This document shows, in pieces, positions 1 to 55,079 of a DNA stretch of 55,079 bases; within the stretch, counting starts at the first letter, position 1; every line of letters starts with the position of its first letter. The notes beneath the pieces were generated by a model. The model was given only the letters and a program-made list of their open reading frames with translations, did no database searches and was not told where the DNA came from. The DNA is from Prorocentrum cordatum. Taxonomy: Eukaryota. The stretch spans positions 62,001 to 117,079 of the forward strand of contig CAUYUJ010000186.1 of NCBI GenBank assembly GCA_963575745.1. Reading direction: 5' to 3'. Both the position numbers and the translations under genes were made by a program.

Positions 1-620
1 TGACCTCAAGGCGGCCCAAGAAGCCATCAAAACCGCCCAAGAGAGCTCCACAAGGATCCTCCAAAAGGCCAGAAAAAAGAAAACATCACCGATTGCCTAA
101 ACAGTTGTTGAACGATTCTCGCTGCGAACATCCGTCCGCTCAAGACGGCCCTAGAAGCCTCCAACGTTGCCCCAAAACGGCCCAAAAGACCCCCGAAATT
201 ACCCAATAGGCTTCCAACGCGGCATCCAGACGGTGCAAGAGGGGCCTCTGATGGCCCAGGACCGCACCAAAAAGAGCCCCAAGCTAGCCCACGATGGCCT
301 TCCGAGGAATCCAAGACGGCCCAGGAACGCCACCAATACCACCAAGATGGCCCAAGACAGCCCAAGAGGGCTCCAACATGACCCTCAGGAGTACCCGAAA
401 AGACAAACATCGACAATTTCCTTAAATTATTGATAGTTTTTCGCTTAGGGCTTCCGTCAGCTCAAGACGACCCAAGAAGCCTCCAATATTACCCCAAGAC
501 AGCCCAGGAGAGCCCCAAATTGCCCAGAAGGCCTCCAAGAGTGCCTCGAGACGGCGCAAAAGGAGCCCTGGACGGTCCAAGACGGCCTCAAGAGAGCCCC
601 AGGCTGTCCCAAGAAAGCCT
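1..620. repeat. Degenerate (CCCCAAGA/CCAAGA)-rich tandem repeat
   Basis: Recurrent ccaaga/cccaagag units. The same family recurs at 9385-9915. The ORFs here are low-complexity. Confidence 0.8.
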
Positions 621-624
621 CAGG

Positions 625-860
625 CCTCCTCCTCTTCCTCCTCCTCCTCCTCGTCCTCCTCCTCCTCCTCCTCCTCCTCCTCCTCCTCCTCCTCCTCCTC
701 CTCCTCTTACCCCCCCCCGTGCTCCCCCGCCTCCTGCTTTCCTCTGCCTCCTTCTCCTCCTTTTGCTTCTCCTCCACTTTCTTCTCCCCCCTCCTCCTCC
801 CTCATCCACCTCCTCCACCCTTCCTCCACCTTCAACTGATCCTCCTCCCCCTGCCCCCCC
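625..860. repeat. (CCT)n microsatellite
   Basis: Direct reading. Confidence 0.95.
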
Positions 861-1254
861 TTCGTTTTCATCTTCGTCGTTCTCAAGGTCAGCGGCACCG
901 GCCGTAAGGCCTTCGCAATGGTGGTTGGTTATGCAACAAAAAGAAACATGCAGTGGTCCCAGAGGCTCTGAAACAGTGCTTCGCTGTGTCAGCCCCCGAA
1001 GTTCCAAAACAGTGGTTTAAATTTTCAGAACTGTAGGGCGGCATGCCGACCAAAGGGTTGCATATGGATCATGCGCGGCCACCCCGCGATCACTGTCCAT
1101 TGTCCATTGGTGTGTGACAAAAACCGCGGAGGTGCTGGCACGTTGCCTACTGTGTGCAGGCCCACCAGACGCCATGATGGCCTCCCCGCCGCGATGGTGC
1201 ATTGGCTTTCGACTTGGATGGCGGGGGCTGGCATTTTTCCCGATGCGTCCTGTC

Positions 1255-1437
1255 ACGTGCGCGGGCGCACCTGGCACACTCTGCGCGTGCCCCGGACGTG
1301 GCGCACCTGGCGCGGCTGGACCATGCGGCACACATGGCGGACGTGGAGCACGTGGCGCATCTGGCGTGCGAAGCGTGCCTGGCACGCTTGGGCCCCGCAG
1401 GTGCCTGGCGCACCTGGAGCGCCTGGCACGCGTGGCG
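1255..1437. repeat. Degenerate gtggcgcacctggcac minisatellite, the insertion site of copia-1
   Basis: Repeated gcgcacctgg units. The unit resumes (tggcgcacct) at 9149, right of the element. Confidence 0.7.
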
Positions 1438-1690
1438 AGTTTGAAAGGGGTTGGGAGGCCCAACCAGCAGCTTCGCCTTAGGCGAAACCCAGCTCCCGCT
1501 CTGTTGTGCCGTAGTAGCGATAGTCCCAGTAGTAGGGGGCGAGCCATCGCAAGCAGTTTTGGTATCGATGGCACATGGTACACCTCGCGCTGAGGTGTAG
1601 TCAGATCTGGGCGGCCGGCCGCTTTGAGCCAAGCAGCCGCGGATGCACGCTCGTTCCCACTCACGTGCAACGCCCAGCTCACTTTAGAGT
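1438..1690 (-). repeat. 3' LTR of copia-1 (253 bp)
   Basis: Aligns with 8921-9148 except for substitutions and a 25-bp indel containing the palindrome TTCGCCT-T-AGGCGAA. Confidence 0.9.
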
Positions 1691-1847
1691 CGGGGGGGAG
1701 GGAGACGAGGCGTGAATCCGCCGCCTCTATATAGCAGGAACAGCAACGACTATTTACAAAAAGGGCAGCAAAAGGGCGGGGCCGTAAGCAAGGTGGGCCC
1801 GCACGCAAGTTGCCTTGCCTGCCCTATACTGTGCACACGAATGCTCC

Positions 1848-3676
1848 TCAGGCGGCTGCAGAACGAGATGGCTGGCCAGCCCGATAGGGAGTATGACGCT
1901 TTAAGTCATGTTTGAAGGATTGTGTACCTCCCATGACCTGTAGGAGCATTTCTCTGTCGATGTTCCCCTTGGTGTGACCGTCCGCAATCATATCGCGGGT
2001 GTCGCGCCACTGAATACTGTGCACGATTCCTCGATCCATCATCTGTCGTGTCCAGCTGATGTGTCCAAAAGGTACACTCCGTCGGCTTCTTCAAGTCCTT
2101 GCTTGACGAAGGCTTAAAAACATACTCAGCATCTATGGTCAAAATGACCTTGATGCTCAGGCCACCCAACTCAAGTATGTTCCTCAACTGAGTGGGAGTT
2201 AGCGGCCCTGCGTGGAGCTCGTGCAGAGTCACGATCGTGGGGTAACAGTCCTCCGAGTTGTGGGCAGCTGCTAGCGTCCCTGCCGAGTAGCTCGAGCGGA
2301 CCTGCAAGCGGTGAGACTTGCAGTGCGCATCGATCAAGTGAACGACGGGCTTACCAGATGGCGTGCTTCCACGCCGTGCACGTTTGCCCCGCGAATACCA
2401 TGGCCTCTGATCTGGCTTCGTCATCGGCGTCTCCACTCAGGCGTCGGTAACCTGAGTCGCTGCGCAGGTCAACCTCGCCCGTAGGGGTCATCGCCTGGTA
2501 GGCGATCTTCTTAGGGCAGGCCTGCAGTTTCCTGGTCATCGCGTTCAGTCGTCGCACTCGTATATTGGTCGGTTCTTGGACGCGCTATGGAAAAACATAC
2601 ACCATCAACCACACCTGGGTGATTACTGCATGTGCCAGTGCGCCTCTAAGGCTGACGGACATGTCTGCAACCATCTTGGATGCCCGAGCGTCAGCGTCGG
2701 CGCCGGCAAGTTCTGGATGTTGTATAGGACGGAGCTGCTGGATGGATTCGTCTTGGTCCAAAGTAACACTGCCGTCCTCATCCTTGGTATATATCACAAC
2801 ACAATTGGCGCATGTGTGCTTGATGAGTTTACATTTACCAAAAGTGTCTTCCACGCACTTGACATGCTTGTCAATGGTGTCCTCAGTGCCGGCCATGTTG
2901 ATATCATCAACATATTTGGCCGTAAGCAGGTTGCTGCTCGCATCGAACTCCTCGTCGTTGGACGTGAGTCTGGGACCAAAACCTCTTGGGGCCCTTCTGA
3001 GCTTTAGTGAAAACGCTCGGGGTGCGTCTTTGGCGCCAGTGCCTGGCATAAGGCACTGCAAGCAGTGCTTCGACTCGTCGTAGTGTTCGAATCCTGGGAG
3101 AGTTCGAAGCGCCGCGGCCGATCCAGGCGGCAAAGTAAAACACACCACGCGTTTCTTTCCCACCAATTGCTTCAGCAAGCGCCTGGTAGGCCAACCCTTT
3201 CAGGAAGGCCATGTTGATGTCGAGGGATGCAATGATCCATTGCTTCTTGCACGCTGCCGTGCTCGCGAGTAGTCTCTGGCTTGGCCGCCGCGCTGTTCCC
3301 GAAGAGGTTTCCACGTCGAAGGCGTCGAGGTCCATGAAGCCGCGAAGCACCAAGCGTAAACTGGTGGCACGCTCCATCTCGCTCTCCTCGTTTTCACAAA
3401 CTTCCATCTGTACGCGTACCTCGAAGTCGTGGTGTTTGACGCTTTAGATCTGTCTTGCATTTCAAAGCACCTCTTGTCGAACCATGTCTTGAGTTCAGTG
3501 TATAGGGCTTTCGGTACTTTCTCGGGATTCGCCTGGATGTCAGCCTTCGCGAGGAGGTCGTCTCCCTTGACGACCGCAGCTCGCTTTGCAGCGGCGGCGA
3601 CGCATGCTCGCATGGTGGTCACGCGGTCGGCATCTAATATCCAGTGCTTTTGTTCGGACAGGGCTACCTGTGACAT
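1848..3676 (-). pseudogene. Copia-1 reverse transcriptase and RNase H (frameshifted)
   Basis: RLVLRGFMD, SLDINMAFLKG, GAKDAPRAF, AKYVDDI, SDSGY, TIDAE and MIADGHTKG, spread over several frames. Confidence 0.9.
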
Positions 3677-4599
3677 TTCTGCCGCGAAGCAAAATTCTAC
3701 ATATGGTCCATTTTCGTCTGAGTCCAGTCCGTAACTGCAATCTTCGACCGCGGGGTGCAGCGGGACATGATATGTCTACTTGATGTCGGAGTCGCGCGGA
3801 TCTCCCCACTTAGGCAGGTGCCTACGCTGTTCTTCAGCTGCAGTGATCAGCGCACTATTGTCTGTAATCGTGTGTGGGGGTACTGCGAAAAGATCCTCTA
3901 ATGGAGTTGCCTCTAGTAGTTCCCTTTCATTTTGTAATTCTGTATACCGCACTTCCATAACGTGTGCCTCGACGTCAGCCTCCGATTCTTCATGAATCGC
4001 GGGAAGCCGTCCATCCTCCTGTGGCGGTTCGGCTCCTGAGGCTTCTCTTGCAGTTCCATCCGGTGTCGGTGCATCCGCCAATTCCTCAAACGTTTTCACA
4101 TCCTGGTCAAAGCCCGCTGGAGGTTTGGACTTCAGGCACTGGATGATTCTAGAATATGCGGATCCAAATATATCATGAATGTTAAGAGCGGTGCCTTCTG
4201 CTTCATAATAGTGAATTCCTGGATTCACATCGCTGTCATAGTGCGCAACTGTCAGAGTCAGCAACCCGAGGTAGCGGATGGATACCCCTGGATAACCTGA
4301 CCGAAACTACGCTCTCAATGCGGAAGAAGTTTCTGATGAGGTATTGTAAAGCCAGATGTACCTTAGGAGATAGTCGGCTTGCACTTGTCATCTGAAGCAC
4401 ACCCTTCTTGGTCGGGACATAACCAAATGTCATAGCAGGTCGCCCCGCAGGTAAACGGGCTACGAACGTCAACACTGTCCGTAATGCAGTGCTGTCGGAG
4501 CCAATTTCTCTGGCTATCAGAGCTTCAAGGTAGAGTGAATGTCGTGCGCCGCCGCATTGTACCTGAACGTCGCGGTTTCCCACTCGAATGATGACTTGA

Positions 4600-6150
4600 C
4601 CCCTCTCGGGATCGTTTCTTACGACTGGGAATGGGCCATTCCAGCCTCCCCTGTCGTCCTTCGTGGCTGTGGGGCGATGGTAATCAACTAAATCTCCTTC
4701 ATCGTAGTAATGCTGACCAGTGACAGTGTGACAGTTGTCTTAGTGCGTAATGCACGATTGGTCTTGGCTACTGCAGTGGCCTGTGCGATAGCTTCAATGC
4801 ATATTTTGCGTATCATCTGTTCACGAGAATGATCAGACGTTTCCGTCGGCTGTTCGTGATCCAGGACAGGCAAATCAGCGGGCATTGCCGGTTGCCGTCC
4901 AAACAGGGCGTTGCATGGAGACACCTCATTATAGAAAGTGAACGCGTTGGCGGCAAACAAAGCCTCATGCAGTAGTCGCGTGAACACAAGAGGTATGTCT
5001 AACCTGTTGAGTTCAACTTCCATGACATGAAGTAGATGGCGCAATCTGCCACTTCTGGCTTCGATCGTTGTAGCGCGTTGTCCACGCGCACGCATCCTTA
5101 GTTCAGTGCCCTTTGCTTTAAGGACTGCTTTCGCAGTGTCGTTGTTGAGGGCACCCTCTCCATCGGAGTAGAGTACCTTTGCAAGTCCAAACTGCATCCA
5201 GCACTGATGGTATGCATCCAGGATGCTGGTAATCGGCTTGTCTGGCATCTTCATTCCAGTACCATATTGAATGCAGCGGTCGATGATATGAAGTATGTTA
5301 TGTTCTTGTTGGTGTAACATACGGTCACATTCAACTTCTTCGTTGAACTTGCCAGGCAATGCAGTAGATGACATAACCGTATGCCCAAGCTTGTCCCAAG
5401 CCCTGCGCTCCCGACATGTGTCGCAGACACCTTTGATCAGGTTGAGTCTGACGTTGTCCAGACCTATCTTGGTTAATATAAGTCTCGCATTGGGCTCTTT
5501 CGCAAGGAACCAACGCGACTGTAACTTCCGCAGCTCGCGTGATACCACGCTTGGGTCATGGCTTCGTAAGTCTTGTAGACTGATTTGCGCGCCGAGCCTT
5601 GACCAGTCTGGAAGTCGTGGTCGTGCAGCAGGGTTACCCGCTGGTGGCGGTGGAGGTGGATATCCTCCTTGTTGTCGGCCACGTCTGGCTCTGACTTGTG
5701 GCAGTCGGATGTGGCCATCCGAACTCCCAGCTCCGCTCGAGGCAGGTTGCCCTGCAGCAGGTTTAGCAGCATGTCTGCCTACTGTAATGTCGTGGCTGCT
5801 GGCGCCCGCCGTGGGTCCGGCTCTAGAGCCGGGTCTTGGTGCTCGTAGCCGCACAAGAGGTGGTGCGGCTTGCGCCTCGGGTGGTGGTGCTGCTGGTTCG
5901 GCGGGGGCCGGCGGTGCCTGTCCGTGACTGTCAGGCAGCATCCAAGGTTTGGCAAACTTGCATTTGCCAGGTGTCCGTGCATGTCCAAGTTTGTTCTGGC
6001 CGTAGTTCTTCTTGCAGCTCGGACACTCCCAATGGTAGTCTTCCTGATCGCACCACCTACAATGCGTGGGATTCCTGACGTGCGAGGGCGAGCGCATGTT
6101 CACATTATCCGCGCACGCAGGACATCCTAAGCCTCCCGGAGGCGGTCTCG
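4600..6150 (-). pseudogene. Copia-1 integrase preceded by two CxxC-H-C Zn-binding repeats
   Basis: GCPAC..H..C and WECPSC..H..C, a degenerate HHCC (CDTC), and the rve-like core FNEEVECD / HIIDRC / YSDGE / IEAR. Confidence 0.85.
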
Positions 6151-6279
6151 TGATCGAACCGTCGGGTTGCCGAGGGATACTTGGATCGTCCAAATCATAT
6201 CCCCTCACGTCGGTGACTAGCACGGGGTGACCATGGAAGGGATCGCGGTTTAACTGGAGAAGATCTTGTGCGATCTGAA

Positions 6280-6900
6280 CTGCGTCGACAAAAGGAGACT
6301 GCATCTTTGGAGTATAATGTGCAGCCATGGACAGTTCCCTGATACGGACCGACGCATGTTCATGATGACCAACACATCGTCTTCGTTCAAAAGGTGTAGT
6401 AGAAAGCGGTGGTTGGCCATGATCTCGGTCGGTTTTTGTATCAATACCCCATGGGAATCGCGTAAGCCGGTAGTGCATTGATCAATGTTCGCCTTGCAAG
6501 TGCCCTTGCATTTGGCCAATGTAGTCCATGGTGGTCTCTCATCCACCCAAGTACCCGCTGGTTGTTCTCGAAAATAGAACCGTCGAATATGGTTATGACA
6601 TATAGCAACCTTACCACAGAACTTGATACGTGGAAGATCTTCTTTGTGGTGTTCATGCCAAGTATCAGAATTGTCTTGGGGGTCGATATATGAAGGTAGC
6701 CCAGTCGTTCTGCAGTTGGGTTGTAGCATGACAACATTAACGAAGCACACGTCTAGGTAGTGCATCACTGCATCCTGCACATCCTTGTTTCCAGGGTCAA
6801 CGTGGGAGCCTTTGTCTAAGTTTCCCCCAGAGGATAAGCCTCGGCTGAATGCTAGCTGCGATGTACCTCCACTTCCTCCACGCAGTTCCAACATGTCAAC
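6280..6900 (-). pseudogene. C5-cytosine DNA methyltransferase-like domain of copia-1
   Basis: Motif I-like DMLELRGGSGG, motif IV-like LQPNC, motif VI-like FREQP, then DQCxxGL, KPTEIMAN and (after a frameshift) CVGHHEH..AAHY. Collinear with the copia-2 domain. Confidence 0.75.
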
Positions 6901-8909
6901 CTTGCTGTGTCGTCCATAGCTAGCGTTGGAATTACGGAGCATACATCTGCGTAGGATTCAGCGGGTAGCCCCGCAATTCATCATCACTTCCCGTGTCGGA
7001 GTCAAGGGGAACGTCGGTGTAGTGCGCGCTACGTCCGAGACCTTTAAGGTCATCCCCGCAGGCGTCGTTGCCTTCTTCGACTATCTCGGGTATCTCGCGT
7101 GGCTTGATGCCCGCTTCTTTGTCGGCTTTCTGTTAGTCTTTTCTTTGATCCGGGCATCGGGAGGTAGCGCTGTCCGCGGCTCAATATCAGGTGAACTTGG
7201 CGTCGGACATTCGGGAATGGAGCGGGGCGCGCGGCCGCGCTCAATCTAAGGGGGAGGGGGGCGATCGTCATCGACGAACGCAACTCGCCTTGGGCGTGGA
7301 CGTGGGTCCTCCTGTCCGATGAGAGCCGGTTCTGGCGGTCCCCAGTAAAGCCGAATACGAATGTTTGTTGCGCCATTCGTTAACGGCGCATTGTGATGGT
7401 ACCCGGCAGGCTGGCCCTGGATCTCGATGTCTTGTATAGTCAGATTGTCGCCCAGGTTCATCGTTGCCCGTCTTGCGGCATGGTCCCATTCAGGGCCATT
7501 CTTCGGAGACTGATCGTAAGTTCGAGCTCCTTTTATCCATTCGTGTGTGAATGCTAAGGTGTGCAGCACTCGCGTGTTTTCTCTTTGTTTAGTGTAAGTC
7601 CATTTGATCGATCAATCTCGCGGTCATGATAGCCAATGTTTTGTTGCGCCATTCTGCCTTCTGAGCGTCTTGGCCATGCCAGTCCAATTCATGCTCAGCA
7701 AGTTGGGCAGGTTTCCCTGCAGTTTGACACGTACATCTCCACAAATTGGTTGGGATGCGCGTGTAGGGTAGTTGTCACTTGCAGATGTGATCCGCAAGGC
7801 AACTTGCTTCCACGGTCGTATTTCAAACCGAAATGGCAGCATCGCATGCGCATGACCTGCAAGTCGAGATCTTCAATGGCATCTCGCATGGGGCCCTGTT
7901 TCCAGAAACAACATGGCGGCCCCACAAGTACAATAGACATACGTAGCGCCCGAGCCTTTGTCATTAAATTTTGGATGCGTTGATAATGTGGCCCTGCCCG
8001 CTTTTCAGGCAACCTAACGTACCAGTCAGCGGGCGTTGCCACCCACGAAAATTTACAGTTCCCCGAGAGTAGAGCACCCAAATACTGCGTGCCAGTAGAG
8101 GTCATAACCTCTGTATGCGCAATGCGGTCACACATGTAACCGAGAGCTCGAAGTTCAGCGCAAGCTGGCCGTATGTCCTCAATGACAAGTGCACGAGAAT
8201 GATAATGATGCGATGAACGTTCATTGGCTGCAGCGGCCACACATCCCGGTCCACTGCTGCCCGTGGCAGCCGCGCACACGGGCTTGCCACTGTCCCTGAC
8301 GCGCACAGCCGGCGCCTGAGAAAATAATGCAGGTTTCCCGGCGCTAGATGACAGAACCTGCGTGTTCGGCCTGTCGGAGCAAGCGCGGGTGGCCGTGGCA
8401 CGCGCCTGCCCCCGTCGCTCATTTTCAAGCGGTGGGGGTGTCCAAACGCCCGTGCCATGCTGTGCTGCAGAGCCGCTGCTCGAAGTATAAATATCAAACT
8501 CCCGATGACGACCCATGCGAGCTCAAAAATCAAAATACCAATCCAATGGCCTCGCAGGTCGTGGTCGGATGTAGTCGGCTGGGTTTGCGATATGTGGTCG
8601 TAAGCCTGCGTGGTGGTGGAGGCGGCGCAATGTCGCATCGCATGTGTCCATGGATTATGTATTCGAAGAAGCTTCTACTTGGAGTAGGTGGGTGGACTTC
8701 AGGAGTGTAGTCGAGCAGGGATGTAGGGCGCAAGTAAGAGGCCTCCGCGCATGCAGAGGCGTCACTGCAAGTATCATCGCTATGCTGCGTCGGTTTATAC
8801 ATTCCTCCGCGTAAACCCACTGCACCCTGATGTTCCACCACGTCAGTAGTCCACCAGATAGTGCCGTGGATGGTGAGGAGTAGAATTAGGGCTGACCACC
8901 ATTGGCCAG

Positions 8910-8920
8910 CTCCGCTACCA
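8910..8920 (-). promoter_or_regulatory. Primer-binding site, initiator tRNA-Met type
   Basis: TGGTAGCGGAG immediately 3' of the 5' LTR, complementary to a CTCCGCT-A-CCA tRNA end (A1:U72 initiator type). Confidence 0.8.
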
Positions 8921-9148
8921 AGTTTGGAAAAGGTTGGGAAGCCCAACCAGCAGCCGCTTTGTTGTACCGTAAGAACGGTAGTCCCAGTAGTAGGGGGCGA
9001 GCCATCTCAAGCAGTTTTGGTATCGATGGCAAATGGTACACCTCGCGTTGAGGTGTAGTCAGATCTGGGCGGCCGGCCGCTTTGAGCCAAGCAACCGCGG
9101 ATGCACGCTCGTTCCCACTCACATGCAACGCCCAGCTCACTTTGGAGT
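8921..9148 (-). repeat. 5' LTR of copia-1 (228 bp)
   Basis: Direct repeat of 1438-1690, bounded by the PBS and the TSD. Confidence 0.9.
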
Positions 9149-9384
9149 TGGCGCACCTCGCCCCACCGCGCACATGGGGTCTGTACTCGTTTCCAGTAGC
9201 TGCCCGTCCATAGACGACCGCTGAACATGCTGAGGCCCAGGTGCTCCTTATGTGCTGGGAGACCAGCTGGGAGTGAGCGAGACAACTTGCCAGCGGGGAT
9301 GTTGTTTAGAGTCTTGACCCTTCCCCTTACCCCCTCCCCCTGGACCTGGACGGGGAGGGACACTAATGCACTGAGGCCCCTCCT

Positions 9385-9915
9385 TCGATCAATCTCCTCC
9401 AAGATGTCCCCAAGATGGCCCCAGAAAATCCCAAGGGTGCCCCAAGATGGCCCCAAGCGGTGGGCCCAAGAGACCCCCAAGATGCCCCCGAGGGGCTCCC
9501 AAGAGACCCCCAAGACGCGCAAAGACGCACCAAGTGAGGCCCCCCAAGACGCACCCAGTCGCCGACATCACTGATGTGACCAAGGGTTTGGCCACATTTT
9601 GGTCTCTGGAGGGAGGCCTGATGTACTACGGCCCCTCCTTTGATCGATCTCCTCCAAGATGGCCCCAAGATGGCAAGATGGGGTGCCCCAAGACTGCCCC
9701 GAGAGGTGCCCAGGTGGGCCCAAGAGGCCGCCAAAAGAGGCACCCAAGATGCCCCCAAGAAGCTCCCCAGAGGCCCCAAGAGGCTCCCCAGATGCACCCA
9801 AGACGCCCCAAGATGCCCCGCAGGTCTGCCAAGAGACGCCCCAAACACCCTTAAAGGACCCCAAGAAGCTCTGGAAAGAAATCCGAAGAGACTCCCGGAG
9901 GCATCCAAGAGGCTT
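9385..9915. repeat. Degenerate (CCCCAAGA)-rich tandem repeat
   Basis: Same family as 1-620; followed by (CCT)n at 9935-10035. Confidence 0.8.
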
Positions 9916-10349
9916 CTGGCCTTTCTGCTCGCCCTTCTCCTCCTCCTTCTCCTCCTCCTCCTTCTCCTCCTGCTCCTCCGCCTCTTCCTCATCCGCGTTC
10001 CCTCCTCCTCCTCCTGCTCCTCCGATTCCTCCTCCATGCTCCCAGTCTTCGGGTATGACGACGAGTCGTATTTAGTCCTGTATTCCACTGCATGCTCCTC
10101 CACATCCCTGATCAAAACAATTCGTCTGGGCATCGTTTCTGGACGGGCTGGTGGGGTTCCGCGAAGCGGCTAGAATCTTTAGGCAATAATCGCATTTTGA
10201 AGCGGCCCGCCCTCGAGCCGTGAAGCTCTCGCATCTTCTCAGCTTAATAATCATGCATGATGAGGAAGTCTCATGCAAAACGCCTGGCCCGCCCTAGCGA
10301 CACGCATCGGGGTGCGTCAGGAGGAGATTTTTAAAGGAAAAGGAATCGA

Positions 10350-10466
10350 GAGGAGGGAGGAGGGGGAGGAGGAGGAGGAGGAGGAGGAGGAGGAGGAGGA
10401 GGAGGAGGAGGAGGAGGAGGAGGAGGAGGAGGAGGAGGAGCGGGAGGGGGGGGAGGGGGAGGAGGG
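10350..10466. repeat. (GGA)n microsatellite
   Basis: Direct reading. Confidence 0.95.
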
Positions 10467-11103
10467 TATAGGGGGAAGAACCTCTCTACAGGCCCCCGGG
10501 GGCAGGCACAAACCCCGTCGCCCGAGGCTGCAGGGACCCGGGCCGCCGCGGCGACCCCTCAGCTGGTGGGCGCCGCGGCCGCAGCTGCGCGGCTGCGCGC
10601 GGCCGCCTCGGGCCCGCGGGCCGCTCCTCCTTCAGACGCAGCCAGGACGAGGGCAACATCGGGCGAGGAGAACTGTCACCGCGCCGTGGGGCCGCAGTGG
10701 ATCCTGGCCGGCTGGCCGCTTCGAGGCCGAGGGACTGCCGTGCACTCTGGGAGGCGCCGCCCACCTCTGGGCCCCTCTGCGAGGCGGGAAAATTCGCCGC
10801 GCCGTTTGTCTTCAACGAGCTCAAGCGAACGACGCCGAACGCCACGGCAAACCCACGGCAATCCCTGCGTCCCGCGCCCAAGCAGACGAGGACGGCACCG
10901 CGGCAACCCCACGGCGAACTCTGCGCCCGAGGCGGCGTTTGTCCTGGTGGCCGAGACGCCCCCCTCAAGTCGCGAGGCCGCGCGTTGGAACAAACGGCGC
11001 GGCCACAAATCGAGAATCTCTGCGATCCAGCGGCCCTGGAAAATATCTCGGGCGCCGCGGCCTTCTCGGAGCGTTCCGGAACGCTCCGAGAACTGAGAAC
11101 GCC

Positions 11104-11181
11104 CTGGGACGGCGTTATCCTCGCCCTGGCCCCGTCCGACTCCTGCAGGCGCAGCAGCCGCTGCCCGGCGTGCGGGTTGGC
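11104..11181 (-). CDS. Putative exon E of the ART-fold host gene (ANPHAGQRLLRLQESDG...); 3' end uncertain
   Basis: Acceptor tgAG|GCC at 11182/11181, phase 0 with exon D. The frame stays open to the stop at 10486, but further splicing is possible. Confidence 0.5.
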
Positions 11182-11499
11182 CTCAGCGTCAGCCGGCCAC
11201 GCGCCGAGAGGGGGGCACCGAAGGACGTCGACGAGGGAGGCACCGTGCGCGCGGCCGCGCCTCGTGGGCTGATAATCGCTGGCCTCCGACGACAGGGATC
11301 GGGGACCGAGGACCGAGGACCGAGCACCTTCGGCCACGCGGAGAGGGGGGTAGGGGGGGAGGGGGAAGGGTTGTTAGAGGCACCCCTGCTTCTTAGAAGG
11401 CGCGGGCCTTGTTTGTAGATGCCGTGCCTTCCCCCCTCCACCTATCCCCTTCTGCACGCGGCCAAACCAAACATCACCGATAATCATCCGACACCATCA

Positions 11500-11620
11500 C
11501 CGACCGGCCGCCGCCATCGTCACCATCATCTCAAGCATCATCACCATCAGCATCGCCATCATCATCACCACCATCATAATCGGCATCATCAGCATCATCA
11601 GCATCATCATGACTACATAG

Positions 11621-11692
<72 letters not shown>

Positions 11693-11744
11693 CATCCTTA
11701 TCATCCTTATCATCCTTATCATCCTTATCATCCTTATCATCCTT

Positions 11745-11784
<40 letters not shown>

Positions 11785-11827
11785 CCATCACCATCACCAT
11801 CACCATCACCATCACCATCACCATCAC

Positions 11828-11870
<43 letters not shown>

Positions 11871-12146
11871 GCTATCATCAGCACCACCATCAACATCGTC
11901 ATCGTCATCGCCATCGTCGTCATCATCAGCAGCATCATCATCGCCGTCATCACAAACACGTCTCCATCATCACCATCGCCATCACCACTTCTATCACCAT
12001 GACCACCACCGCTGCCATCGCCATCAGTGCCACCAGCGTCACCATCATCACCATCCTCACCACCAGCAACACCATCACCATCACCATCACCATCACCATC
12101 ACCATCATCACCATCACCATCATCACCACCACCTGAATCATCATCA
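11500..12146. repeat. (CAT)n/(CAC)n compound microsatellite (intronic)
   Basis: Direct reading. Confidence 0.95.
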
Positions 12147-12166
12147 TGCCAGGCGCGCGGGTTGGC

Positions 12167-12296
12167 CTCCAGGAGGGGGTCCCACTCCACCGCCACGGCG
12201 TCCCCGCCGCGCATCTCCGCCGACGTGCGGCCGCAGACCCAGAGGGCCGCGATCTTCACCGCCGCCGACGGGTGTACCCACTGATCGGTCTGCACC
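12167..12296 (-). CDS. Exon D of the ART-fold host gene (VQTDQWVHPSAAVKIAALWV...EWDPLLE)
   Basis: Acceptor cccctcAG|G, donor GAG|GC. 130 nt = 1 nt + 43 codons, matching the phase-2 end of exon C. Confidence 0.8.
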
Positions 12297-12724
12297 CTGA
12301 GGGGCATCGGCCAAGCGATCCCGAATCCCTCCGCGCTCTCGCGCCGCCCCCTCGCTGGTCGGTCCGCACCCTGCCGGGTACTGGTGAACCGACCTCGGCG
12401 TCGTGGGGTGGGCGGCTCTCCTCGCCGCGCGTCCCAGCCCCCATGAGGAGCAGCGCAGGCGCGAGGGCACAGCGGACGAGGCGGACGAGGTGGGGCTGAA
12501 CCGCGAACCACGAGTAGCTTCGCGCCCTCGAAGGTGCCCTTTGCATCCCCACTGGCGTGGTCTTGGCCGGCACCACCGGCCGACTTGCCCACCCAGGTGG
12601 GGATAACTACATGCAGGCTCCTTCGGGCTTCGCGTGGCCTGTCCCCGCTGGGGAGGGTAAGCTGGCCGGCGGGGCTGAGATGCCATGGCCAGGTGGGGAT
12701 GGGGATACATTCAACGATGCTGAC

Positions 12725-12945
12725 CTCAGCGGCCTGGCCATCCGGCGGTCCACGAGCAGCTCCAGCTTCGCCGCCCAGAACACGCCGTCCCCGCACAGGT
12801 GCACGAAGCGTATGTAGCTCTCCGCCTTCCTGTGCGTGCCGTCTTTGTGCGCGTACACGCCTGGCATGTCGGCCAAGGTGCGCTCCCCCGACATCGTATC
12901 CCGGCTCTCGAGGAGGCACCCGTGCTCCACGATGGAGTACAGCGC
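12725..12945 (-). CDS. Exon C of the ART-fold host gene (ALYSIVEHGCLLES...PGVY...AESY...LELLVDR)
   Basis: Acceptor ccccgagAG|G, donor AG|GT. 221 nt = 73 codons + 2 nt. Joins exon B to read WHGFKLEALYSIVEHG. Confidence 0.82.
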
Positions 12946-13116
12946 CTCTCGGGGAAGGGACAGCGGCGCAAACGTAAACTTTCGGAGTTCCGCGCGGGTT
13001 TCTCGGATCAGCGCCTGGGCCCCCACCGCGCCGATCCAGGACATCCGCGTGGAGCTCCGAAAGTTTGTGCTCATGCCGCTCTTCGTTCCTCCCCAAAGGG
13101 CCGATGTCGCGTTTTT

Positions 13117-13170
13117 TACTCAACCATCCTGTGGTGCTGGGTCCTCGTTTTGAAGAGACCGCGCCCCGCG
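13117..13170. repeat. Conserved ~55-bp terminal motif (CAACCATCCTGTGGTGYTGGGTCCTCGTTTTGAAGAGAC..CGCCCCGCGT), copy 1
   Basis: Similar copies at 52823-52870 and 53957-54010, each followed by a pyrimidine-rich or (CCT)n tract. Confidence 0.85.
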
Positions 13171-13439
13171 TCTCCCTCACTCCTTCCTCGTTTCCCTCCT
13201 CTGCCCTTCCCCTTCCGTCCCTGCCTCTGCCCTCCGCGTGTCGTCGTCGTCATCGTCCTCATCATCGAAGGCGCGCCGCTGGATGCCCCCCCGGGAAAAC
13301 CCCACCCCCTCCCCTCCTTTCCCCGGTCCGTCGTCGGCGGACCCACCCCCCCTTTCAGAAGGGGGGGGGGGTCGAACCTACCCCCCCATCCCCTTCTGTG
13401 GAATCTAAATTCGGACCCCCCCCCCTCCCACCCTTTACT

Positions 13440-15475
13440 CCGGAACCCTAGCTCTGAACCCCTACCGCCAAATCCTAACCCCCTAACCTTAACACCCTAA
13501 CCCTAACCATAATCCCTAGTCCCAAACCTCTCACCCGAACCCTACTCCTAACCCTCACCCTAACCCTCACTCTAACTCTCACCCACCCAAACCCTTACCC
13601 TCACCCGCACCCGCACCCTCACCCTCTCCCTAACCCTAAACCGAACTCTAATCGAATATCGAGCCCTAACCCTAACCCAAACCCTAAGCTCTAACCCCTG
13701 ACCTCTAACCCATAACTCCCCTCACAACCCTCACCCTAACCTTGAACCTAACCTTACTACCCAACCCGCACCTCCTGACTCCCCATCCCTAGCCCTAACA
13801 CCCTAGCCCTAACTCCCGAATCCTAACTTTAGACAAACCCACAGCCAAATCCTACTATCCTAATCCTCACCCCCAGCAGCCCCAATCCCCGAATCCGAAC
13901 CATAATCGCTTAACCTTAAACCTTACCCTTACCTGACCCCCTAACCCTAACCCCCTACCCCTAACCCCTACCCTAACACCCTAATCCTGACGCTGCCAGC
14001 CTAACCCGGGCCTCCATGACACTGACCATGAGACCCTAGCCCTCACCATACCACCCGAGCCCTAACCTCCTGGCCCGAATCCTTACCCAGCCACCCTGAA
14101 TCCTAGCCCCCAAACCCTAAACCTAACCCTCTACCCCTAACCCTACCCCCCTAACCCTGTCCCTAACAACCCTAACCCTGACCACCCTAAAAAACTACCA
14201 CCCAAATCCTAACCCCCTAACCCCTATCCCTGACACCTTAACCCTAACCCTACCACCCTGACCCTAACCACTGAAACTATCTCTATCACCCTGGCCTGAA
14301 ACCTACCACCCAAACCCAACCCCCCAAACCCGATTCCGAATCCGAACAACCTAATTCGGACTCCCTGAACCTAACCCTCACCCTAACCCCCCGACCCAAA
14401 CTCTAATTCCCGAACCATAACACCCTAACCCTGATCCTGCCCCTAACCCTACCCCCTAAACCTACCACTCCAACCCTAACCCCCCTTACCCCCAACCCTG
14501 ATCCTGACCCTACCAACCTAGCCCGACCCCCCGAACCCTGGCCCTAACCTGAACACCCTAGCCCTAACCCTACCACCCCAACCCTAACCCCCGAACCCGA
14601 ACCCTAACACCCAAACCCTGATGCACTAAGCCTAACACCTTAACCCTACACCTAAACCCTAGCTCGAACTCTAACCCTAACCCTAAGCTCTAACCCCTAC
14701 CCTCTGACCCCTAACCCCTCCCCTAACCACAACCCACCATAAGCCTCACCCTAACCCTAAACCTAAACCTAAACCTACGGCCCTAAGTCGAACCCCCGAA
14801 CTCACAAACCCTAACCCTAACACTCTATCCCTAACCCCCTAGCCTTACTTTCGACACAACCAGAAACGTAATCCTACCATCCTAACCCTAGCCCCATATA
14901 GACCCCTAGCCCCCGAACCCTAACCGCCTAACACTAAGCCTAACCCTAACCCGACCCCTTTAACCCTAACCCACTACCCATAACCATTGCCCGGACACCC
15001 TAACCCTAACCCTACCACCCCAGGCCGAACCTCCATGACACTAACCCTAACATCCTCGCCCCACCCAAATCCAAATCCCCTAATCCAAACCCGAATCCGA
15101 ACCCTACCACCCTAATCCTGAACTCCTAAACCTAATCCTAATTCCCGAGCCCAAACCCTAACACCCGTACCCGAGCCATGACCTCAACCCCTCCAAACCT
15201 ACCACTCTAATCCTAACCACCCTAATCCAGATCCCCTGACGCTATTCCTACCATCCTAACCTGAACCTTACACCCAAACACGAGCCCCCGTAACCCGAAC
15301 CAGAACCCGAACACCCAAATCCAAGCACCCTAACCCTAACCCTAACCCTAACCCTAACCCTGGCCCGAACCTCCTAACCCCAATCCTGATCATAACAACC
15401 TGACCCCGACGCCCTAAGCCGAACACCCTAACCCCAACATGTTCACCCCAACCCAACCGCCCAAATCCTGACCCC
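13440..15475. repeat. Degenerate interstitial (CCCTAA)n telomere-like array
   Basis: About 2 kb of ccctaa/cccgaa/cctaac variants with no ORFs. Confidence 0.9.
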
Positions 15476-15512
15476 TTCTATCTCGGGCGCAGCACAGGGA
15501 AGCGGGAGCGGC

Positions 15513-15863
15513 ACACCCTCACACGTTACGTTGTCCCATCGGGAGCCCCACCGAAGGCCCCATTTGCTGCGTCCACATGCGTCCGGCGCCCACGTCGGCA
15601 CACCATCACACACTTCGTGGCTCCATTGGGAGCTCCACCGAAGGCCCCACTGGCTGCGTCCACATGCGCCCCGTGCCTATTTCGGCACACCGCTCACGTG
15701 ATTCGTGGCCCCAGGGGGAGCTCCACTGAAAGCCCCGTGGCTGCGTCCGCATGCGTCCCGCGCCCATGTCGGCACACCCCAGCACACGCTCCGTGGCCCC
15801 CAGGGAGCTCCACCGAAGGCCCCAGTGGCTGCGTCCACATGCGTCCACCGCGCCCATTTCGCC
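15513..15863. repeat. ~88-bp satellite, about 4 units
   Basis: Unit cacacgcttcgtggcccc..gggagctccaccgaaggcccc..ggctgcgtccacatgcg; same family as 53082-53700. Confidence 0.9.
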
Positions 15864-15864
15864 C

Positions 15865-18400
15865 TCGCTGGATACGCGCATTCTTTCCTTCGCGACCTTT
15901 CCCGGCCCAAGCGCCCCTGGCGGCTGCAGATGGCCAGCGGAACGGCAGGGTGCCCGAGACTCCGAGGCCTGGTCGCGGCGGCGGGACGCGCCTCCCCCTG
16001 CGGCGGCGCAGCGCCCTCGCTGGAGACGCCCGCCCCAACCTCTGCGACCGAACTCGGTGGTTCGGCGCCCGCCTTGGCCAAGGGCGGCGGCGTCCCCTTT
16101 GTCTTCGGCTTCGCTTCCAACTCCGCCTTCGGCTCGGAGACCGGCGCCTCCGGAGCCGCCGCCCGCTCCGAGTCCTGGCGGGGCAGGAAGGGGGCCAGCT
16201 CCTTCACGTGCTCGCCCTGGGCCGATAGCCAGCGCGGGTCCACCGGCGGCGAGCATGGGCTGTGAGCCCCCCGTTCCGCGCGCTGGCGCGTCACGCGCGT
16301 CGGCGGGCCCTCCGAGCCCGTCAAGAACCGCGCCGCCTCGAGCCCCCGCCAGCTGATCCGCGAACATGCACTGGCACGACAGCAGAGTCTGGACGCGCTC
16401 TGCGTTTCCTTTTTCGCTGGCTCGCCATCACGCGGCACTCAAGAACCACGCGAAGTGGGTCAGCAGCTCGCGGGTCGACGTCTGACCGCCCAGGGGACTC
16501 TGCTCCCGAAAATACGGGAACATAGCCATGGGCGCCACGACTTCCAAGCGAATCCCGAGCGCACAGGCAAGGGTCTCCTTCATCAGCTCGCTGACGCGAG
16601 GCCCGTGCTGAGCGAGCGCACGACGCCACTCGCGACCTCGCGCGATGCCCCGCATCTGAGTCATCGCGGACGCGCCGCCCGAGGGGGGCCCTGCTGTGCC
16701 GGAGCTTGCTCGGTGAGCGAGCCCAGCGGAGGGCGGGGCGTCGCTGGAGGGGCCTGCTGGCGCGCGAGAGCCTCTAGCAGGCATGCCGGTGCGAGGTCCG
16801 ACGTCGAGGGCGTGGTCGCAGCTGGGTCCGAGGGCCCTCCCGCGGCGGCCCCCTCGGCGGGGGCGGAACCCCAGCCGGGGCGGCCCGCCTGCCGCCGTGC
16901 ACGGAAGAGGCGGAGCCTTGACCGATGCGCCCGCGGGTCGCGGAGCTCCCCGCGCTGCCACCAGCGAGGAGGCGGGAGTGCGCGTCTTGGCCTGAGGGAG
17001 TACCCGCTGCGGGGCGGGAGGAGCCCGAGGCACGAAGCTCTGCAGGTCGCTCGGCGGGATCCCGAGGCAAGCGGCTTCGTCCTCGAACAGCCGAGGGGCG
17101 TCGCAGCGGGGCACCCCGGCTTCCTGCGGGGGCCCCGCCAGAGGCGGCGCCGGAGCTTGGCTCGGCAGGGCCGCCTGAGCCGCCAACATCGCGCGCATCT
17201 CGGCCACGACCCCCGTCCTGGTCGTAGGAGCGCCGTCGCCCAGAGCTGCGCCTGCCCGCCTGGGAGCCCGCGGCTGCGCAGCTGGAGCGGGCGAGGCCGC
17301 GATCCCTGCGCAGACCCCCGGGCGCCTCGGAGGAGGGGCCGCCGCTGGGGCCGCGGGCTCGCGTTCGCCGTCGCCTCCCGCCCCTGGCTCCGGGATGGAC
17401 CCGAGTTCCCCGACGCCCTCCGACGCCGCGTGATACGGCGTCGCCCGCTCGGCCCCTGGCAGGTCCTCCTCGCCGTCGGCAGGTGGAGCTCCGTGGAGCG
17501 AAGCGAACTGCTCGCGGAGCAGCCTCACCATGGACCAGCGCGGCCACTAGTCCCGAGTCCGCGCCGTGGCGAACGGGACGAGATCGGCTGGAATGGCCGC
17601 GGGCAGCGGCGACAAGGACTCGAGCTCCAGCTCGTTGACGTCCACGTCCAAGTCGGTCACCAGGACCGATGCCGTGGTGGCCAGGGCGCGAGAGGCTGCC
17701 CCGAGGAGAGGCACGTCCAGCACCAAGTACGGAACCAGCAGCCCAGGGAAGCCATCCGCCTCCGCGGCCGCCAGATCGGCAGCCGAGCGGAAGGCCGAGG
17801 GAAGTGCGAGCAACGCGCCACCATCTCGCTGAGCCAGCGGTTTTGCTGCGAAGCTGCGGTCCCCCTCGTCGAGCCGCCACCTGTCGTAGCTCGTCGCGGA
17901 CGGTGGCTCGAAAGGATGCAGCTCGGGCCACGCGGGGCCTTCTGGCAGCGCTGGCACAGCGGCCATCGTCACCAGCGCTCCAAGGCTCTTGCACCCATCA
18001 CCGTGACACGCGTCGGGCCCGCTGCAGAACTGACAGCGCGCACGTTGCGGGGGAGCCCGCGCGGGCGGCCCGGAGGTCGACCCGAGGGGATTAGCCCCGA
18101 AGCGGCGACGAGGCCCGAAGGGCCGACGCCGCCTTGCCGCGCAAGGCGGCTTGAGGGCCAGGGCCGTAGGCCAAGGCCCGAGCAGCTGCCCTCTCGGGCG
18201 CTGGGGTTGGCGCGCCCAGCGCACCGCGAAAGCGAGCCAGGAAAGGGCTTGCACAGCGGACCGCCAGGCCCGCGAGACAGCAGCCCCCGCAGAAGCTCCG
18301 CTGCCTGAGACGGCCAAGAAGACCCGAACGCTGGGGCCTCCTGGTCCGTCAAAGGAAGTGGGCGGCCCGCGAACCGCTCGAAGAGCGCGGCTCGCAGACC
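15865..18400 (-). pseudogene. Decayed gag-like ORF1 of an unclassified (possibly DIRS-type) retroelement, cut off by the satellite
   Basis: Reading frame with stops and a frameshift (LLALP...MFADQL...LTGSEGPP...SPPVDPRWLSAQGEHVKEL). It resembles my recollection of dinoflagellate retroelement ORF1s; no RT or recombinase is present to confirm this. Confidence 0.4.
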
Positions 18401-18657
18401 CTGGTAGAGCACAGCACCGCCCGCCTCCACCAACAGCTCCACGGTGCGCTGCATCAGTGGGCCGCGAGCCGAGGTGGGGGGGGGCGGCCGCTGGGCCGAA
18501 ACACTGCAGAGACCGCGGGGGGGAAGTCGCAGAGAATAGAGGGAGCAGGAAGAGGAGGAGGAGGAGGAGGAGGAGGAGGAGGAGGAGGAGGAGGAGGAGG
18601 AGGAGGAGGAGGAGAAGGAGGAGGAGGAGGAGGAGGAGGAGGAGGAGGAGGAGGAGA

Positions 18658-19972
18658 AGCAGCTGGCCCCAGCGGCTTGGGCTGGCTCTTGAGACCAGAG
18701 CCTCGCGGAGGTCAGGGCCCGCACCGGCTTGGCGGCGCTCGACGACCTGGAGCAGGCCAAGCAGCCCCTGGCCGCAGCCTGTTGGGCCGCCCGCCTCCTG
18801 CTGCAGCCGTCGCCGCACCCCGGTGCCGCGCCGCCTGGCGGCGGGCCGGAGGAGGAGGCCGACGCCCTCCCCGCCTGGGCCACCGTCGCCCACGAACCCC
18901 GCACCAAAGTGCAGAAAACGCTCACGCGAAGGCTTGACCAGAAAAACTGTTCGGCCTTGCAGAGCGCTTGCACGAGCGAGGAGAGGCGAGGCTGGGTTTC
19001 TGCGGCGGGCCGCACGCGGCCGCCTGGCAGCAGGCCGCGCCAGGGGCTGCGGGGCAGCGACTGAACGACGACGAGTTCTGCCTGACAGTGTGCATGCTTT
19101 TAGGCCAGGACCTGGCTCCGCCTGACACTCTCTGCGCTAACCGCACCCGCACGGGCCCGCGCGCAGGCCAGGCCTGTGGCGAGCGACTCTGCGACAAAGC
19201 ACACTACGCTTTTCGGTGTTCTTGCGGCGGCGGCGGCGTCAAGTCGCGCAGCAGGGACGTCGAGGACGTGCGGCAACGCATTCACAACGAATGCGGCTAC
19301 CCACACGGCCCGGCAGGTCCCCGTCCCCAGCTGGGACCGGTGGACGTGGCGTTGCCAGAGCTGCTTCACTCGAGGCACGGGCCACCAGCAGCCCGGCACT
19401 TGCGGCGGTTGCGGCCAACCCGTCGACTCCCGCAGAGAGGAAGCCACCCTCGAGCACAGCGCGTCGGCTGTCCGAGGCTGTTCAAAGATGTGACAATCCG
19501 GTACGCTATGCCAGGCGACGCGGCGGGCTTGGCCGCGGCCGCCGGCCGTGACGGCGGAGTGGCTGCCGCAGCGGAGGTGGACAAGAGGCAGCGGTACCCC
19601 GAGGGCCGTTGCCGTTGGCCAGTGCTTCCTTTGGCCCTCGAGACAGGAGGGCGCCACGGCAGGGCCGCCTTGCGCCACCTCGGGCAGCTGGCGCGAAACA
19701 AACGCAGCTTGTCGACGAGGACAGGGCCGGGGCGGTCTGCGGCGCCCTCTGCAAGCGTTGGGGAGCAGAGTTATCCGTGGCCTCGCACAAGGCAGCGGCC
19801 CGGCAGCTCCGGAGCAGCGCAGGCAGCCGCGAGGACGCGGCGGCTCTGCGCGAGGCAGGGAACGCTTGAGCCCGCGATGTGAAATTATTGTGTGGGGCCC
19901 ACGGACTGACTCACCTCTCCCCTGCTACCACCTGCTGGCCCGCCTCTGGCCATTCCCATTTTGCTGCCAGGC
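18658..19972 (+). mobile_element. 5'-truncated CRE-type non-LTR retrotransposon (restriction-like endonuclease C-terminus), between (GGA)n tracts
   Basis: QKTLTRRLD, ARL..GGPHAAAW, RLNDDEF..LLG, a C..C..H..C knuckle, DVTIR, AEVDKRQRY and PLALETGGR; frameshifted. Confidence 0.85.
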
Positions 19973-20326
19973 GGAGGAGGAGGAGGAGGAGGAGGAGGAG
20001 GAGGAGGAGGAGGAGGAAGAGGAAAAGGAGGAGGAGGAGGAGGAGGAGGAGGAGGAGGAGGAGGAGGAGGAGGAGGAAGGAGGAGAGGAGGAGGAGGAGG
20101 AAGAGAGGAGGAGGCAGAGGAGGATGAGGATGAGGATGAGGACGAGGAGGAGGAGGAGGAGGAGGAGGAGGAGGAGGAGGAGGAGGAGGAGGAGGAGGAG
20201 GAGGAGGAGGAGGAGGAGGAAGAGGAGGAGGAGAAGGAAAATGAAGAGGAGGCGGAGGAAGAGTAGGAGGAGAAGGAGGAGGAGGAGGAGGAGGAGGAGG
20301 AGGAGGAGGAGGAGGAGGAGGAGGAG
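19973..20326. repeat. (GGA)n microsatellite
   Basis: Direct reading. A similar tract lies at 18543-18657. Confidence 0.95.
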
Positions 20327-20351
20327 AACGTGGAAGAGGTTTGGGCCTCGC

Positions 20352-20493
20352 CTCGAGCTTGAAGCCGTGCCAGGCCCTCCGCCACCCGTCGCGCTGGAGC
20401 TGGCGCATCTCGTCGGCAGGCAGGCCCCTCCAGTGCAAGCGGTGCCAGCCGTCCTCGTGGAGGACGGGGCGGCAAAGCTTCTCGATGCCGCAC
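20352..20493 (-). CDS. Exon B of the ART-fold host gene (CGIEKLCRP...GWRRAWHGFKLE)
   Basis: Acceptor caatcAG|G, donor GAG|GC. 142 nt = 1 nt + 47 codons; phase matches exons A and C. Confidence 0.85.
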
Positions 20494-20536
20494 CTGATTG
20501 CGCTGAGGAGGGCCAGGACGAGAAGGTGCTGCTAGT

Positions 20537-20918
20537 GAGGGGGAGGGGGAGGAGGGGGGAGGAGGAGGAGGAGGAGGAGGAGGAGGAGGAGAAGGAGGAG
20601 GAGGAGGAGGAGGAGGAGGAGGAGGAGGAGGAGGAGGAGGAGGAGGAGGAGGAGGAGGAGGAGGAGGAGGAGGAGGAGGAGGAGGTGGAGGAGGAGGAGA
20701 AGGAGGAGGACAACGAGGGGGGAGGAGGAGTTGGAGGAGGAGGAGGAGGAAAAGAAGGAGGAGGAGGAGAAGGAGGAGAAGGAGAAGGAGAAGGAGGAGG
20801 AGGACGATGACGATGACGATGATGATGATGGTGATGATGATGATGATGATGTTGATGATGATGATGATGATGATAATGATAATGATGATGATGAGGAGGA
20901 TGAGGATGAGGAGGATGA
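20537..20918. repeat. (GGA)n then (GAT)n microsatellite at the LINE-A 3' end
   Basis: Direct reading. Confidence 0.95.
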
Positions 20919-23099
20919 TGGTCCCCGCGTCTGAAGGGGTCAGGAGCTCCTAGCTCGAACTGCCCCTCGGACCGAGGCGTTTCCCTATGGCCCTGCGGAA
21001 GCAACGCTCGGCCTCGTGCGCCTCAACACACACGCGCAGATCGCCCGAGTGACGTGAGCAATCAACCGCCTCAGCCGAGGCAAGCGGGTGACCGATCCAA
21101 GAAGTCGAAGCGACTCAGCACGCTCGGCAGCTGGCGAAGGCCACGCTGGCGGTCTAGCAGGCTGGTACACACCTGGGCTGTACGCCGCACCTGAGAAACA
21201 ACTAGGTCGATAGGACCAGGCCACTGCTGACCGACGTTGCTCCTCAGGCCTGCGGAGATCGAACCAGAGCGCGGGCGAAACTACACTCTCGGGTCGCCCA
21301 TCCACGTCGAGTGACGGGCAGGGCACTGACGCGGTAGCGCCAGAAGCTACATTGCGCAGGAGGCGTGCACACACGCCGAACAAAAAGGAACCTCGTATGA
21401 GGGCATCGGAACCACCGCCCCGACCCAGCCCAACGCGCATCTCCCGTGCGCGCTGTGGTGTCGCGCCTGATGCGGCTGAGTCGGTGCCCTTGGGCCAGTG
21501 CACGTGGCTGGCCAGCAAGCAGATGCAGGGGTGGGGAGGGAAACGTGGCAGCGGTCAAAGCGTCCTGGCAAACCCAGACCAAGTCCGTGCCGCTCCCCTC
21601 CCCCCCAATGGACAAGTGCACCACCTCCCGGCTGGCGGAACCCCAAAGCCCGAGTTCCAGGGCTGGCTGCGAGACACCAGCACCGCCAGAGGTCGGCAGC
21701 GGCAGTGCGACAGTATCACCCGTCTGGCGGAACCCCACGGCCCGAGTTCCAGGGCTGGCTGCGTAGCACCAGCACCGGCAACCAGGACGAAGCTGCAAGG
21801 GAAGCGGCGGGAGGAAGGGCACGGAGCGTGCCGCAAAAGACAAGTCAAGTGCAGCACCGCAGGACCCATCAGCAGAGCAACATGTCCCTTCGGCCCCAAG
21901 CCACACACTGGACTATTGCATTGCCAATTGAAGGGCCCCGATCCCGTGCTTGGGCGGACCTGCGCACCTGGGTCAGCCTTCTCTGAAGCTTGCTGCGCGG
22001 CAGCCGCAGCTGCTAAAAGGTGGCAGCACCGAGCACAGAGCCATGCTGCAAAAGAGTCGGAGCCCGATCCCTTGCGTGAGCGAACCTACACACCTGGTTC
22101 AGCTTCCGTCGCTAAAGCGGCAGCTGCACGCGCGCGCATCGAGCGTGGGCCATGCCCGCGGTGAGAGACCGCCGAAGGCAGCGACTGGCGACCTGACCGC
22201 CAGCAACGCAACTGCCCTCCAGGCACCAAGCCCCGCTAAGGACTTGTTGCATTGCCGACGGTATCGGGCCCGATCCCGCGCGTCAGCGAGCCGATGCACA
22301 TGGTTCAGGCCCGAACTGGGCAAGGGAGGCTAGCCGTCCACCCGCCTGCGAAGGCATCGCAGGGGTTCAGGGTCGCCGATGCCGCCCTGCCCTGCTGGCT
22401 GCGGCCCTCGCTTGAGGCGGCCGAGCTTCTGCCCGTCGCTCCTGGGCGCCCTCGGACACACCCGACATCCTGACGCTCTGCGTCCAGTAGCAGCACTTGA
22501 CGCAGAAGAGGTGGTTACCTGCACGCCATCGCTCATGGGAGGCGTGTGGATCGAGCACCCACCACTGTAGAAGCGTAGAAGCGCGGGTGGGGGCGGTGGC
22601 AGCGGCTGCGCCACAGGTGCTGCCCCCCGTTGCTCGTGAGCTGCAGCGGCCGCGCCGCCGCTGCCAGACGAAGCCCCGCCACCTCCACCGCGACGCTGAT
22701 CCCCGCCATCTGCTGCTGCTGCTGCGCTCTGCGAGCCGCTGGCCTGGCTGGAGAGCAAAGCCGCGCTCGCTGTGAGGGGGGCCGCGGCCGCGGCGACCGC
22801 GCCCGAGGCTCCCTCTGAGCCCGAAAGCCACGAGCCCGAGATCGCCTCGCCCCGACCAGCGCATTCCTGGCAGGCCCAGAGCGTGTCGCTGCCGACCTCG
22901 AGCCATGTCCAGCGTCTGCCGCATGCCCTCCGCGCGCAGTCGCGAAAACAGCAGTGGCTCCTCCAGCGCAGCTTGCATCCATGCCAGTCGCACCGCACCG
23001 CCGCCATGCCTGGCCCTTCGTGGCCGTCCACGGCGGTCAGCTCTGCGTCGCCCTTCTGCATGGCGGCGCCCAACCAGCGGGATGCCTTTTTGGCGAAGC

Positions 23100-23610
23100 G
23101 GTTTTGGCGCAGGCTGCGCTCGCGAACCGCATCGTCCGCGGGATGCATCTCAGCGCCCTGAATGGCGCGAGCGTCCGCACTGTGGTTACCCCTGCACTGC
23201 CAGGTTGCGATGCGCTCTGCCTGTACGTCCGCCAGCGTCGCGTGGGCCTTCACGTTGTGGATCGTGACGTTGTCGAGACCGATGTCCTCGAACGCTCGCC
23301 ACAAGCGAACCCATAGTTCTCGATCGGGCCGCTGCCACTGGAGGCACCATGCCTTGCCGGCTGCGAGGCCATTCACTAGCAGCTGGCAGTCGGTGAAGAT
23401 CCTGACTGGCGGGCGGCAGACCTGTAGCCCCTCGATGACAGCTGCCAGCTCCGCGGCCCCCGACTCTTGTGGGCATGGTCAAGGGGCGGGCCGAAGATGC
23501 CGAGGGCCTCCGCGTCGCTGCTCATGACGACGGCAGCCCAGCCACCCCTTGCGGATACCAGGCTGGGGTCCAGGACGCTGCCGTCGGTGGAGATGTCCCC
23601 AACCAATGGA
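23100..23610 (-). pseudogene. LINE-A RNase H domain
   Basis: DISTDGS...GGWAAV, IFTDCQ, RELW, VKAH, GNHSAD. Confidence 0.85.
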
Positions 23611-24439
23611 TGGCCCACGAGATCGGCGCGCCCTTCCTTGCGCGCCAGGCGCTCCTCCGTGGGCAGGGGGAGTGAACGCCTATGCTCGGGCGCCAGGGCC
23701 CTCGACCAAAGCGGGTCCTCCGCCGCCTCGGCACTGGCCACGTCGACGAGGGTCCCGGAGTGGAAGTCGTCGGGCGCCCTCCTCTCGTCTGCGTCGTCAT
23801 TGGCCTCCCACTCTGCACGGCCGAGCGCGGTGGCAGGGCGCTGCCGCGCCAGGTGCCGCACCGTGCCGTGTGCAATGCACCCGCGAGGGCACCAGGGCGA
23901 CGACGCCAGCGCGTTGTTGGCCGAGCTCATCTGCCTGGCCGCTTGCTGACTCATACGCTTGCGGTGCAGGGTGCGCCTGATGCTGGACAGGGCCCCCCCT
24001 GAAGCCAAGTGCTCCAAGCCAGGATGCCTAGCCGCATCCCTCCGCAGCAGCCGCTCATGGCTGGCGCCGATGTGCTTGGAGAGGGTCGAGGCGCCCAAGG
24101 CCTTCAGGTCGATGGGCTGCTTCAGGTCGTTGAGGAAGAGGCCTGGCCGCAGAGATGGCATGCCATCCCAGGCAGTGGCATGCCAACGCGCATGCCGATG
24201 CAAGGCCCCTGCCAGAAAGTGCCTCAGGCCCCTCAGCATCCTTCCTCGCCAATGCCCCTTCGAACGCACTCCCGAATGCACGCGAGTCCGTGCGGTCCGC
24301 GTTGGACTGTGTCGCCTTGGCCCACGCAACGATGGGCAGCGTCGCGTGGTCGACAAGCGGGTCGCTGGCCAGGCGCTTGCTTTGGAGGAAACTGAGGCTG
24401 AGGCTCTTGCACGTCCCTCTGCCGTGGTGAACGGCATTG

Positions 24440-25680
24440 GCCTGCCTCCGCCACTTGGTGAGCTGCGGCGACGGCCAGCCCACCGCGCTCAGGCCGTATT
24501 TGGTTGCAGGCCTGAGCCCCCTGTTGGCCACACGCGCTGCTGATGGTGTCTCCTGGGAGCGGATGGCGCGCAGCCTCTGCAGCTGCGCTGCCGCCTTGGT
24601 GTGGCGCGCCTCGAGCACCACGAAGGCCTGGCCGTCAAGTCAATAGTCCACTCGCAGGTTCTTGACCGAGTCGGCGATGAGAAAGGCGGCACCCCCCATC
24701 TGCTTGGCCACCGGTGAAGCCAGCTCAGGCGAGCTCGCAAGCAACTCGCTCTTCGACTCCGACACCTTGCAGCCCAGCGCCACGAGCTGCGCCGCCGCGG
24801 CCTTGGTCGCCTGGGCAACGTGCGCTGCGACCTGTGCCATGCGGCCGTGGCACCCAACGCAGTAGTCGTCGAACATGATGGCTAGGGTGGCCCGAGGCTC
24901 CAGCACCCGCCATAGGCGCGCGTGCTTTCATCGGCCAACATCAGCAGGCCGCACTCGAGGAGCCGCCCTTGCGTGCGAGCAACCAGCGAGGAGGCCCGCG
25001 TCGAGCAGGCATGGGTCGGAGACGCTGCCGTCTAGCATGAAGCGCCGCGCGCCCGCAGACAAGGTCAGCGCCATGCCCAGCAGCCCCGTCGGGTAGCCCG
25101 CCATGGTGCTGCGGTCCTGGATGATCGCCAGGTCTACCAGCTCGTAGGCTGTCGATGAGTGATGCTGCAGCTACCTCGCCTCGTGCTTGCGATGCCTCGG
25201 CTCGGAGCGCTTGCCACCAGACGGCCTCTTCGGCCGCGCGCCCGCGGCCGCCCCAGAATGCGCCTGCTACGCCTGGGTCGATCTGGGAGCCCCAGTGCCG
25301 CGCGTCTGGCTGACGGACGCGACTCCAAAGGCGCGGCAGCCAGCCCAGCAGGCTTATGGGCCGAAAGCACCCTTGAGGCTTGGGCGGCATCACCACGAGA
25401 GGTTGGGTGATGACGTCGGGCCAGCCGCCCAGCTCCTCGCACCGCATCCCGAAATCGGTGATGACCTCCAAGAGGGCGTCGCTGAGGTCCGCTGCCTTTC
25501 TGGGGGTTAGGCGATCGCTGCCAACGCCAGTGCTGTGCCTGAGCGCCTTGGCGGCCTGACGCACCCGATCGGCCGAGGGCCTGGCCAGAGCCTCCGCCTC
25601 GGTAGGCGGTCGCCATGGGCGGAAGCGAGCACTGCCCTGTTGGACCCGCCAGACCTCGGAGGTCCACTGTTGCGCCACGA
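24440..25680 (-). pseudogene. LINE-A reverse transcriptase
   Basis: TGVGSD, GWP, PKPQGCFRPISLL, SLID, AIMFDD, CKVSESKS, VKNLRVD; frameshifted. Confidence 0.85.
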
Positions 25681-27411
25681 CCTTCGCCCGGTCGGGGCCG
25701 CGCGCTGGAGCGCCGCGCAGTTCGTCGTCGGGTGCCCAGCCGCGCGGCCCCCGCCTTTAGGCGTGGAGGCCCCCAGCGCCTGCTGCCATGGATGTGCGGA
25801 TCCACTCCTCGGACCCCTTGCAGCGAATGGCGGCAAAAGCGGCGCGCTCCGCCTCGGCCGCGGCCCTGGCCTCGGCAGCCCATTCGGCCAGGGGCAGCAG
25901 GTCGGGGCAATCGGCCGCCAGGGCTACGCGCGCGGCCCACTGCGCCCCCAGCGGGAGGCCCTCCCTCCATGGTCGGGGGCTTCGGGGATGCCGCACCTGC
26001 GCGCACAGCTCTGCCGTCCGCGCTGCCGCCGCCGCTGCTGCCGTCGCAGCCGCCGTCGCTGGAATCCGACGGAAGGTCCCCGTGATACCGCATGGGATGC
26101 TTGACGGACTGAATGTAGCTGTAGTGCTCGTCGTCCGCTACTGCCCACGCGTCGGGGCGGCTGGGCTCTAGGGCGATCATGCCGCGGTGGTACTCGTCCC
26201 TCGCAGGCTGCGCGACAGACGGGCTCTCCTCGCGCAACTCCACGGCCCTGTTCCAGCGTGCGGCCGCTCGGTCCGTGAACGGCTGAGCCGTGCAGGTGCC
26301 GTTCTCGCCCTCGCTGCCAGCGCTGCCGCTGCCTGTGGCTGCCGCTGTCGAAGCCGATGTTGCATGCCCCGCGCTGGGGGCTGCTGGGTGCCCTCCACCT
26401 GCTGCCGCCAGTGTGGCGAAGGATCCTGGAGGGTGCTGGATAGGGATCGCGCTGGTCCTCTCCGCGGCTGCTGCTCCCAGCGCGACCCCTGCGCCTCCGC
26501 CGCTGGGTGCCCCCGCGGTGTTCGCGTCGGCGGCGCCATGGCCATCGTGCTGGCAGAAGCGTGCAAGTGCGTAGTGCGTGCACAGCTCCATCCACTCGGC
26601 CTCGTCGCGCTCTGGGTCGGGAGCCTGCAAGGTGTGGGAGCCAGCCTCGCGCGATGCCCTGGAGGGCCCCCCGAACTCCTTGCGCGCCAACCTCGATGGC
26701 GCTCCACTCGCCGGGAGCCGCCACTCCCTCAAGAGCGGCGCAGAGGGTGGGGGGCTGCGGCGTCGCCCGAGGGTCGCCACTCAACTTGGGCTGCGGCGTC
26801 GCCCACGGGCATCCACCCCCGTGCGGCCCCCGATCCGTCGGGGGCCTGGTCGAAACATCGAAGGCGAAAGTGGCGCCGAGGGGCCTGCTGTAGTCGCCGC
26901 GCTCCTCTAACCGCCGCTTCGATTCCGCGTGGTCGACGACAGTTCGGCGGCGCGCCCCCCCGCCATCCTCGGGATGTAATTGGCCGAGATGTCGGAGAAT
27001 ACGAACCAGCTCGCGCCTGCCAGGGCCCCCGCGCCGCCGCGCAGAAAAGCAGATCTCTCTCGCGGTGCGCATGCGGTTGTCGAAATCCTGCGCCGGGCCT
27101 GTGGCGACGCGCGTCGGCAAGTCCAGCGTGCGGAAGATGTAGGGCTCGCACTTCTCCATCCACTCGGCCTCGTCGTTGTGGTGGTTGGGGTTGCTAGGGT
27201 TTGAAGCCGAGCTGCGCGCTCGGCGCCCCGACGCGCGCTTGCAGCGCTTGATTGCCCTGGCCTGCATGCGCTCAGCCTCGCGGCGCTCGGGGCCCAGCTC
27301 AAGGCGCCCCTCAAACGCGGGCCCCCCGTCGTCGGCCTCGGCGCCGCCTGTGAGAGACCTCCCCCGTGTGAAGTCGTCGCTCAGGTGCATGAGCCCCCCC
27401 CCCCCCCCCCC

Positions 27412-28494
27412 TTGAAGCTGTCCTTAGGGCCCTTGATGGGGCGCGCCTTCGCCTGGGAGCCGAAAGCGAACTTCGGCGGACCCCCCCGTCCCCGATCGAA
27501 GTCGGCGTCGTCGGGGTCGGTCTGGTGCGCCCAGACGAGCTCCTCATCTACGCCCTCGCAGAGCCCCTGGTAGGCCTCCTCCATGTCCTGCAAGGCGCCG
27601 CCCATGTCAATCTGCGCCCAAACAGCGCTGTGCTCCCAGTGCATCTCCAGCATGGGCCCGAAAGGGCGGGCCTTGGGGAACGCCATCGGCCCCTTGACCC
27701 TGAACGATTGGCCCATGTCACCGCAGCAAGTGAAGCTGAGCTGCACTGCCATATGTGGGCGGCAAGGGTTGGCGCACCCCTGGGCGGTCATGCCCGGGCG
27801 CTTGCAGGCGAGGACTCGGTCGAACGTATCGGAGCTGACAATGAAGCAGTCTAGCTCCGAGGGCTCCTTGGTCGGGGAATACTGGCAGGTGCCCGCGCCC
27901 GCGTCAACGACGTGGCCGCCGACTTCGCAGAGCCAACGCCCCGCGCGTTGAAGGAAACGCTCGGGCTCCACGTTCCAGTCGCCCGCGGTGACCCACGGCT
28001 TCCCTGTGCGCTTGAGGAGGGGGCCGACCTCCTGCAGCACGGACTGGCCGGTCTCGCCGACGTCGTCGTTGTCCACGAAAACGGAGCCCAGCCGGAACCC
28101 GCCAGGTACCGTTCCATTGACATGGGCTACCGTGGCCCTTCCGTTCAGAGACCTGGCAGCTGGCCTTGCAGCCCTGATCGCCGGGGCCGCACATGCCGCT
28201 GGTGGAGCGCACTGCGACCCCGGTGCCACCGCTCACCGCGCGCTGCTGCGTTGCCCCCACGGAACTCACGCCTGGGGTCAGCACCGCGTTCCAGCCGACC
28301 AGCCTGCACCGCTGCTCCTGCTCGACAACTCGGTAGCCGTTGAGGTGGTGTTCCTGGAAGCAGATCGCGTCTTCCATGCGCGCGTCGGCGACCACCTGCT
28401 GCTGAGGGCCCAACTGCCCGCCGAGGATGGTCGCGAAGGGGCCCCGACCGCTGCCGTTGAGGCTGACCGCCGTGAATATAGGCTTGCTACCCAC
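27412..28494 (-). pseudogene. LINE-A AP-endonuclease domain
   Basis: SLNG, ICFQEHH, GGTGVAV, AGDWN, LDCFIVS, RPH. Confidence 0.85.
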
Positions 28495-28509
28495 GCTTCC
28501 CCCTCCGCT

Positions 28510-29685
28510 TGAGCCCCGCCGAGCGGAGGCTCTGGAGGAGCTTCTGCGCGCGGAGCCCGCGCCTCTGGGCGGCTTGGGCTGCGGGGCCCCCGCGTCGAGC
28601 CCCTTCGTCGCCGCTGCCGGCGCTTGCTGCCGCGCTGCCCTCCTCCGCGGGGACCTCGACCTCTTCCTCCATGCTGTACAAGATGTTGCTGAGGTCGGCC
28701 TCCTCGAGCTTCTCGTCGCCGCTGTCGCGTTATGCTGTTGCGCCCGCTGCCGCGACGCTGCGAGCCAGCCGACGCTGCTGGGAGACTTGCTTCTCCCAGT
28801 GCTGAGCGTAACCTTTGTTGAGCATGCCAGGGGCCTGGTCCAAAGCTTCCAAGAAAGCTGTAGCGCGTTCGCCCTCGCTGAGTGGGGCAGCTGGGGACCC
28901 AGGCGCTGCTGCTATGGCGCCCGACACCACCACTTCTTCTCCGAATTGCTCTCCGCGCTCCCGTTTGTACTTGGCCAAGAGGTTGTCGATGAGCGCCTGG
29001 AGCTCCTTCTCCGCTGCCTTGCTCTGCTCGTGCTTGCCCTCGAACTCGAGCTTCTGCGCCTCGAGGCCCGTGATCCCCCTCGCGGTGTCCTTTATCTCCC
29101 TGTCGAGCGCCTCCGAGCTGCTCCGCTGGTTCCGCTGTTTGCGCTCGATCTCGCTGAGCTGCACGGGCGTGGGCTTCTCCTCGGCGAGCTCGTGCTCCAG
29201 CTGCAGCACCTCCTGCCGCTTGCCCGCCAGTATTTCAGCTGCGCCCTCCACTCCTTCGAGTTGTTTGATGTCGCTCCGCAAGTTCCCGAGTCGCCGTGCC
29301 CTCTCGTCCTTCGGTGCGGCGTGGACTGCTGCTGCGCCTCCATCGCCCCCTGAAGCTGCGCGAGCATTTCCTTCGAGCTTTTTGACCTTGCGCCGCAGCT
29401 GGTTGAGCTCGTTTCGTTCCTTGGCGTCCAAGTGCGACATGCCCCTCCGCCACGAGCTTGCACCCTATCTTTGCTCCCACCAATCAAATCCGCAGCTACG
29501 GCCTACGTGCCTGGAGCCCCAGTTCTTCTTGGCTCCGCACTTGGGACGGTCCCAGGCGTTGGGCTGGCTGCCGCCACCGCTGCTGCCCCCAACTCCGCCT
29601 GGCTGACCTCCTCCGCATCCGCCTCTGCCGCCTTGCTGCCGGCGCCGCGCGCGGCACCCCGCGCACCACCACCGAGTCGTGCCAT
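28510..29685 (-). pseudogene. LINE-A ORF1 (degenerate RanBP2-like Zn finger + coiled coil)
   Basis: WDRPKCGAKKNWGSRHVGRSCG (a W-x-C-xx-C...N...R-xx-C-xx-C pattern with two Cys lost), then a heptad-rich ELNQLRRKVKKLE region. Confidence 0.7.
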
Positions 29686-29870
29686 GCCCGCCGCGGCTGG
29701 GCTCCCAATCGGGCGACTGGGGCCAGGTGTCGGAAAAGGTTATGGAAATGAATGAACAGTGGCCGCAAAGGCCTCGCTGAAAGCTAGGTCGATTTGGAAT
29801 CTGACCCAAGAAGGAACGCGACGGCTAGAGCCAACCACATGAAACCAGACATCTGCGCTGATCGCGCCAT

Positions 29871-29907
29871 CTTGAGCCAAAATGGCTTGAGCCAAAATGG
29901 ATACGGA
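29871..29907 (-). other. Dinoflagellate spliced leader (22 nt, 1 mismatch) plus a 15-nt relict leader
   Basis: Minus strand reads TCCGTATCCATTTTGGCTCAAG (29907-29886) then CCATTTTGGCTCAAG (29885-29871). Canonical leader: DCCGTAGCCATTTTGGCTCAAG. Confidence 0.95.
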
Positions 29908-29930
29908 TGATGATGATGATCATGATACGG

Positions 29931-30443
29931 CTATCCCCTTGCAGCGAGACATCCAACAAGAGACGGCTTTAGTAAACAATCGAGCGGCCGCTCAGGACAG
30001 CCGGAGGGCGCCCACGGGAGCAGCATCCGGGAGCGACGCCGCCAGCAGCAGGTCGGCCAGGCGCGCCGTGAGGGCGCCGGACACCTTGGCCGACACCTGC
30101 CGCGCGAAGTCCGCGCCGAGGCGGCCGATCGGCTCGCCTGGGAGGACCGCGGTGCGCCGCGCTGCGGTGGCGACCTCCGCCACGAAGCGCTGCGCGGCGG
30201 GGCAGAGCCGGCCTTCGGTCTCAACCGCGAAGGCCACGACCGAGTCGCCGTACCTGTCCTTTTTGCGCCGCTCCGCGTCCATGGCCGCATGGCCGACTGC
30301 GCGGACAGCCGGGCCCGATTCCCCAGGCGAGCGAACGGTGACGTCGACCCAGGTCGGCGTGGGCAGACCCGGCCAACTCACAACGAGGTCGAGCCGAGCC
30401 TCGGTGATTTCGCCGCCGGCCTCCCGGTACAGCTCTGGCACGC
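29931..30443 (-). mobile_element. 3' fragment of a CRE-type non-LTR retrotransposon (restriction-like endonuclease)
   Basis: EARLDLVV, WVDVTVR, AERRKKDRY, AFAVETEGRL, followed by a stop and a short 3' UTR. Confidence 0.85.
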
Positions 30444-30499
<56 letters not shown>

Positions 30500-30778
30500 C
30501 ATGATGATGATGATGATGATGGTGATGATGATGCTGGTGATGTAGGTGGTGACGATGATGCTGCTGATGATGATGGTATTGATGATGGTGATGATGTTGT
30601 TGATGTTGGTGATCATGCTGCGACTGATGAAGATGACGATGAATATGATGTTGCTGCTGATGATGGTGATGATGCTGATGTTGGTGGTGATAATGATGAT
30701 GATGATGGTGATGAAGATGAATATCAATATTAACATGAATATGAATATGATGATGCGGGTGATGATGATGATGCTGCT

Positions 30779-30850
<72 letters not shown>
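30444..30850. repeat. (GAT)n compound microsatellite
   Basis: Direct reading. Confidence 0.95.
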
Positions 30851-30863
30851 ACTGATGCCGCAC

Positions 30864-31294
30864 CTGCCGGCGCTGAGGAAGGCCAGGATGAGGTTGACGT
30901 CGGCCGCGGTGGCCTTTGGCATCCCCCGCTGCTGGAAATGCTCCTTGGCCCTCGCGCCCCAGTAGATCTCCGCCCCCGGGCGGTTCCAGTCCTTAGGCCC
31001 ACCGTGGCAGTCCAGGTGGTAGTGCGGGATCGTGGCTGGCCTGGAGCCGTATTGGACAATCTCGATGAAAGCAGGCATCTCCGCGCCCTCCACGTCCTGC
31101 CCGAGCGGGGGGAGCACGAGCGGGCTGTCTGGAAACAGGGCCTTCACGCACTTGTGGGCCCGGAGCGCCTTCGCCTCACGGCTGCGCAGCTGCATCCTGA
31201 TGGTGCCTAGCCGGTGCTCGACCCCTTCACCATCGCTGCCGTCCAGCCAGATGTCGTCAACCGGGGCGGCCACGGGTTCACCTCCTCCTCCCTC
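30864..31294 (-). CDS. Exon A of the ART-fold host gene (EGGGGEPVAAPVDDIW...VNLILAFLSAG)
   Basis: Acceptor cccccgcAG|G, donor AG|GT. 431 nt = 143 codons + 2 nt; complex, stop-free sequence. Confidence 0.8.
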
Positions 31295-31579
31295 CTGCGG
31301 GGGCCCCCGTTTTGGGACCTCGGAGGACCCACTTGCTCGAGACGCCCTCGGACAACGGCCGGCGTCCCGAAACCGTGCGGTCACCCCGAATCCCGACTGA
31401 TCGGGAAACCAAGACTGCCATACACATACACTTTCGGAAGTCCGCGCTGATTTCTTGCATCGGCGCCGGAGGCGTCGCAAGAGGGCTCCAGCGCAGATCC
31501 TGGAAATCTGCGCAGCGCCCTTGGTTCTGGGGCCCTCCGACTCCTGGCGGAAAGCGCCGACTGCACCCGACGGGTGCTC

Positions 31580-31826
31580 GTCGTCGTCGTCCTCCTCCTC
31601 CTCCTCCTCCTGCTCCTCCTCTTCCTCCTCCTGAAGCTCCTCCTCCCTCTCCTCCCCCTCCCCCTCCGCCTCCTCCTCCTCCTCCTTTTCCTCCTTCTCC
31701 TCCTCCTCCTCCTCCTCCTCCTCGTCCTCCTCCCTCTCTCCTCCTCTCCCTCCTTTTTCCTCCTCCTCCTCCTCCTCCTACTCCTCCTCCTCCTCCTCCT
31801 CCTCCTCCTCCTCTTCCTTCTCCTCC
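31580..31826. repeat. (CCT)n microsatellite
   Basis: Direct reading. Confidence 0.95.
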
Positions 31827-31864
31827 GCCGTTTTGGAGCCTTCCGACCCACCCGACGGGCGCTC

Positions 31865-31948
31865 CTCCGCGAGCCTCATCAGGAACGCCCGCTCGTTGAA
31901 AGCCAGGCGACGCCGCCGCGGCAGCAGCTGCAGCAGGCGCTCCACCAC
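31865..31948 (-). CDS. Exon Z of the host gene (VVERLLQLLPRRRRLAFNERAFLMRLAE)
   Basis: Acceptor ttcaaAG|G, donor GAG|GA; 84 nt, phase 0/0. Confidence 0.65.
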
Positions 31949-32748
31949 CTTTGAAGGGCAACGACAGGAGAAGGAGGAGGAGAAGGAGGAGGAGGAGAAG
32001 GAGGAGGCGGAGGAGGAGGCGGAGGAGCACCGGCTCAGGGGGGGACCGAAGTTTCGATGCTCGAGGTTTTCGGACATGTGCGTGGGTTCTCGGCTGCTTT
32101 CCAGCCTCGGGATGCCTCTAGCGGCTGCGCCTAGCCAGGGAGCGTTCCGGGTTTCTCGGATCGCCCCGAAGCGCCACCAGAGGCCTGAACTATCATCCGA
32201 AAACTAACGGTGGACCGGCTCAGGAAGGAAACATCGACCTGGAATCAGCGATGCATTACCGATGGATCGGCGATAAGCCCTCGATAGCAAATCCGCACGT
32301 TCCTGGACAAGGCGGGCTATCGGGTCCCTGTTGGCGAAGAATGGGCGACTGGGGGTCGACGTCCCCCCCCCCCCCCCCCCAGAGCCTATCCCCCCTTGCC
32401 CCTTGGCTTTCGAGTCATAGCTTGGCTCTCTGGCGGCCGCTCGGGACGATCCAGGCACCCCTGGGGGGCGCCTCGCGGCGATGCTCAGCTGCTGGAAGGC
32501 ATCCCGGGGCTGGAACACCGCCGAGAACCGTCGAAAACGCCCGCAAACCTCGAACCCCCCCCCTGAGCCCATCCCCTCCAAACGTCTCCTGCGGCCGTTG
32601 GGAGAGATCCTGGAGTGGGCGACGGGGGGGTCGATGCGTCCCGCCTTGAGCGTGTCCCCCCTCACGTGACCCCAACTCCGTAACCTCCTCCGGACAGGAG
32701 GAGGACAAGAGCGGGACCCCCCCCTCCCCCCCAGCGTTGCCCCCGCGC

Positions 32749-32820
32749 CTCGTCAACGCCACTGGGCTCGGAGCCGGCCCAGCCCCTCCCGCCGTCGAGG
32801 AGCCCACCGCTCCGCCGCGC
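32749..32820 (-). CDS. Exon Y of the host gene (ARRSGGLLDGGRGWAGSEPSGVDE)
   Basis: Acceptor ttccgcAG|G, donor GAG|GC; 72 nt, phase 0/0. Confidence 0.5.
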
Positions 32821-32879
32821 CTGCGGAAGCGGCCCTCTGGCGGCGCGCACCAGCGGGTATATGCGGGAGGGGGGACGTG

Positions 32880-33585
32880 GAAGAGGAGGAGAAGTAGGGG
32901 GAGGAGGAGGAGGAGGAGGAGGAGGAGGAGGAGGAGGAGGAGGAGGAGGAGGAGGAGGAGGAGGAGGAGGAGGAGGAGGAGGAGGAGCAGGAGAGCAGGA
33001 GGAGCAGGAGAAGGAGGAGGAGGAGGAGGAGGAGGAGGAGGAGGAGGAGGAGGAGGGAGGAGCAGGAGGAGCAGGAGGAGCAGGAGAAGGAGGAGGAGGA
33101 GGAAGGAGAGGAGGAGGAGGAGGAGCAGGAGGAGGAAAAGGAGACGGAGGAGGAGGAAGAGGGAGGGCTTCCTAGAAGGAGGCCGCTTGTTAGAAGGTGC
33201 CAGCCCCGCACCTACAATCAGGGCCAGCGCCTTCTAAGAAGCAGGAGTGTTTCTGGAAACTGTTCCCCCTCACCCTACTCAAACATCTGGCCGCTCCAAT
33301 TTGTTCGATGCGTGGGCCCCAGAGATCCGGACCACTTCCGTAAGGCCGGTTTTTCGTCCTGAGTCTTTATCTGACGGTCCCGAGGCCCACCGAAAGCTCC
33401 TGGAGGCCGAAAACGGCCCCCAATCCGCCGCTCGAATGCTTTTGGAACGTCGGATCTCTGGGGAGGAGGAAGAAGAGGAGGAGGAGGAGGAGGAGGAAGA
33501 GGAGGAAGAGGAGGAGGAGCAGGAGGAGGAGGAGGAGGAGGAAGAGGATGACGAGGAGGAGGGGGAGGGAAAGGATGATGATGCA

Positions 33586-33663
<78 letters not shown>

Positions 33664-33708
33664 AATGATGATGATGATGATGATGATGAGGAGGAGGAGG
33701 AGGAGGAG
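32880..33708. repeat. (GGA)n tract 32880-33165 and (GGA)n/(GAT)n tract 33462-33708
   Basis: Direct reading. Confidence 0.9.
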
Positions 33709-36700
33709 CAGCACATAGCAGCACTCATGCCCTTCATGCCGTCTGATCTTCACTCTGGCAAGAAAAAACATGGTTCGGGCTGGGGCCGCTGAAACCTTGT
33801 TGAACCCCTTGTCGTCATTCCGCCATCTAGTCAACCATGCTGCTCCACTGAATGCACGTTCGCCGTCATGCAACGAAGGGGGCGACAAGAAAGCAAGAAG
33901 AGGTGCGGAGGCAAGCCGCCGAGGGAGGAGTCAAACACACGCGCACACACGCAACAGGCTGATCGGCCAGCTCGGGGGCCCAGCGCGGCAAGCGGCCGAA
34001 GGCATCCAAATCCCTCTTCTCTATGGGCTTCTTCCCGCCGCCAAGCTGCCTGGCCACGTTGCCCCTCGCTGCGCGATTGCCCTTCACATGCGCAGCTAAG
34101 CTGCGCAACTGCTCACATATACTATCCGCTCAACACTAGCCCAGATTCCTGTCATGCCCATCATCTCACTAAGCACATCAAGAGGGCTGAGCTGCGCCTT
34201 TGCCGAGATCCCGTCTCCCACCTCCTTTGCCTCCCCGAGCTCCTTTTAACAATGCCTCTGCCACGGCCTTCTCTCGCGGCAGAGGAATCTTGCCTCGCAG
34301 CGACAACGCAATGCGATTGAGCTGGTTCTGGCCTGGGCGGTCGAAGGTGGGGGCAGTGGGCACTTCTTCGATGCGTGCTCGATCTCTGGAACGGCGTGGA
34401 CTTCGCCATCATCAGCTGGAGCCTCTTGCATGCCCCCTTTCCCGGCTAGACCCTGGCTGGCAAGCCGGCGGGAGACGAGTTCTCGATGGCGGCGAGAGTG
34501 GCGAAAATGGCTTGGCACGCGGAGCTGACCATCTCTCCTTGTTCATAAAAGCTTGTTCCTTTCCTCTAGAAGTCCTGGGTGCTGCTCGACATTGCCACGA
34601 TAGCCCTGTGCGCCCTCTCCATGGGCACTGTGGTGTAGCTCGCCTGTTCGAGGGTCCTCGCGCGAACATCGAGCTGGGTGGTGAGTTTGTCTCGAACGGC
34701 GTTGCCGCCGTTGCCGCGCCCCTCCTCCCCCCCGCCATCCCCTCGCCCATGCCCCTATGTTGCTGGTGCCCTTGCTGTTCCGAAGCGGTCACGAAGCTCT
34801 TGCTGCGAGGTCTCGCCAGCCCTGCCGAGTTCGACGTGGCCTCCACGCGCTCTGGTTAATCTGAAAGTTCAGTGACAGAAAAGGAGGTAAGTGAGTGAAA
34901 AGGTTCTCAGGCAGCAAGTCTGCGGCGTCTGAATCCCCGAAGCAGACATGGAGTTTACGAGCATATGCGCAGTGCGCCGCGCTGTCAAACCTACCTCGAT
35001 TGCGCGGGCGGAGCCGCCTCACCAAGCTTCGTTTCGTGCGCTGCAGAACGACAATGCGATCTCGAAAAACGCTAGAACAAATCGTGTCCTGATTCGTAAT
35101 GGCACAGATCCGCGCAATGCGTAGTTCCCCATGCGCCACCCCAGCGGTCGAAGCGATGCGCGCGACAAGCTGTTTCCGCATTGGCCATCTGGCGAGGCGC
35201 TGCGAACCGTCAGGCAGGAACTCATTGCGCGCGAAGTCCCCCGCCGCGTCGGAAGGCGCGGCCGCGCTGGTGACGGCGGGGGGCTGACGAAGGACAACTG
35301 CGCGCGACTGCCTGACATCGATCGCCTGGAAATCCCCCCTCCCCCCGCGTCGCATAACGCTCGATCGAATCGAACATGTGTTTTTTTGTTGTTTTCTCAT
35401 GCAGGCCCCCCCCTGGCTCGATAGCGCCGAGAGCGCGAGCATCTTGCCGCGTCTGGATCGCCCGAGGATGCCCTTGCACGGCCCTGCCCTCCTCCGGCGC
35501 CTCCCCGTCCACAGCGGTTACACCTGTCGTGGCAGCCCAGAATTGCCCGTGCAATTCCTTGGCCCTGGACATCATCCGGCACGCCGTGAACACCGAATTC
35601 CGAGCTCCAGAAACAGAGGCGCAATCCCACACTTACGTAGCACATCGCGATGAGACGGCGCGTGAGCTTCTCCCCCTGCGCCCCACTGAAACCCCCCCCT
35701 CTGGAATAGCCCCCCGCTTGGCCGCGGTGAACCCCTCGGGCCCAGCGAGATCTCGAGGGGCCAGGAGCCCTCGCCATCAGCCCGCGCCACCGCCCCCAGA
35801 CAGAGCCACAAGTAACCCTTCAACTGAATCGACTTTCTGCTTTCACGATGCGTTGGAATACGAGGACTTGCCCATGGAACTCAAGCCCACGCGCAGCGCG
35901 CGCTGCCTCCTCAGCAGCTCGGGCACAAGTGAAAAAGTAGCGGCGAAGTGCCCGCCGACATATCTGGCGCGAGCGATGCTGTCGAGCGTGCCCGTGGGTC
36001 ACAGCGCTGGTGAGAAGCGCTATATTGTCCTTCCTGCGACATTCTGACTAGCGCCCATCTCCCCCATGCCCTCGACGGTCGCCGTGTCTTCTGCTGCTGG
36101 TCCTGCTCCAAAAAGTCCTGCTCCCCCCTCCCACTTTCTAAAACATGATTCGCGATATCGCCCGCAAAAACCAATCAACGTTATCTGTCTGACGTCCACC
36201 CCCCCTCGTCCCACGGCAAGAGAGCCTCCGCGGCCGCGTGCCAGCCGGCCCCGCGGCACGCGTCGGCAACGTGCTACGTTATGGGCCGAGGAAAAGGGGG
36301 AACGTAAATGCGCGTTGTTCCAATATCTCCTGGAAAGACTCCGCATCCAGGCCGTGGCCCAAACCGCCGTCTCGCCCCAGATGTTAACGCCCCCCTAGTG
36401 ATGCGGCCCTCGAGAAACTCCAGGTCCCCATAGCAATGCCACGAGCCGGTAATCGCAAAGATCGTGCTGCGCTTGATCGAGAAGAATTCGTTTGTCGCGT
36501 CGTGCACCTCAGCCAGTGAGGCGCTCCACCTGTCTGCGTCCGAACACTACCTATAATCTGGGCTGCCATGGCGGTTTCTCTTCTTCGTGCTTCCAGCCCC
36601 CCGCGTGCCCGATCTGGCGGCCGCCGAGCGTCTGGGTTGTCTGGGCTTTTCTTTATCCTTCCAGCGTGAAATTGCGGCCCTGGGTGCACATGACCACGCG

Positions 36701-38431
36701 AATTCTCTCGCAATCGCATTCCGGCGTAGCACTCCCAGGAAGCCCGGCTGCCCGCGCCGCGCGCCGGGCAACGGGCGCGCGCCCCCAGCGCCGACGCGCC
36801 CGCAATAATTCCACGCGCAGACATATTCTATCATAGCTCGATGTCACCGCGGCCACGCCCAGCGCGAGCTTTGGAGCGCCTGGAGTTGGTCCACTCAGGA
36901 TGAAAAAGACGACGCAGTAACTCGGGTGGGCACGACCATCCAGGCCACGTGCCGCGGACACGAAGATGCCACTCTGTAGCTGGCCTGCTGTCGAAATCTG
37001 TCATGGCCATCCCAAGCTCATCCATCTCATCGCGCTTCGGGCGATTGTGGTCATCAGCGCCCTGCTGCGCGTCAGTTAGACTGACGGGTGTGGCGCTGCA
37101 TCCTCCGTGCTCTGCTGGAAGTTGCATGCGGCTGCGCCAAGCTACGGATGCAGCTGTTAACATAGGAACTGCGCGAAACTGACGTATCCTAGGGCCGCGT
37201 CCTTTAGCAGCTAGGAATTAGCTGCTACGAATCGAAAATGCCCTGCCCGGCTGCTCCGGGCATTCCCGCCCGGCATTCCTGCCCGAACCTCCCCCTGGCA
37301 TTCCCGCCCGCAGCTGGCGACTGAAATGCTTGATGACCTCGTTTCGTGTTTTCCCCAGAACGCACTGCGGTAGTTGCTCACGACGTTGCCGTCGCTGAGC
37401 GAATAACGCCCCGAACGGCTCAGCTTGGTTTCTGCGCTCATCGATGGCGAGCGGGCTCTCCGTAATTAACAAACTCTACTGCTGCCTCATTCGCTACCTT
37501 CATGAACATCTCATTCATCTCGTCCACCTTCCTTTCCTCCTGGTACCTGGCGGATTCCTCATCCACCTCCTCCGCCTTGCGGTTCATCACCTGAAACAGC
37601 TGCTCACGGAGATGTCCCATCTGCGCGCGCTCACGGAGTGCCGCTCAATGGAGGCGTGGTCCCCGCGCAGGAAGCTGAATGGTTGCGGCTTGACATGCCG
37701 CGCAAAAGCGACGGGTCCATGACCTCTGGATACCATCCTCTGAGAAACAAAAAAACTGAAGCCTCCGAACTGAGCACGCGTGAACGCTGCACGACGAGAT
37801 GGCTGGCAGAGCGTCACTGGGCACACGCATGTGGCCGATGTGACTCTCACACGTCTCGCCCACGTACGTAGCTGGGCTCGGGTAGTGGGTGTTGACTGCG
37901 ATGAGACCCCATGTTGCAAATAACCCGCTACTGCTGCCGATGCTGGGGTCGCCCTTCCTGCCGAATACCTGTCCGCCACATCATCATCAGCATCATCATC
38001 ATCAGCATCATCATCATCAACAGACTGCAGGAACCCTGCGTTGTCATCAGCATGTATGATTGGAGCTGCGTGCTTCAAGTATTGTAACTCTGCCTGCAAC
38101 AAATTTGAGGTAACCGAAACAACTTTGTCAGAGTTGGCCCTTCTGACCTTTCTTGGGGACACGAGGAGGAAAGTAAAGACCAATGACATCGAGTAACTGG
38201 TCCTGCTGCTGGATAGCGATGCCGAAAGATCGTCCCCATAACTGCTTGGGTACTGGCGTGATACGCTTGACACTGTGATTTAGGACGTTGCTGTGTGTTT
38301 TTGACGATACCCAGCCCGATAGCATCGAAACCGAACAGCACAAACACAATCTTGAAGCTGTCAGAACTACTCCTTTGTTGCGTGTCACAAATAATGATCG
38401 CGTCGTGACGCGGGCATTCACCAACGATATC

Positions 38432-38517
38432 TGGATGATTATTCTCTCCAAAGCGCTCGAGCCGAAACGGTATCGGCCCGTTCCAACATGTCTCTCGGGA
38501 GGCTGCAAATCCATCCA
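38432..38517 (-). repeat. 3' LTR of copia-2 (86 bp; TGGATG...CATCCA)
   Basis: Perfect 6-bp terminal inverted repeat. The adjacent minus-strand GGAAGGCCGGGAGGGC is PPT-like. Confidence 0.95.
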
Positions 38518-38683
38518 GCCCTCCCGGCCTTCCGCGCTCCTTCCGCGCGGCAGGCCGCCGACTCCTACGACCGGCGCAGAGTCAGCGGAGCGTGGCGATC
38601 CACCATCACTCCTCAGAACCAAACGCGCGCGGCTCAAACGCCGCCGCCAGCTCAAGCGCTCAGAGGGATGTCTCGATCACCGC

Positions 38684-40192
38684 TCACCCATCCAGCGCCG
38701 CCCGCAGGGTCAGTCGACTCCGACCTGCTCTCGCCGCGAACCCCATCGCCGCCAGGAACTTCTTGATCAGGGGTCCGTCCAGGTGCTTCGTACCAATATC
38801 GCTGATGTTTTCGAGCCCTGGGATCTTGTTGACGCGCAGCTTCTTCTGCTGCACAGCCCTCTGCAGCCACAGCAGAGGAGTATGTAGGTGTCGAACTCGT
38901 CCGACTCCACGACGTTCTGCGATGCCCTTGCCCGCCGTCGCGTCGCACTTCAGCGCGATCTCGAGGTCCACACCCATGTCCTTCGCGAGAGTCTTACGGC
39001 CGAGCCCGATACTGCCGCCCTTCACGAGCGCGTGGAACTCCGCTTCTCCAGTGGATAGAGCGTTGAAGCCTTGGGTTGTCGAACTGCTTCTAATCCAATG
39101 GTTACCGATCATCACCGTACACGATGAAGTAGACTTACGTGTTCTCAGGCAGCCCGCGAAATCGCTGTCCGTGTAGACTTGAGCAACTCGCCGATCTGCC
39201 TGCCGTGGATACTCAACCACCAGCCTCGGGGTACCGACGAGGTACCGCCCGATCCGCTTCATGGCCTGCCACCCGCCAATCGTCGGATCCTGCATCACTC
39301 GAGCCGATTCCTTCGCCGCGTACTGCAAATCGGGTCGATCTTGCGCCAGGTGCTGGATCCGCATGCACACCGAGCGGTAGATGGCCCGCTCTCGTCCTTG
39401 TAGTGCCTCTCCGTCTAGCTCCTGCCTCTTGATCTCCGGCGTGACCACTGGCTTGCACTCCTTACCCTGCAGGCCCAGCTGGGCCAGGATGATCTCCACG
39501 TGCCTCGGGTCCGCCTCGTACTCGATCTTCTCCATGTCGTTGACGTTCGGCCTGCGCCACCTCACGATGCGATTCAGCACCACGATCTCATCGATGTCGC
39601 CGCTCTGCGTGTCAGGTCCCAGAACTCCTCGTACCTTCACGATCAGGTGCTCGCCGAGGTTCTCCGTGAAAGCTTTCGAATCCTTGCGCCCACCGAGCAC
39701 CACGAAATCGTCGCCGTGCCTCCAAACGACCAGCTTGCCGACCTGGTAGATGCAAGGCGAGAACTCGCACTGCTTCGACTTCAGGATCCTCACCATGATG
39801 TCCTCCGCCTTCAGGTCGAATGATGAGCCGGCATCTCTCAGTCCATACATGGCCTGCAGCAGCAGCCAGCACTCGTCGTCCTTGCATTCTTGATCCTCCG
39901 CTGGCGCCTTCAAGTACACTGGCCTCTGCAGCTCCGAGTGTAAATGCGCTCTTGAGATATCGATGAATGTCAGCACTCGATCCTCATGCCGCCCTGTCAT
40001 CGCCATAGACAGAATCATCCTCAGGCCCTCCAGCGGCGGGGTCGTCGCGAAGGTCGCCGCAGCGTCCTCAGGCGCAAGGGTGCTCAGCTTCCGCGTCTCT
40101 TTCGCCACCAACCGGCTCCTTAGCTCTGGCTTCTGCTCGTCGCCCTTGTTGGTGTCGACCCAGCCGCTCGGCAGCGGCTTGGTTCCCGTCAC
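38684..40192 (-). CDS. Copia-2 RT-RNase H (in frame with the upstream ORF across one TAG)
   Basis: WVDTNKG, RSRLVAKE, FIDISRAH, AMYGLRDA, HGDDF, YTDSDFAG, STGEAE, SDIGTK. Confidence 0.95.
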   Translation of the reverse strand: MTGTKPLPSGWVDTNKGDEQKPELRSRLVAKETRKLSTLAPEDAAATFATTPPLEGLRMILSMAMTGRHEDRVLTFIDISRAHLHSELQRPVYLKAPAEDQECKDDECWLLLQAMYGLRDAGSSFDLKAEDIMVRILKSKQCEFSPCIYQVGKLVVWRHGDDFVVLGGRKDSKAFTENLGEHLIVKVRGVLGPDTQSGDIDEIVVLNRIVRWRRPNVNDMEKIEYEADPRHVEIILAQLGLQGKECKPVVTPEIKRQELDGEALQGRERAIYRSVCMRIQHLAQDRPDLQYAAKESARVMQDPTIGGWQAMKRIGRYLVGTPRLVVEYPRQADRRVAQVYTDSDFAGCLRTRKSTSSCTVMIGNHWIRSSSTTQGFNALSTGEAEFHALVKGGSIGLGRKTLAKDMGVDLEIALKCDATAGKGIAERRGVGRVRHLHTPLLWLQRAVQQKKLRVNKIPGLENISDIGTKHLDGPLIKKFLAAMGFAARAGRSRLTLRAALDG

Positions 40193-43100
40193 CTACAGCG
40201 CCTCGGAAATCTTCCTCCTCGCGAACACACCGAGCCTGCTCATGTAGCCCATCTCGTCCATGCGCGCGTTCTTGACGCCCACCGGGTCCAGCACCGCACC
40301 GCTGATCCCGTCGTAGAAGGTCGCCATCTCCTCCTCGGTCGCCTGGTCCAGAATCTCTGGCTCGTCCGCGGTCTGACCAACTTCGAACGCATGGATCCCT
40401 CTACCGATCTTCAGCTCGTTCCTGATGCCCTTCAGGATTGCCTTCACCAGCCCCAAGGGGTACCTCTCGGCCGCCTTCGCCCTCCTCTCCAGGAGGTGCG
40501 CATGCTCGTGAGAGCCGTCGCACACGATCCCCACCTGCTTCGCCACCTCGCGGCTGTTCGTCATCCAGCCCGTCGGCTTCGCCACGAGGCCCTCCGAGCC
40601 GTCTGGCCAATACGACCTGGCTCCGAACACGCACTGGCTGCCCTTGACCACCATGGCGCCGGGCAGCTCCCTGATGCTCTTGATGCACTCCTCCTTCCAG
40701 CTCGACGCCGTCCAAGGCCTCGAATGCTGGTAGGCCGCCAGCTCCATGCAGAAGCCCAGGAAGACCTTGCACTCCGCGAGCAGCCTCTGGAACATAACTT
40801 CATCACGCTTGCCGCTCGCCTTCAGCAACTCCATCAGCTGCGAGAACGGGGTGCATACAGGAGACATGACGAGGAAGGCAGGGTCTCCCTCCTCGATCTC
40901 CGCTCTCGCTCGCTTCCTCTGCTTCTCGAGCCGGAAGTCCCAGCCCGTCCTGAGGTCCATCGCAACTCCTGGCTTCAGGTTGAACTTTGGAGCTCCCTTG
41001 GCGAACTCCCCTGGGTTGAACACTTCCTGCAAGTCCAAGCTGTCGAGGCCGAGCTGCTCCAGCAACGCGCCGATTTCTGCCTCGTCGCCCATGGCCGTGT
41101 CCGCCGCCGCCGGAGCACTTCCCGACGCAGTCCCCGATGAGCTTGGCGCCCCTGGTTCACCGACTGGTCCTCGATCACCGACTCGTCCTCGCTTGGCTCC
41201 AGGTTCTTCGTCTTCACCTCTCTCAGGTCGCTCTCCAGCTACTCGCCGCAAGTGCGCCTCTGCCAGCCGAACTCCACCGCCGAACGTCTGGTCGTCCTCC
41301 ATCGCTTTCTCGATCCTCGCTCGGCATTCCTCGCTGGGCAAGATCGCGCGCTGGTTGTCCCGAGCTGCCGCGCGGCCTCTGCAACCTGGAGTGTAGCCGC
41401 AGCGCCGCAGCTCCACGCCCTTCCTGATGTAGACCCTCCTCGGAGCAGGAGGACCCGCAGGTCCTGGAACAGGGGGCAGGTCCACGTCCGGCACCACCTG
41501 GTCCGCCACCACCTTCGCCATGGCAGGTGGTACTTCGAGTCCTTCACCTTCTTGACCAGGAACTGGTCGCCACGGCGCGCCCTGCAGCTCTGAGAAAAGA
41601 GCCTTGTCGCTCCTCGCTGTCAGCGGCATCCTCTTGACGCTCCTGGCTCTCATCACGCCCTTCGGCGTCGCCACGTACACCTCGTCGCCGTCGTCGCGGA
41701 TCCCGTGCAAGACGCCCTCCAGCCACCTGTCCACCAGCCTCGACTCCCTCTTGCCGACTGGCAGGTAGAACACCTTCTCGCCGAACTCCGGGAGCGCCCT
41801 CTTGCAAGCGCGCCCCATCCTCAACTCGTACGGCGCGCGCCCGTCCGAGCCCACCTGACCTCGATTGTGGACTGCTGCGCCGTGCCTCACCATCCACGGC
41901 AGGCACGGATGCTTCGGGCCGATCGTAACTCCGTGCATCTCCTCCACCGCGCGCTTGAGGGTCCTCGTCAGGACCTTCATATCCTTGACAGCTCCTTCAG
42001 CTAGGCCGTTCGACTGCGACTCTCCAACCGCCGAGGTCTCCAGCAAGCACTCCACGCCGTGGTCCTTCTTGAGCCTCTTGATGGCCTCGTCCCTCAGCGC
42101 GATGATGCTCGGCTCGCTATCGCACCTGAAGACCACCTTCTTGTAGCCGCCGTTGACCGCGAACTTCACCAGCATGTCGGCGCTGCGCGCGCGCGCCGCC
42201 CCCTTGCAGGTCAACACCTCCGCGCCCGTGTACCTGTGCAGCGAGTCCGTCACGAACAGGATCGGAGCCGCGTCCTCGCCGCTGCCGAGGTAGCCGCAGT
42301 CGAACGCCACGACTGGTATCGCATCCTCCGTGTGGCTCCTTGTCACATGAGGTTCAGCTCGCCCGCGTCCTGCAACGCAGCGCCTGCGCCAGGCTCGATA
42401 CGGCGTGTGCGACACTTCATGGTCCTCTCGCTCCTGCTGGGTCGGCTCATGCGGTCTCCGCGCCGCTCTCACTGCCGGCCGCTCCCGAGCAACCGCCGGG
42501 GCAGGTGGTGGAGGCACCGCTTGTGGTTGAACAGGTTCTTGGACTGGTTCTGCTGCTGCCGGCGCCGCTGCCTGACCCGATCCAGCTCCCTCGCCTGCGT
42601 CGTCACTCCCCATCATGCGGATATCCTTCTGCTTCTTGCCGTTCGCGCCGGGCTTGGACCAGGCCTCCGCGCGGCCGATCACGTCCTTCGCCTTGCCGTA
42701 TGGCATCAGCTCCAGCTCCATCTCGTGCACGTCGTTGCGCCGCTGGAGCGGTGTAATCACTCCTGTCGTCTTGTTCTGCGCGTAGCTGCCGCCGGCGTCG
42801 AAGACGACCCGATGGCCAGCGACCATCTCCGAGACCGAGGCGAGTGCCTTGCTGACCTTCGCGACCCTAGCCTTGATGCCTCTCACTTGCGCCGAGCCGT
42901 CCGAGTTGCGCACCGACCCGACGAGCTCCTTCGTGCCCTCATCGGCCACCCAGCCGCCGTTCGCGGTCCTGCAGCCTTCACCCTTCGCACTCATGTCATT
43001 CTCGTACGTCGGGTAGTCCGGCGCCAGCTCAGATGGCACGACCGTCGTAGCTGCACACGAATCGATACCGAGCACCATCTTGCGGGTTGCTCTCGCCGTG

Positions 43101-44376
43101 TCTGCACCGAGCCTGCTCAGCTCGTGCACCAGCTTGTCGTCCACCAGGCCGCCCTCGATCAGCAGGTCGAAGGCCTTCTGCGCCACGTCCTTCTCGTCTA
43201 TCATGAACGGCGCGAGCCACAACCCGCGCAGAGCCTTCTCGGGTTCCGGCTCCATCATGTGTAGGTTGTTCTTCTTCTTCTTCGGGCAGTCCTTGGTCAT
43301 GTGCCCGTACTCCTGGCAGTTGAAGCACTTCGGCCCCTTGCCAGTCTTGCCGTCCTTTGCCTTTCCGCTCTTCGAGGAACTCTTCGATTTGGAGTCGCCC
43401 CTCGACTTGCCCTTGCTGTCTGACTTGCCCTTGCCTGCACCAGGTCCGCCCTTGCGGTGCCAGCAGTTCCTCTCGTCGTGGCCCTTGCCGGTGCAAATCC
43501 TGCAGCGCCCCTTGCCACCTTGGTTGTTGAACGCCGAAAGGTCCATCGGGGCCACTCCGTTCTGCGCCGCCGCCGCTGCGGCTTGAGCTCGTCGAACATT
43601 CAGGATCTCCACTCTGAACTTGGGCCACGCCTTGAGCCTCTCCGCATTCATGATCATGTGCTGCCTCAGCGGAGACTCGGGCAAGTGCCTCAGCACGATG
43701 CCGATCTTGATTGCGTCCGAGAGTGTCTCCTCCGACGCCGACTCGTACAGACTGATCTCCCTCTCGAAGGCTTCCAGGCGTATCATCATCTCACCGCTGA
43801 AGTCCCAGGCCAGCAGCAGCATCATCAGCTGCCCTGCGTATCTGCTCGCCGCCTGGGGTTCAAATCGAAGGTGTAGTTGCCGCCATGCTTCGAACCCCTC
43901 GAGCTTGCCCGCGTTCAGCACGACATCGAGCGCCTGCTCCTGCACGTCTGGATGAGCCAGTACCCCAACGTTCTTGACAGCTGCACGTCACCGGGCTCGA
44001 GGTTCGCCGCCAGCACTGGCTCTGTCTCCCGCTTCGCTCTGGCCATCGCCGCCGCCATGTTCGGGTTCGTCGCGCCCGCAAACGCCTCGAACACCACTGA
44101 CCAGTCTCGCCACGGCGGCTTGGCCCCGTCGAACATCTCGGGCTTGCCTATCATCTTCATCTCCGCGGCCATCCTCTCGGGCCCAGGGTCTGGCGCGTGC
44201 GCCGCCGCCGCCGCCGCGGCCGCACCCTGCTGCCCAGCCGCCTGCTGCGCCTGCTGCGCAGCCGCCTGCGCCGCTCTACTCGCGGCGTCTGCATCCGCCC
44301 GTGCCTGTCGTAGCTCTCCTTGTACTTGCTCGAGTGCCTGACGAAGCGCCTGGACGTCCTGGACCGTCACTGCCAT
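40193..44376 (-). pseudogene. Copia-2 gag-protease-integrase-DNMT-like polyprotein (one frameshift near 43941)
   Basis: GKPEMFDG, GFEAWRQL, CCHC knuckles CRICTGKGHDERNC and CFNCQEYGHMTKDC, protease IDSCA, integrase HEVSH..W...C / AFD / RCDSE / SNGLAE. Confidence 0.93.
40410..41040 (-). other. C5-cytosine DNA methyltransferase-like domain of copia-2
   Basis: LQEVFNP, DLRTGWDF, LVMSPVC (40853-40864), PWTASSW, QCVFG, KPTGWMTN, CDGSHEH, YPLGLVKAI. Confidence 0.75.
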
Positions 44377-44644
44377 CCTGACCTTGTCTCTTGATCACGC
44401 ACAGAAGCTGTCCGAGGTGAGCCCAGCAGCGCCTCTTGAAGGCCAGTCTAACAAGCCGCGCTGCCAGCGAGACCCACGTCAGAATCGGGCCCCTCTCGTG
44501 CAGCACCTCGAACTGATTCACCTCCTCGTCCTGAAACTCGAGGCTGGTTGCCTCCAGCGCCCGCGCCCGCGCCTGGGCGCCCTCCGCGGGCCTGGCCCGC
44601 TGCGGCGCAATCGCAGGCTGCCGCTCGCGGCGCTGGGGGCGCAT

Positions 44645-44659
44645 CCGCTCACGCTACCA
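44645..44659 (-). promoter_or_regulatory. Primer-binding site (initiator tRNA-Met type)
   Basis: TGGTAGCGTGAGCGG directly after the 5' LTR. Confidence 0.75.
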
Positions 44660-44745
44660 TGGATGATTATTCTCTCCAAAGCGCTCGAGCCAAAACGGTA
44701 TCGACCCGTTCCAACATGTCTCTCGGGAGGCTGCAAATCTAGCCA
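44660..44745 (-). repeat. 5' LTR of copia-2 (86 bp)
   Basis: Direct repeat of 38432-38517 with 4 substitutions. Confidence 0.95.
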
Positions 44746-45234
44746 ATATCAGCCAGCCGAGACAATGTGGATGCTGCTCAAGGATTGAAGCCGACAGCTC
44801 GTAGCAACCCAAGGGGCATCAGATGCGGTCCTGCGGGCGCGCGGCCGCCATGGCGGCGGAAGGCCAGAAAAGGCCATGGAGAGCGTGCGGTCCTCATCCT
44901 TCAGAAGGTCGGATCGGTTCTCTCAGTGGCTCGGGCCACCTGGGGGAGGAGGAGGAGGAGTAGGAGGAGGAGGAGAAGGAGGAAGAGGAGGAGGAGGAGG
45001 AGGAGGAGGAAGAGGAAGAAAAGGATAATGAGAAGGAGGAGGACGACGAGCAGGAGGAGAAGGAGGAGGACGAGGAGGAGCAGGAGGAGGACGAGGGTCG
45101 GATATCTGAGCCTCCTCCCCGTATGCCTCGCCGGAAGCCAGCGATGCTCAGCCCTCGAGGCGGCGCCGCGGGCACGGTCCCTCGTCGACGTCGTTCGTCG
45201 TTCGTCGTTCGTCGTCGTCGTCGTCGCGGCTGAC

Positions 45235-45444
45235 CTCCGCCTCCCTGCGGGCCCTCTTCACCTGCGTCCTGCGCCCCGCGGCGCCGCCGCCGGCCGCGGA
45301 GGCGGCGCGGCCGGCGGGCCGAGCGCCGCGGCCGCCGCGCGGGGCGCTGCCTGCCTGCGGGCGCTTCGAGGTCGGCACGAGCTCCGCCGCTCCAGGCCGG
45401 GCCCACCGTGGGGCCCACCCTGGGTCCCAGGGTCGGTGCATGTC
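45235..45444 (-). CDS. Possible upstream exon X of the host gene (DMHRPWDPG...VKRARREAE)
   Basis: Donor GAG|GT in phase 0, compatible with exon Y. The sequence is low-complexity, so support is weak. Confidence 0.3.
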
Positions 45445-45445
45445 C

Positions 45446-45909
45446 TCCTCCTCCTCCTCCTCCTCCTCCTCCTCCTCCTCCTCCTCCCCTCATTCTTAGG
45501 GAAGCTGCTGCGTCACAGGGACCCGTAGCGTCAGTCCTCCTCTTCTTCCTCCTCCTCCTCCTCCTCCTCCACTTCCTTATCCTGTTCCTTCGCTTCTTCC
45601 TCCTCCTCCTCCTCCTCCTCCTCCCACTTCCTTATCCTGTTCCTTCGCTTCTTCCTCCTCCTCCTCCTCCTCATCTCCCTCTTTCTCCTCCTCCTCCTCA
45701 TCCTCTTCCTCCTGTTCCTCTTCCTCTTCCTCATCCTCCTCGTCCTCCTCTTTCTCATCATTTTCTTCCTCCTTCTCTCCCTCCCCCTCTTCCTCCTCAT
45801 ATTATTCCACCTCTTCTTCTTCCTCCTCTTCCACTTTCTCCTCCTCCTCTTCCTCCTCTTCCTCCTCCTCCTCCTCCTCTTCCTCCTCCTCCTCCTCTCT
45901 CTCTCTCGG
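45446..45909. repeat. (CCT)n/(CT)n microsatellite block flanked by a 28-bp direct repeat
   Basis: 45418-45445 vs 45910-45937, 25/28 identical. Confidence 0.9.
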
Positions 45910-47149
45910 CCCTGGGGCCCATGGTCGGTGTATGTCCCTTCCTTTTTCGACGTTGCCCATACGAGAGCATCGTGGCTGCTGCGCCCTTGCAGTGCCTAGA
46001 CATAAGGATTCCGACTTAGCGAAGCATTCCGACTTAGCGAAGCGCGAATACATAACCAACATGAGTGGGAAAATAGTAAGTGCCCTGAAGGCGAAGAGTA
46101 ATTAATAATGCGCAAGAGGAGCCGAACCGTGACCATATACGTAACATACTGGGAGGAACGTCGTGCAGGATGAGACGACATGCATGCGCAATACAACTAA
46201 ATGCTCGGTACAGCATCTGAGCGAATGAGCAATAGTTGAGCAGGCGACTGGCACATGGAAATGGCGAAAGTGTTTCAAAAGACGTCCACCCTCCCATATA
46301 CCTGTGACCCCCAACCATCCTTTATACTCAGTAGCTGGCCTATAGCGGTGAAAAGAATGAAGAAAAAGAGCAGGCGACTGACGCAGTGTATTCCTGCGTC
46401 TCCTCCTCCTCCTCCTCCTCCTCCTCCTCCTCCTCCCCCTCCTGTTTCTCCTCCTGTCTCTCTCTCTCTCTCTCTGTGTCGGCCTTGGTGCCGTGCAGAC
46501 GCGGCCATCCCCTTATCCTCCCCCTCTCCCTCCCCCTCCCCCTCCTCCTCCTCCTCCTCCTGATCCTCCTCTTCCCCCCCTTCCCCTTCTCCCCCTCATC
46601 TTCCACTTCCTCCTCCTTCTCCTCCTCCTCCTCCTTCTCATCTCTTCCTCTCTCGGCGATGGTGTGTACCGACGCGGCGCTCCCCTTTTCCTCCCCCTGT
46701 CCCTCTCCCTCTTCCTCCTCCTCCTCCTTTTCCTCCTCCTCCATTCGTTTTCCTTTATGAATAGCTCCTGCCTGTCGCACCCCGGGGGCAATGGGAAGGG
46801 CGGGCTGGGCGTTTCGCCTGAGACTCCCGCACAAGGTATGATCCTGAAGTTTCACGTCTGGAACAACTTCGCTGTTGGAAGACGGGTTGCTTCCCGAATG
46901 TGGTTTGTCCCTTAGCGCCGCGTAGTTCCGTCTTGAGAACTGTCAGCGCTTCACGTTTTGAGGGCGGGCCGCTTTCATCATGTGGCTCTCGCCTTTGCCG
47001 CGCGCGTATCCGTTTTTTATGTTAGCCAGCGCGGGCCCAAAGAAGTCGGTGCTTGCAGTCCATGTTATGCAATCTACGTGTTGCAATGTATGCGATACGA
47101 GTGCAACATATACTGTGCAATCAATGCGGTGCAATGTATGTGGTGCAAT

Positions 47150-50100
47150 TGACTACCCTGCACCGCGACTGACCACCTCCACTGCTCGCGCAAACATCCC
47201 ACCCACCCGCCCGCAACTTGGTCGCAAGACTTCTTAAGACAAGACCGTGACGGTAGGTACCACATGGCAGTTGGCCACGACACCGACGCCGACGACGACA
47301 GCGACAACGGCGACGACGGCGCCGCCGACACCGACTACGATGACACCGCCGACGTCGACGTCGACGAAGACGACGACGACGCCGACGCCGACGCCGACGA
47401 CGACGAAGACGACGACGACGTCGCCAACGAAGACGACGGCGATGGAGGAGGGAAGACGGCGACGACGCGAACGACGAAGAAGGAGGAAGGACGGCGACGC
47501 CGACGACGACAACGACGAGGGAGGAGGGAAGACGACGACGACGACGAAGACGACGACGACGAAATAGGAGGGACGACGACGAGACGCCGACGACGGACGA
47601 CGACGACGACGAGGGAGGAGGATAACGACGAGGGAGGAGTGAAGACGACGACGACGACGACGACGACGACGGCGACGAAAATAGGAGGGACCACGACGAA
47701 ACGCCGACGAAGACGACGAGGGAGGAAAGACGACCACGGCGACAACGACGACGGAAGCGACGACGACGCCAGGACGACGACGACGACGACGACGACGAGG
47801 AAAGACAGAAGACGACGACGGCGACGGCGACGACGACGGCGAGGGAACAGGGAGGACGACGACGACGACGCAAGAGCGCGCGCGCACGCTTTTGTTGAAA
47901 ATCCGTGTTGCGAAACTTTGTGTTTTTGTATGGCTTTCGGAGACACGACTTTGAAATCCTTCCGAAACCGATGGGTTTTGAAGGTTTTCGGCATGCGCGC
48001 GCGACGACGCGCGCGTCTGCACTTCGTGTCGTTTTTAGCAAAGGATTCTCGCGACGGCACACGCGCAAGGGCGTTCGACAGATTTCGACATGCGCACGCG
48101 ACGCCCGTTTAATAGCATTTTGTGGAAATCTTGAAAAACCCTTGGTTTTCTTAAGATTTCGCAAGAGCTCGCGCGGAAGCTTTTAAGCAAACCAATGTTG
48201 CGAAACCTGTGTTTTTGTATGTTTCTTGGAAACTCGATCCGGCACCGAAGGTTTTTGAAGGATTTCGGCATGCGCGCGCGACGACGCGCGCGTGTGCACT
48301 TCGTCCCGTTTTTTGCAAGGGATACGTGAAAAAGTGTTATGTTAGAACAAACTATGTCACCGCATAGTGTTTTTTCAATAAAAAAAGGACCCTCAGGGGG
48401 GGGATACCGGCCCCCCGGGGATAGTGCAAATTCATATTTAGAATGGACATGTGGTCATAATCATATGTGAGTTACATACCCGAAAAGGGGAGTGATAACG
48501 CTGGGGGGGGGGTAGATCCTATTCTGTTTTTTTTTTTTAGAAAAGGAAAATTAATCTCTGTCCGCAATGAGTTGTCCACTCCACTGCTCGCGCAAACATC
48601 CCACCCAACCCACCCGGAACTTGGTTTGCAAACCTCACGCGGCGGCGACTGCGATGAGTGCTTGGCGCTGGCTGGTGCATCTCTGCGGCCGCGCCAGTCC
48701 GCGCATGCGCGCGCGCAGCGGCCAGGTAGCTTGGCGCGACCGACGAGGTCGCGGTGGTGCTGACCGCTCGGCGCATCCCAGCGGGCAGTTAAGTGCGAGT
48801 CGGCGGCTTGGGCGGGCACGGTATCATGGCAGCGTCGACACTTGTAGACACGATGACGATGATAGTGCCGATGTTGGAAAGAGCGTGTTCTTCCGCTGCT
48901 GGCGGAAAACCAAAGGGGTCACTACCGGTTCGAACCCCTCCCCCCCCCTCCGGAAAACAGGGGGAGGTCACTACCGGTTCGAAGTTCGACCCCCCCCCCC
49001 AGTCCATCATGAAAAGGGGGGGGGTCACTACCGGTTCGAACCCCCCCCCCTCTCGAAAACCGGGGGGGGTCACTACCAGTTCGAACCCCCCCCCCTCGAA
49101 AACCGGGGGGGGGGGCGGACAGTGGTGGGGACGGTGGTGGTGGGGACAGTGGTGAGGGGACAGCGGGACAGTGGTGGGGACAGCGGGACAGTGGTGGGGA
49201 CGGTAGTGGTGGGGACAGTGGTGAGGACAATAATGGGAACAGTGGGGACAGTGGGACAGTGGTGGCGACGGTGGTGGTGGGGACGGTGGTGTGGGGACAG
49301 TGGGGATGTGGTGGAAACCATGGGACAGTGGATGGTACAGTGGTGGTGGGGACAGTGGTGGAGGCGGTGGCGAGGACGGCGGTGGGACAATTCGACAGAG
49401 GTGCAGTGGGGACAGTGGTGGGGACAGTGGGGACAGTGGTGGGAACAGTGGGACAGCTCAGTGGGACAGCGGAGGAGTCAGTGGGACAGTGGGGACAGTG
49501 AGGACAGTGGAGATAGTCGGGCAATGGTTGGGGCCGTGGAGAAAGCGGGGAGAGTGGAACCGTGGTGGGAACAGTGGTGGGGACAGCGGGGACAGTGCGA
49601 CAGTGGTGGGGGCACTGGTGGGGACAGTAGCGATGGTGGTGGAACCAGTGGGGACAGTGGTGGTGAGGACAGTGGTGCTGGGAACAACAGTGGGGATGTG
49701 GCGCGGACGGTGGTAGGGACCGGGAGCGTTTGCTGGCGGCGAGGGGGGGGGTGGGGAGGGGTTCGAACCGGTAGTGACCCCCCTCCGGTTTTCGAGGGGG
49801 GGGGGTCGAACCGGTAGTGACCCCCCGGTTTTCGAGGGGGAGGGGGGGGGGAGGAAGGGTTAGGGGGGGGGGGTTTGCCCGGGTGAGGGGAGGGGGGGGA
49901 TGGGGGGGGGTCCAGCAGGGGGGGGGGATTTTGGGAGGGGGGGGGGAACCCCGGGCTCTGGAGGAAGAGGGGGGAAATTTTCCATAGTAAAGCGGCGGTG
50001 GATCACGCTCTCTCCTATGTTGCTGACGATAGACGCGATGGTGATGATAACGGCGATGACGGCGCCGATGCCGATCACGCCAGCGACGATGATGGCGTCT

Positions 50101-52815
50101 TCGCGTCGGTGATGAAGGTTTTGGAAGGAATTCGACATGCGCGCGCTGCAGACGCGCGAGAGTTGTTCGCATGGTATTATCTGAAACGGATCGTGCCGAG
50201 CGTGCGCATGTTTTCTCTGTTGCGGGCGAAACCACGTGTTTTTCAATGTGTGTTTGGACATTCGGTTTGGAATCGATTCGGAACCAACAATTGAATCATT
50301 CCCGTATTCGTGCGCGACGACGCGCGCGCGTGCACTTCGTCACATGTTTTGCAGAGGGCTCTCGAAAACTTATGCTTCTTGATAAACGAGCGTGCGCGTA
50401 ATATTCTTCTGCGGAGGTTGACGGGGGGCGTCGATGCCAGCCTGGCTGGGATGGTTGGTATTTGGGATGCGCAATGTGGCAAAATCGCACGTAAATTGCG
50501 ATGCGAAGTGGGGTACGGATCATCCATGGGGGGGAGGAGCACCGATTTTCCCTAAAACTATCGAGGCGGTGCAACTAATGTAGTGCAATCGTCTGTGTTA
50601 TGGTTTTTGGAAAGCGCGTACGCGCGCATAGCATTTGTTGCACAAGATGATGTGGGGGGCGCGGATACTGGTCGGGCTGGGATGTATGAGTTCATATTTA
50701 AGATGGGCGATGGGGCATGTGTCGATTGTCCCCGGGGGTAGACTCTATTCTCTTGTCCAGACAGAGACTTGACTACCCTGCGCCGCGCTTGACCGCCCCC
50801 CCCATGCTCTTGAAAACGCCCCACCCGCCCATCCGCAACTTTGTTTACAAAAGACAAGCGACGGCGATTGCGATGAGTGCTTGGCATTGGCTGGCGCGCT
50901 TGGCACTTCCCAGCAAGCGCTGCAATGTTACTCGGTGATTTGGGCGGGCGCAGTATCGTGGCAACGTAGATGGCGGTAGACGCGATGATGACATTAGCGA
51001 TGGCGACGATGCTGACAACGACGCAAGGCCAATGATGGCGCCCATGCTGGTCGCGCCGACGACGACGACGGCGCCCTCGCGTCGGCGCTGAAGGTCATGG
51101 AAGGAGTTCGACATGTGCGCGCGGCCGACGCCCGAGAGTAGCCGCACTGTATTTTCCGACGCTGATCGCGCCCCCCTCCCCCAAAACAACACACGCACAA
51201 AAAAAACGCGCGCGCAGCGGCGTCCGAATGAATTCGGCGCGCGGCGCCAGGGGCTCGTTTGGCACAATATGCTGGGGAACCTTAAGGTTTCGGCATGCTC
51301 GCGCGACGACTCGCGCGCGTGCATTTCGCCCCGCGTTTGCAAATGAGTCTCGCGCCGGCACGCGCACGAGGGAGCCCGGGCGATTTTGACGCGCGCGCGA
51401 GGCCCGCTTGGTAGCTTCTTTGGAAAAGGATGATGCACCGATAATTGTCTTAATCGTCCGGAAATGCAAGCGTTTTTTCGGGGGTTTGAAAAACTGCGCT
51501 GCGTAACCATGTGGTTCTTATCTGTGTTTTGGGCACTCGATTCTGAAACCCTTGCGGAAACTATGGTTTGTGGAAGATATCCGCATGCGCGCGCGACAAC
51601 GCGCGCGCGCGCACTTCGTCTCGTTGTTGCAAGGGGTCGAGTGCGCGTGCAGAATATTCGTTGCAGAGGAGGGCGGGGGGGGGGGGGCAGGCCTGGCTGG
51701 GGGGTGATACGAATTCATATTCAAGATGGACGATGGGGCAAAGACAACACAGAGTTGCACGGCCCCACAAGGGCCGATCAGTTCGGGGGGGGTATAATCT
51801 GGTTCCTTCTTTAACGGGGGAACCCATGTGGTGCAGTTGATTTCTACCCATGATTTGTCACATCCGGCGCTCTTGCAAACATCTCACCCACCCACACGCA
51901 ACTTGGTTTGCAACACCTCTTCAGACCGACGACGACGACACCGGCGACAACGACTACGACGACACCGACGACGTCTCCGACGACGACGACGACGACAACG
52001 ACGCCGACGCCGGCGACGACGAAAACGACGACGACGACGCCAACGAAGGCGGCGACGAGGGAGGAGGAAGGACGACGACGGCGACAACGACGACAACGAC
52101 GACAACGACGAGGGAGGAGGGAGAACGGCGGCGACGCGAACGACGAAGAAGGAGGAAGGACGGCGACGCCGACGACGACAACGACGAGGGAGGAGGGAAG
52201 ACGACGACGACGACAACGACGACGACGACGACGGCGACGAAATAGGAGGAGCGACGATGAGACGCCGACGACGGACGACGACGACGACGGGGAGGAGGAG
52301 GAAGGACGACCACGGCGACAACGACGACGGAAACGACCACGACGCCAAAGAGGACGACGACGACGAACACGAGGAAAGACAGAGGACGACGTAGGCGACG
52401 ACGACGACGACGCGGCAGGAGGGAGGGCGGCGACGACGACGACGACAACGACGACGACGACGCAAGAGCGCGCGCACGCTTTTGTTGAAAATCCGTGTTG
52501 CGAAACGTTGGGTTTTTGTAGGTTTTTTGGACACACGATTTTGAAATCCTTCCGAAACCGATGGGTTTTGAAGGATTTCGGCATGCGCGCGCAACGACGC
52601 GCGCGTCTGCACTTCGTCCCGTTTTTTGCAAAGGATTCTCGCGACGGCACACGCGCAAGGGCGTTCGACAGATTTCGACATGCGCGCGCGCGCGAAGCCC
52701 GTTTGGTAGCATGTTGCGAAAATCTTGAAAAACCAATGGTTTTCTTAAGATTTCGCAAGAGCTCGCGCGAAGCTTTTTTAGCAAATCAGTGTTGCGAAAC
52801 CATGTGTTTTTGCAT
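47150..52815. repeat. Higher-order composite repeat with (GAC)n tracts; ~1-kb direct duplication of 47180-48225 at 51870-52820
   Basis: Shared blocks gcaaacatc..acccaccc (4x), gcgcgcgacgacgcgcgcg..cacttcg (6x) and ttcatatt..atgg (3x). Confidence 0.85.
48902..49845. mobile_element. Foldback-like element: modular inverted arms around a (GGGACAGTGGT)n minisatellite
   Basis: Four copies of GGGGTCACTACCRGTTCGAA at 48914-49085; two reverse-complement copies at 49760-49825; minisatellite at 49117-49720. Confidence 0.75.
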
Positions 52816-52911
52816 GTGTTTCCCAACCATGGTGTTGGGTCCTCGTTTTGACGAGACGTCGCCCCGCGTTCCTTCCTCCTCCTTCCTCCTCCTCCCCTCC
52901 CTCCCCCCTCC

Positions 52912-52947
<36 letters not shown>

Positions 52948-53081
52948 TATCAGCATTATCATCATTATCATCATCATCATCATCATCCTCGTCATCACCA
53001 TGATCATCATCGACATCATCGACGTCATCATCACCACCACCATCATCATCATCATCATCATCATCATCGTCATCGTCATCA

Positions 53082-53700
53082 CCCAATTCGGCACACCCCT
53101 CACACGTTTCGTGGCCGCATAGGGAGCTCCACCGAAGGCCCCTGTGGCTGCGTTCGCATGCGCCCACCGCACCCATTTCGGCGCACCCCTCACACGTTTC
53201 GTGGCCCCACAGGGAGCTCCACCGAAGGCCGCAATGGCTGCGTTCACATGCGCCCACCGCACCGATTTCGGCACACCCCTCACACGCTTCGTGGCCCCAT
53301 AGGGAGCCTCACCGAAGGCCCCCGTGGCTGCGTTCACATGCGCCCACCGCACCCAGTTCGGCACACCCCTCACACGTTTCGTGGCCCCACAGGGAGCTCC
53401 ACCGAAGGCCCCAGTGGCTGCGTTCACATGCGCCCACCGCACCCATTTCGGCACACCCCTCACACGTTTCGTGGCCCCATATGGAGCCTCACCCAAGGCC
53501 CCCGTGGCTGCGTTCGCATGCGCCCACCGCACCCAGTTCGGCACACCCCTCACACGCTTCGTGGCCCCATAGGGAGCCCCACCGAAGGCCCCAGTGGCTG
53601 CGTTCGCATGCGCCCACCGCACCCATGTCGGCACACGTTCACACGTTTCGTGGCCTCATAAGGAGTTCCACCGAAGGCCCCAATGGCTGCGTTCGCACAC
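53082..53700. repeat. 90-bp satellite, about 7 units
   Basis: cacacgYttc recurs at 53101, 53191, 53281, 53371, 53461, 53551 and ~53640. Confidence 0.97.
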
Positions 53701-54081
53701 GTGGGGGCTCGTTGTGGCGTTCGCCTTGCGCATGCGCTATCGGACGGTCGCACGTAGGTCGGAGGCTCAGAAGGACAAGACCATCGCTGATGTTTTGCAG
53801 TTGTGTTCTGCACTCGTTGGAGCGTTCGCTTTGCGTTCGCGTGGTTCAGAGGGTCGCGCGTTGGCTGGTGGGGAGGAAGCGCGGGGGTGGGTGGACATTC
53901 GTCGAGAGCTTTCGAGTGCGTAGAAGGACAAGACCATCGAGATGTTGTTGATTCTTCTCAACCATCCTGTGGTGTTGGGGTCTCGTTTTGAAGAGACGGC
54001 GCCCCGCGTTCCTCCTCCTCCTCTCCTCTCCTCTCATTCCTCCTCCTCTCTCCCCTCCTCCTCCCTCCCACCATCATATTC

Positions 54082-54700
54082 ACCTCTCGCGCGCTTCGTG
54101 GCCCCATACGGAGCTCCACCCGAAGTCCCAGTGGCGCAGCCCGTATGCGGTACGCGCTCAATTTTGGCACACCCCTCACACGTTTCGTGGCCCCATAGGG
54201 AGCTCCACCTATGGTCCCAGTGGCGCAGCCCGCATGCGGTACGCGCTCCATTTTGGCACACCCCTCACACGTTTCGTGGCCCCATAGGGATCCCCACCTT
54301 AGGCCACAGTGGCGCAGCCAGCATGCGGTACGCGCCCAATTTTGGCACACCTCGCGCACGTTTCGTGGCCCCATACGGAGCTCCACCCAAGGCCCCAGTG
54401 GCGCAGCTCGTATGCGGTACGCGCCCAATGCCCCATAGCGAGCTCGACCTATGGTCCCAGTGGCGCAGCCCGCATGCGGTACGCGCCCAATTTTGGCACA
54501 CCCCTCACACGTTTCGTGGTCCCAGTGGCGCAGCCCGCATGCGGTACGCGCCCAATTTTGGCACACCCCTCACACGCTTCGTGGCCCCATAGCGAGCTCC
54601 ACCTATGGTCCCAGTGGCGCAGCCCGCATGCGGTGCGCGCCCCATTTTGGCACACCCCTCACACGCTTCGTGGCCCCATAGGGAGCTCCACCCAAGGTCC
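54082..54700. repeat. 89-bp satellite variant, about 7 units, two with internal deletions
   Basis: ttcgtgg recurs at 54095, 54184, 54273 and 54362; the first half of the unit is shared with the 90-bp satellite. Confidence 0.95.
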
Positions 54701-54890
54701 TCAACCCCTCTTCTTCCCCTTCGGGTGGGGTTTACCCCTCCCCCCTACCCTCTCCCCCTGGGCCTGGAGAGGGCGCCTCGCGGGTCGTCAGGGGCATCAT
54801 GTTCGACTCCTGGGAGTGCTAAAAAAAAAACGACACCCCTCACGCGGATTCTGGCCCCGACGGGGGGGGGGGGTGCAGAAAAAACGCGGT

Positions 54891-55052
54891 CCTCTTCTTT
54901 GAAGCCAAACTCATTGATGTTACTACGGTTTTGGCCTCATTTTGGCCTTCTGAAGGGGCAGCGCTCCTTACCGCCCACCTCTTCTTTCAAGGCAAAATCA
55001 TTGAGTTTACGAAGGTTTTGGGCCCATTTTGCCCTTCTGAGGGGGCAGCGCT
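54891..55052. repeat. 87-bp tandem repeat, 2 units
   Basis: cctcttcttt...ggggcagcgct at 54891 and 54978. Confidence 0.8.
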
Positions 55053-55079
55053 AACAAGTGGCACGCGCGCCCTGGGGGC

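What the first reader, a model, noticed from the sequence alone, without database searches (positions are those of the whole stretch)
20484..30892. 10.4-kb intron bounded by a 39-bp direct repeat that supplies both splice sites: possible intron birth by long target-site duplication
Seen: 30854-30892 and 20484-20522 are 34/39 identical and both contain CAG|GTGCGGCATC on the minus strand. One copy gives the GT donor (30863), the other the AG acceptor (20494), and splicing restores one copy in frame (LILAFLSAGR|CGIEK). The intron consists of (ATC)n, a CRE 3' fragment, the SL-capped LINE-A and an (ATC)n/(CCT)n tail, all in the gene's sense orientation. Known: short repeated intron-boundary sequences and Introner transposons occur in dinoflagellates, and duplicating an AGGT-containing segment can create an intron. 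Inference: a staggered-cut insertion with a ~40-bp TSD, from retrotransposition or microsatellite-filled repair, created the intron instantly and gave later elements a safe harbour.
Basis: partly seen in the sequence, partly recalled or inferred. Interest (0 to 1): 0.85.

Follow-up and report, generated by a model that had tools for sequence, protein, structure and literature searches.

The report
Intron bounded by 39-bp duplicated exon segment
A dinoflagellate gene carries a genuinely spliced 10.4-kb intron whose two ends are copies of one 39-base piece of the original exon, a clear fossil of an intron born by an insertion that duplicated its target, which is a known route to new introns seen here with an unusually long duplication.

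Summary
On the minus strand, 30892..30854 and 20522..20484 match at 34 of 39 bases, with an identical 13-base core CAGGTGCGGCATC. One poly(A) RNA-seq contig (run X1, 884 nt, no mismatches) joins 30863|20492 and two further introns of the same gene. The joined frame is open over 294 codons. All 16 of 16 homologous proteins carry the duplicated peptide once. So 10,370 bases plus one repeat copy are removed, and a once-continuous exon is restored.

The best reading is that the intron arose when this CAG|GT-containing segment was duplicated around inserted DNA, so one copy gives the donor and the other the acceptor. This is the textbook "insertion into AGGT" model, with a duplication far longer than the 2-12 bp usually reported.

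Not shown:
- which event made the duplication: retroelement TPRT, staggered-break repair, or a 39-bp tandem duplication later inflated by microsatellites and retroelements;
- whether orthologues lack the intron;
- whether creation was instant.

The other two introns verified by RNA have ordinary 6- and 3-base boundary repeats. No terminal inverted repeats were found.

Verdict: a real, well-preserved single case of a known kind, of moderate interest.

The parts
30854..30892 (-). Boundary repeat, copy A. It covers the last 29 nt of the upstream exon (ending CAG) plus the first 10 nt of the intron (GTGCGGCATC), and supplies the GT donor at 30863-30862.
   Evidence: RNA contig
20484..20522 (-). 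Boundary repeat, copy B. It covers the last 29 nt of the intron (ending CAG, AG at 20495-20494) plus the first 10 nt of the downstream exon. All 5 mismatches to copy A lie in its intronic part.
20494..30863 (-). The intron, 10,370 nt, GT..AG, phase 2 (after the second base of an AGG codon).
   Evidence: table 8 (record 1 of X1)
30864..31274 (-). Upstream exon, as far as the RNA contig reaches. It encodes ...DIWLDG...NRPGAEIYWG...LILAFLSAG(R).
20352..20493 (-). Downstream exon (142 nt with canonical cuts). It encodes (R)CGIEKLCRP...AWHGFKLE and is flanked on both sides by (CCT)n arrays.
30444..30853 (-). Degenerate (ATC)n array directly abutting copy A. Copy A itself ends in ATC.
29906..30443 (-). 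5'-truncated piece of a repeated element: the last 149 codons of an ORF (30441-29992), about 60 nt of untranslated tail and a short (ATC) run.
   Evidence: (6 relatives; 4 are named Prorocentrum cordatum by the source)
29871..29905 (-). Two spliced-leader relicts, one full-length-like and one truncated, directly before an ATG.
   Evidence: tables 3 and 6 (17 read ends at 29900; 8 of 8 X24 reads differ at 29901)
22330..29870 (-). Body of a non-LTR-retroelement-like insert. It has an RNase H domain, reverse-transcriptase motifs seen by eye with frameshifts, and a faint endonuclease/exonuclease/phosphatase match.
   Evidence: RNase_H E 8.7e-8; Exo_endo_phos E 0.14, below cut-off
20936..22329 (-). 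Non-coding 3' region of the insert, with short internal direct repeats.
20523..20935 (-). (ATC)n changing to (CCT)n, then a 14-20-nt non-repeat or degenerate stretch, abutting copy B. This is a long pyrimidine run just upstream of the acceptor.
12946..20351 (-). Next intron of the same gene: 7,406 nt, GC..AG, with a 6-nt boundary repeat GAGGCG.
12297..12724 (-). Third intron: 428 nt, GT..AG, with a 3-nt identical boundary repeat AGG (7 of 9 when extended).
   Evidence: table 5 (skips 428, both = 3)

Best explanation
This is a working spliceosomal intron of a dinoflagellate nuclear gene from a conserved, uncharacterised protein family.

It most likely arose when foreign DNA was inserted into a once-continuous exon through a staggered cut, so that 39 bp of the target were duplicated on both sides of the insert. 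The duplicated piece contains CAG|GT. The upstream copy therefore offers a donor (CAG|GTGCGG) and the downstream copy an acceptor (...CAATCAG|G). Splicing from one to the other removes the insert plus one copy and restores the original reading frame.

The intronic part of the downstream copy then drifted (5 changes in 26 nt). Microsatellite arrays grew, and at least two retroelement pieces now lie inside.

Shown: the repeat, the splicing, the single copy in homologues, and the direction of one change.
Inferred: that duplication and insertion were one event, and that a retroelement's target-primed reverse transcription made it (favoured) rather than staggered-break repair.
For: - The repeat matches at 34 of 39 and sits exactly at both intron ends, with 2 sites in the window against 0 expected.
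- An mRNA contig joins the exons inside the 13-nt identical core with no mismatch over 884 nt, and the ORF is open over 294 codons.
- 16 of 16 homologues hold the segment once.
- Phe at the AFL position is found in 15 of 16 homologues and in the exonic copy; the intronic copy has Leu.
- All 5 mismatches lie where the downstream copy is intronic.
- The similarity ends abruptly at both outer edges.
- The intron holds retroelement material.
- Literature, passages read: insertion into AGGT with duplication gives the donor AG|GT and acceptor AG|G (PMC3443670). Dinoflagellate introners can take both splice sites from an AGGH target duplication (bioRxiv 10.1101/2020.10.14.339549). Non-LTR retrotransposon-derived introners exist, including in dinoflagellates (PMC12130899). 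Restriction-like-endonuclease LINEs make target duplications of 20 bp and longer (PMC3636483, PMC4640811).
Against: - Neither recognisable retroelement abuts a repeat copy; microsatellites do, so the element that made the duplication is not identified.
- No empty site, orthologue or paralogue without the intron was seen.
- The placement of all 5 mismatches in the 26-nt part is not significant on its own (my arithmetic: C(26,5)/C(39,5) = 0.11).
- Only 1 of the 4 amino-acid-changing base differences (3 codons) could be polarised.
- Splicing rests on one contig of one run.
- The arrays next to each copy resemble the copy's own end (ATC after ...GGCATC; CCT/CTC before CTCGTCCTGGCCCTCCTC). This also fits growth from a tandem-duplication junction.
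- About 19% difference in the intronic part argues for an old event, not a recent one.
Confidence: 0.55

Rival explanations
1. A tandem duplication came first. A 39-bp in-frame tandem duplication (13 codons) of the AGGT-containing exon segment arose by slippage. The junction (...CATC|CTCATCCTGG...) seeded (ATC)n and (CCT)n arrays, which grew. Retroelements then landed in the arrays, and splicing between the two AGGT copies took over once the spacer was long enough.
For: - 39 is a multiple of 3.
- The array next to copy A is (ATC)n and copy A ends in ATC. The array next to copy B is (CCT)n and copy B starts CT-rich.
- Both retroelement pieces are flanked by (ATC) runs, as if inserted into an existing array.
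- Tandem duplication of an AGGT segment is the intron-gain route with experimental support (PMC3443670, passages read).
Against: - A 14-20-nt stretch that is not plainly microsatellite lies between the (CCT)n array and copy B, although it could be a decayed repeat.
- A 39-nt first-stage 'intron' would probably be too short to splice, so a 13-residue insertion and then a growing poly-Ile/Leu tract would have had to be tolerated in a conserved region.
Confidence: 0.25
2. An older intron already sat at this position with an ordinary short boundary repeat. The extra 26 nt of exon-like sequence at its 3' end were copied in later, for instance by a conversion tract from a spliced cDNA or from a paralogue.
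For: - Dinoflagellate genomes recycle cDNAs, and spliced-leader relicts lie in this very intron.
- A paralogous transcript exists: a contig of run X3 follows the downstream exon from 20477 and then differs (table 7), and its other letters are absent from the window.
Against: - It needs a non-homologous end placed precisely at the acceptor.
- It does not explain why the similarity also covers the first 10 intron bases at the donor side.
- No intron at this site appears in any of the relatives' loci that could be read, although these are distant.
Confidence: 0.1
3. The gene is a chimaera of two tandem paralogues. The upstream copy kept its 5' half and the downstream copy its 3' half. The 39 nt are the only surviving overlap, and everything between became intron.
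For: - Tandem gene arrays are usual in dinoflagellates (PMC5032977, passages read).
- Two of the three amino-acid differences between the copies are conservative: Ile/Val and Phe/Leu.
Against: - No further remains of either paralogue lie in the 10.4 kb (tblastn gives no other significant match).
- Only 1 of the 5 differences is synonymous (my reading), which looks like drift rather than two selected copies.
- The overlap ends sharply on both sides.
Confidence: 0.05
4. The match is a chance resemblance or an assembly artefact.
For: None beyond the general low complexity of the neighbourhood.
Against: - 0 matches in 100 shuffles against 2 observed, and a binomial chance of about 3e-15.
- The copies differ at 5 sites, so they are not an assembler's duplicate.
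- The exon order agrees with an independent RNA contig.
Confidence: 0.02

Closest known systems
Identical repeated intron boundary (IRIB) sequences of dinoflagellates (Mendez et al. 2015, PMC5032977; abstract and passages read)
   Same: [quoted passage not shown]
   Different: The reported IRIBs are 2-9 bp and identical. Here the identical core is 13 nt and the recognisable repeat is 39 nt with 5 mismatches. The other two verified introns of this gene (6 and 3 nt) are ordinary IRIBs.
Introner-like elements of Symbiodinium and Polarella that recruit splice sites from their target-site duplication (bioRxiv 10.1101/2020.10.14.339549; passages read)
   Same: A target duplication flanks the insert, and in some classes (AGGH duplication) it provides both the donor and the acceptor.
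   Different: Those are short DNA-transposon-like elements in many near-identical copies, with inverted repeats and 4-8-nt duplications. Here there are no terminal inverted repeats. The duplication is 39 nt and the interior is 10.4 kb of microsatellites and retroelement pieces. Copy number elsewhere in the genome could not be tested.
'Transposon insertion into AGGT' model of intron gain (Yenerall and Zhou 2012, PMC3443670; passages read)
   Same: It has exactly this logic: AGGT duplicated on both sides of an insert gives AG|GT and AG|G, and splicing leaves the coding sequence unchanged.
   Different: The model assumes a duplication of a few bases. Here AGGT lies inside a 39-bp duplication, so 26 nt of exon sequence survive as a decaying copy at the intron's 3' end.
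Intron gain by repair of staggered double-strand breaks in Daphnia (PMC4202315; passages read)
   Same: [quoted passage not shown]
   Different: Those repeats are 4-12 bp (33 cases), the introns are short and their source is mostly unknown. Here the repeat is three times longer and the interior is recognisable repeat DNA.
Long target-site duplications of non-LTR retrotransposons with a restriction-like endonuclease (CRE, R4, R9, reptile Utopia; PMC3636483 and PMC4640811, passages read)
   Same: Staggered nicks tens of bases apart give duplications of 20 bp and more. Many such elements target microsatellites, as the pieces here seem to.
   Different: Membership of the element in the intron is not shown. 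Pfam, a PDB profile search and a structure prediction gave nothing. The resemblance of its C-terminal motifs to that endonuclease is my recollection only. No element end abuts the repeat.

Membership tests
Spliceosomal intron (U2-type, dinoflagellate) | Removed from mature mRNA with exons joined in frame | tested here: met
   table 8: one poly(A) RNA-seq contig joins 30863|20492 with no mismatch; the ORF is open over 294 codons.
Spliceosomal intron (U2-type, dinoflagellate) | A G[T/C/A] donor and an AG acceptor followed by G | tested here: met
   GT lies at 30863-30862, AG at 20495-20494 and G at 20493. The usage frequencies quoted for one dinoflagellate (GT 24.7%, AGG acceptor 79.7%) come from PMC10666404, passages read.
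IRIB (identical repeated intron boundary) | The same sequence lies at both splice sites, in the same register, and once in the mRNA | tested here: met
   A 13-nt identical core in register, held once in the RNA contig. Its length lies outside the described 2-9 bp range.
Target-site duplication of a mobile-element insertion | A direct repeat immediately flanks the inserted DNA | tested here: met
   The copies sit at 30892..30854 and 20522..20484, with everything between them being non-gene DNA.
Target-site duplication of a mobile-element insertion | The sequence is single-copy at the empty (pre-insertion) site | tested here: inconclusive
   Tested only at protein level in relatives: 16 of 16 homologues hold it once. 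No empty genomic site of this gene was available (some searches found distant relatives only).
Target-site duplication of a mobile-element insertion | The termini of an identifiable element abut the two copies | tested here: not met
   Microsatellite arrays abut both copies. The retroelement pieces start 410 nt and end about 410 nt away from them.
Introner / introner-like element | Many near-identical intron copies across genes of the genome | not testable with these tools
   No genome is held, and there is no second copy of the insert in the window.
Introner / introner-like element | Terminal inverted repeats (8-20 nt) with short direct repeats near the intron ends, the definition used in PMC10666404 | tested here: not met
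   The best inverted match between the first and last 100 nt scores 4, no better than shuffles (mean 4.7, maximum 7).
Non-LTR retrotransposon (the large insert) | Reverse transcriptase together with endonuclease and/or RNase H domains on one strand | tested here: inconclusive
   RNase_H passes Pfam (E 8.7e-8). Exo_endo_phos is only at E 0.14. No RVT family was hit. Reverse-transcriptase motifs were seen by eye in frameshifted ORFs.
CRE-type or restriction-like-endonuclease LINE (the 3' fragment) | A C-terminal zinc knuckle plus a PD-(D/E)XK endonuclease domain after a reverse transcriptase | tested here: inconclusive
   There are 6 relatives, with 0 Pfam families for the shared domain. PDB searches were empty. 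The model has pLDDT 39 and is unusable. The motif resemblance is recalled, not tested.

The most novel reading that the evidence does not exclude
In large dinoflagellate genomes, ordinary (non-introner) insertions make staggered cuts of about 40 bp and create introns at once whenever the duplicated exon piece holds AGGT. Such insertions could be retroelement or microsatellite-tailed cDNA integrated by target-primed reverse transcription. On this reading, the short 'identical repeated intron boundaries' seen at most dinoflagellate introns are the selected cores left after the intronic halves of such long duplications have decayed. This intron would be a caught intermediate: core intact, flanks 19% diverged.
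Probability: 0.25. Interest if true: 0.65.

Novelty: new member of a known kind. Interest (0 to 1): 0.42.

Why it matters
Direct sequence fossils of how a particular intron was born are rare. Most intron-gain models rest on 2-12-bp repeats that could be chance or splice-signal constraint.

Here the duplicated piece is long enough to be unambiguous. It is shown to be single in 16 homologues, and RNA shows it to be the place of splicing. It therefore documents the 'duplicated AGGT' route in a lineage noted for intron richness and odd splice signals.

It also gives a testable idea for the origin of dinoflagellate boundary repeats. A genome-wide count of boundary-repeat length against intron age and content would settle whether long duplications are common or whether this is a one-off. 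As a single case of a known mechanism, it does not change the field.

Tried and rejected
- Own genome search: none is held, so no genome-wide boundary-repeat survey and no search for other copies of the inserts was possible.
- Rfam on the whole window: 0 matches.
- Pfam on the host exons: 0 families. On 8 family members, only a faint PARP match in 1 of 8 (E 0.065). A PDB profile search of the family was empty. The gene's function stays unknown.
- Comparative test for intron presence: one metagenome scan gave 36 loci of distant relatives at 25-47% identity. In 34 of 36 the match to P0002 runs through the site (about residue 229-231) in one piece, but DNA cannot be told from cDNA there. L022 and L023 show 1-nt frameshifts and a stop rather than introns. 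Only L019 has an intron-like AT-rich interruption, at another place. I draw no conclusion on the age of the intron from this.
- Association of microsatellite blocks with flanking direct repeats: 1 of 26 blocks (31590-31826, a 16-nt repeat matching 15 of 16) stands out, and a second hit is itself low complexity. This is not a general rule in the window.
- Looking for a common unique sequence next to the (GGA)n/(GAT)n arrays: only 8-9-nt resemblances that chance can give, so I dropped it.
- Classifying the 3' fragment: the Atlas gave unnamed clusters only. The structure model had pLDDT 39.2, so no fold search was run. PDB searches were empty. A profile comparison does link it to a second, plus-strand ORF at 18938-19882 in the next intron (hhalign probability 84%, E 7.8e-6; plain BLASTP E 0.13).
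- Upstream exon junction: a 250-nt X1 contig ends its match at 31862.
- Loose end of an X3 contig at 20477: its other letters are not in the window, so it is a paralogue or an exon outside the window. I did not pursue it.
- Dating the large retroelement from the laid contigs: the pieces on it are mostly 21-34 nt (table 8), too short to mean anything.

Full report
**Observation**

On the minus strand, 30892..30854 reads CTCATCCTGGCCTTCCTCAGCGCCGGCAGGTGCGGCATC, and 20522..20484 reads CTCGTCCTGGCCCTCCTCAGCGCAATCAGGTGCGGCATC. They match at 34 of 39 positions. The last 13 nt (CAGGTGCGGCATC) are identical, and all 5 mismatches lie in the first 26 nt.

A 25-letter pattern of the repeat hits only these two places in the window, with none in 100 shuffles. 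The binomial chance of such a match at fixed register is about 3e-15.

The similarity ends sharply. Upstream of the copies, 5 of 20 positions agree (my count). Downstream, copy A runs into AGT(ATC)n while copy B runs on into coding sequence.

**The gene**

An exhaustive protein search with the upstream exon found two true relatives, P0002 and P0003; a third hit, P0001, is a repetitive bacterial-type protein and irrelevant. A word-based search with P0002 found 15 proteins.

tblastn of P0002 and P0003 on the window maps the gene on the minus strand to 31255-30864, 20493-20349, 12948-12722 and 12304-12158, with a weak match at 31909-31838.

In an alignment of 16 homologues with the window's exons, every homologue carries the duplicated segment once and continues directly, for example ...FLDNRCGVHKLCRP....

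The family has no Pfam domain. One of 8 members gives a faint PARP match (E 0.065), and a PDB profile search is empty.

**RNA**

Of the 24 listed runs, 20 hold words of the upstream exon, and 4 of those are on record as RNA. I laid 4 runs on 12100-32000.

In run X1 (poly(A) RNA-seq, Logan contigs), record 1 is 884 nt at depth 9.3. It lies on 12187-12295, 12724-12942, 20349-20492 and 30863-31274, at record positions 1-109, 110-328, 329-472 and 473-884. It has 0 other letters and 0 gaps. The two large joints are not listed in table 5 of that call; they follow from table 8.

The aligner's cut 30863|20492 lies inside the 13-nt ambiguous core. The canonical cut is 30864|20493 (GT..AG). The joined sequence is open in one frame over 294 codons and reads ...DVNLILAFLSAGRCGIEKLCRPV....

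The raw-read run X24 covers the exons thinly, at 0.5-0.8 per bin. Nearly all of that is with the first mate on the plus strand, which fits a minus-strand RNA in a usual stranded library. It gives no joint rows. The splicing evidence is therefore one contig of one run.

**Other introns of the same transcript**

The 7,406-nt intron (GC..AG) has a 6-nt identical boundary repeat, GAGGCG. The 428-nt intron (GT..AG) has a 3-nt repeat, AGG, or 7 of 9 when extended. These are ordinary dinoflagellate boundary repeats. The 39-nt repeat is the exception within this gene.

**Inside the intron, in the gene's sense**

- 410 nt of degenerate (ATC)n sit directly after copy A.
- The last 149 codons of an ORF follow, plus about 60 nt and a short (ATC) run. 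Its 6 database relatives include 4 that their source names Prorocentrum cordatum. One relative has reverse-transcriptase-like motifs upstream, seen by eye.
- Two spliced-leader relicts lie before an ATG. Reads of many other mRNAs pile up there (tables 3 and 6).
- About 7.5 kb of frameshifted retroelement ORFs follow, with a Pfam RNase H domain.
- Next come 1.4 kb of non-coding sequence.
- Then about 400 nt of (ATC)n changing to (CCT)n, and a 14-20-nt stretch before copy B.

There are no terminal inverted repeats and no second copy of the insert in the window. The label 'CRE' could not be confirmed.

**Origin**

A coding segment that is single in 16 of 16 relatives is present twice, and the two copies bound precisely what the spliceosome removes. 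No known selective force would keep 26 nt of upstream-exon sequence at an intron's 3' end, so a duplication event is the economical source.

At the one difference that can be polarised, the exonic copy keeps the family's Phe (15 of 16) and the intronic copy has Leu. The Ile/Val site is uninformative: Ile, Val, Phe and Met occur 4 times each among the 16. Of the 5 differences, 1 is synonymous, which fits drift. All 5 lie where copy B is intronic, but that placement alone has a chance of 0.11 (my arithmetic).

I favour an insertion with a staggered 39-bp cut (0.55), made either by target-primed reverse transcription or by break repair. Against a simple version of this, neither retroelement piece touches a repeat copy. 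Both pieces look as if they landed in an existing (ATC)n array.

The main rival (0.25) is a 39-bp in-frame tandem duplication whose junction seeded the arrays. The arrays next to each copy do resemble that copy's own end. Either way, the intron would owe its splice sites to the duplicated CAG|GT.

A pre-existing intron with a later conversion (0.1), a paralogue chimaera (0.05) and chance (0.02) are less likely.

About 19% difference in the intronic part (roughly 0.22 substitutions per site by Jukes-Cantor, my arithmetic) points to an old event, not a recent one.

**What is known** (passages read in each paper, through find)

- Dinoflagellate introns carry identical boundary repeats of 2-9 bp (PMC5032977).
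- Introner-like elements of Symbiodinium and Polarella have 4-8-nt target duplications, and some classes take both splice sites from an AGGH duplication (bioRxiv 10.1101/2020.10.14.339549).
- Introners derive from many transposon types, including non-LTR retrotransposons, in dinoflagellates too (PMC12130899).
- The 'insertion into AGGT' and 'tandem duplication of AGGT' models are standard (PMC3443670).
- Daphnia neo-introns have 4-12-bp exon repeats (PMC4202315).
- A survey of 213 introns reports border repeats of 4-30 bp with a mean of 11.4. In its length table as shown in the passages I read, the entries of 25 bp and more are plastid group II or III introns (PMC11782384).
- A genome paper on a high-G+C Prorocentrum reports a mean intron length of 4.7 kb and searched only for 3-5-nt direct repeats with inverted repeats (PMC10666404).
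- In four literature searches and these passages I met no spliceosomal intron with a boundary repeat near 39 bp. That is a limited search, and supplements were not read.

**Verdict**

The idea that the duplication gave birth to the intron is the best reading, but its cause, timing and generality are open. The mechanism is a known one. The case is a new, unusually clear member with an unusually long duplication.

Noticed in passing
window 31849-31864 and 31564-31579 (minus strand): A 16-nt direct repeat, GAGC[G/A]CCCGTCGGGTG, matching at 15 of 16. It flanks a roughly 270-nt (GGA)n block in the gene's upstream part. There are 2 sites in the window; 3 of 100 shuffles reach 2 sites when 2 mismatches are allowed. 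The second copy encodes EHPSG, which matches homologues (EEHPT/S). This may be a second duplication around a microsatellite insert. Splicing there is unresolved.
   Followed up: partly
window 13481-13753, 14370-14777, 14912-15014: Three arrays of CCCTAA on the plus strand (TTAGGG in the gene's sense). These are telomere-like repeats lying inside the 7.4-kb intron.
   Followed up: no
window 29871-29905 (minus strand): A retroelement copy begins with one full-length-like and one truncated spliced-leader relict directly before its ATG. That implies it was copied from trans-spliced mRNA at least twice. Reads from other mRNAs end at 29900 (17 molecules) and differ from the DNA at 29901 in 8 of 8 X24 reads.
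   Followed up: partly
window 18938-19882 (plus strand): An ORF, antisense to the gene and inside the next intron, is a distant relative of the C-terminal domain of the fragment at 29992-30441 (hhalign probability 84%, E 7.8e-6; BLASTP only E 0.13). It is followed by 86 nt and then the (AGG)n array at 19969-20326, which ends 22 nt from the boundary repeat at the exon's donor end.
   Followed up: partly
window 19969-20326 and 20537-20804: The 142-nt exon at 20352-20493 is flanked on both sides by (CCT)n arrays in the gene's sense, about 40 nt before its acceptor and 25 nt after its donor.
   Followed up: no
window 20477 (run X3): One contig follows the exon from 20477 downward and then carries 31 other letters that are absent from the window. 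This is either a paralogous transcript or an alternative upstream exon joined at the AG at 20479-20478 (table 7).
   Followed up: partly
window 31862-31950 (run X1): A 250-nt RNA contig matches 31862-31950 and then leaves the laid stretch or was not listed. The exon structure between 31862 and 31274 is therefore unknown. No canonical splice pair joins the two copies of the 16-nt repeat.
   Followed up: partly
window 47308-48222 vs 51927-52817; 53080-54700; 15509-15861; 1489-1690 vs 8947-9148: Other repeats in the window: a 0.9-kb pair at 82% identity, tandem arrays with a period of about 90 nt shared between 15.5 kb and 53-54.7 kb, and a 202-nt pair at 93% identity.
   Followed up: no
host gene, exons 31274-12187 (minus strand): The protein family (AWHG.K.EALYSI ... 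PGVY.H ... GDGVFWAAKWE ... TDQW ... ALW.CG) has no Pfam family. One of 8 members touches PARP at E 0.065, and one carries a C-terminal RING finger.
   Followed up: partly

What the first reader, a model, noticed from the sequence alone, without database searches (positions are those of the whole stretch)
29871..29907. A LINE whose 5' end is a spliced leader plus a relict leader
Seen: TCCGTATCCATTTTGGCTCAAG + CCATTTTGGCTCAAG lies about 190 nt upstream of the LINE-A ORF1 ATG (29685), on the same strand. Fainter relics may exist at 29826-29835 (TTGGCTCTAG) and 29801-29814. Known: dinoflagellate mRNAs receive this 22-nt leader, and tandem 15-nt relics mark repeated rounds of mRNA recycling via the AG at leader positions 6-7. 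Inference: this retrotransposon is trans-spliced, was copied to its cap end at least twice, and may need no internal promoter because each integrated leader supplies the next acceptor. In this copy that AG is AT, which would block another round.
Basis: partly seen in the sequence, partly recalled or inferred. Interest (0 to 1): 0.8.

Follow-up and report, generated by a model that had tools for sequence, protein, structure and literature searches.

The report
Decayed dinoflagellate LINE starting with spliced leader
A broken copy of a jumping gene (a LINE) in a dinoflagellate genome begins exactly with the short leader that these cells splice onto their messenger RNAs, plus one older leader remnant, which suggests the element's own spliced RNA was copied back into DNA at least twice.

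Summary
On the minus strand, 29907-29886 is the 22-nt dinoflagellate spliced leader (21 of 22; G7 is T). 29885-29871 is an exact 15-nt relic.

It lies 185 nt upstream of ATG 29685. A transcriptome protein (P0004) and seven contigs of a related organism support that ATG as the start of ORF1.

The element is a decayed non-LTR retrotransposon running from 29907 to about 20921, followed by an (ATC)n tail. Its parts in order are ORF1, an APE-like nuclease, an RT-like region and RNase H.

In the related organism the repeat family reaches to within 28 nt of the relic and stops before 30100. ATC repeats lie directly 5' of the leader and form the 3' tail. This fits one insertion unit running from leader to tail.

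What is missing: I could not inspect any second copy at its 5' end, and there is no RNA evidence. All collection scans for relatives were empty. The "fainter relics" are not beyond chance. The "no promoter needed" and "blocked by AT" ideas are untested, and the second is overstated.

Verdict: probably a trans-spliced LINE RNA that was copied full length, with confidence about 0.6. This is a new variant of the known leader-relict retrocopies and of moderate interest.

The parts
29886..29907 (-). DNA-encoded dinoflagellate spliced leader, 22 nt, 21/22 to the consensus (position 7 is T instead of G)
   Evidence: Consensus as printed in PMC7245778 and PMC5585692.
29871..29885 (-). Relic leader: leader positions 8-22, exact, directly abutting the full leader
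   Evidence: period 15, 2.0 copies, 100%.
29686..29870 (-). 5' UTR of the LINE (185 nt). Contains two weak leader-like strings (29826-29840 and 29802-29825) that are not beyond chance.
   Evidence: contigs of run X1 cover 29725 (10 contigs), 29758 (6) and 29843 (5). Seven contigs run from this stretch into an ORF start reading MAGRGGG. One search gives the chance estimate; the RNA fold is not unusual (z -0.80).
28490..29685 (-). ORF1: Gly/Arg-rich N-terminus, a CxxC...CxxC zinc-ribbon-like motif, then a coiled-coil part. In this copy it is broken by one frameshift (between 29685 and 29659) and two in-frame stops (about 29467 and about 28731).
   Evidence: tblastn of P0001 residues 1-320 onto 29440-28490 (58% identity, E 1e-100), and of P0004 residues 7-81 onto 29659-29441 (62%, E 2e-28), same frame. 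Also. The zinc-ribbon Pfam hits on P0004 are below threshold.
27740..28500 (-). APE-type (endonuclease/exonuclease/phosphatase) nuclease-like region, split by a frameshift near 28240
   Evidence: Read from the translation (..IFTAVSLNGSG..AICFQEHH.. and ..TAGDWNVEP..). Pfam Exo_endo_phos reaches only E 0.14 and 12.4 bits against a cut-off of 24.5. No PDB match.
24640..25760 (-). Reverse-transcriptase-like core, with frame change near 25230 and in-frame stops at about 25757 and 24928
   Evidence: Motif reading (..KPQGCFRPISLLGWLPRLWSR....AIMFDDYCVG..); in the Atlas feature search, 17 of 30 hits are in the RVT_1 set, best score 0.91 (a lead only). No Pfam RVT hit among 53 ORFs. No PDB match.
23152..23457 (-). 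RNase H domain at the C-terminal part of ORF2. The ORF2 frame ends at the stop just below 22333.
   Evidence: PF00075 RNase_H, E 8.7e-08, 32.9 bits, above the 25.8 cut-off.
20921..22332 (-). 3' untranslated region of the element. It is part of the multi-copy family in run X1.
   Evidence: X1 depth is 19-89 in the bins from 20884 to 22419. One search gives the sequence.
20806..20920 (-). (ATC)n microsatellite tail at the 3' end of the element, followed by (CTC)n
   Evidence: period 3, 38.3 copies.
29908..29926 (-). ATCATGATCATCATCATCA immediately 5' of the leader. This is the same repeat as the 3' tail, so it may be the target site or a target-site duplication. The repeat phase runs into the first bases of the leader.
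   Evidence: the only words of 9 nt or more shared between the 5' flank/UTR and the 3' flank are ATC-type microsatellite words (32 of 32 shared 12-mers).

Best explanation
The stretch is the true 5' end of one insertion of a non-LTR retrotransposon (LINE) in a dinoflagellate genome.

Proposed history. The element's mRNA was matured by spliced-leader trans-splicing, like other nuclear mRNAs of these organisms. The element's own machinery reverse-transcribed that RNA to its very 5' end and inserted it at an (ATC)n repeat. The daughter copy therefore starts with a DNA-encoded leader. That daughter was transcribed as part of a longer precursor. A new leader was spliced onto the AG at positions 6-7 of the encoded leader, which cut the old leader down to the 15-nt relic. 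The RNA was again copied full length, giving the present copy: leader, relic, 185-nt 5' UTR, ORF1, ORF2, 3' UTR and (ATC)n tail.

The copy then decayed through frameshifts, stops and the G7T change.

What is shown: the sequence anatomy, the LINE identity, and that the 5' UTR belongs to the family.

What is inferred: the two rounds, the trans-splicing of LINE RNA, and any role of the leader as acceptor or as carrier of a core promoter motif.
For: (1) An exact leader plus relic with the junction predicted by the recycling model (the model is described in passages of PMC3229502 and PMC7245778).

(2) The downstream element is LINE-like, on the same strand and in the canonical order. ORF1 has three homologues at about 60% identity. 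An APE-like and an RT-like region are read, with an Atlas RVT_1 lead. RNase H is above the Pfam threshold. There is a microsatellite tail and no terminal repeats.

(3) In run X1, a related organism, the family is multi-copy from about 20884 to at least 29843 (depth 12-157 per bin) but has depth 2.84 or less in the bins from 30100 to 31251. The family's 5' border therefore lies between 29843 and 30100.

(4) Seven X1 contigs link the 5' UTR to an ORF start reading MAGRGGG (agreement 0.92). This is the N-terminus of P0004.

(5) ATC repeats lie directly 5' of the leader and form the 3' tail. No other shared word of 9 nt or more that could mark a different insertion border was found.

(6) Song et al. 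2017 report 'RNA-dependent DNA replication' enriched among genes with leader relicts (passage). Leader relicts upstream of RT genes therefore have precedent in bulk data.
Against: Only one copy could be examined at its 5' end. In one search the contigs that pile on 29871-29907 have unrelated sequence on both sides (49 and 38 loose ends in X1, agreement 0.36-0.37). This shows only that leader plus relic is common, not that family copies carry it. Whether the five X1 contigs covering 29843 continue into a leader is not visible.

The RT and nuclease domains fail Pfam thresholds and have no PDB sequence match.

The preprint 10.1101/783902 (passage) found no overlap between functions enriched in leader-relict genes and those enriched in RT genes in two Symbiodinium genomes, and concluded that the two processes are independent.

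The flank evidence depends on the assembly being correct across a 37-nt high-copy repeat. No listed contig bridges it with unique sequence on both sides.
Confidence: 0.6

Rival explanations
1. Chance neighbourhood or chimera. The leader plus relic belongs to another retrocopy (a retrogene 5' end). Either the LINE inserted just downstream of it, or the LINE's reverse transcriptase switched template at the end of the LINE RNA onto the 5' part of an unrelated trans-spliced mRNA. The leader then says nothing about LINE RNA processing.
For: Leader plus relic is very common in these genomes, with dozens of unrelated contigs in every run laid. A short ORF with a hydrophobic, signal-peptide-like stretch starts right after the relic (ATGGCG...). 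The 27 nt from 29844 to 29870 are not shown to belong to the family.
Against: Family contigs of another organism reach 29843, so a foreign piece could be at most 27 nt plus the leader. No target-site duplication other than ATC repeats marks an alternative LINE border. Downstream of the tail there is only microsatellite, with no continuation of a gene 5' UTR. A template switch landing within about 60 nt of an mRNA 5' end would be an unusual event (inference).
Confidence: 0.2
2. Fossil leader. A leader (plus relic) was captured once, long ago, and is now simply part of the family's DNA-encoded 5' UTR. It is transcribed from an internal promoter and inherited by every copy, without trans-splicing in each cycle.
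For: LINEs normally carry internal promoters (general knowledge; for example Pr77 of trypanosomatid L1Tc gives unspliced transcripts, abstract of PMC1874656 seen in the listing). The weak leader-like strings deeper in the UTR would fit old fossils.
Against: The leader plus relic matches the consensus at 36 of 37 positions. The family's 5' UTR differs between organisms at many sites: a contig over 29381-29634 has 33 differences in 254 nt, and there are listed differences at 29725, 29758 and 29843. An old fossil should be as diverged as its surroundings. The relic's truncation at leader position 8 requires at least one real trans-splicing onto an encoded leader.
Confidence: 0.15
3. Assembly artefact. 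The 37-nt leader plus relic is a high-copy repeat at which two unrelated loci were joined, so the upstream flank (ATC repeat and the neighbouring ORF end) does not belong to this LINE copy.
For: No contig listed bridges 29871-29907 with unique sequence on both sides. Contigs break there in all four runs.
Against: Even a misjoin inside the repeat would leave the LINE 5' UTR preceded by leader sequence, so the central observation would survive. Only the flank and target-site argument would fall. Near-identical contigs support both sides separately (29135-29405 with 0 differences; 30091-30425 with 3 differences).
Confidence: 0.05

Closest known systems
Leader-relict retrogenes of dinoflagellates ('mRNA recycling'; Slamovits and Keeling 2008, as described in PMC3229502, PMC7245778, PMC5585692 and PMC12014239)
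   Same: A DNA-encoded 22-nt leader is followed directly by a relic truncated after position 7. It lies at the 5' end of an intron-free transcription unit and is read as repeated reverse transcription of trans-spliced mRNA.
   Different: Here the recycled RNA is that of an autonomous retrotransposon, which encodes the copying machinery itself, and not a host gene copied in trans. The 3' end is an (ATC)n repeat rather than a poly(A) stretch. In four full-text searches and the passages read, I found no explicit description of a LINE whose 5' terminus is a leader. Supplementary tables of those papers were not opened and may list such cases.
Proposal that the leader relict supplies a TTT(T/G) core promoter to retrogenes (Song et al. 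2017, PMC5585692; abstract and passages)
   Same: A retrocopy that carries a leader carries its own expression signal. Here this would be the two TTTTGG motifs at 29871-29907.
   Different: It was proposed for host retrogenes and has not been tested for LINEs. Nothing in this window tests promoter activity.
Trypanosomatid LINEs: L1Tc/ingi with the Pr77 internal promoter (PMC1874656 and PMC8190864, abstracts in the listing), and the SL-gene-specific SLACS/CZAR/CRE elements (recalled, from no call)
   Same: These are non-LTR retrotransposons living in genomes where mRNAs are trans-spliced, so they relate LINE expression to the leader system.
   Different: Pr77 drives unspliced transcripts from an internal promoter. 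SLACS/CZAR/CRE insert inside leader RNA genes and so split the leader exon. Here a complete leader plus relic precedes the element and no leader remainder follows it.
Leader-bearing dinoRNAV endogenous viral elements (PMC10235124, passages)
   Same: A relict leader within 500 bp is used as a sign that a non-host RNA was retroposed, possibly by LINEs.
   Different: Those are viral RNA copies made in trans. Here the leader heads the LINE itself.

Membership tests
Dinoflagellate leader-relict retrocopy (mRNA recycling product) | DNA-encoded match to DCCGTAGCCATTTTGGCTCAAG upstream of the unit, on the same strand | tested here: met
   21 of 22 positions match at 29907-29886.
Dinoflagellate leader-relict retrocopy (mRNA recycling product) | Relic that starts at leader position 8 and directly abuts the full leader | tested here: met
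   15 of 15 positions match at 29885-29871.
Dinoflagellate leader-relict retrocopy (mRNA recycling product) | Hallmarks of insertion through RNA: a 3' tail and duplicated target | tested here: inconclusive
   There is an (ATC)n tail, and ATC repeats lie directly 5' of the leader. A repeat on both sides is compatible with a target duplication but cannot be told apart from insertion into a microsatellite.
Dinoflagellate leader-relict retrocopy (mRNA recycling product) | Transcripts of the locus or family carry a fresh leader | not testable with these tools
   No RNA run was offered. P0004 comes from a transcriptome-derived protein set, but its 5' UTR is not available.
APE-type non-LTR retrotransposon (LINE) | Reverse transcriptase domain | tested here: inconclusive
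   No Pfam RVT hit among 53 ORFs at E up to 5. No PDB match. RT-like motifs were read by eye. The Atlas gives an RVT_1 lead: 17 of 30 hits, best score 0.91.
APE-type non-LTR retrotransposon (LINE) | N-terminal apurinic-endonuclease-like nuclease upstream of the RT | tested here: inconclusive
   Exo_endo_phos reaches E 0.14 and 12.4 bits, below the 24.5 cut-off. Motifs were read. The position is correct.
APE-type non-LTR retrotransposon (LINE) | No long terminal repeats; a simple-repeat or A-rich 3' tail; an ORF1 upstream of ORF2 | tested here: met
   Self-BLAST shows no terminal repeats around 20.9-29.9 kb. There is an (ATC)n tail. ORF1 has three homologues.
APE-type non-LTR retrotransposon (LINE) | Dispersed multi-copy family | tested here: met
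   1212 contigs of run X1 were laid at 80-99% likeness over the element, but almost none on the flank from 30100 to 31251. The window itself holds only this copy.
APE-type non-LTR retrotransposon (LINE) | RNase H domain (present in some LINE clades) | tested here: met
   PF00075, 32.9 bits against a 25.8 cut-off.
Leader-gene-specific LINEs (SLACS/CZAR/CRE type; features recalled, from no call) | Insertion inside a leader RNA gene, so that the leader exon is split and the rest of the gene follows the element | tested here: not met
   A full leader plus relic lies upstream. Only microsatellite lies downstream of the tail, and there is no further leader piece nearby.

The most novel reading that the evidence does not exclude
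This LINE lineage has no promoter of its own. It is transcribed as a passenger of long host precursors, and leader trans-splicing cuts out and caps its RNA. Each new copy carries the leader as a built-in splice acceptor, and possibly as a TTT(T/G) core promoter, for the next cycle. The element that is thought to make dinoflagellate retrogenes would thus propagate by the same recycling route, with relic number recording its generations.
Probability: 0.3. Interest if true: 0.7.

Novelty: new variant of a known kind. Interest (0 to 1): 0.5.

Why it matters
Dinoflagellate genomes are full of retrocopied genes marked by leader relicts. Which element does the copying, and how promoterless copies get expressed, are both open questions (PMC5585692 and PMC6050394, passages).

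A LINE that itself begins with a leader plus relic would show three things. First, LINE RNA enters the trans-splicing pathway. Second, the LINE machinery copies trans-spliced RNAs to their very 5' end, which makes it a direct candidate for the retrogene-making enzyme. Third, a retrotransposon can solve the classic 'lost promoter' problem of 5' ends with a host-supplied leader.

It also gives a practical handle: relic counts at LINE 5' ends would record the number of retrotransposition generations. On present evidence this is one decayed copy, so the value is that of a well-defined, easily testable lead.

Tried and rejected
Whole genome of the window: not held.

Other copies in the window: none.

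Earlier findings: three look-ups, all empty.

RNA evidence: no RNA holder listed.

Collections searched for relatives of ORF1, all empty:
- JGI metagenome contigs with the single protein (225 pattern matches, 0 confirmed).
- JGI metagenome contigs with alignment A1 (211 matches, 0 confirmed).
- Viral contigs (10 matches, 0 confirmed).
- Prokaryote genome contigs (190 matches, 0 confirmed).
- An exact 21-nt word from the start of the 5' UTR in viral contigs: 0 matches.

Protein searches:
- The 548-aa ORF 25137-26780 had no homologue. It is only partly in the coding frame.
- A 59-aa frame that includes the translated leader gave one hit, P0005, in 1.84 billion representatives. P0005 is an unrelated repeat protein without leader-derived peptides and was rejected.

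PDB sequence searches of the RT-like and nuclease-like ORFs: nothing at E up to 10.

The upstream neighbour (ORF ending at 29992-29994): the Atlas gives only unnamed eukaryotic clusters. Its 3' end shares nothing with the LINE's 3' end except ATC repeats.

RNA fold of leader plus 5' UTR: not unusual (z -0.80; 45 of 200 shuffles fold as well).

BLASTP of P0004 against the frame that starts at ATG 29685 gave no alignment. The N-terminal likeness (MA.RGGGARGAARG) is low-complexity and was read by eye. It is backed by the X1 consensus.

Literature: four full-text searches and passages of eleven papers. No supplements were opened.

Full report
**Observation.** On the minus strand the window reads ...ATCATGATCATCATCATCA | TCCGTATCCATTTTGGCTCAAG | CCATTTTGGCTCAAG | ATGGCGCGATCAGCG... 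The 22-mer is at 29907-29886 and the 15-mer at 29885-29871. A search for the 15-mer with up to two mismatches gave three matches against 0.17 expected, and 0 of 100 shuffles reached three. TRF reports the pair as 2.0 exact copies of period 15. Compared with the consensus DCCGTAGCCATTTTGGCTCAAG printed in PMC7245778 and PMC5585692, the 22-mer differs only at position 7 (G to T). The 15-mer is leader positions 8-22, exact. This is the anatomy described for 'relict' leaders: truncation after nucleotide 7 at the AG, directly downstream of a full leader (passages of PMC3229502 and PMC7245778).

**The element downstream is LINE-like.** A three-frame reading of the minus strand, guided by third-position G+C, gives a consistent order of parts.
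- ORF1: three database proteins of 320-321 aa (P0001-P0003, about 60% identity) align over their whole length to 29440-28490 in one frame, E 1e-100, across one in-frame stop.
- An 81-aa protein from a transcriptome-derived set (P0004) aligns to 29659-29441 in the same frame, at 62% identity and E 2e-28, across another stop. P0004 is Gly/Arg-rich and then carries a CPKC...CRDC zinc-ribbon-like motif. Its Pfam zinc-ribbon hits are all below threshold.
- P0004 begins MAGRGGGARGAARG. The copy therefore has a frameshift between 29685 and 29659. The likeness is low-complexity: BLASTP gives nothing, and I read it by eye.
- Downstream follow an APE-like nuclease (about 28500-27740; Pfam Exo_endo_phos only E 0.14) and an RT-like core (about 25760-24640). 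The RT-like core has no Pfam hit among 53 ORFs and no PDB match. The Atlas gives an RVT_1 lead, 17 of 30 hits with best score 0.91.
- RNase H is above the Pfam threshold (E 8.7e-08, 32.9 bits against 25.8).
- ORF2 ends near 22333. A 1.4-kb 3' UTR follows, and then an (ATC)n tract at 20806-20920 that continues into (CTC)n.
- There are no terminal repeats and no second copy in the window.
- The coding path changes frame many times and has several in-frame stops, so the copy is dead.

No whole genome is held, so I laid contigs of four public runs on 20500-32000.
- Run X1 is a related organism. It holds many contigs at 80-99% likeness over about 20884-29715 (summed depth 12-157 per bin). Depth is 2.84 at 30100-30483, 0 at 30484-30867 and 0.42 at 30868-31251. 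The 5' border of the repeat family thus lies in the bin that contains the leader.
- Differences shared by all covering X1 contigs are listed at 29725 (10 contigs), 29758 (6) and 29843 (5). Family copies therefore reach to within 28 nt of the relic.
- Seven X1 contigs that align to the 5' UTR break at 29686 with a common continuation (agreement 0.92). Read on the minus strand, this continuation is 7 extra bases followed by ATGGCAGGACGTGGAGGTGGTG, that is MAGRGGG, the N-terminus of P0004. The 5' UTR and the ORF1 start are therefore contiguous in other copies, in another organism.
- This leaves at most 27 nt (29844-29870) that could be foreign.

**Flanks.** Directly 5' of the leader lie 19 nt of ATC repeat, whose phase runs into the first bases of the leader. 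The 3' end of the element is 115 nt of the same repeat. The only words of 9 nt or more shared between the 5' region (29990-29686) and the 3' region (21000-20300) are such microsatellite words (32 of 32 shared 12-mers). No alternative target duplication marks another 5' border. This fits a single insertion unit running from the leader's first base to the tail, placed in or primed on an (ATC)n tract. It is not proof, because a repeat on both sides is ambiguous. The argument also depends on the assembly being right across a 37-nt high-copy repeat, and no listed contig bridges it with unique sequence on both sides.

**What could not be shown.**
- The leader stretch attracts dozens of contigs in every run, with unrelated sequence on both sides. 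In X1 there are 49 loose ends at 29871 and 38 at 29907, with agreement 0.36-0.37. This shows only that leader plus relic is common.
- Whether the family copies of X1 carry a leader is not visible, because contigs break in this repeat.
- Searches for relatives of ORF1 with flanking DNA were all empty: metagenome contigs twice, viral contigs and prokaryote genome contigs. A 21-nt word of the UTR start was absent from viral contigs.
- A protein search with the reading frame that includes the translated leader gave only a spurious hit.
- No RNA run was offered.
- 'Trans-spliced and copied at least twice' therefore rests on the anatomy of this one copy.

**The fainter relics.** TTGGCTCTAG (29835-29826) matches the leader's end at 9 of 10 positions. 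The next 24 nt (CCGTCGC...TTGGGTCA) align to leader positions 2-21 with two gaps. Their scores (14 and 16) are reached by 1.6% of 21,952 background windows, and the mismatch scan did not list them. They are suggestive by position but not significant.

**Mechanism.** I think the most likely reading (about 0.6) is that LINE mRNA is matured by leader trans-splicing, is reverse-transcribed to its very 5' end, and is inserted. In the next generation it receives a new leader at the AG of the encoded one, which leaves the relic. The relic proves at least one trans-splicing onto a DNA-encoded leader somewhere in this sequence's ancestry.

That the encoded leader frees the element from needing a promoter is plausible. 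It connects with the published proposal that leader relicts give retrogenes a TTT(T/G) core promoter (PMC5585692, abstract and passages). Nothing here tests it.

That the G7T change 'blocks another round' is overstated. It removes one acceptor, while AG dinucleotides remain at the 3' ends of the leader and of the relic. PMC12014239 describes transcripts starting with shorter leader remnants (passage).

**Rivals.**
- A chance neighbourhood or a template-switch chimera with another trans-spliced mRNA (about 0.2).
- A fossil leader that is now simply part of the family's encoded 5' UTR (about 0.15). The 36 of 37 match in a UTR that otherwise diverges between organisms speaks against this.
- A misjoin in assembly (about 0.05). 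This would affect only the flank argument.

**Comparison with what is known.** Leader-relict retrocopies are well documented for host genes. Song et al. 2017 found 'RNA-dependent DNA replication' enriched among leader-relict genes, so RT genes with relicts have been seen in bulk. [quoted passage not shown] In four full-text searches and the passages read from eleven papers, I found no explicit description of a LINE whose 5' terminus is a leader plus relic. I opened no supplementary tables, and they might list such cases. I therefore file this as a new variant of a known kind.

It is not of the trypanosomatid type that inserts into leader genes (recalled, from no call). A complete leader plus relic precedes the element and none follows it.

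**Verdict.** Interest is moderate (0.5). It is a clean, cheaply testable lead on how dinoflagellate LINEs are expressed and on which element makes the retrogenes, but it rests on one decayed copy.

Noticed in passing
window 38432-38517 and 44660-44745 (minus strand): An 86-bp direct repeat (95% identical) brackets a copia-like element. The element has a zf-CCHC hit in the ORF 40196-43987 and an RVT_2 hit in the ORF 38687-40192. Each repeat contains a leader-like string: CCGTTTTGGCTCGAG with 2 mismatches to the relic 15-mer, and CCGTTTCGGCTCGAG with 3 mismatches. The 5' repeat ends in CA and is followed by TGGTAGCG..., which looks like a primer-binding site. This could be an old leader relic inside a very short LTR, or chance (0.17 such hits are expected per window).
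   Followed up: partly
window 29927-30443 and 30444-30850 (minus strand): Just upstream of the leader lies the last roughly 150 codons of another ORF (stop at 29992-29994), then a 65-nt 3' UTR and a short ATC repeat. About 400 bp of (CAT)n precede it. It looks like a 5'-truncated insertion of a different element with the same kind of tail. It is low-copy in run X1, the Atlas gives only unnamed eukaryotic clusters, and it shows no likeness to the LINE's 3' end.
   Followed up: partly
run X2, record 15 (laid on window 29871-29926): A 125-nt metagenome contig matches the relic, the leader and the ATC-repeat flank (56 nt, 5 differences) but continues with different sequence downstream of the relic. 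This hints that other leader-bearing retrocopies also sit right behind ATC repeats, that is, that (ATC)n is a preferred target of the copying machinery.
   Followed up: no
window 29924-29930 and 29900-29906 (minus strand): The heptamer CCGTATC, which is leader positions 2-8 including the unusual T at position 7, occurs a second time 24 nt upstream of the leader, just before the ATC repeat. I have no explanation for it. It may be chance or a trace of slippage at the 5' junction.
   Followed up: no
window 2910-6481 (minus strand): There is a second, weaker copia-type trace: RVT_2 at E 2.3e-4, below the Pfam threshold, in the ORF 2910-3443, next to a 597-aa ORF at 4691-6481.
   Followed up: no
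P0004: The only database protein matching the N-terminal zinc-ribbon part of this LINE's ORF1 is labelled by its source as coming from a green alga (Pyramimonas sp.) protein set. A dinoflagellate-type LINE protein there may mean contamination of that data set or a wider host range of the family.
   Followed up: no
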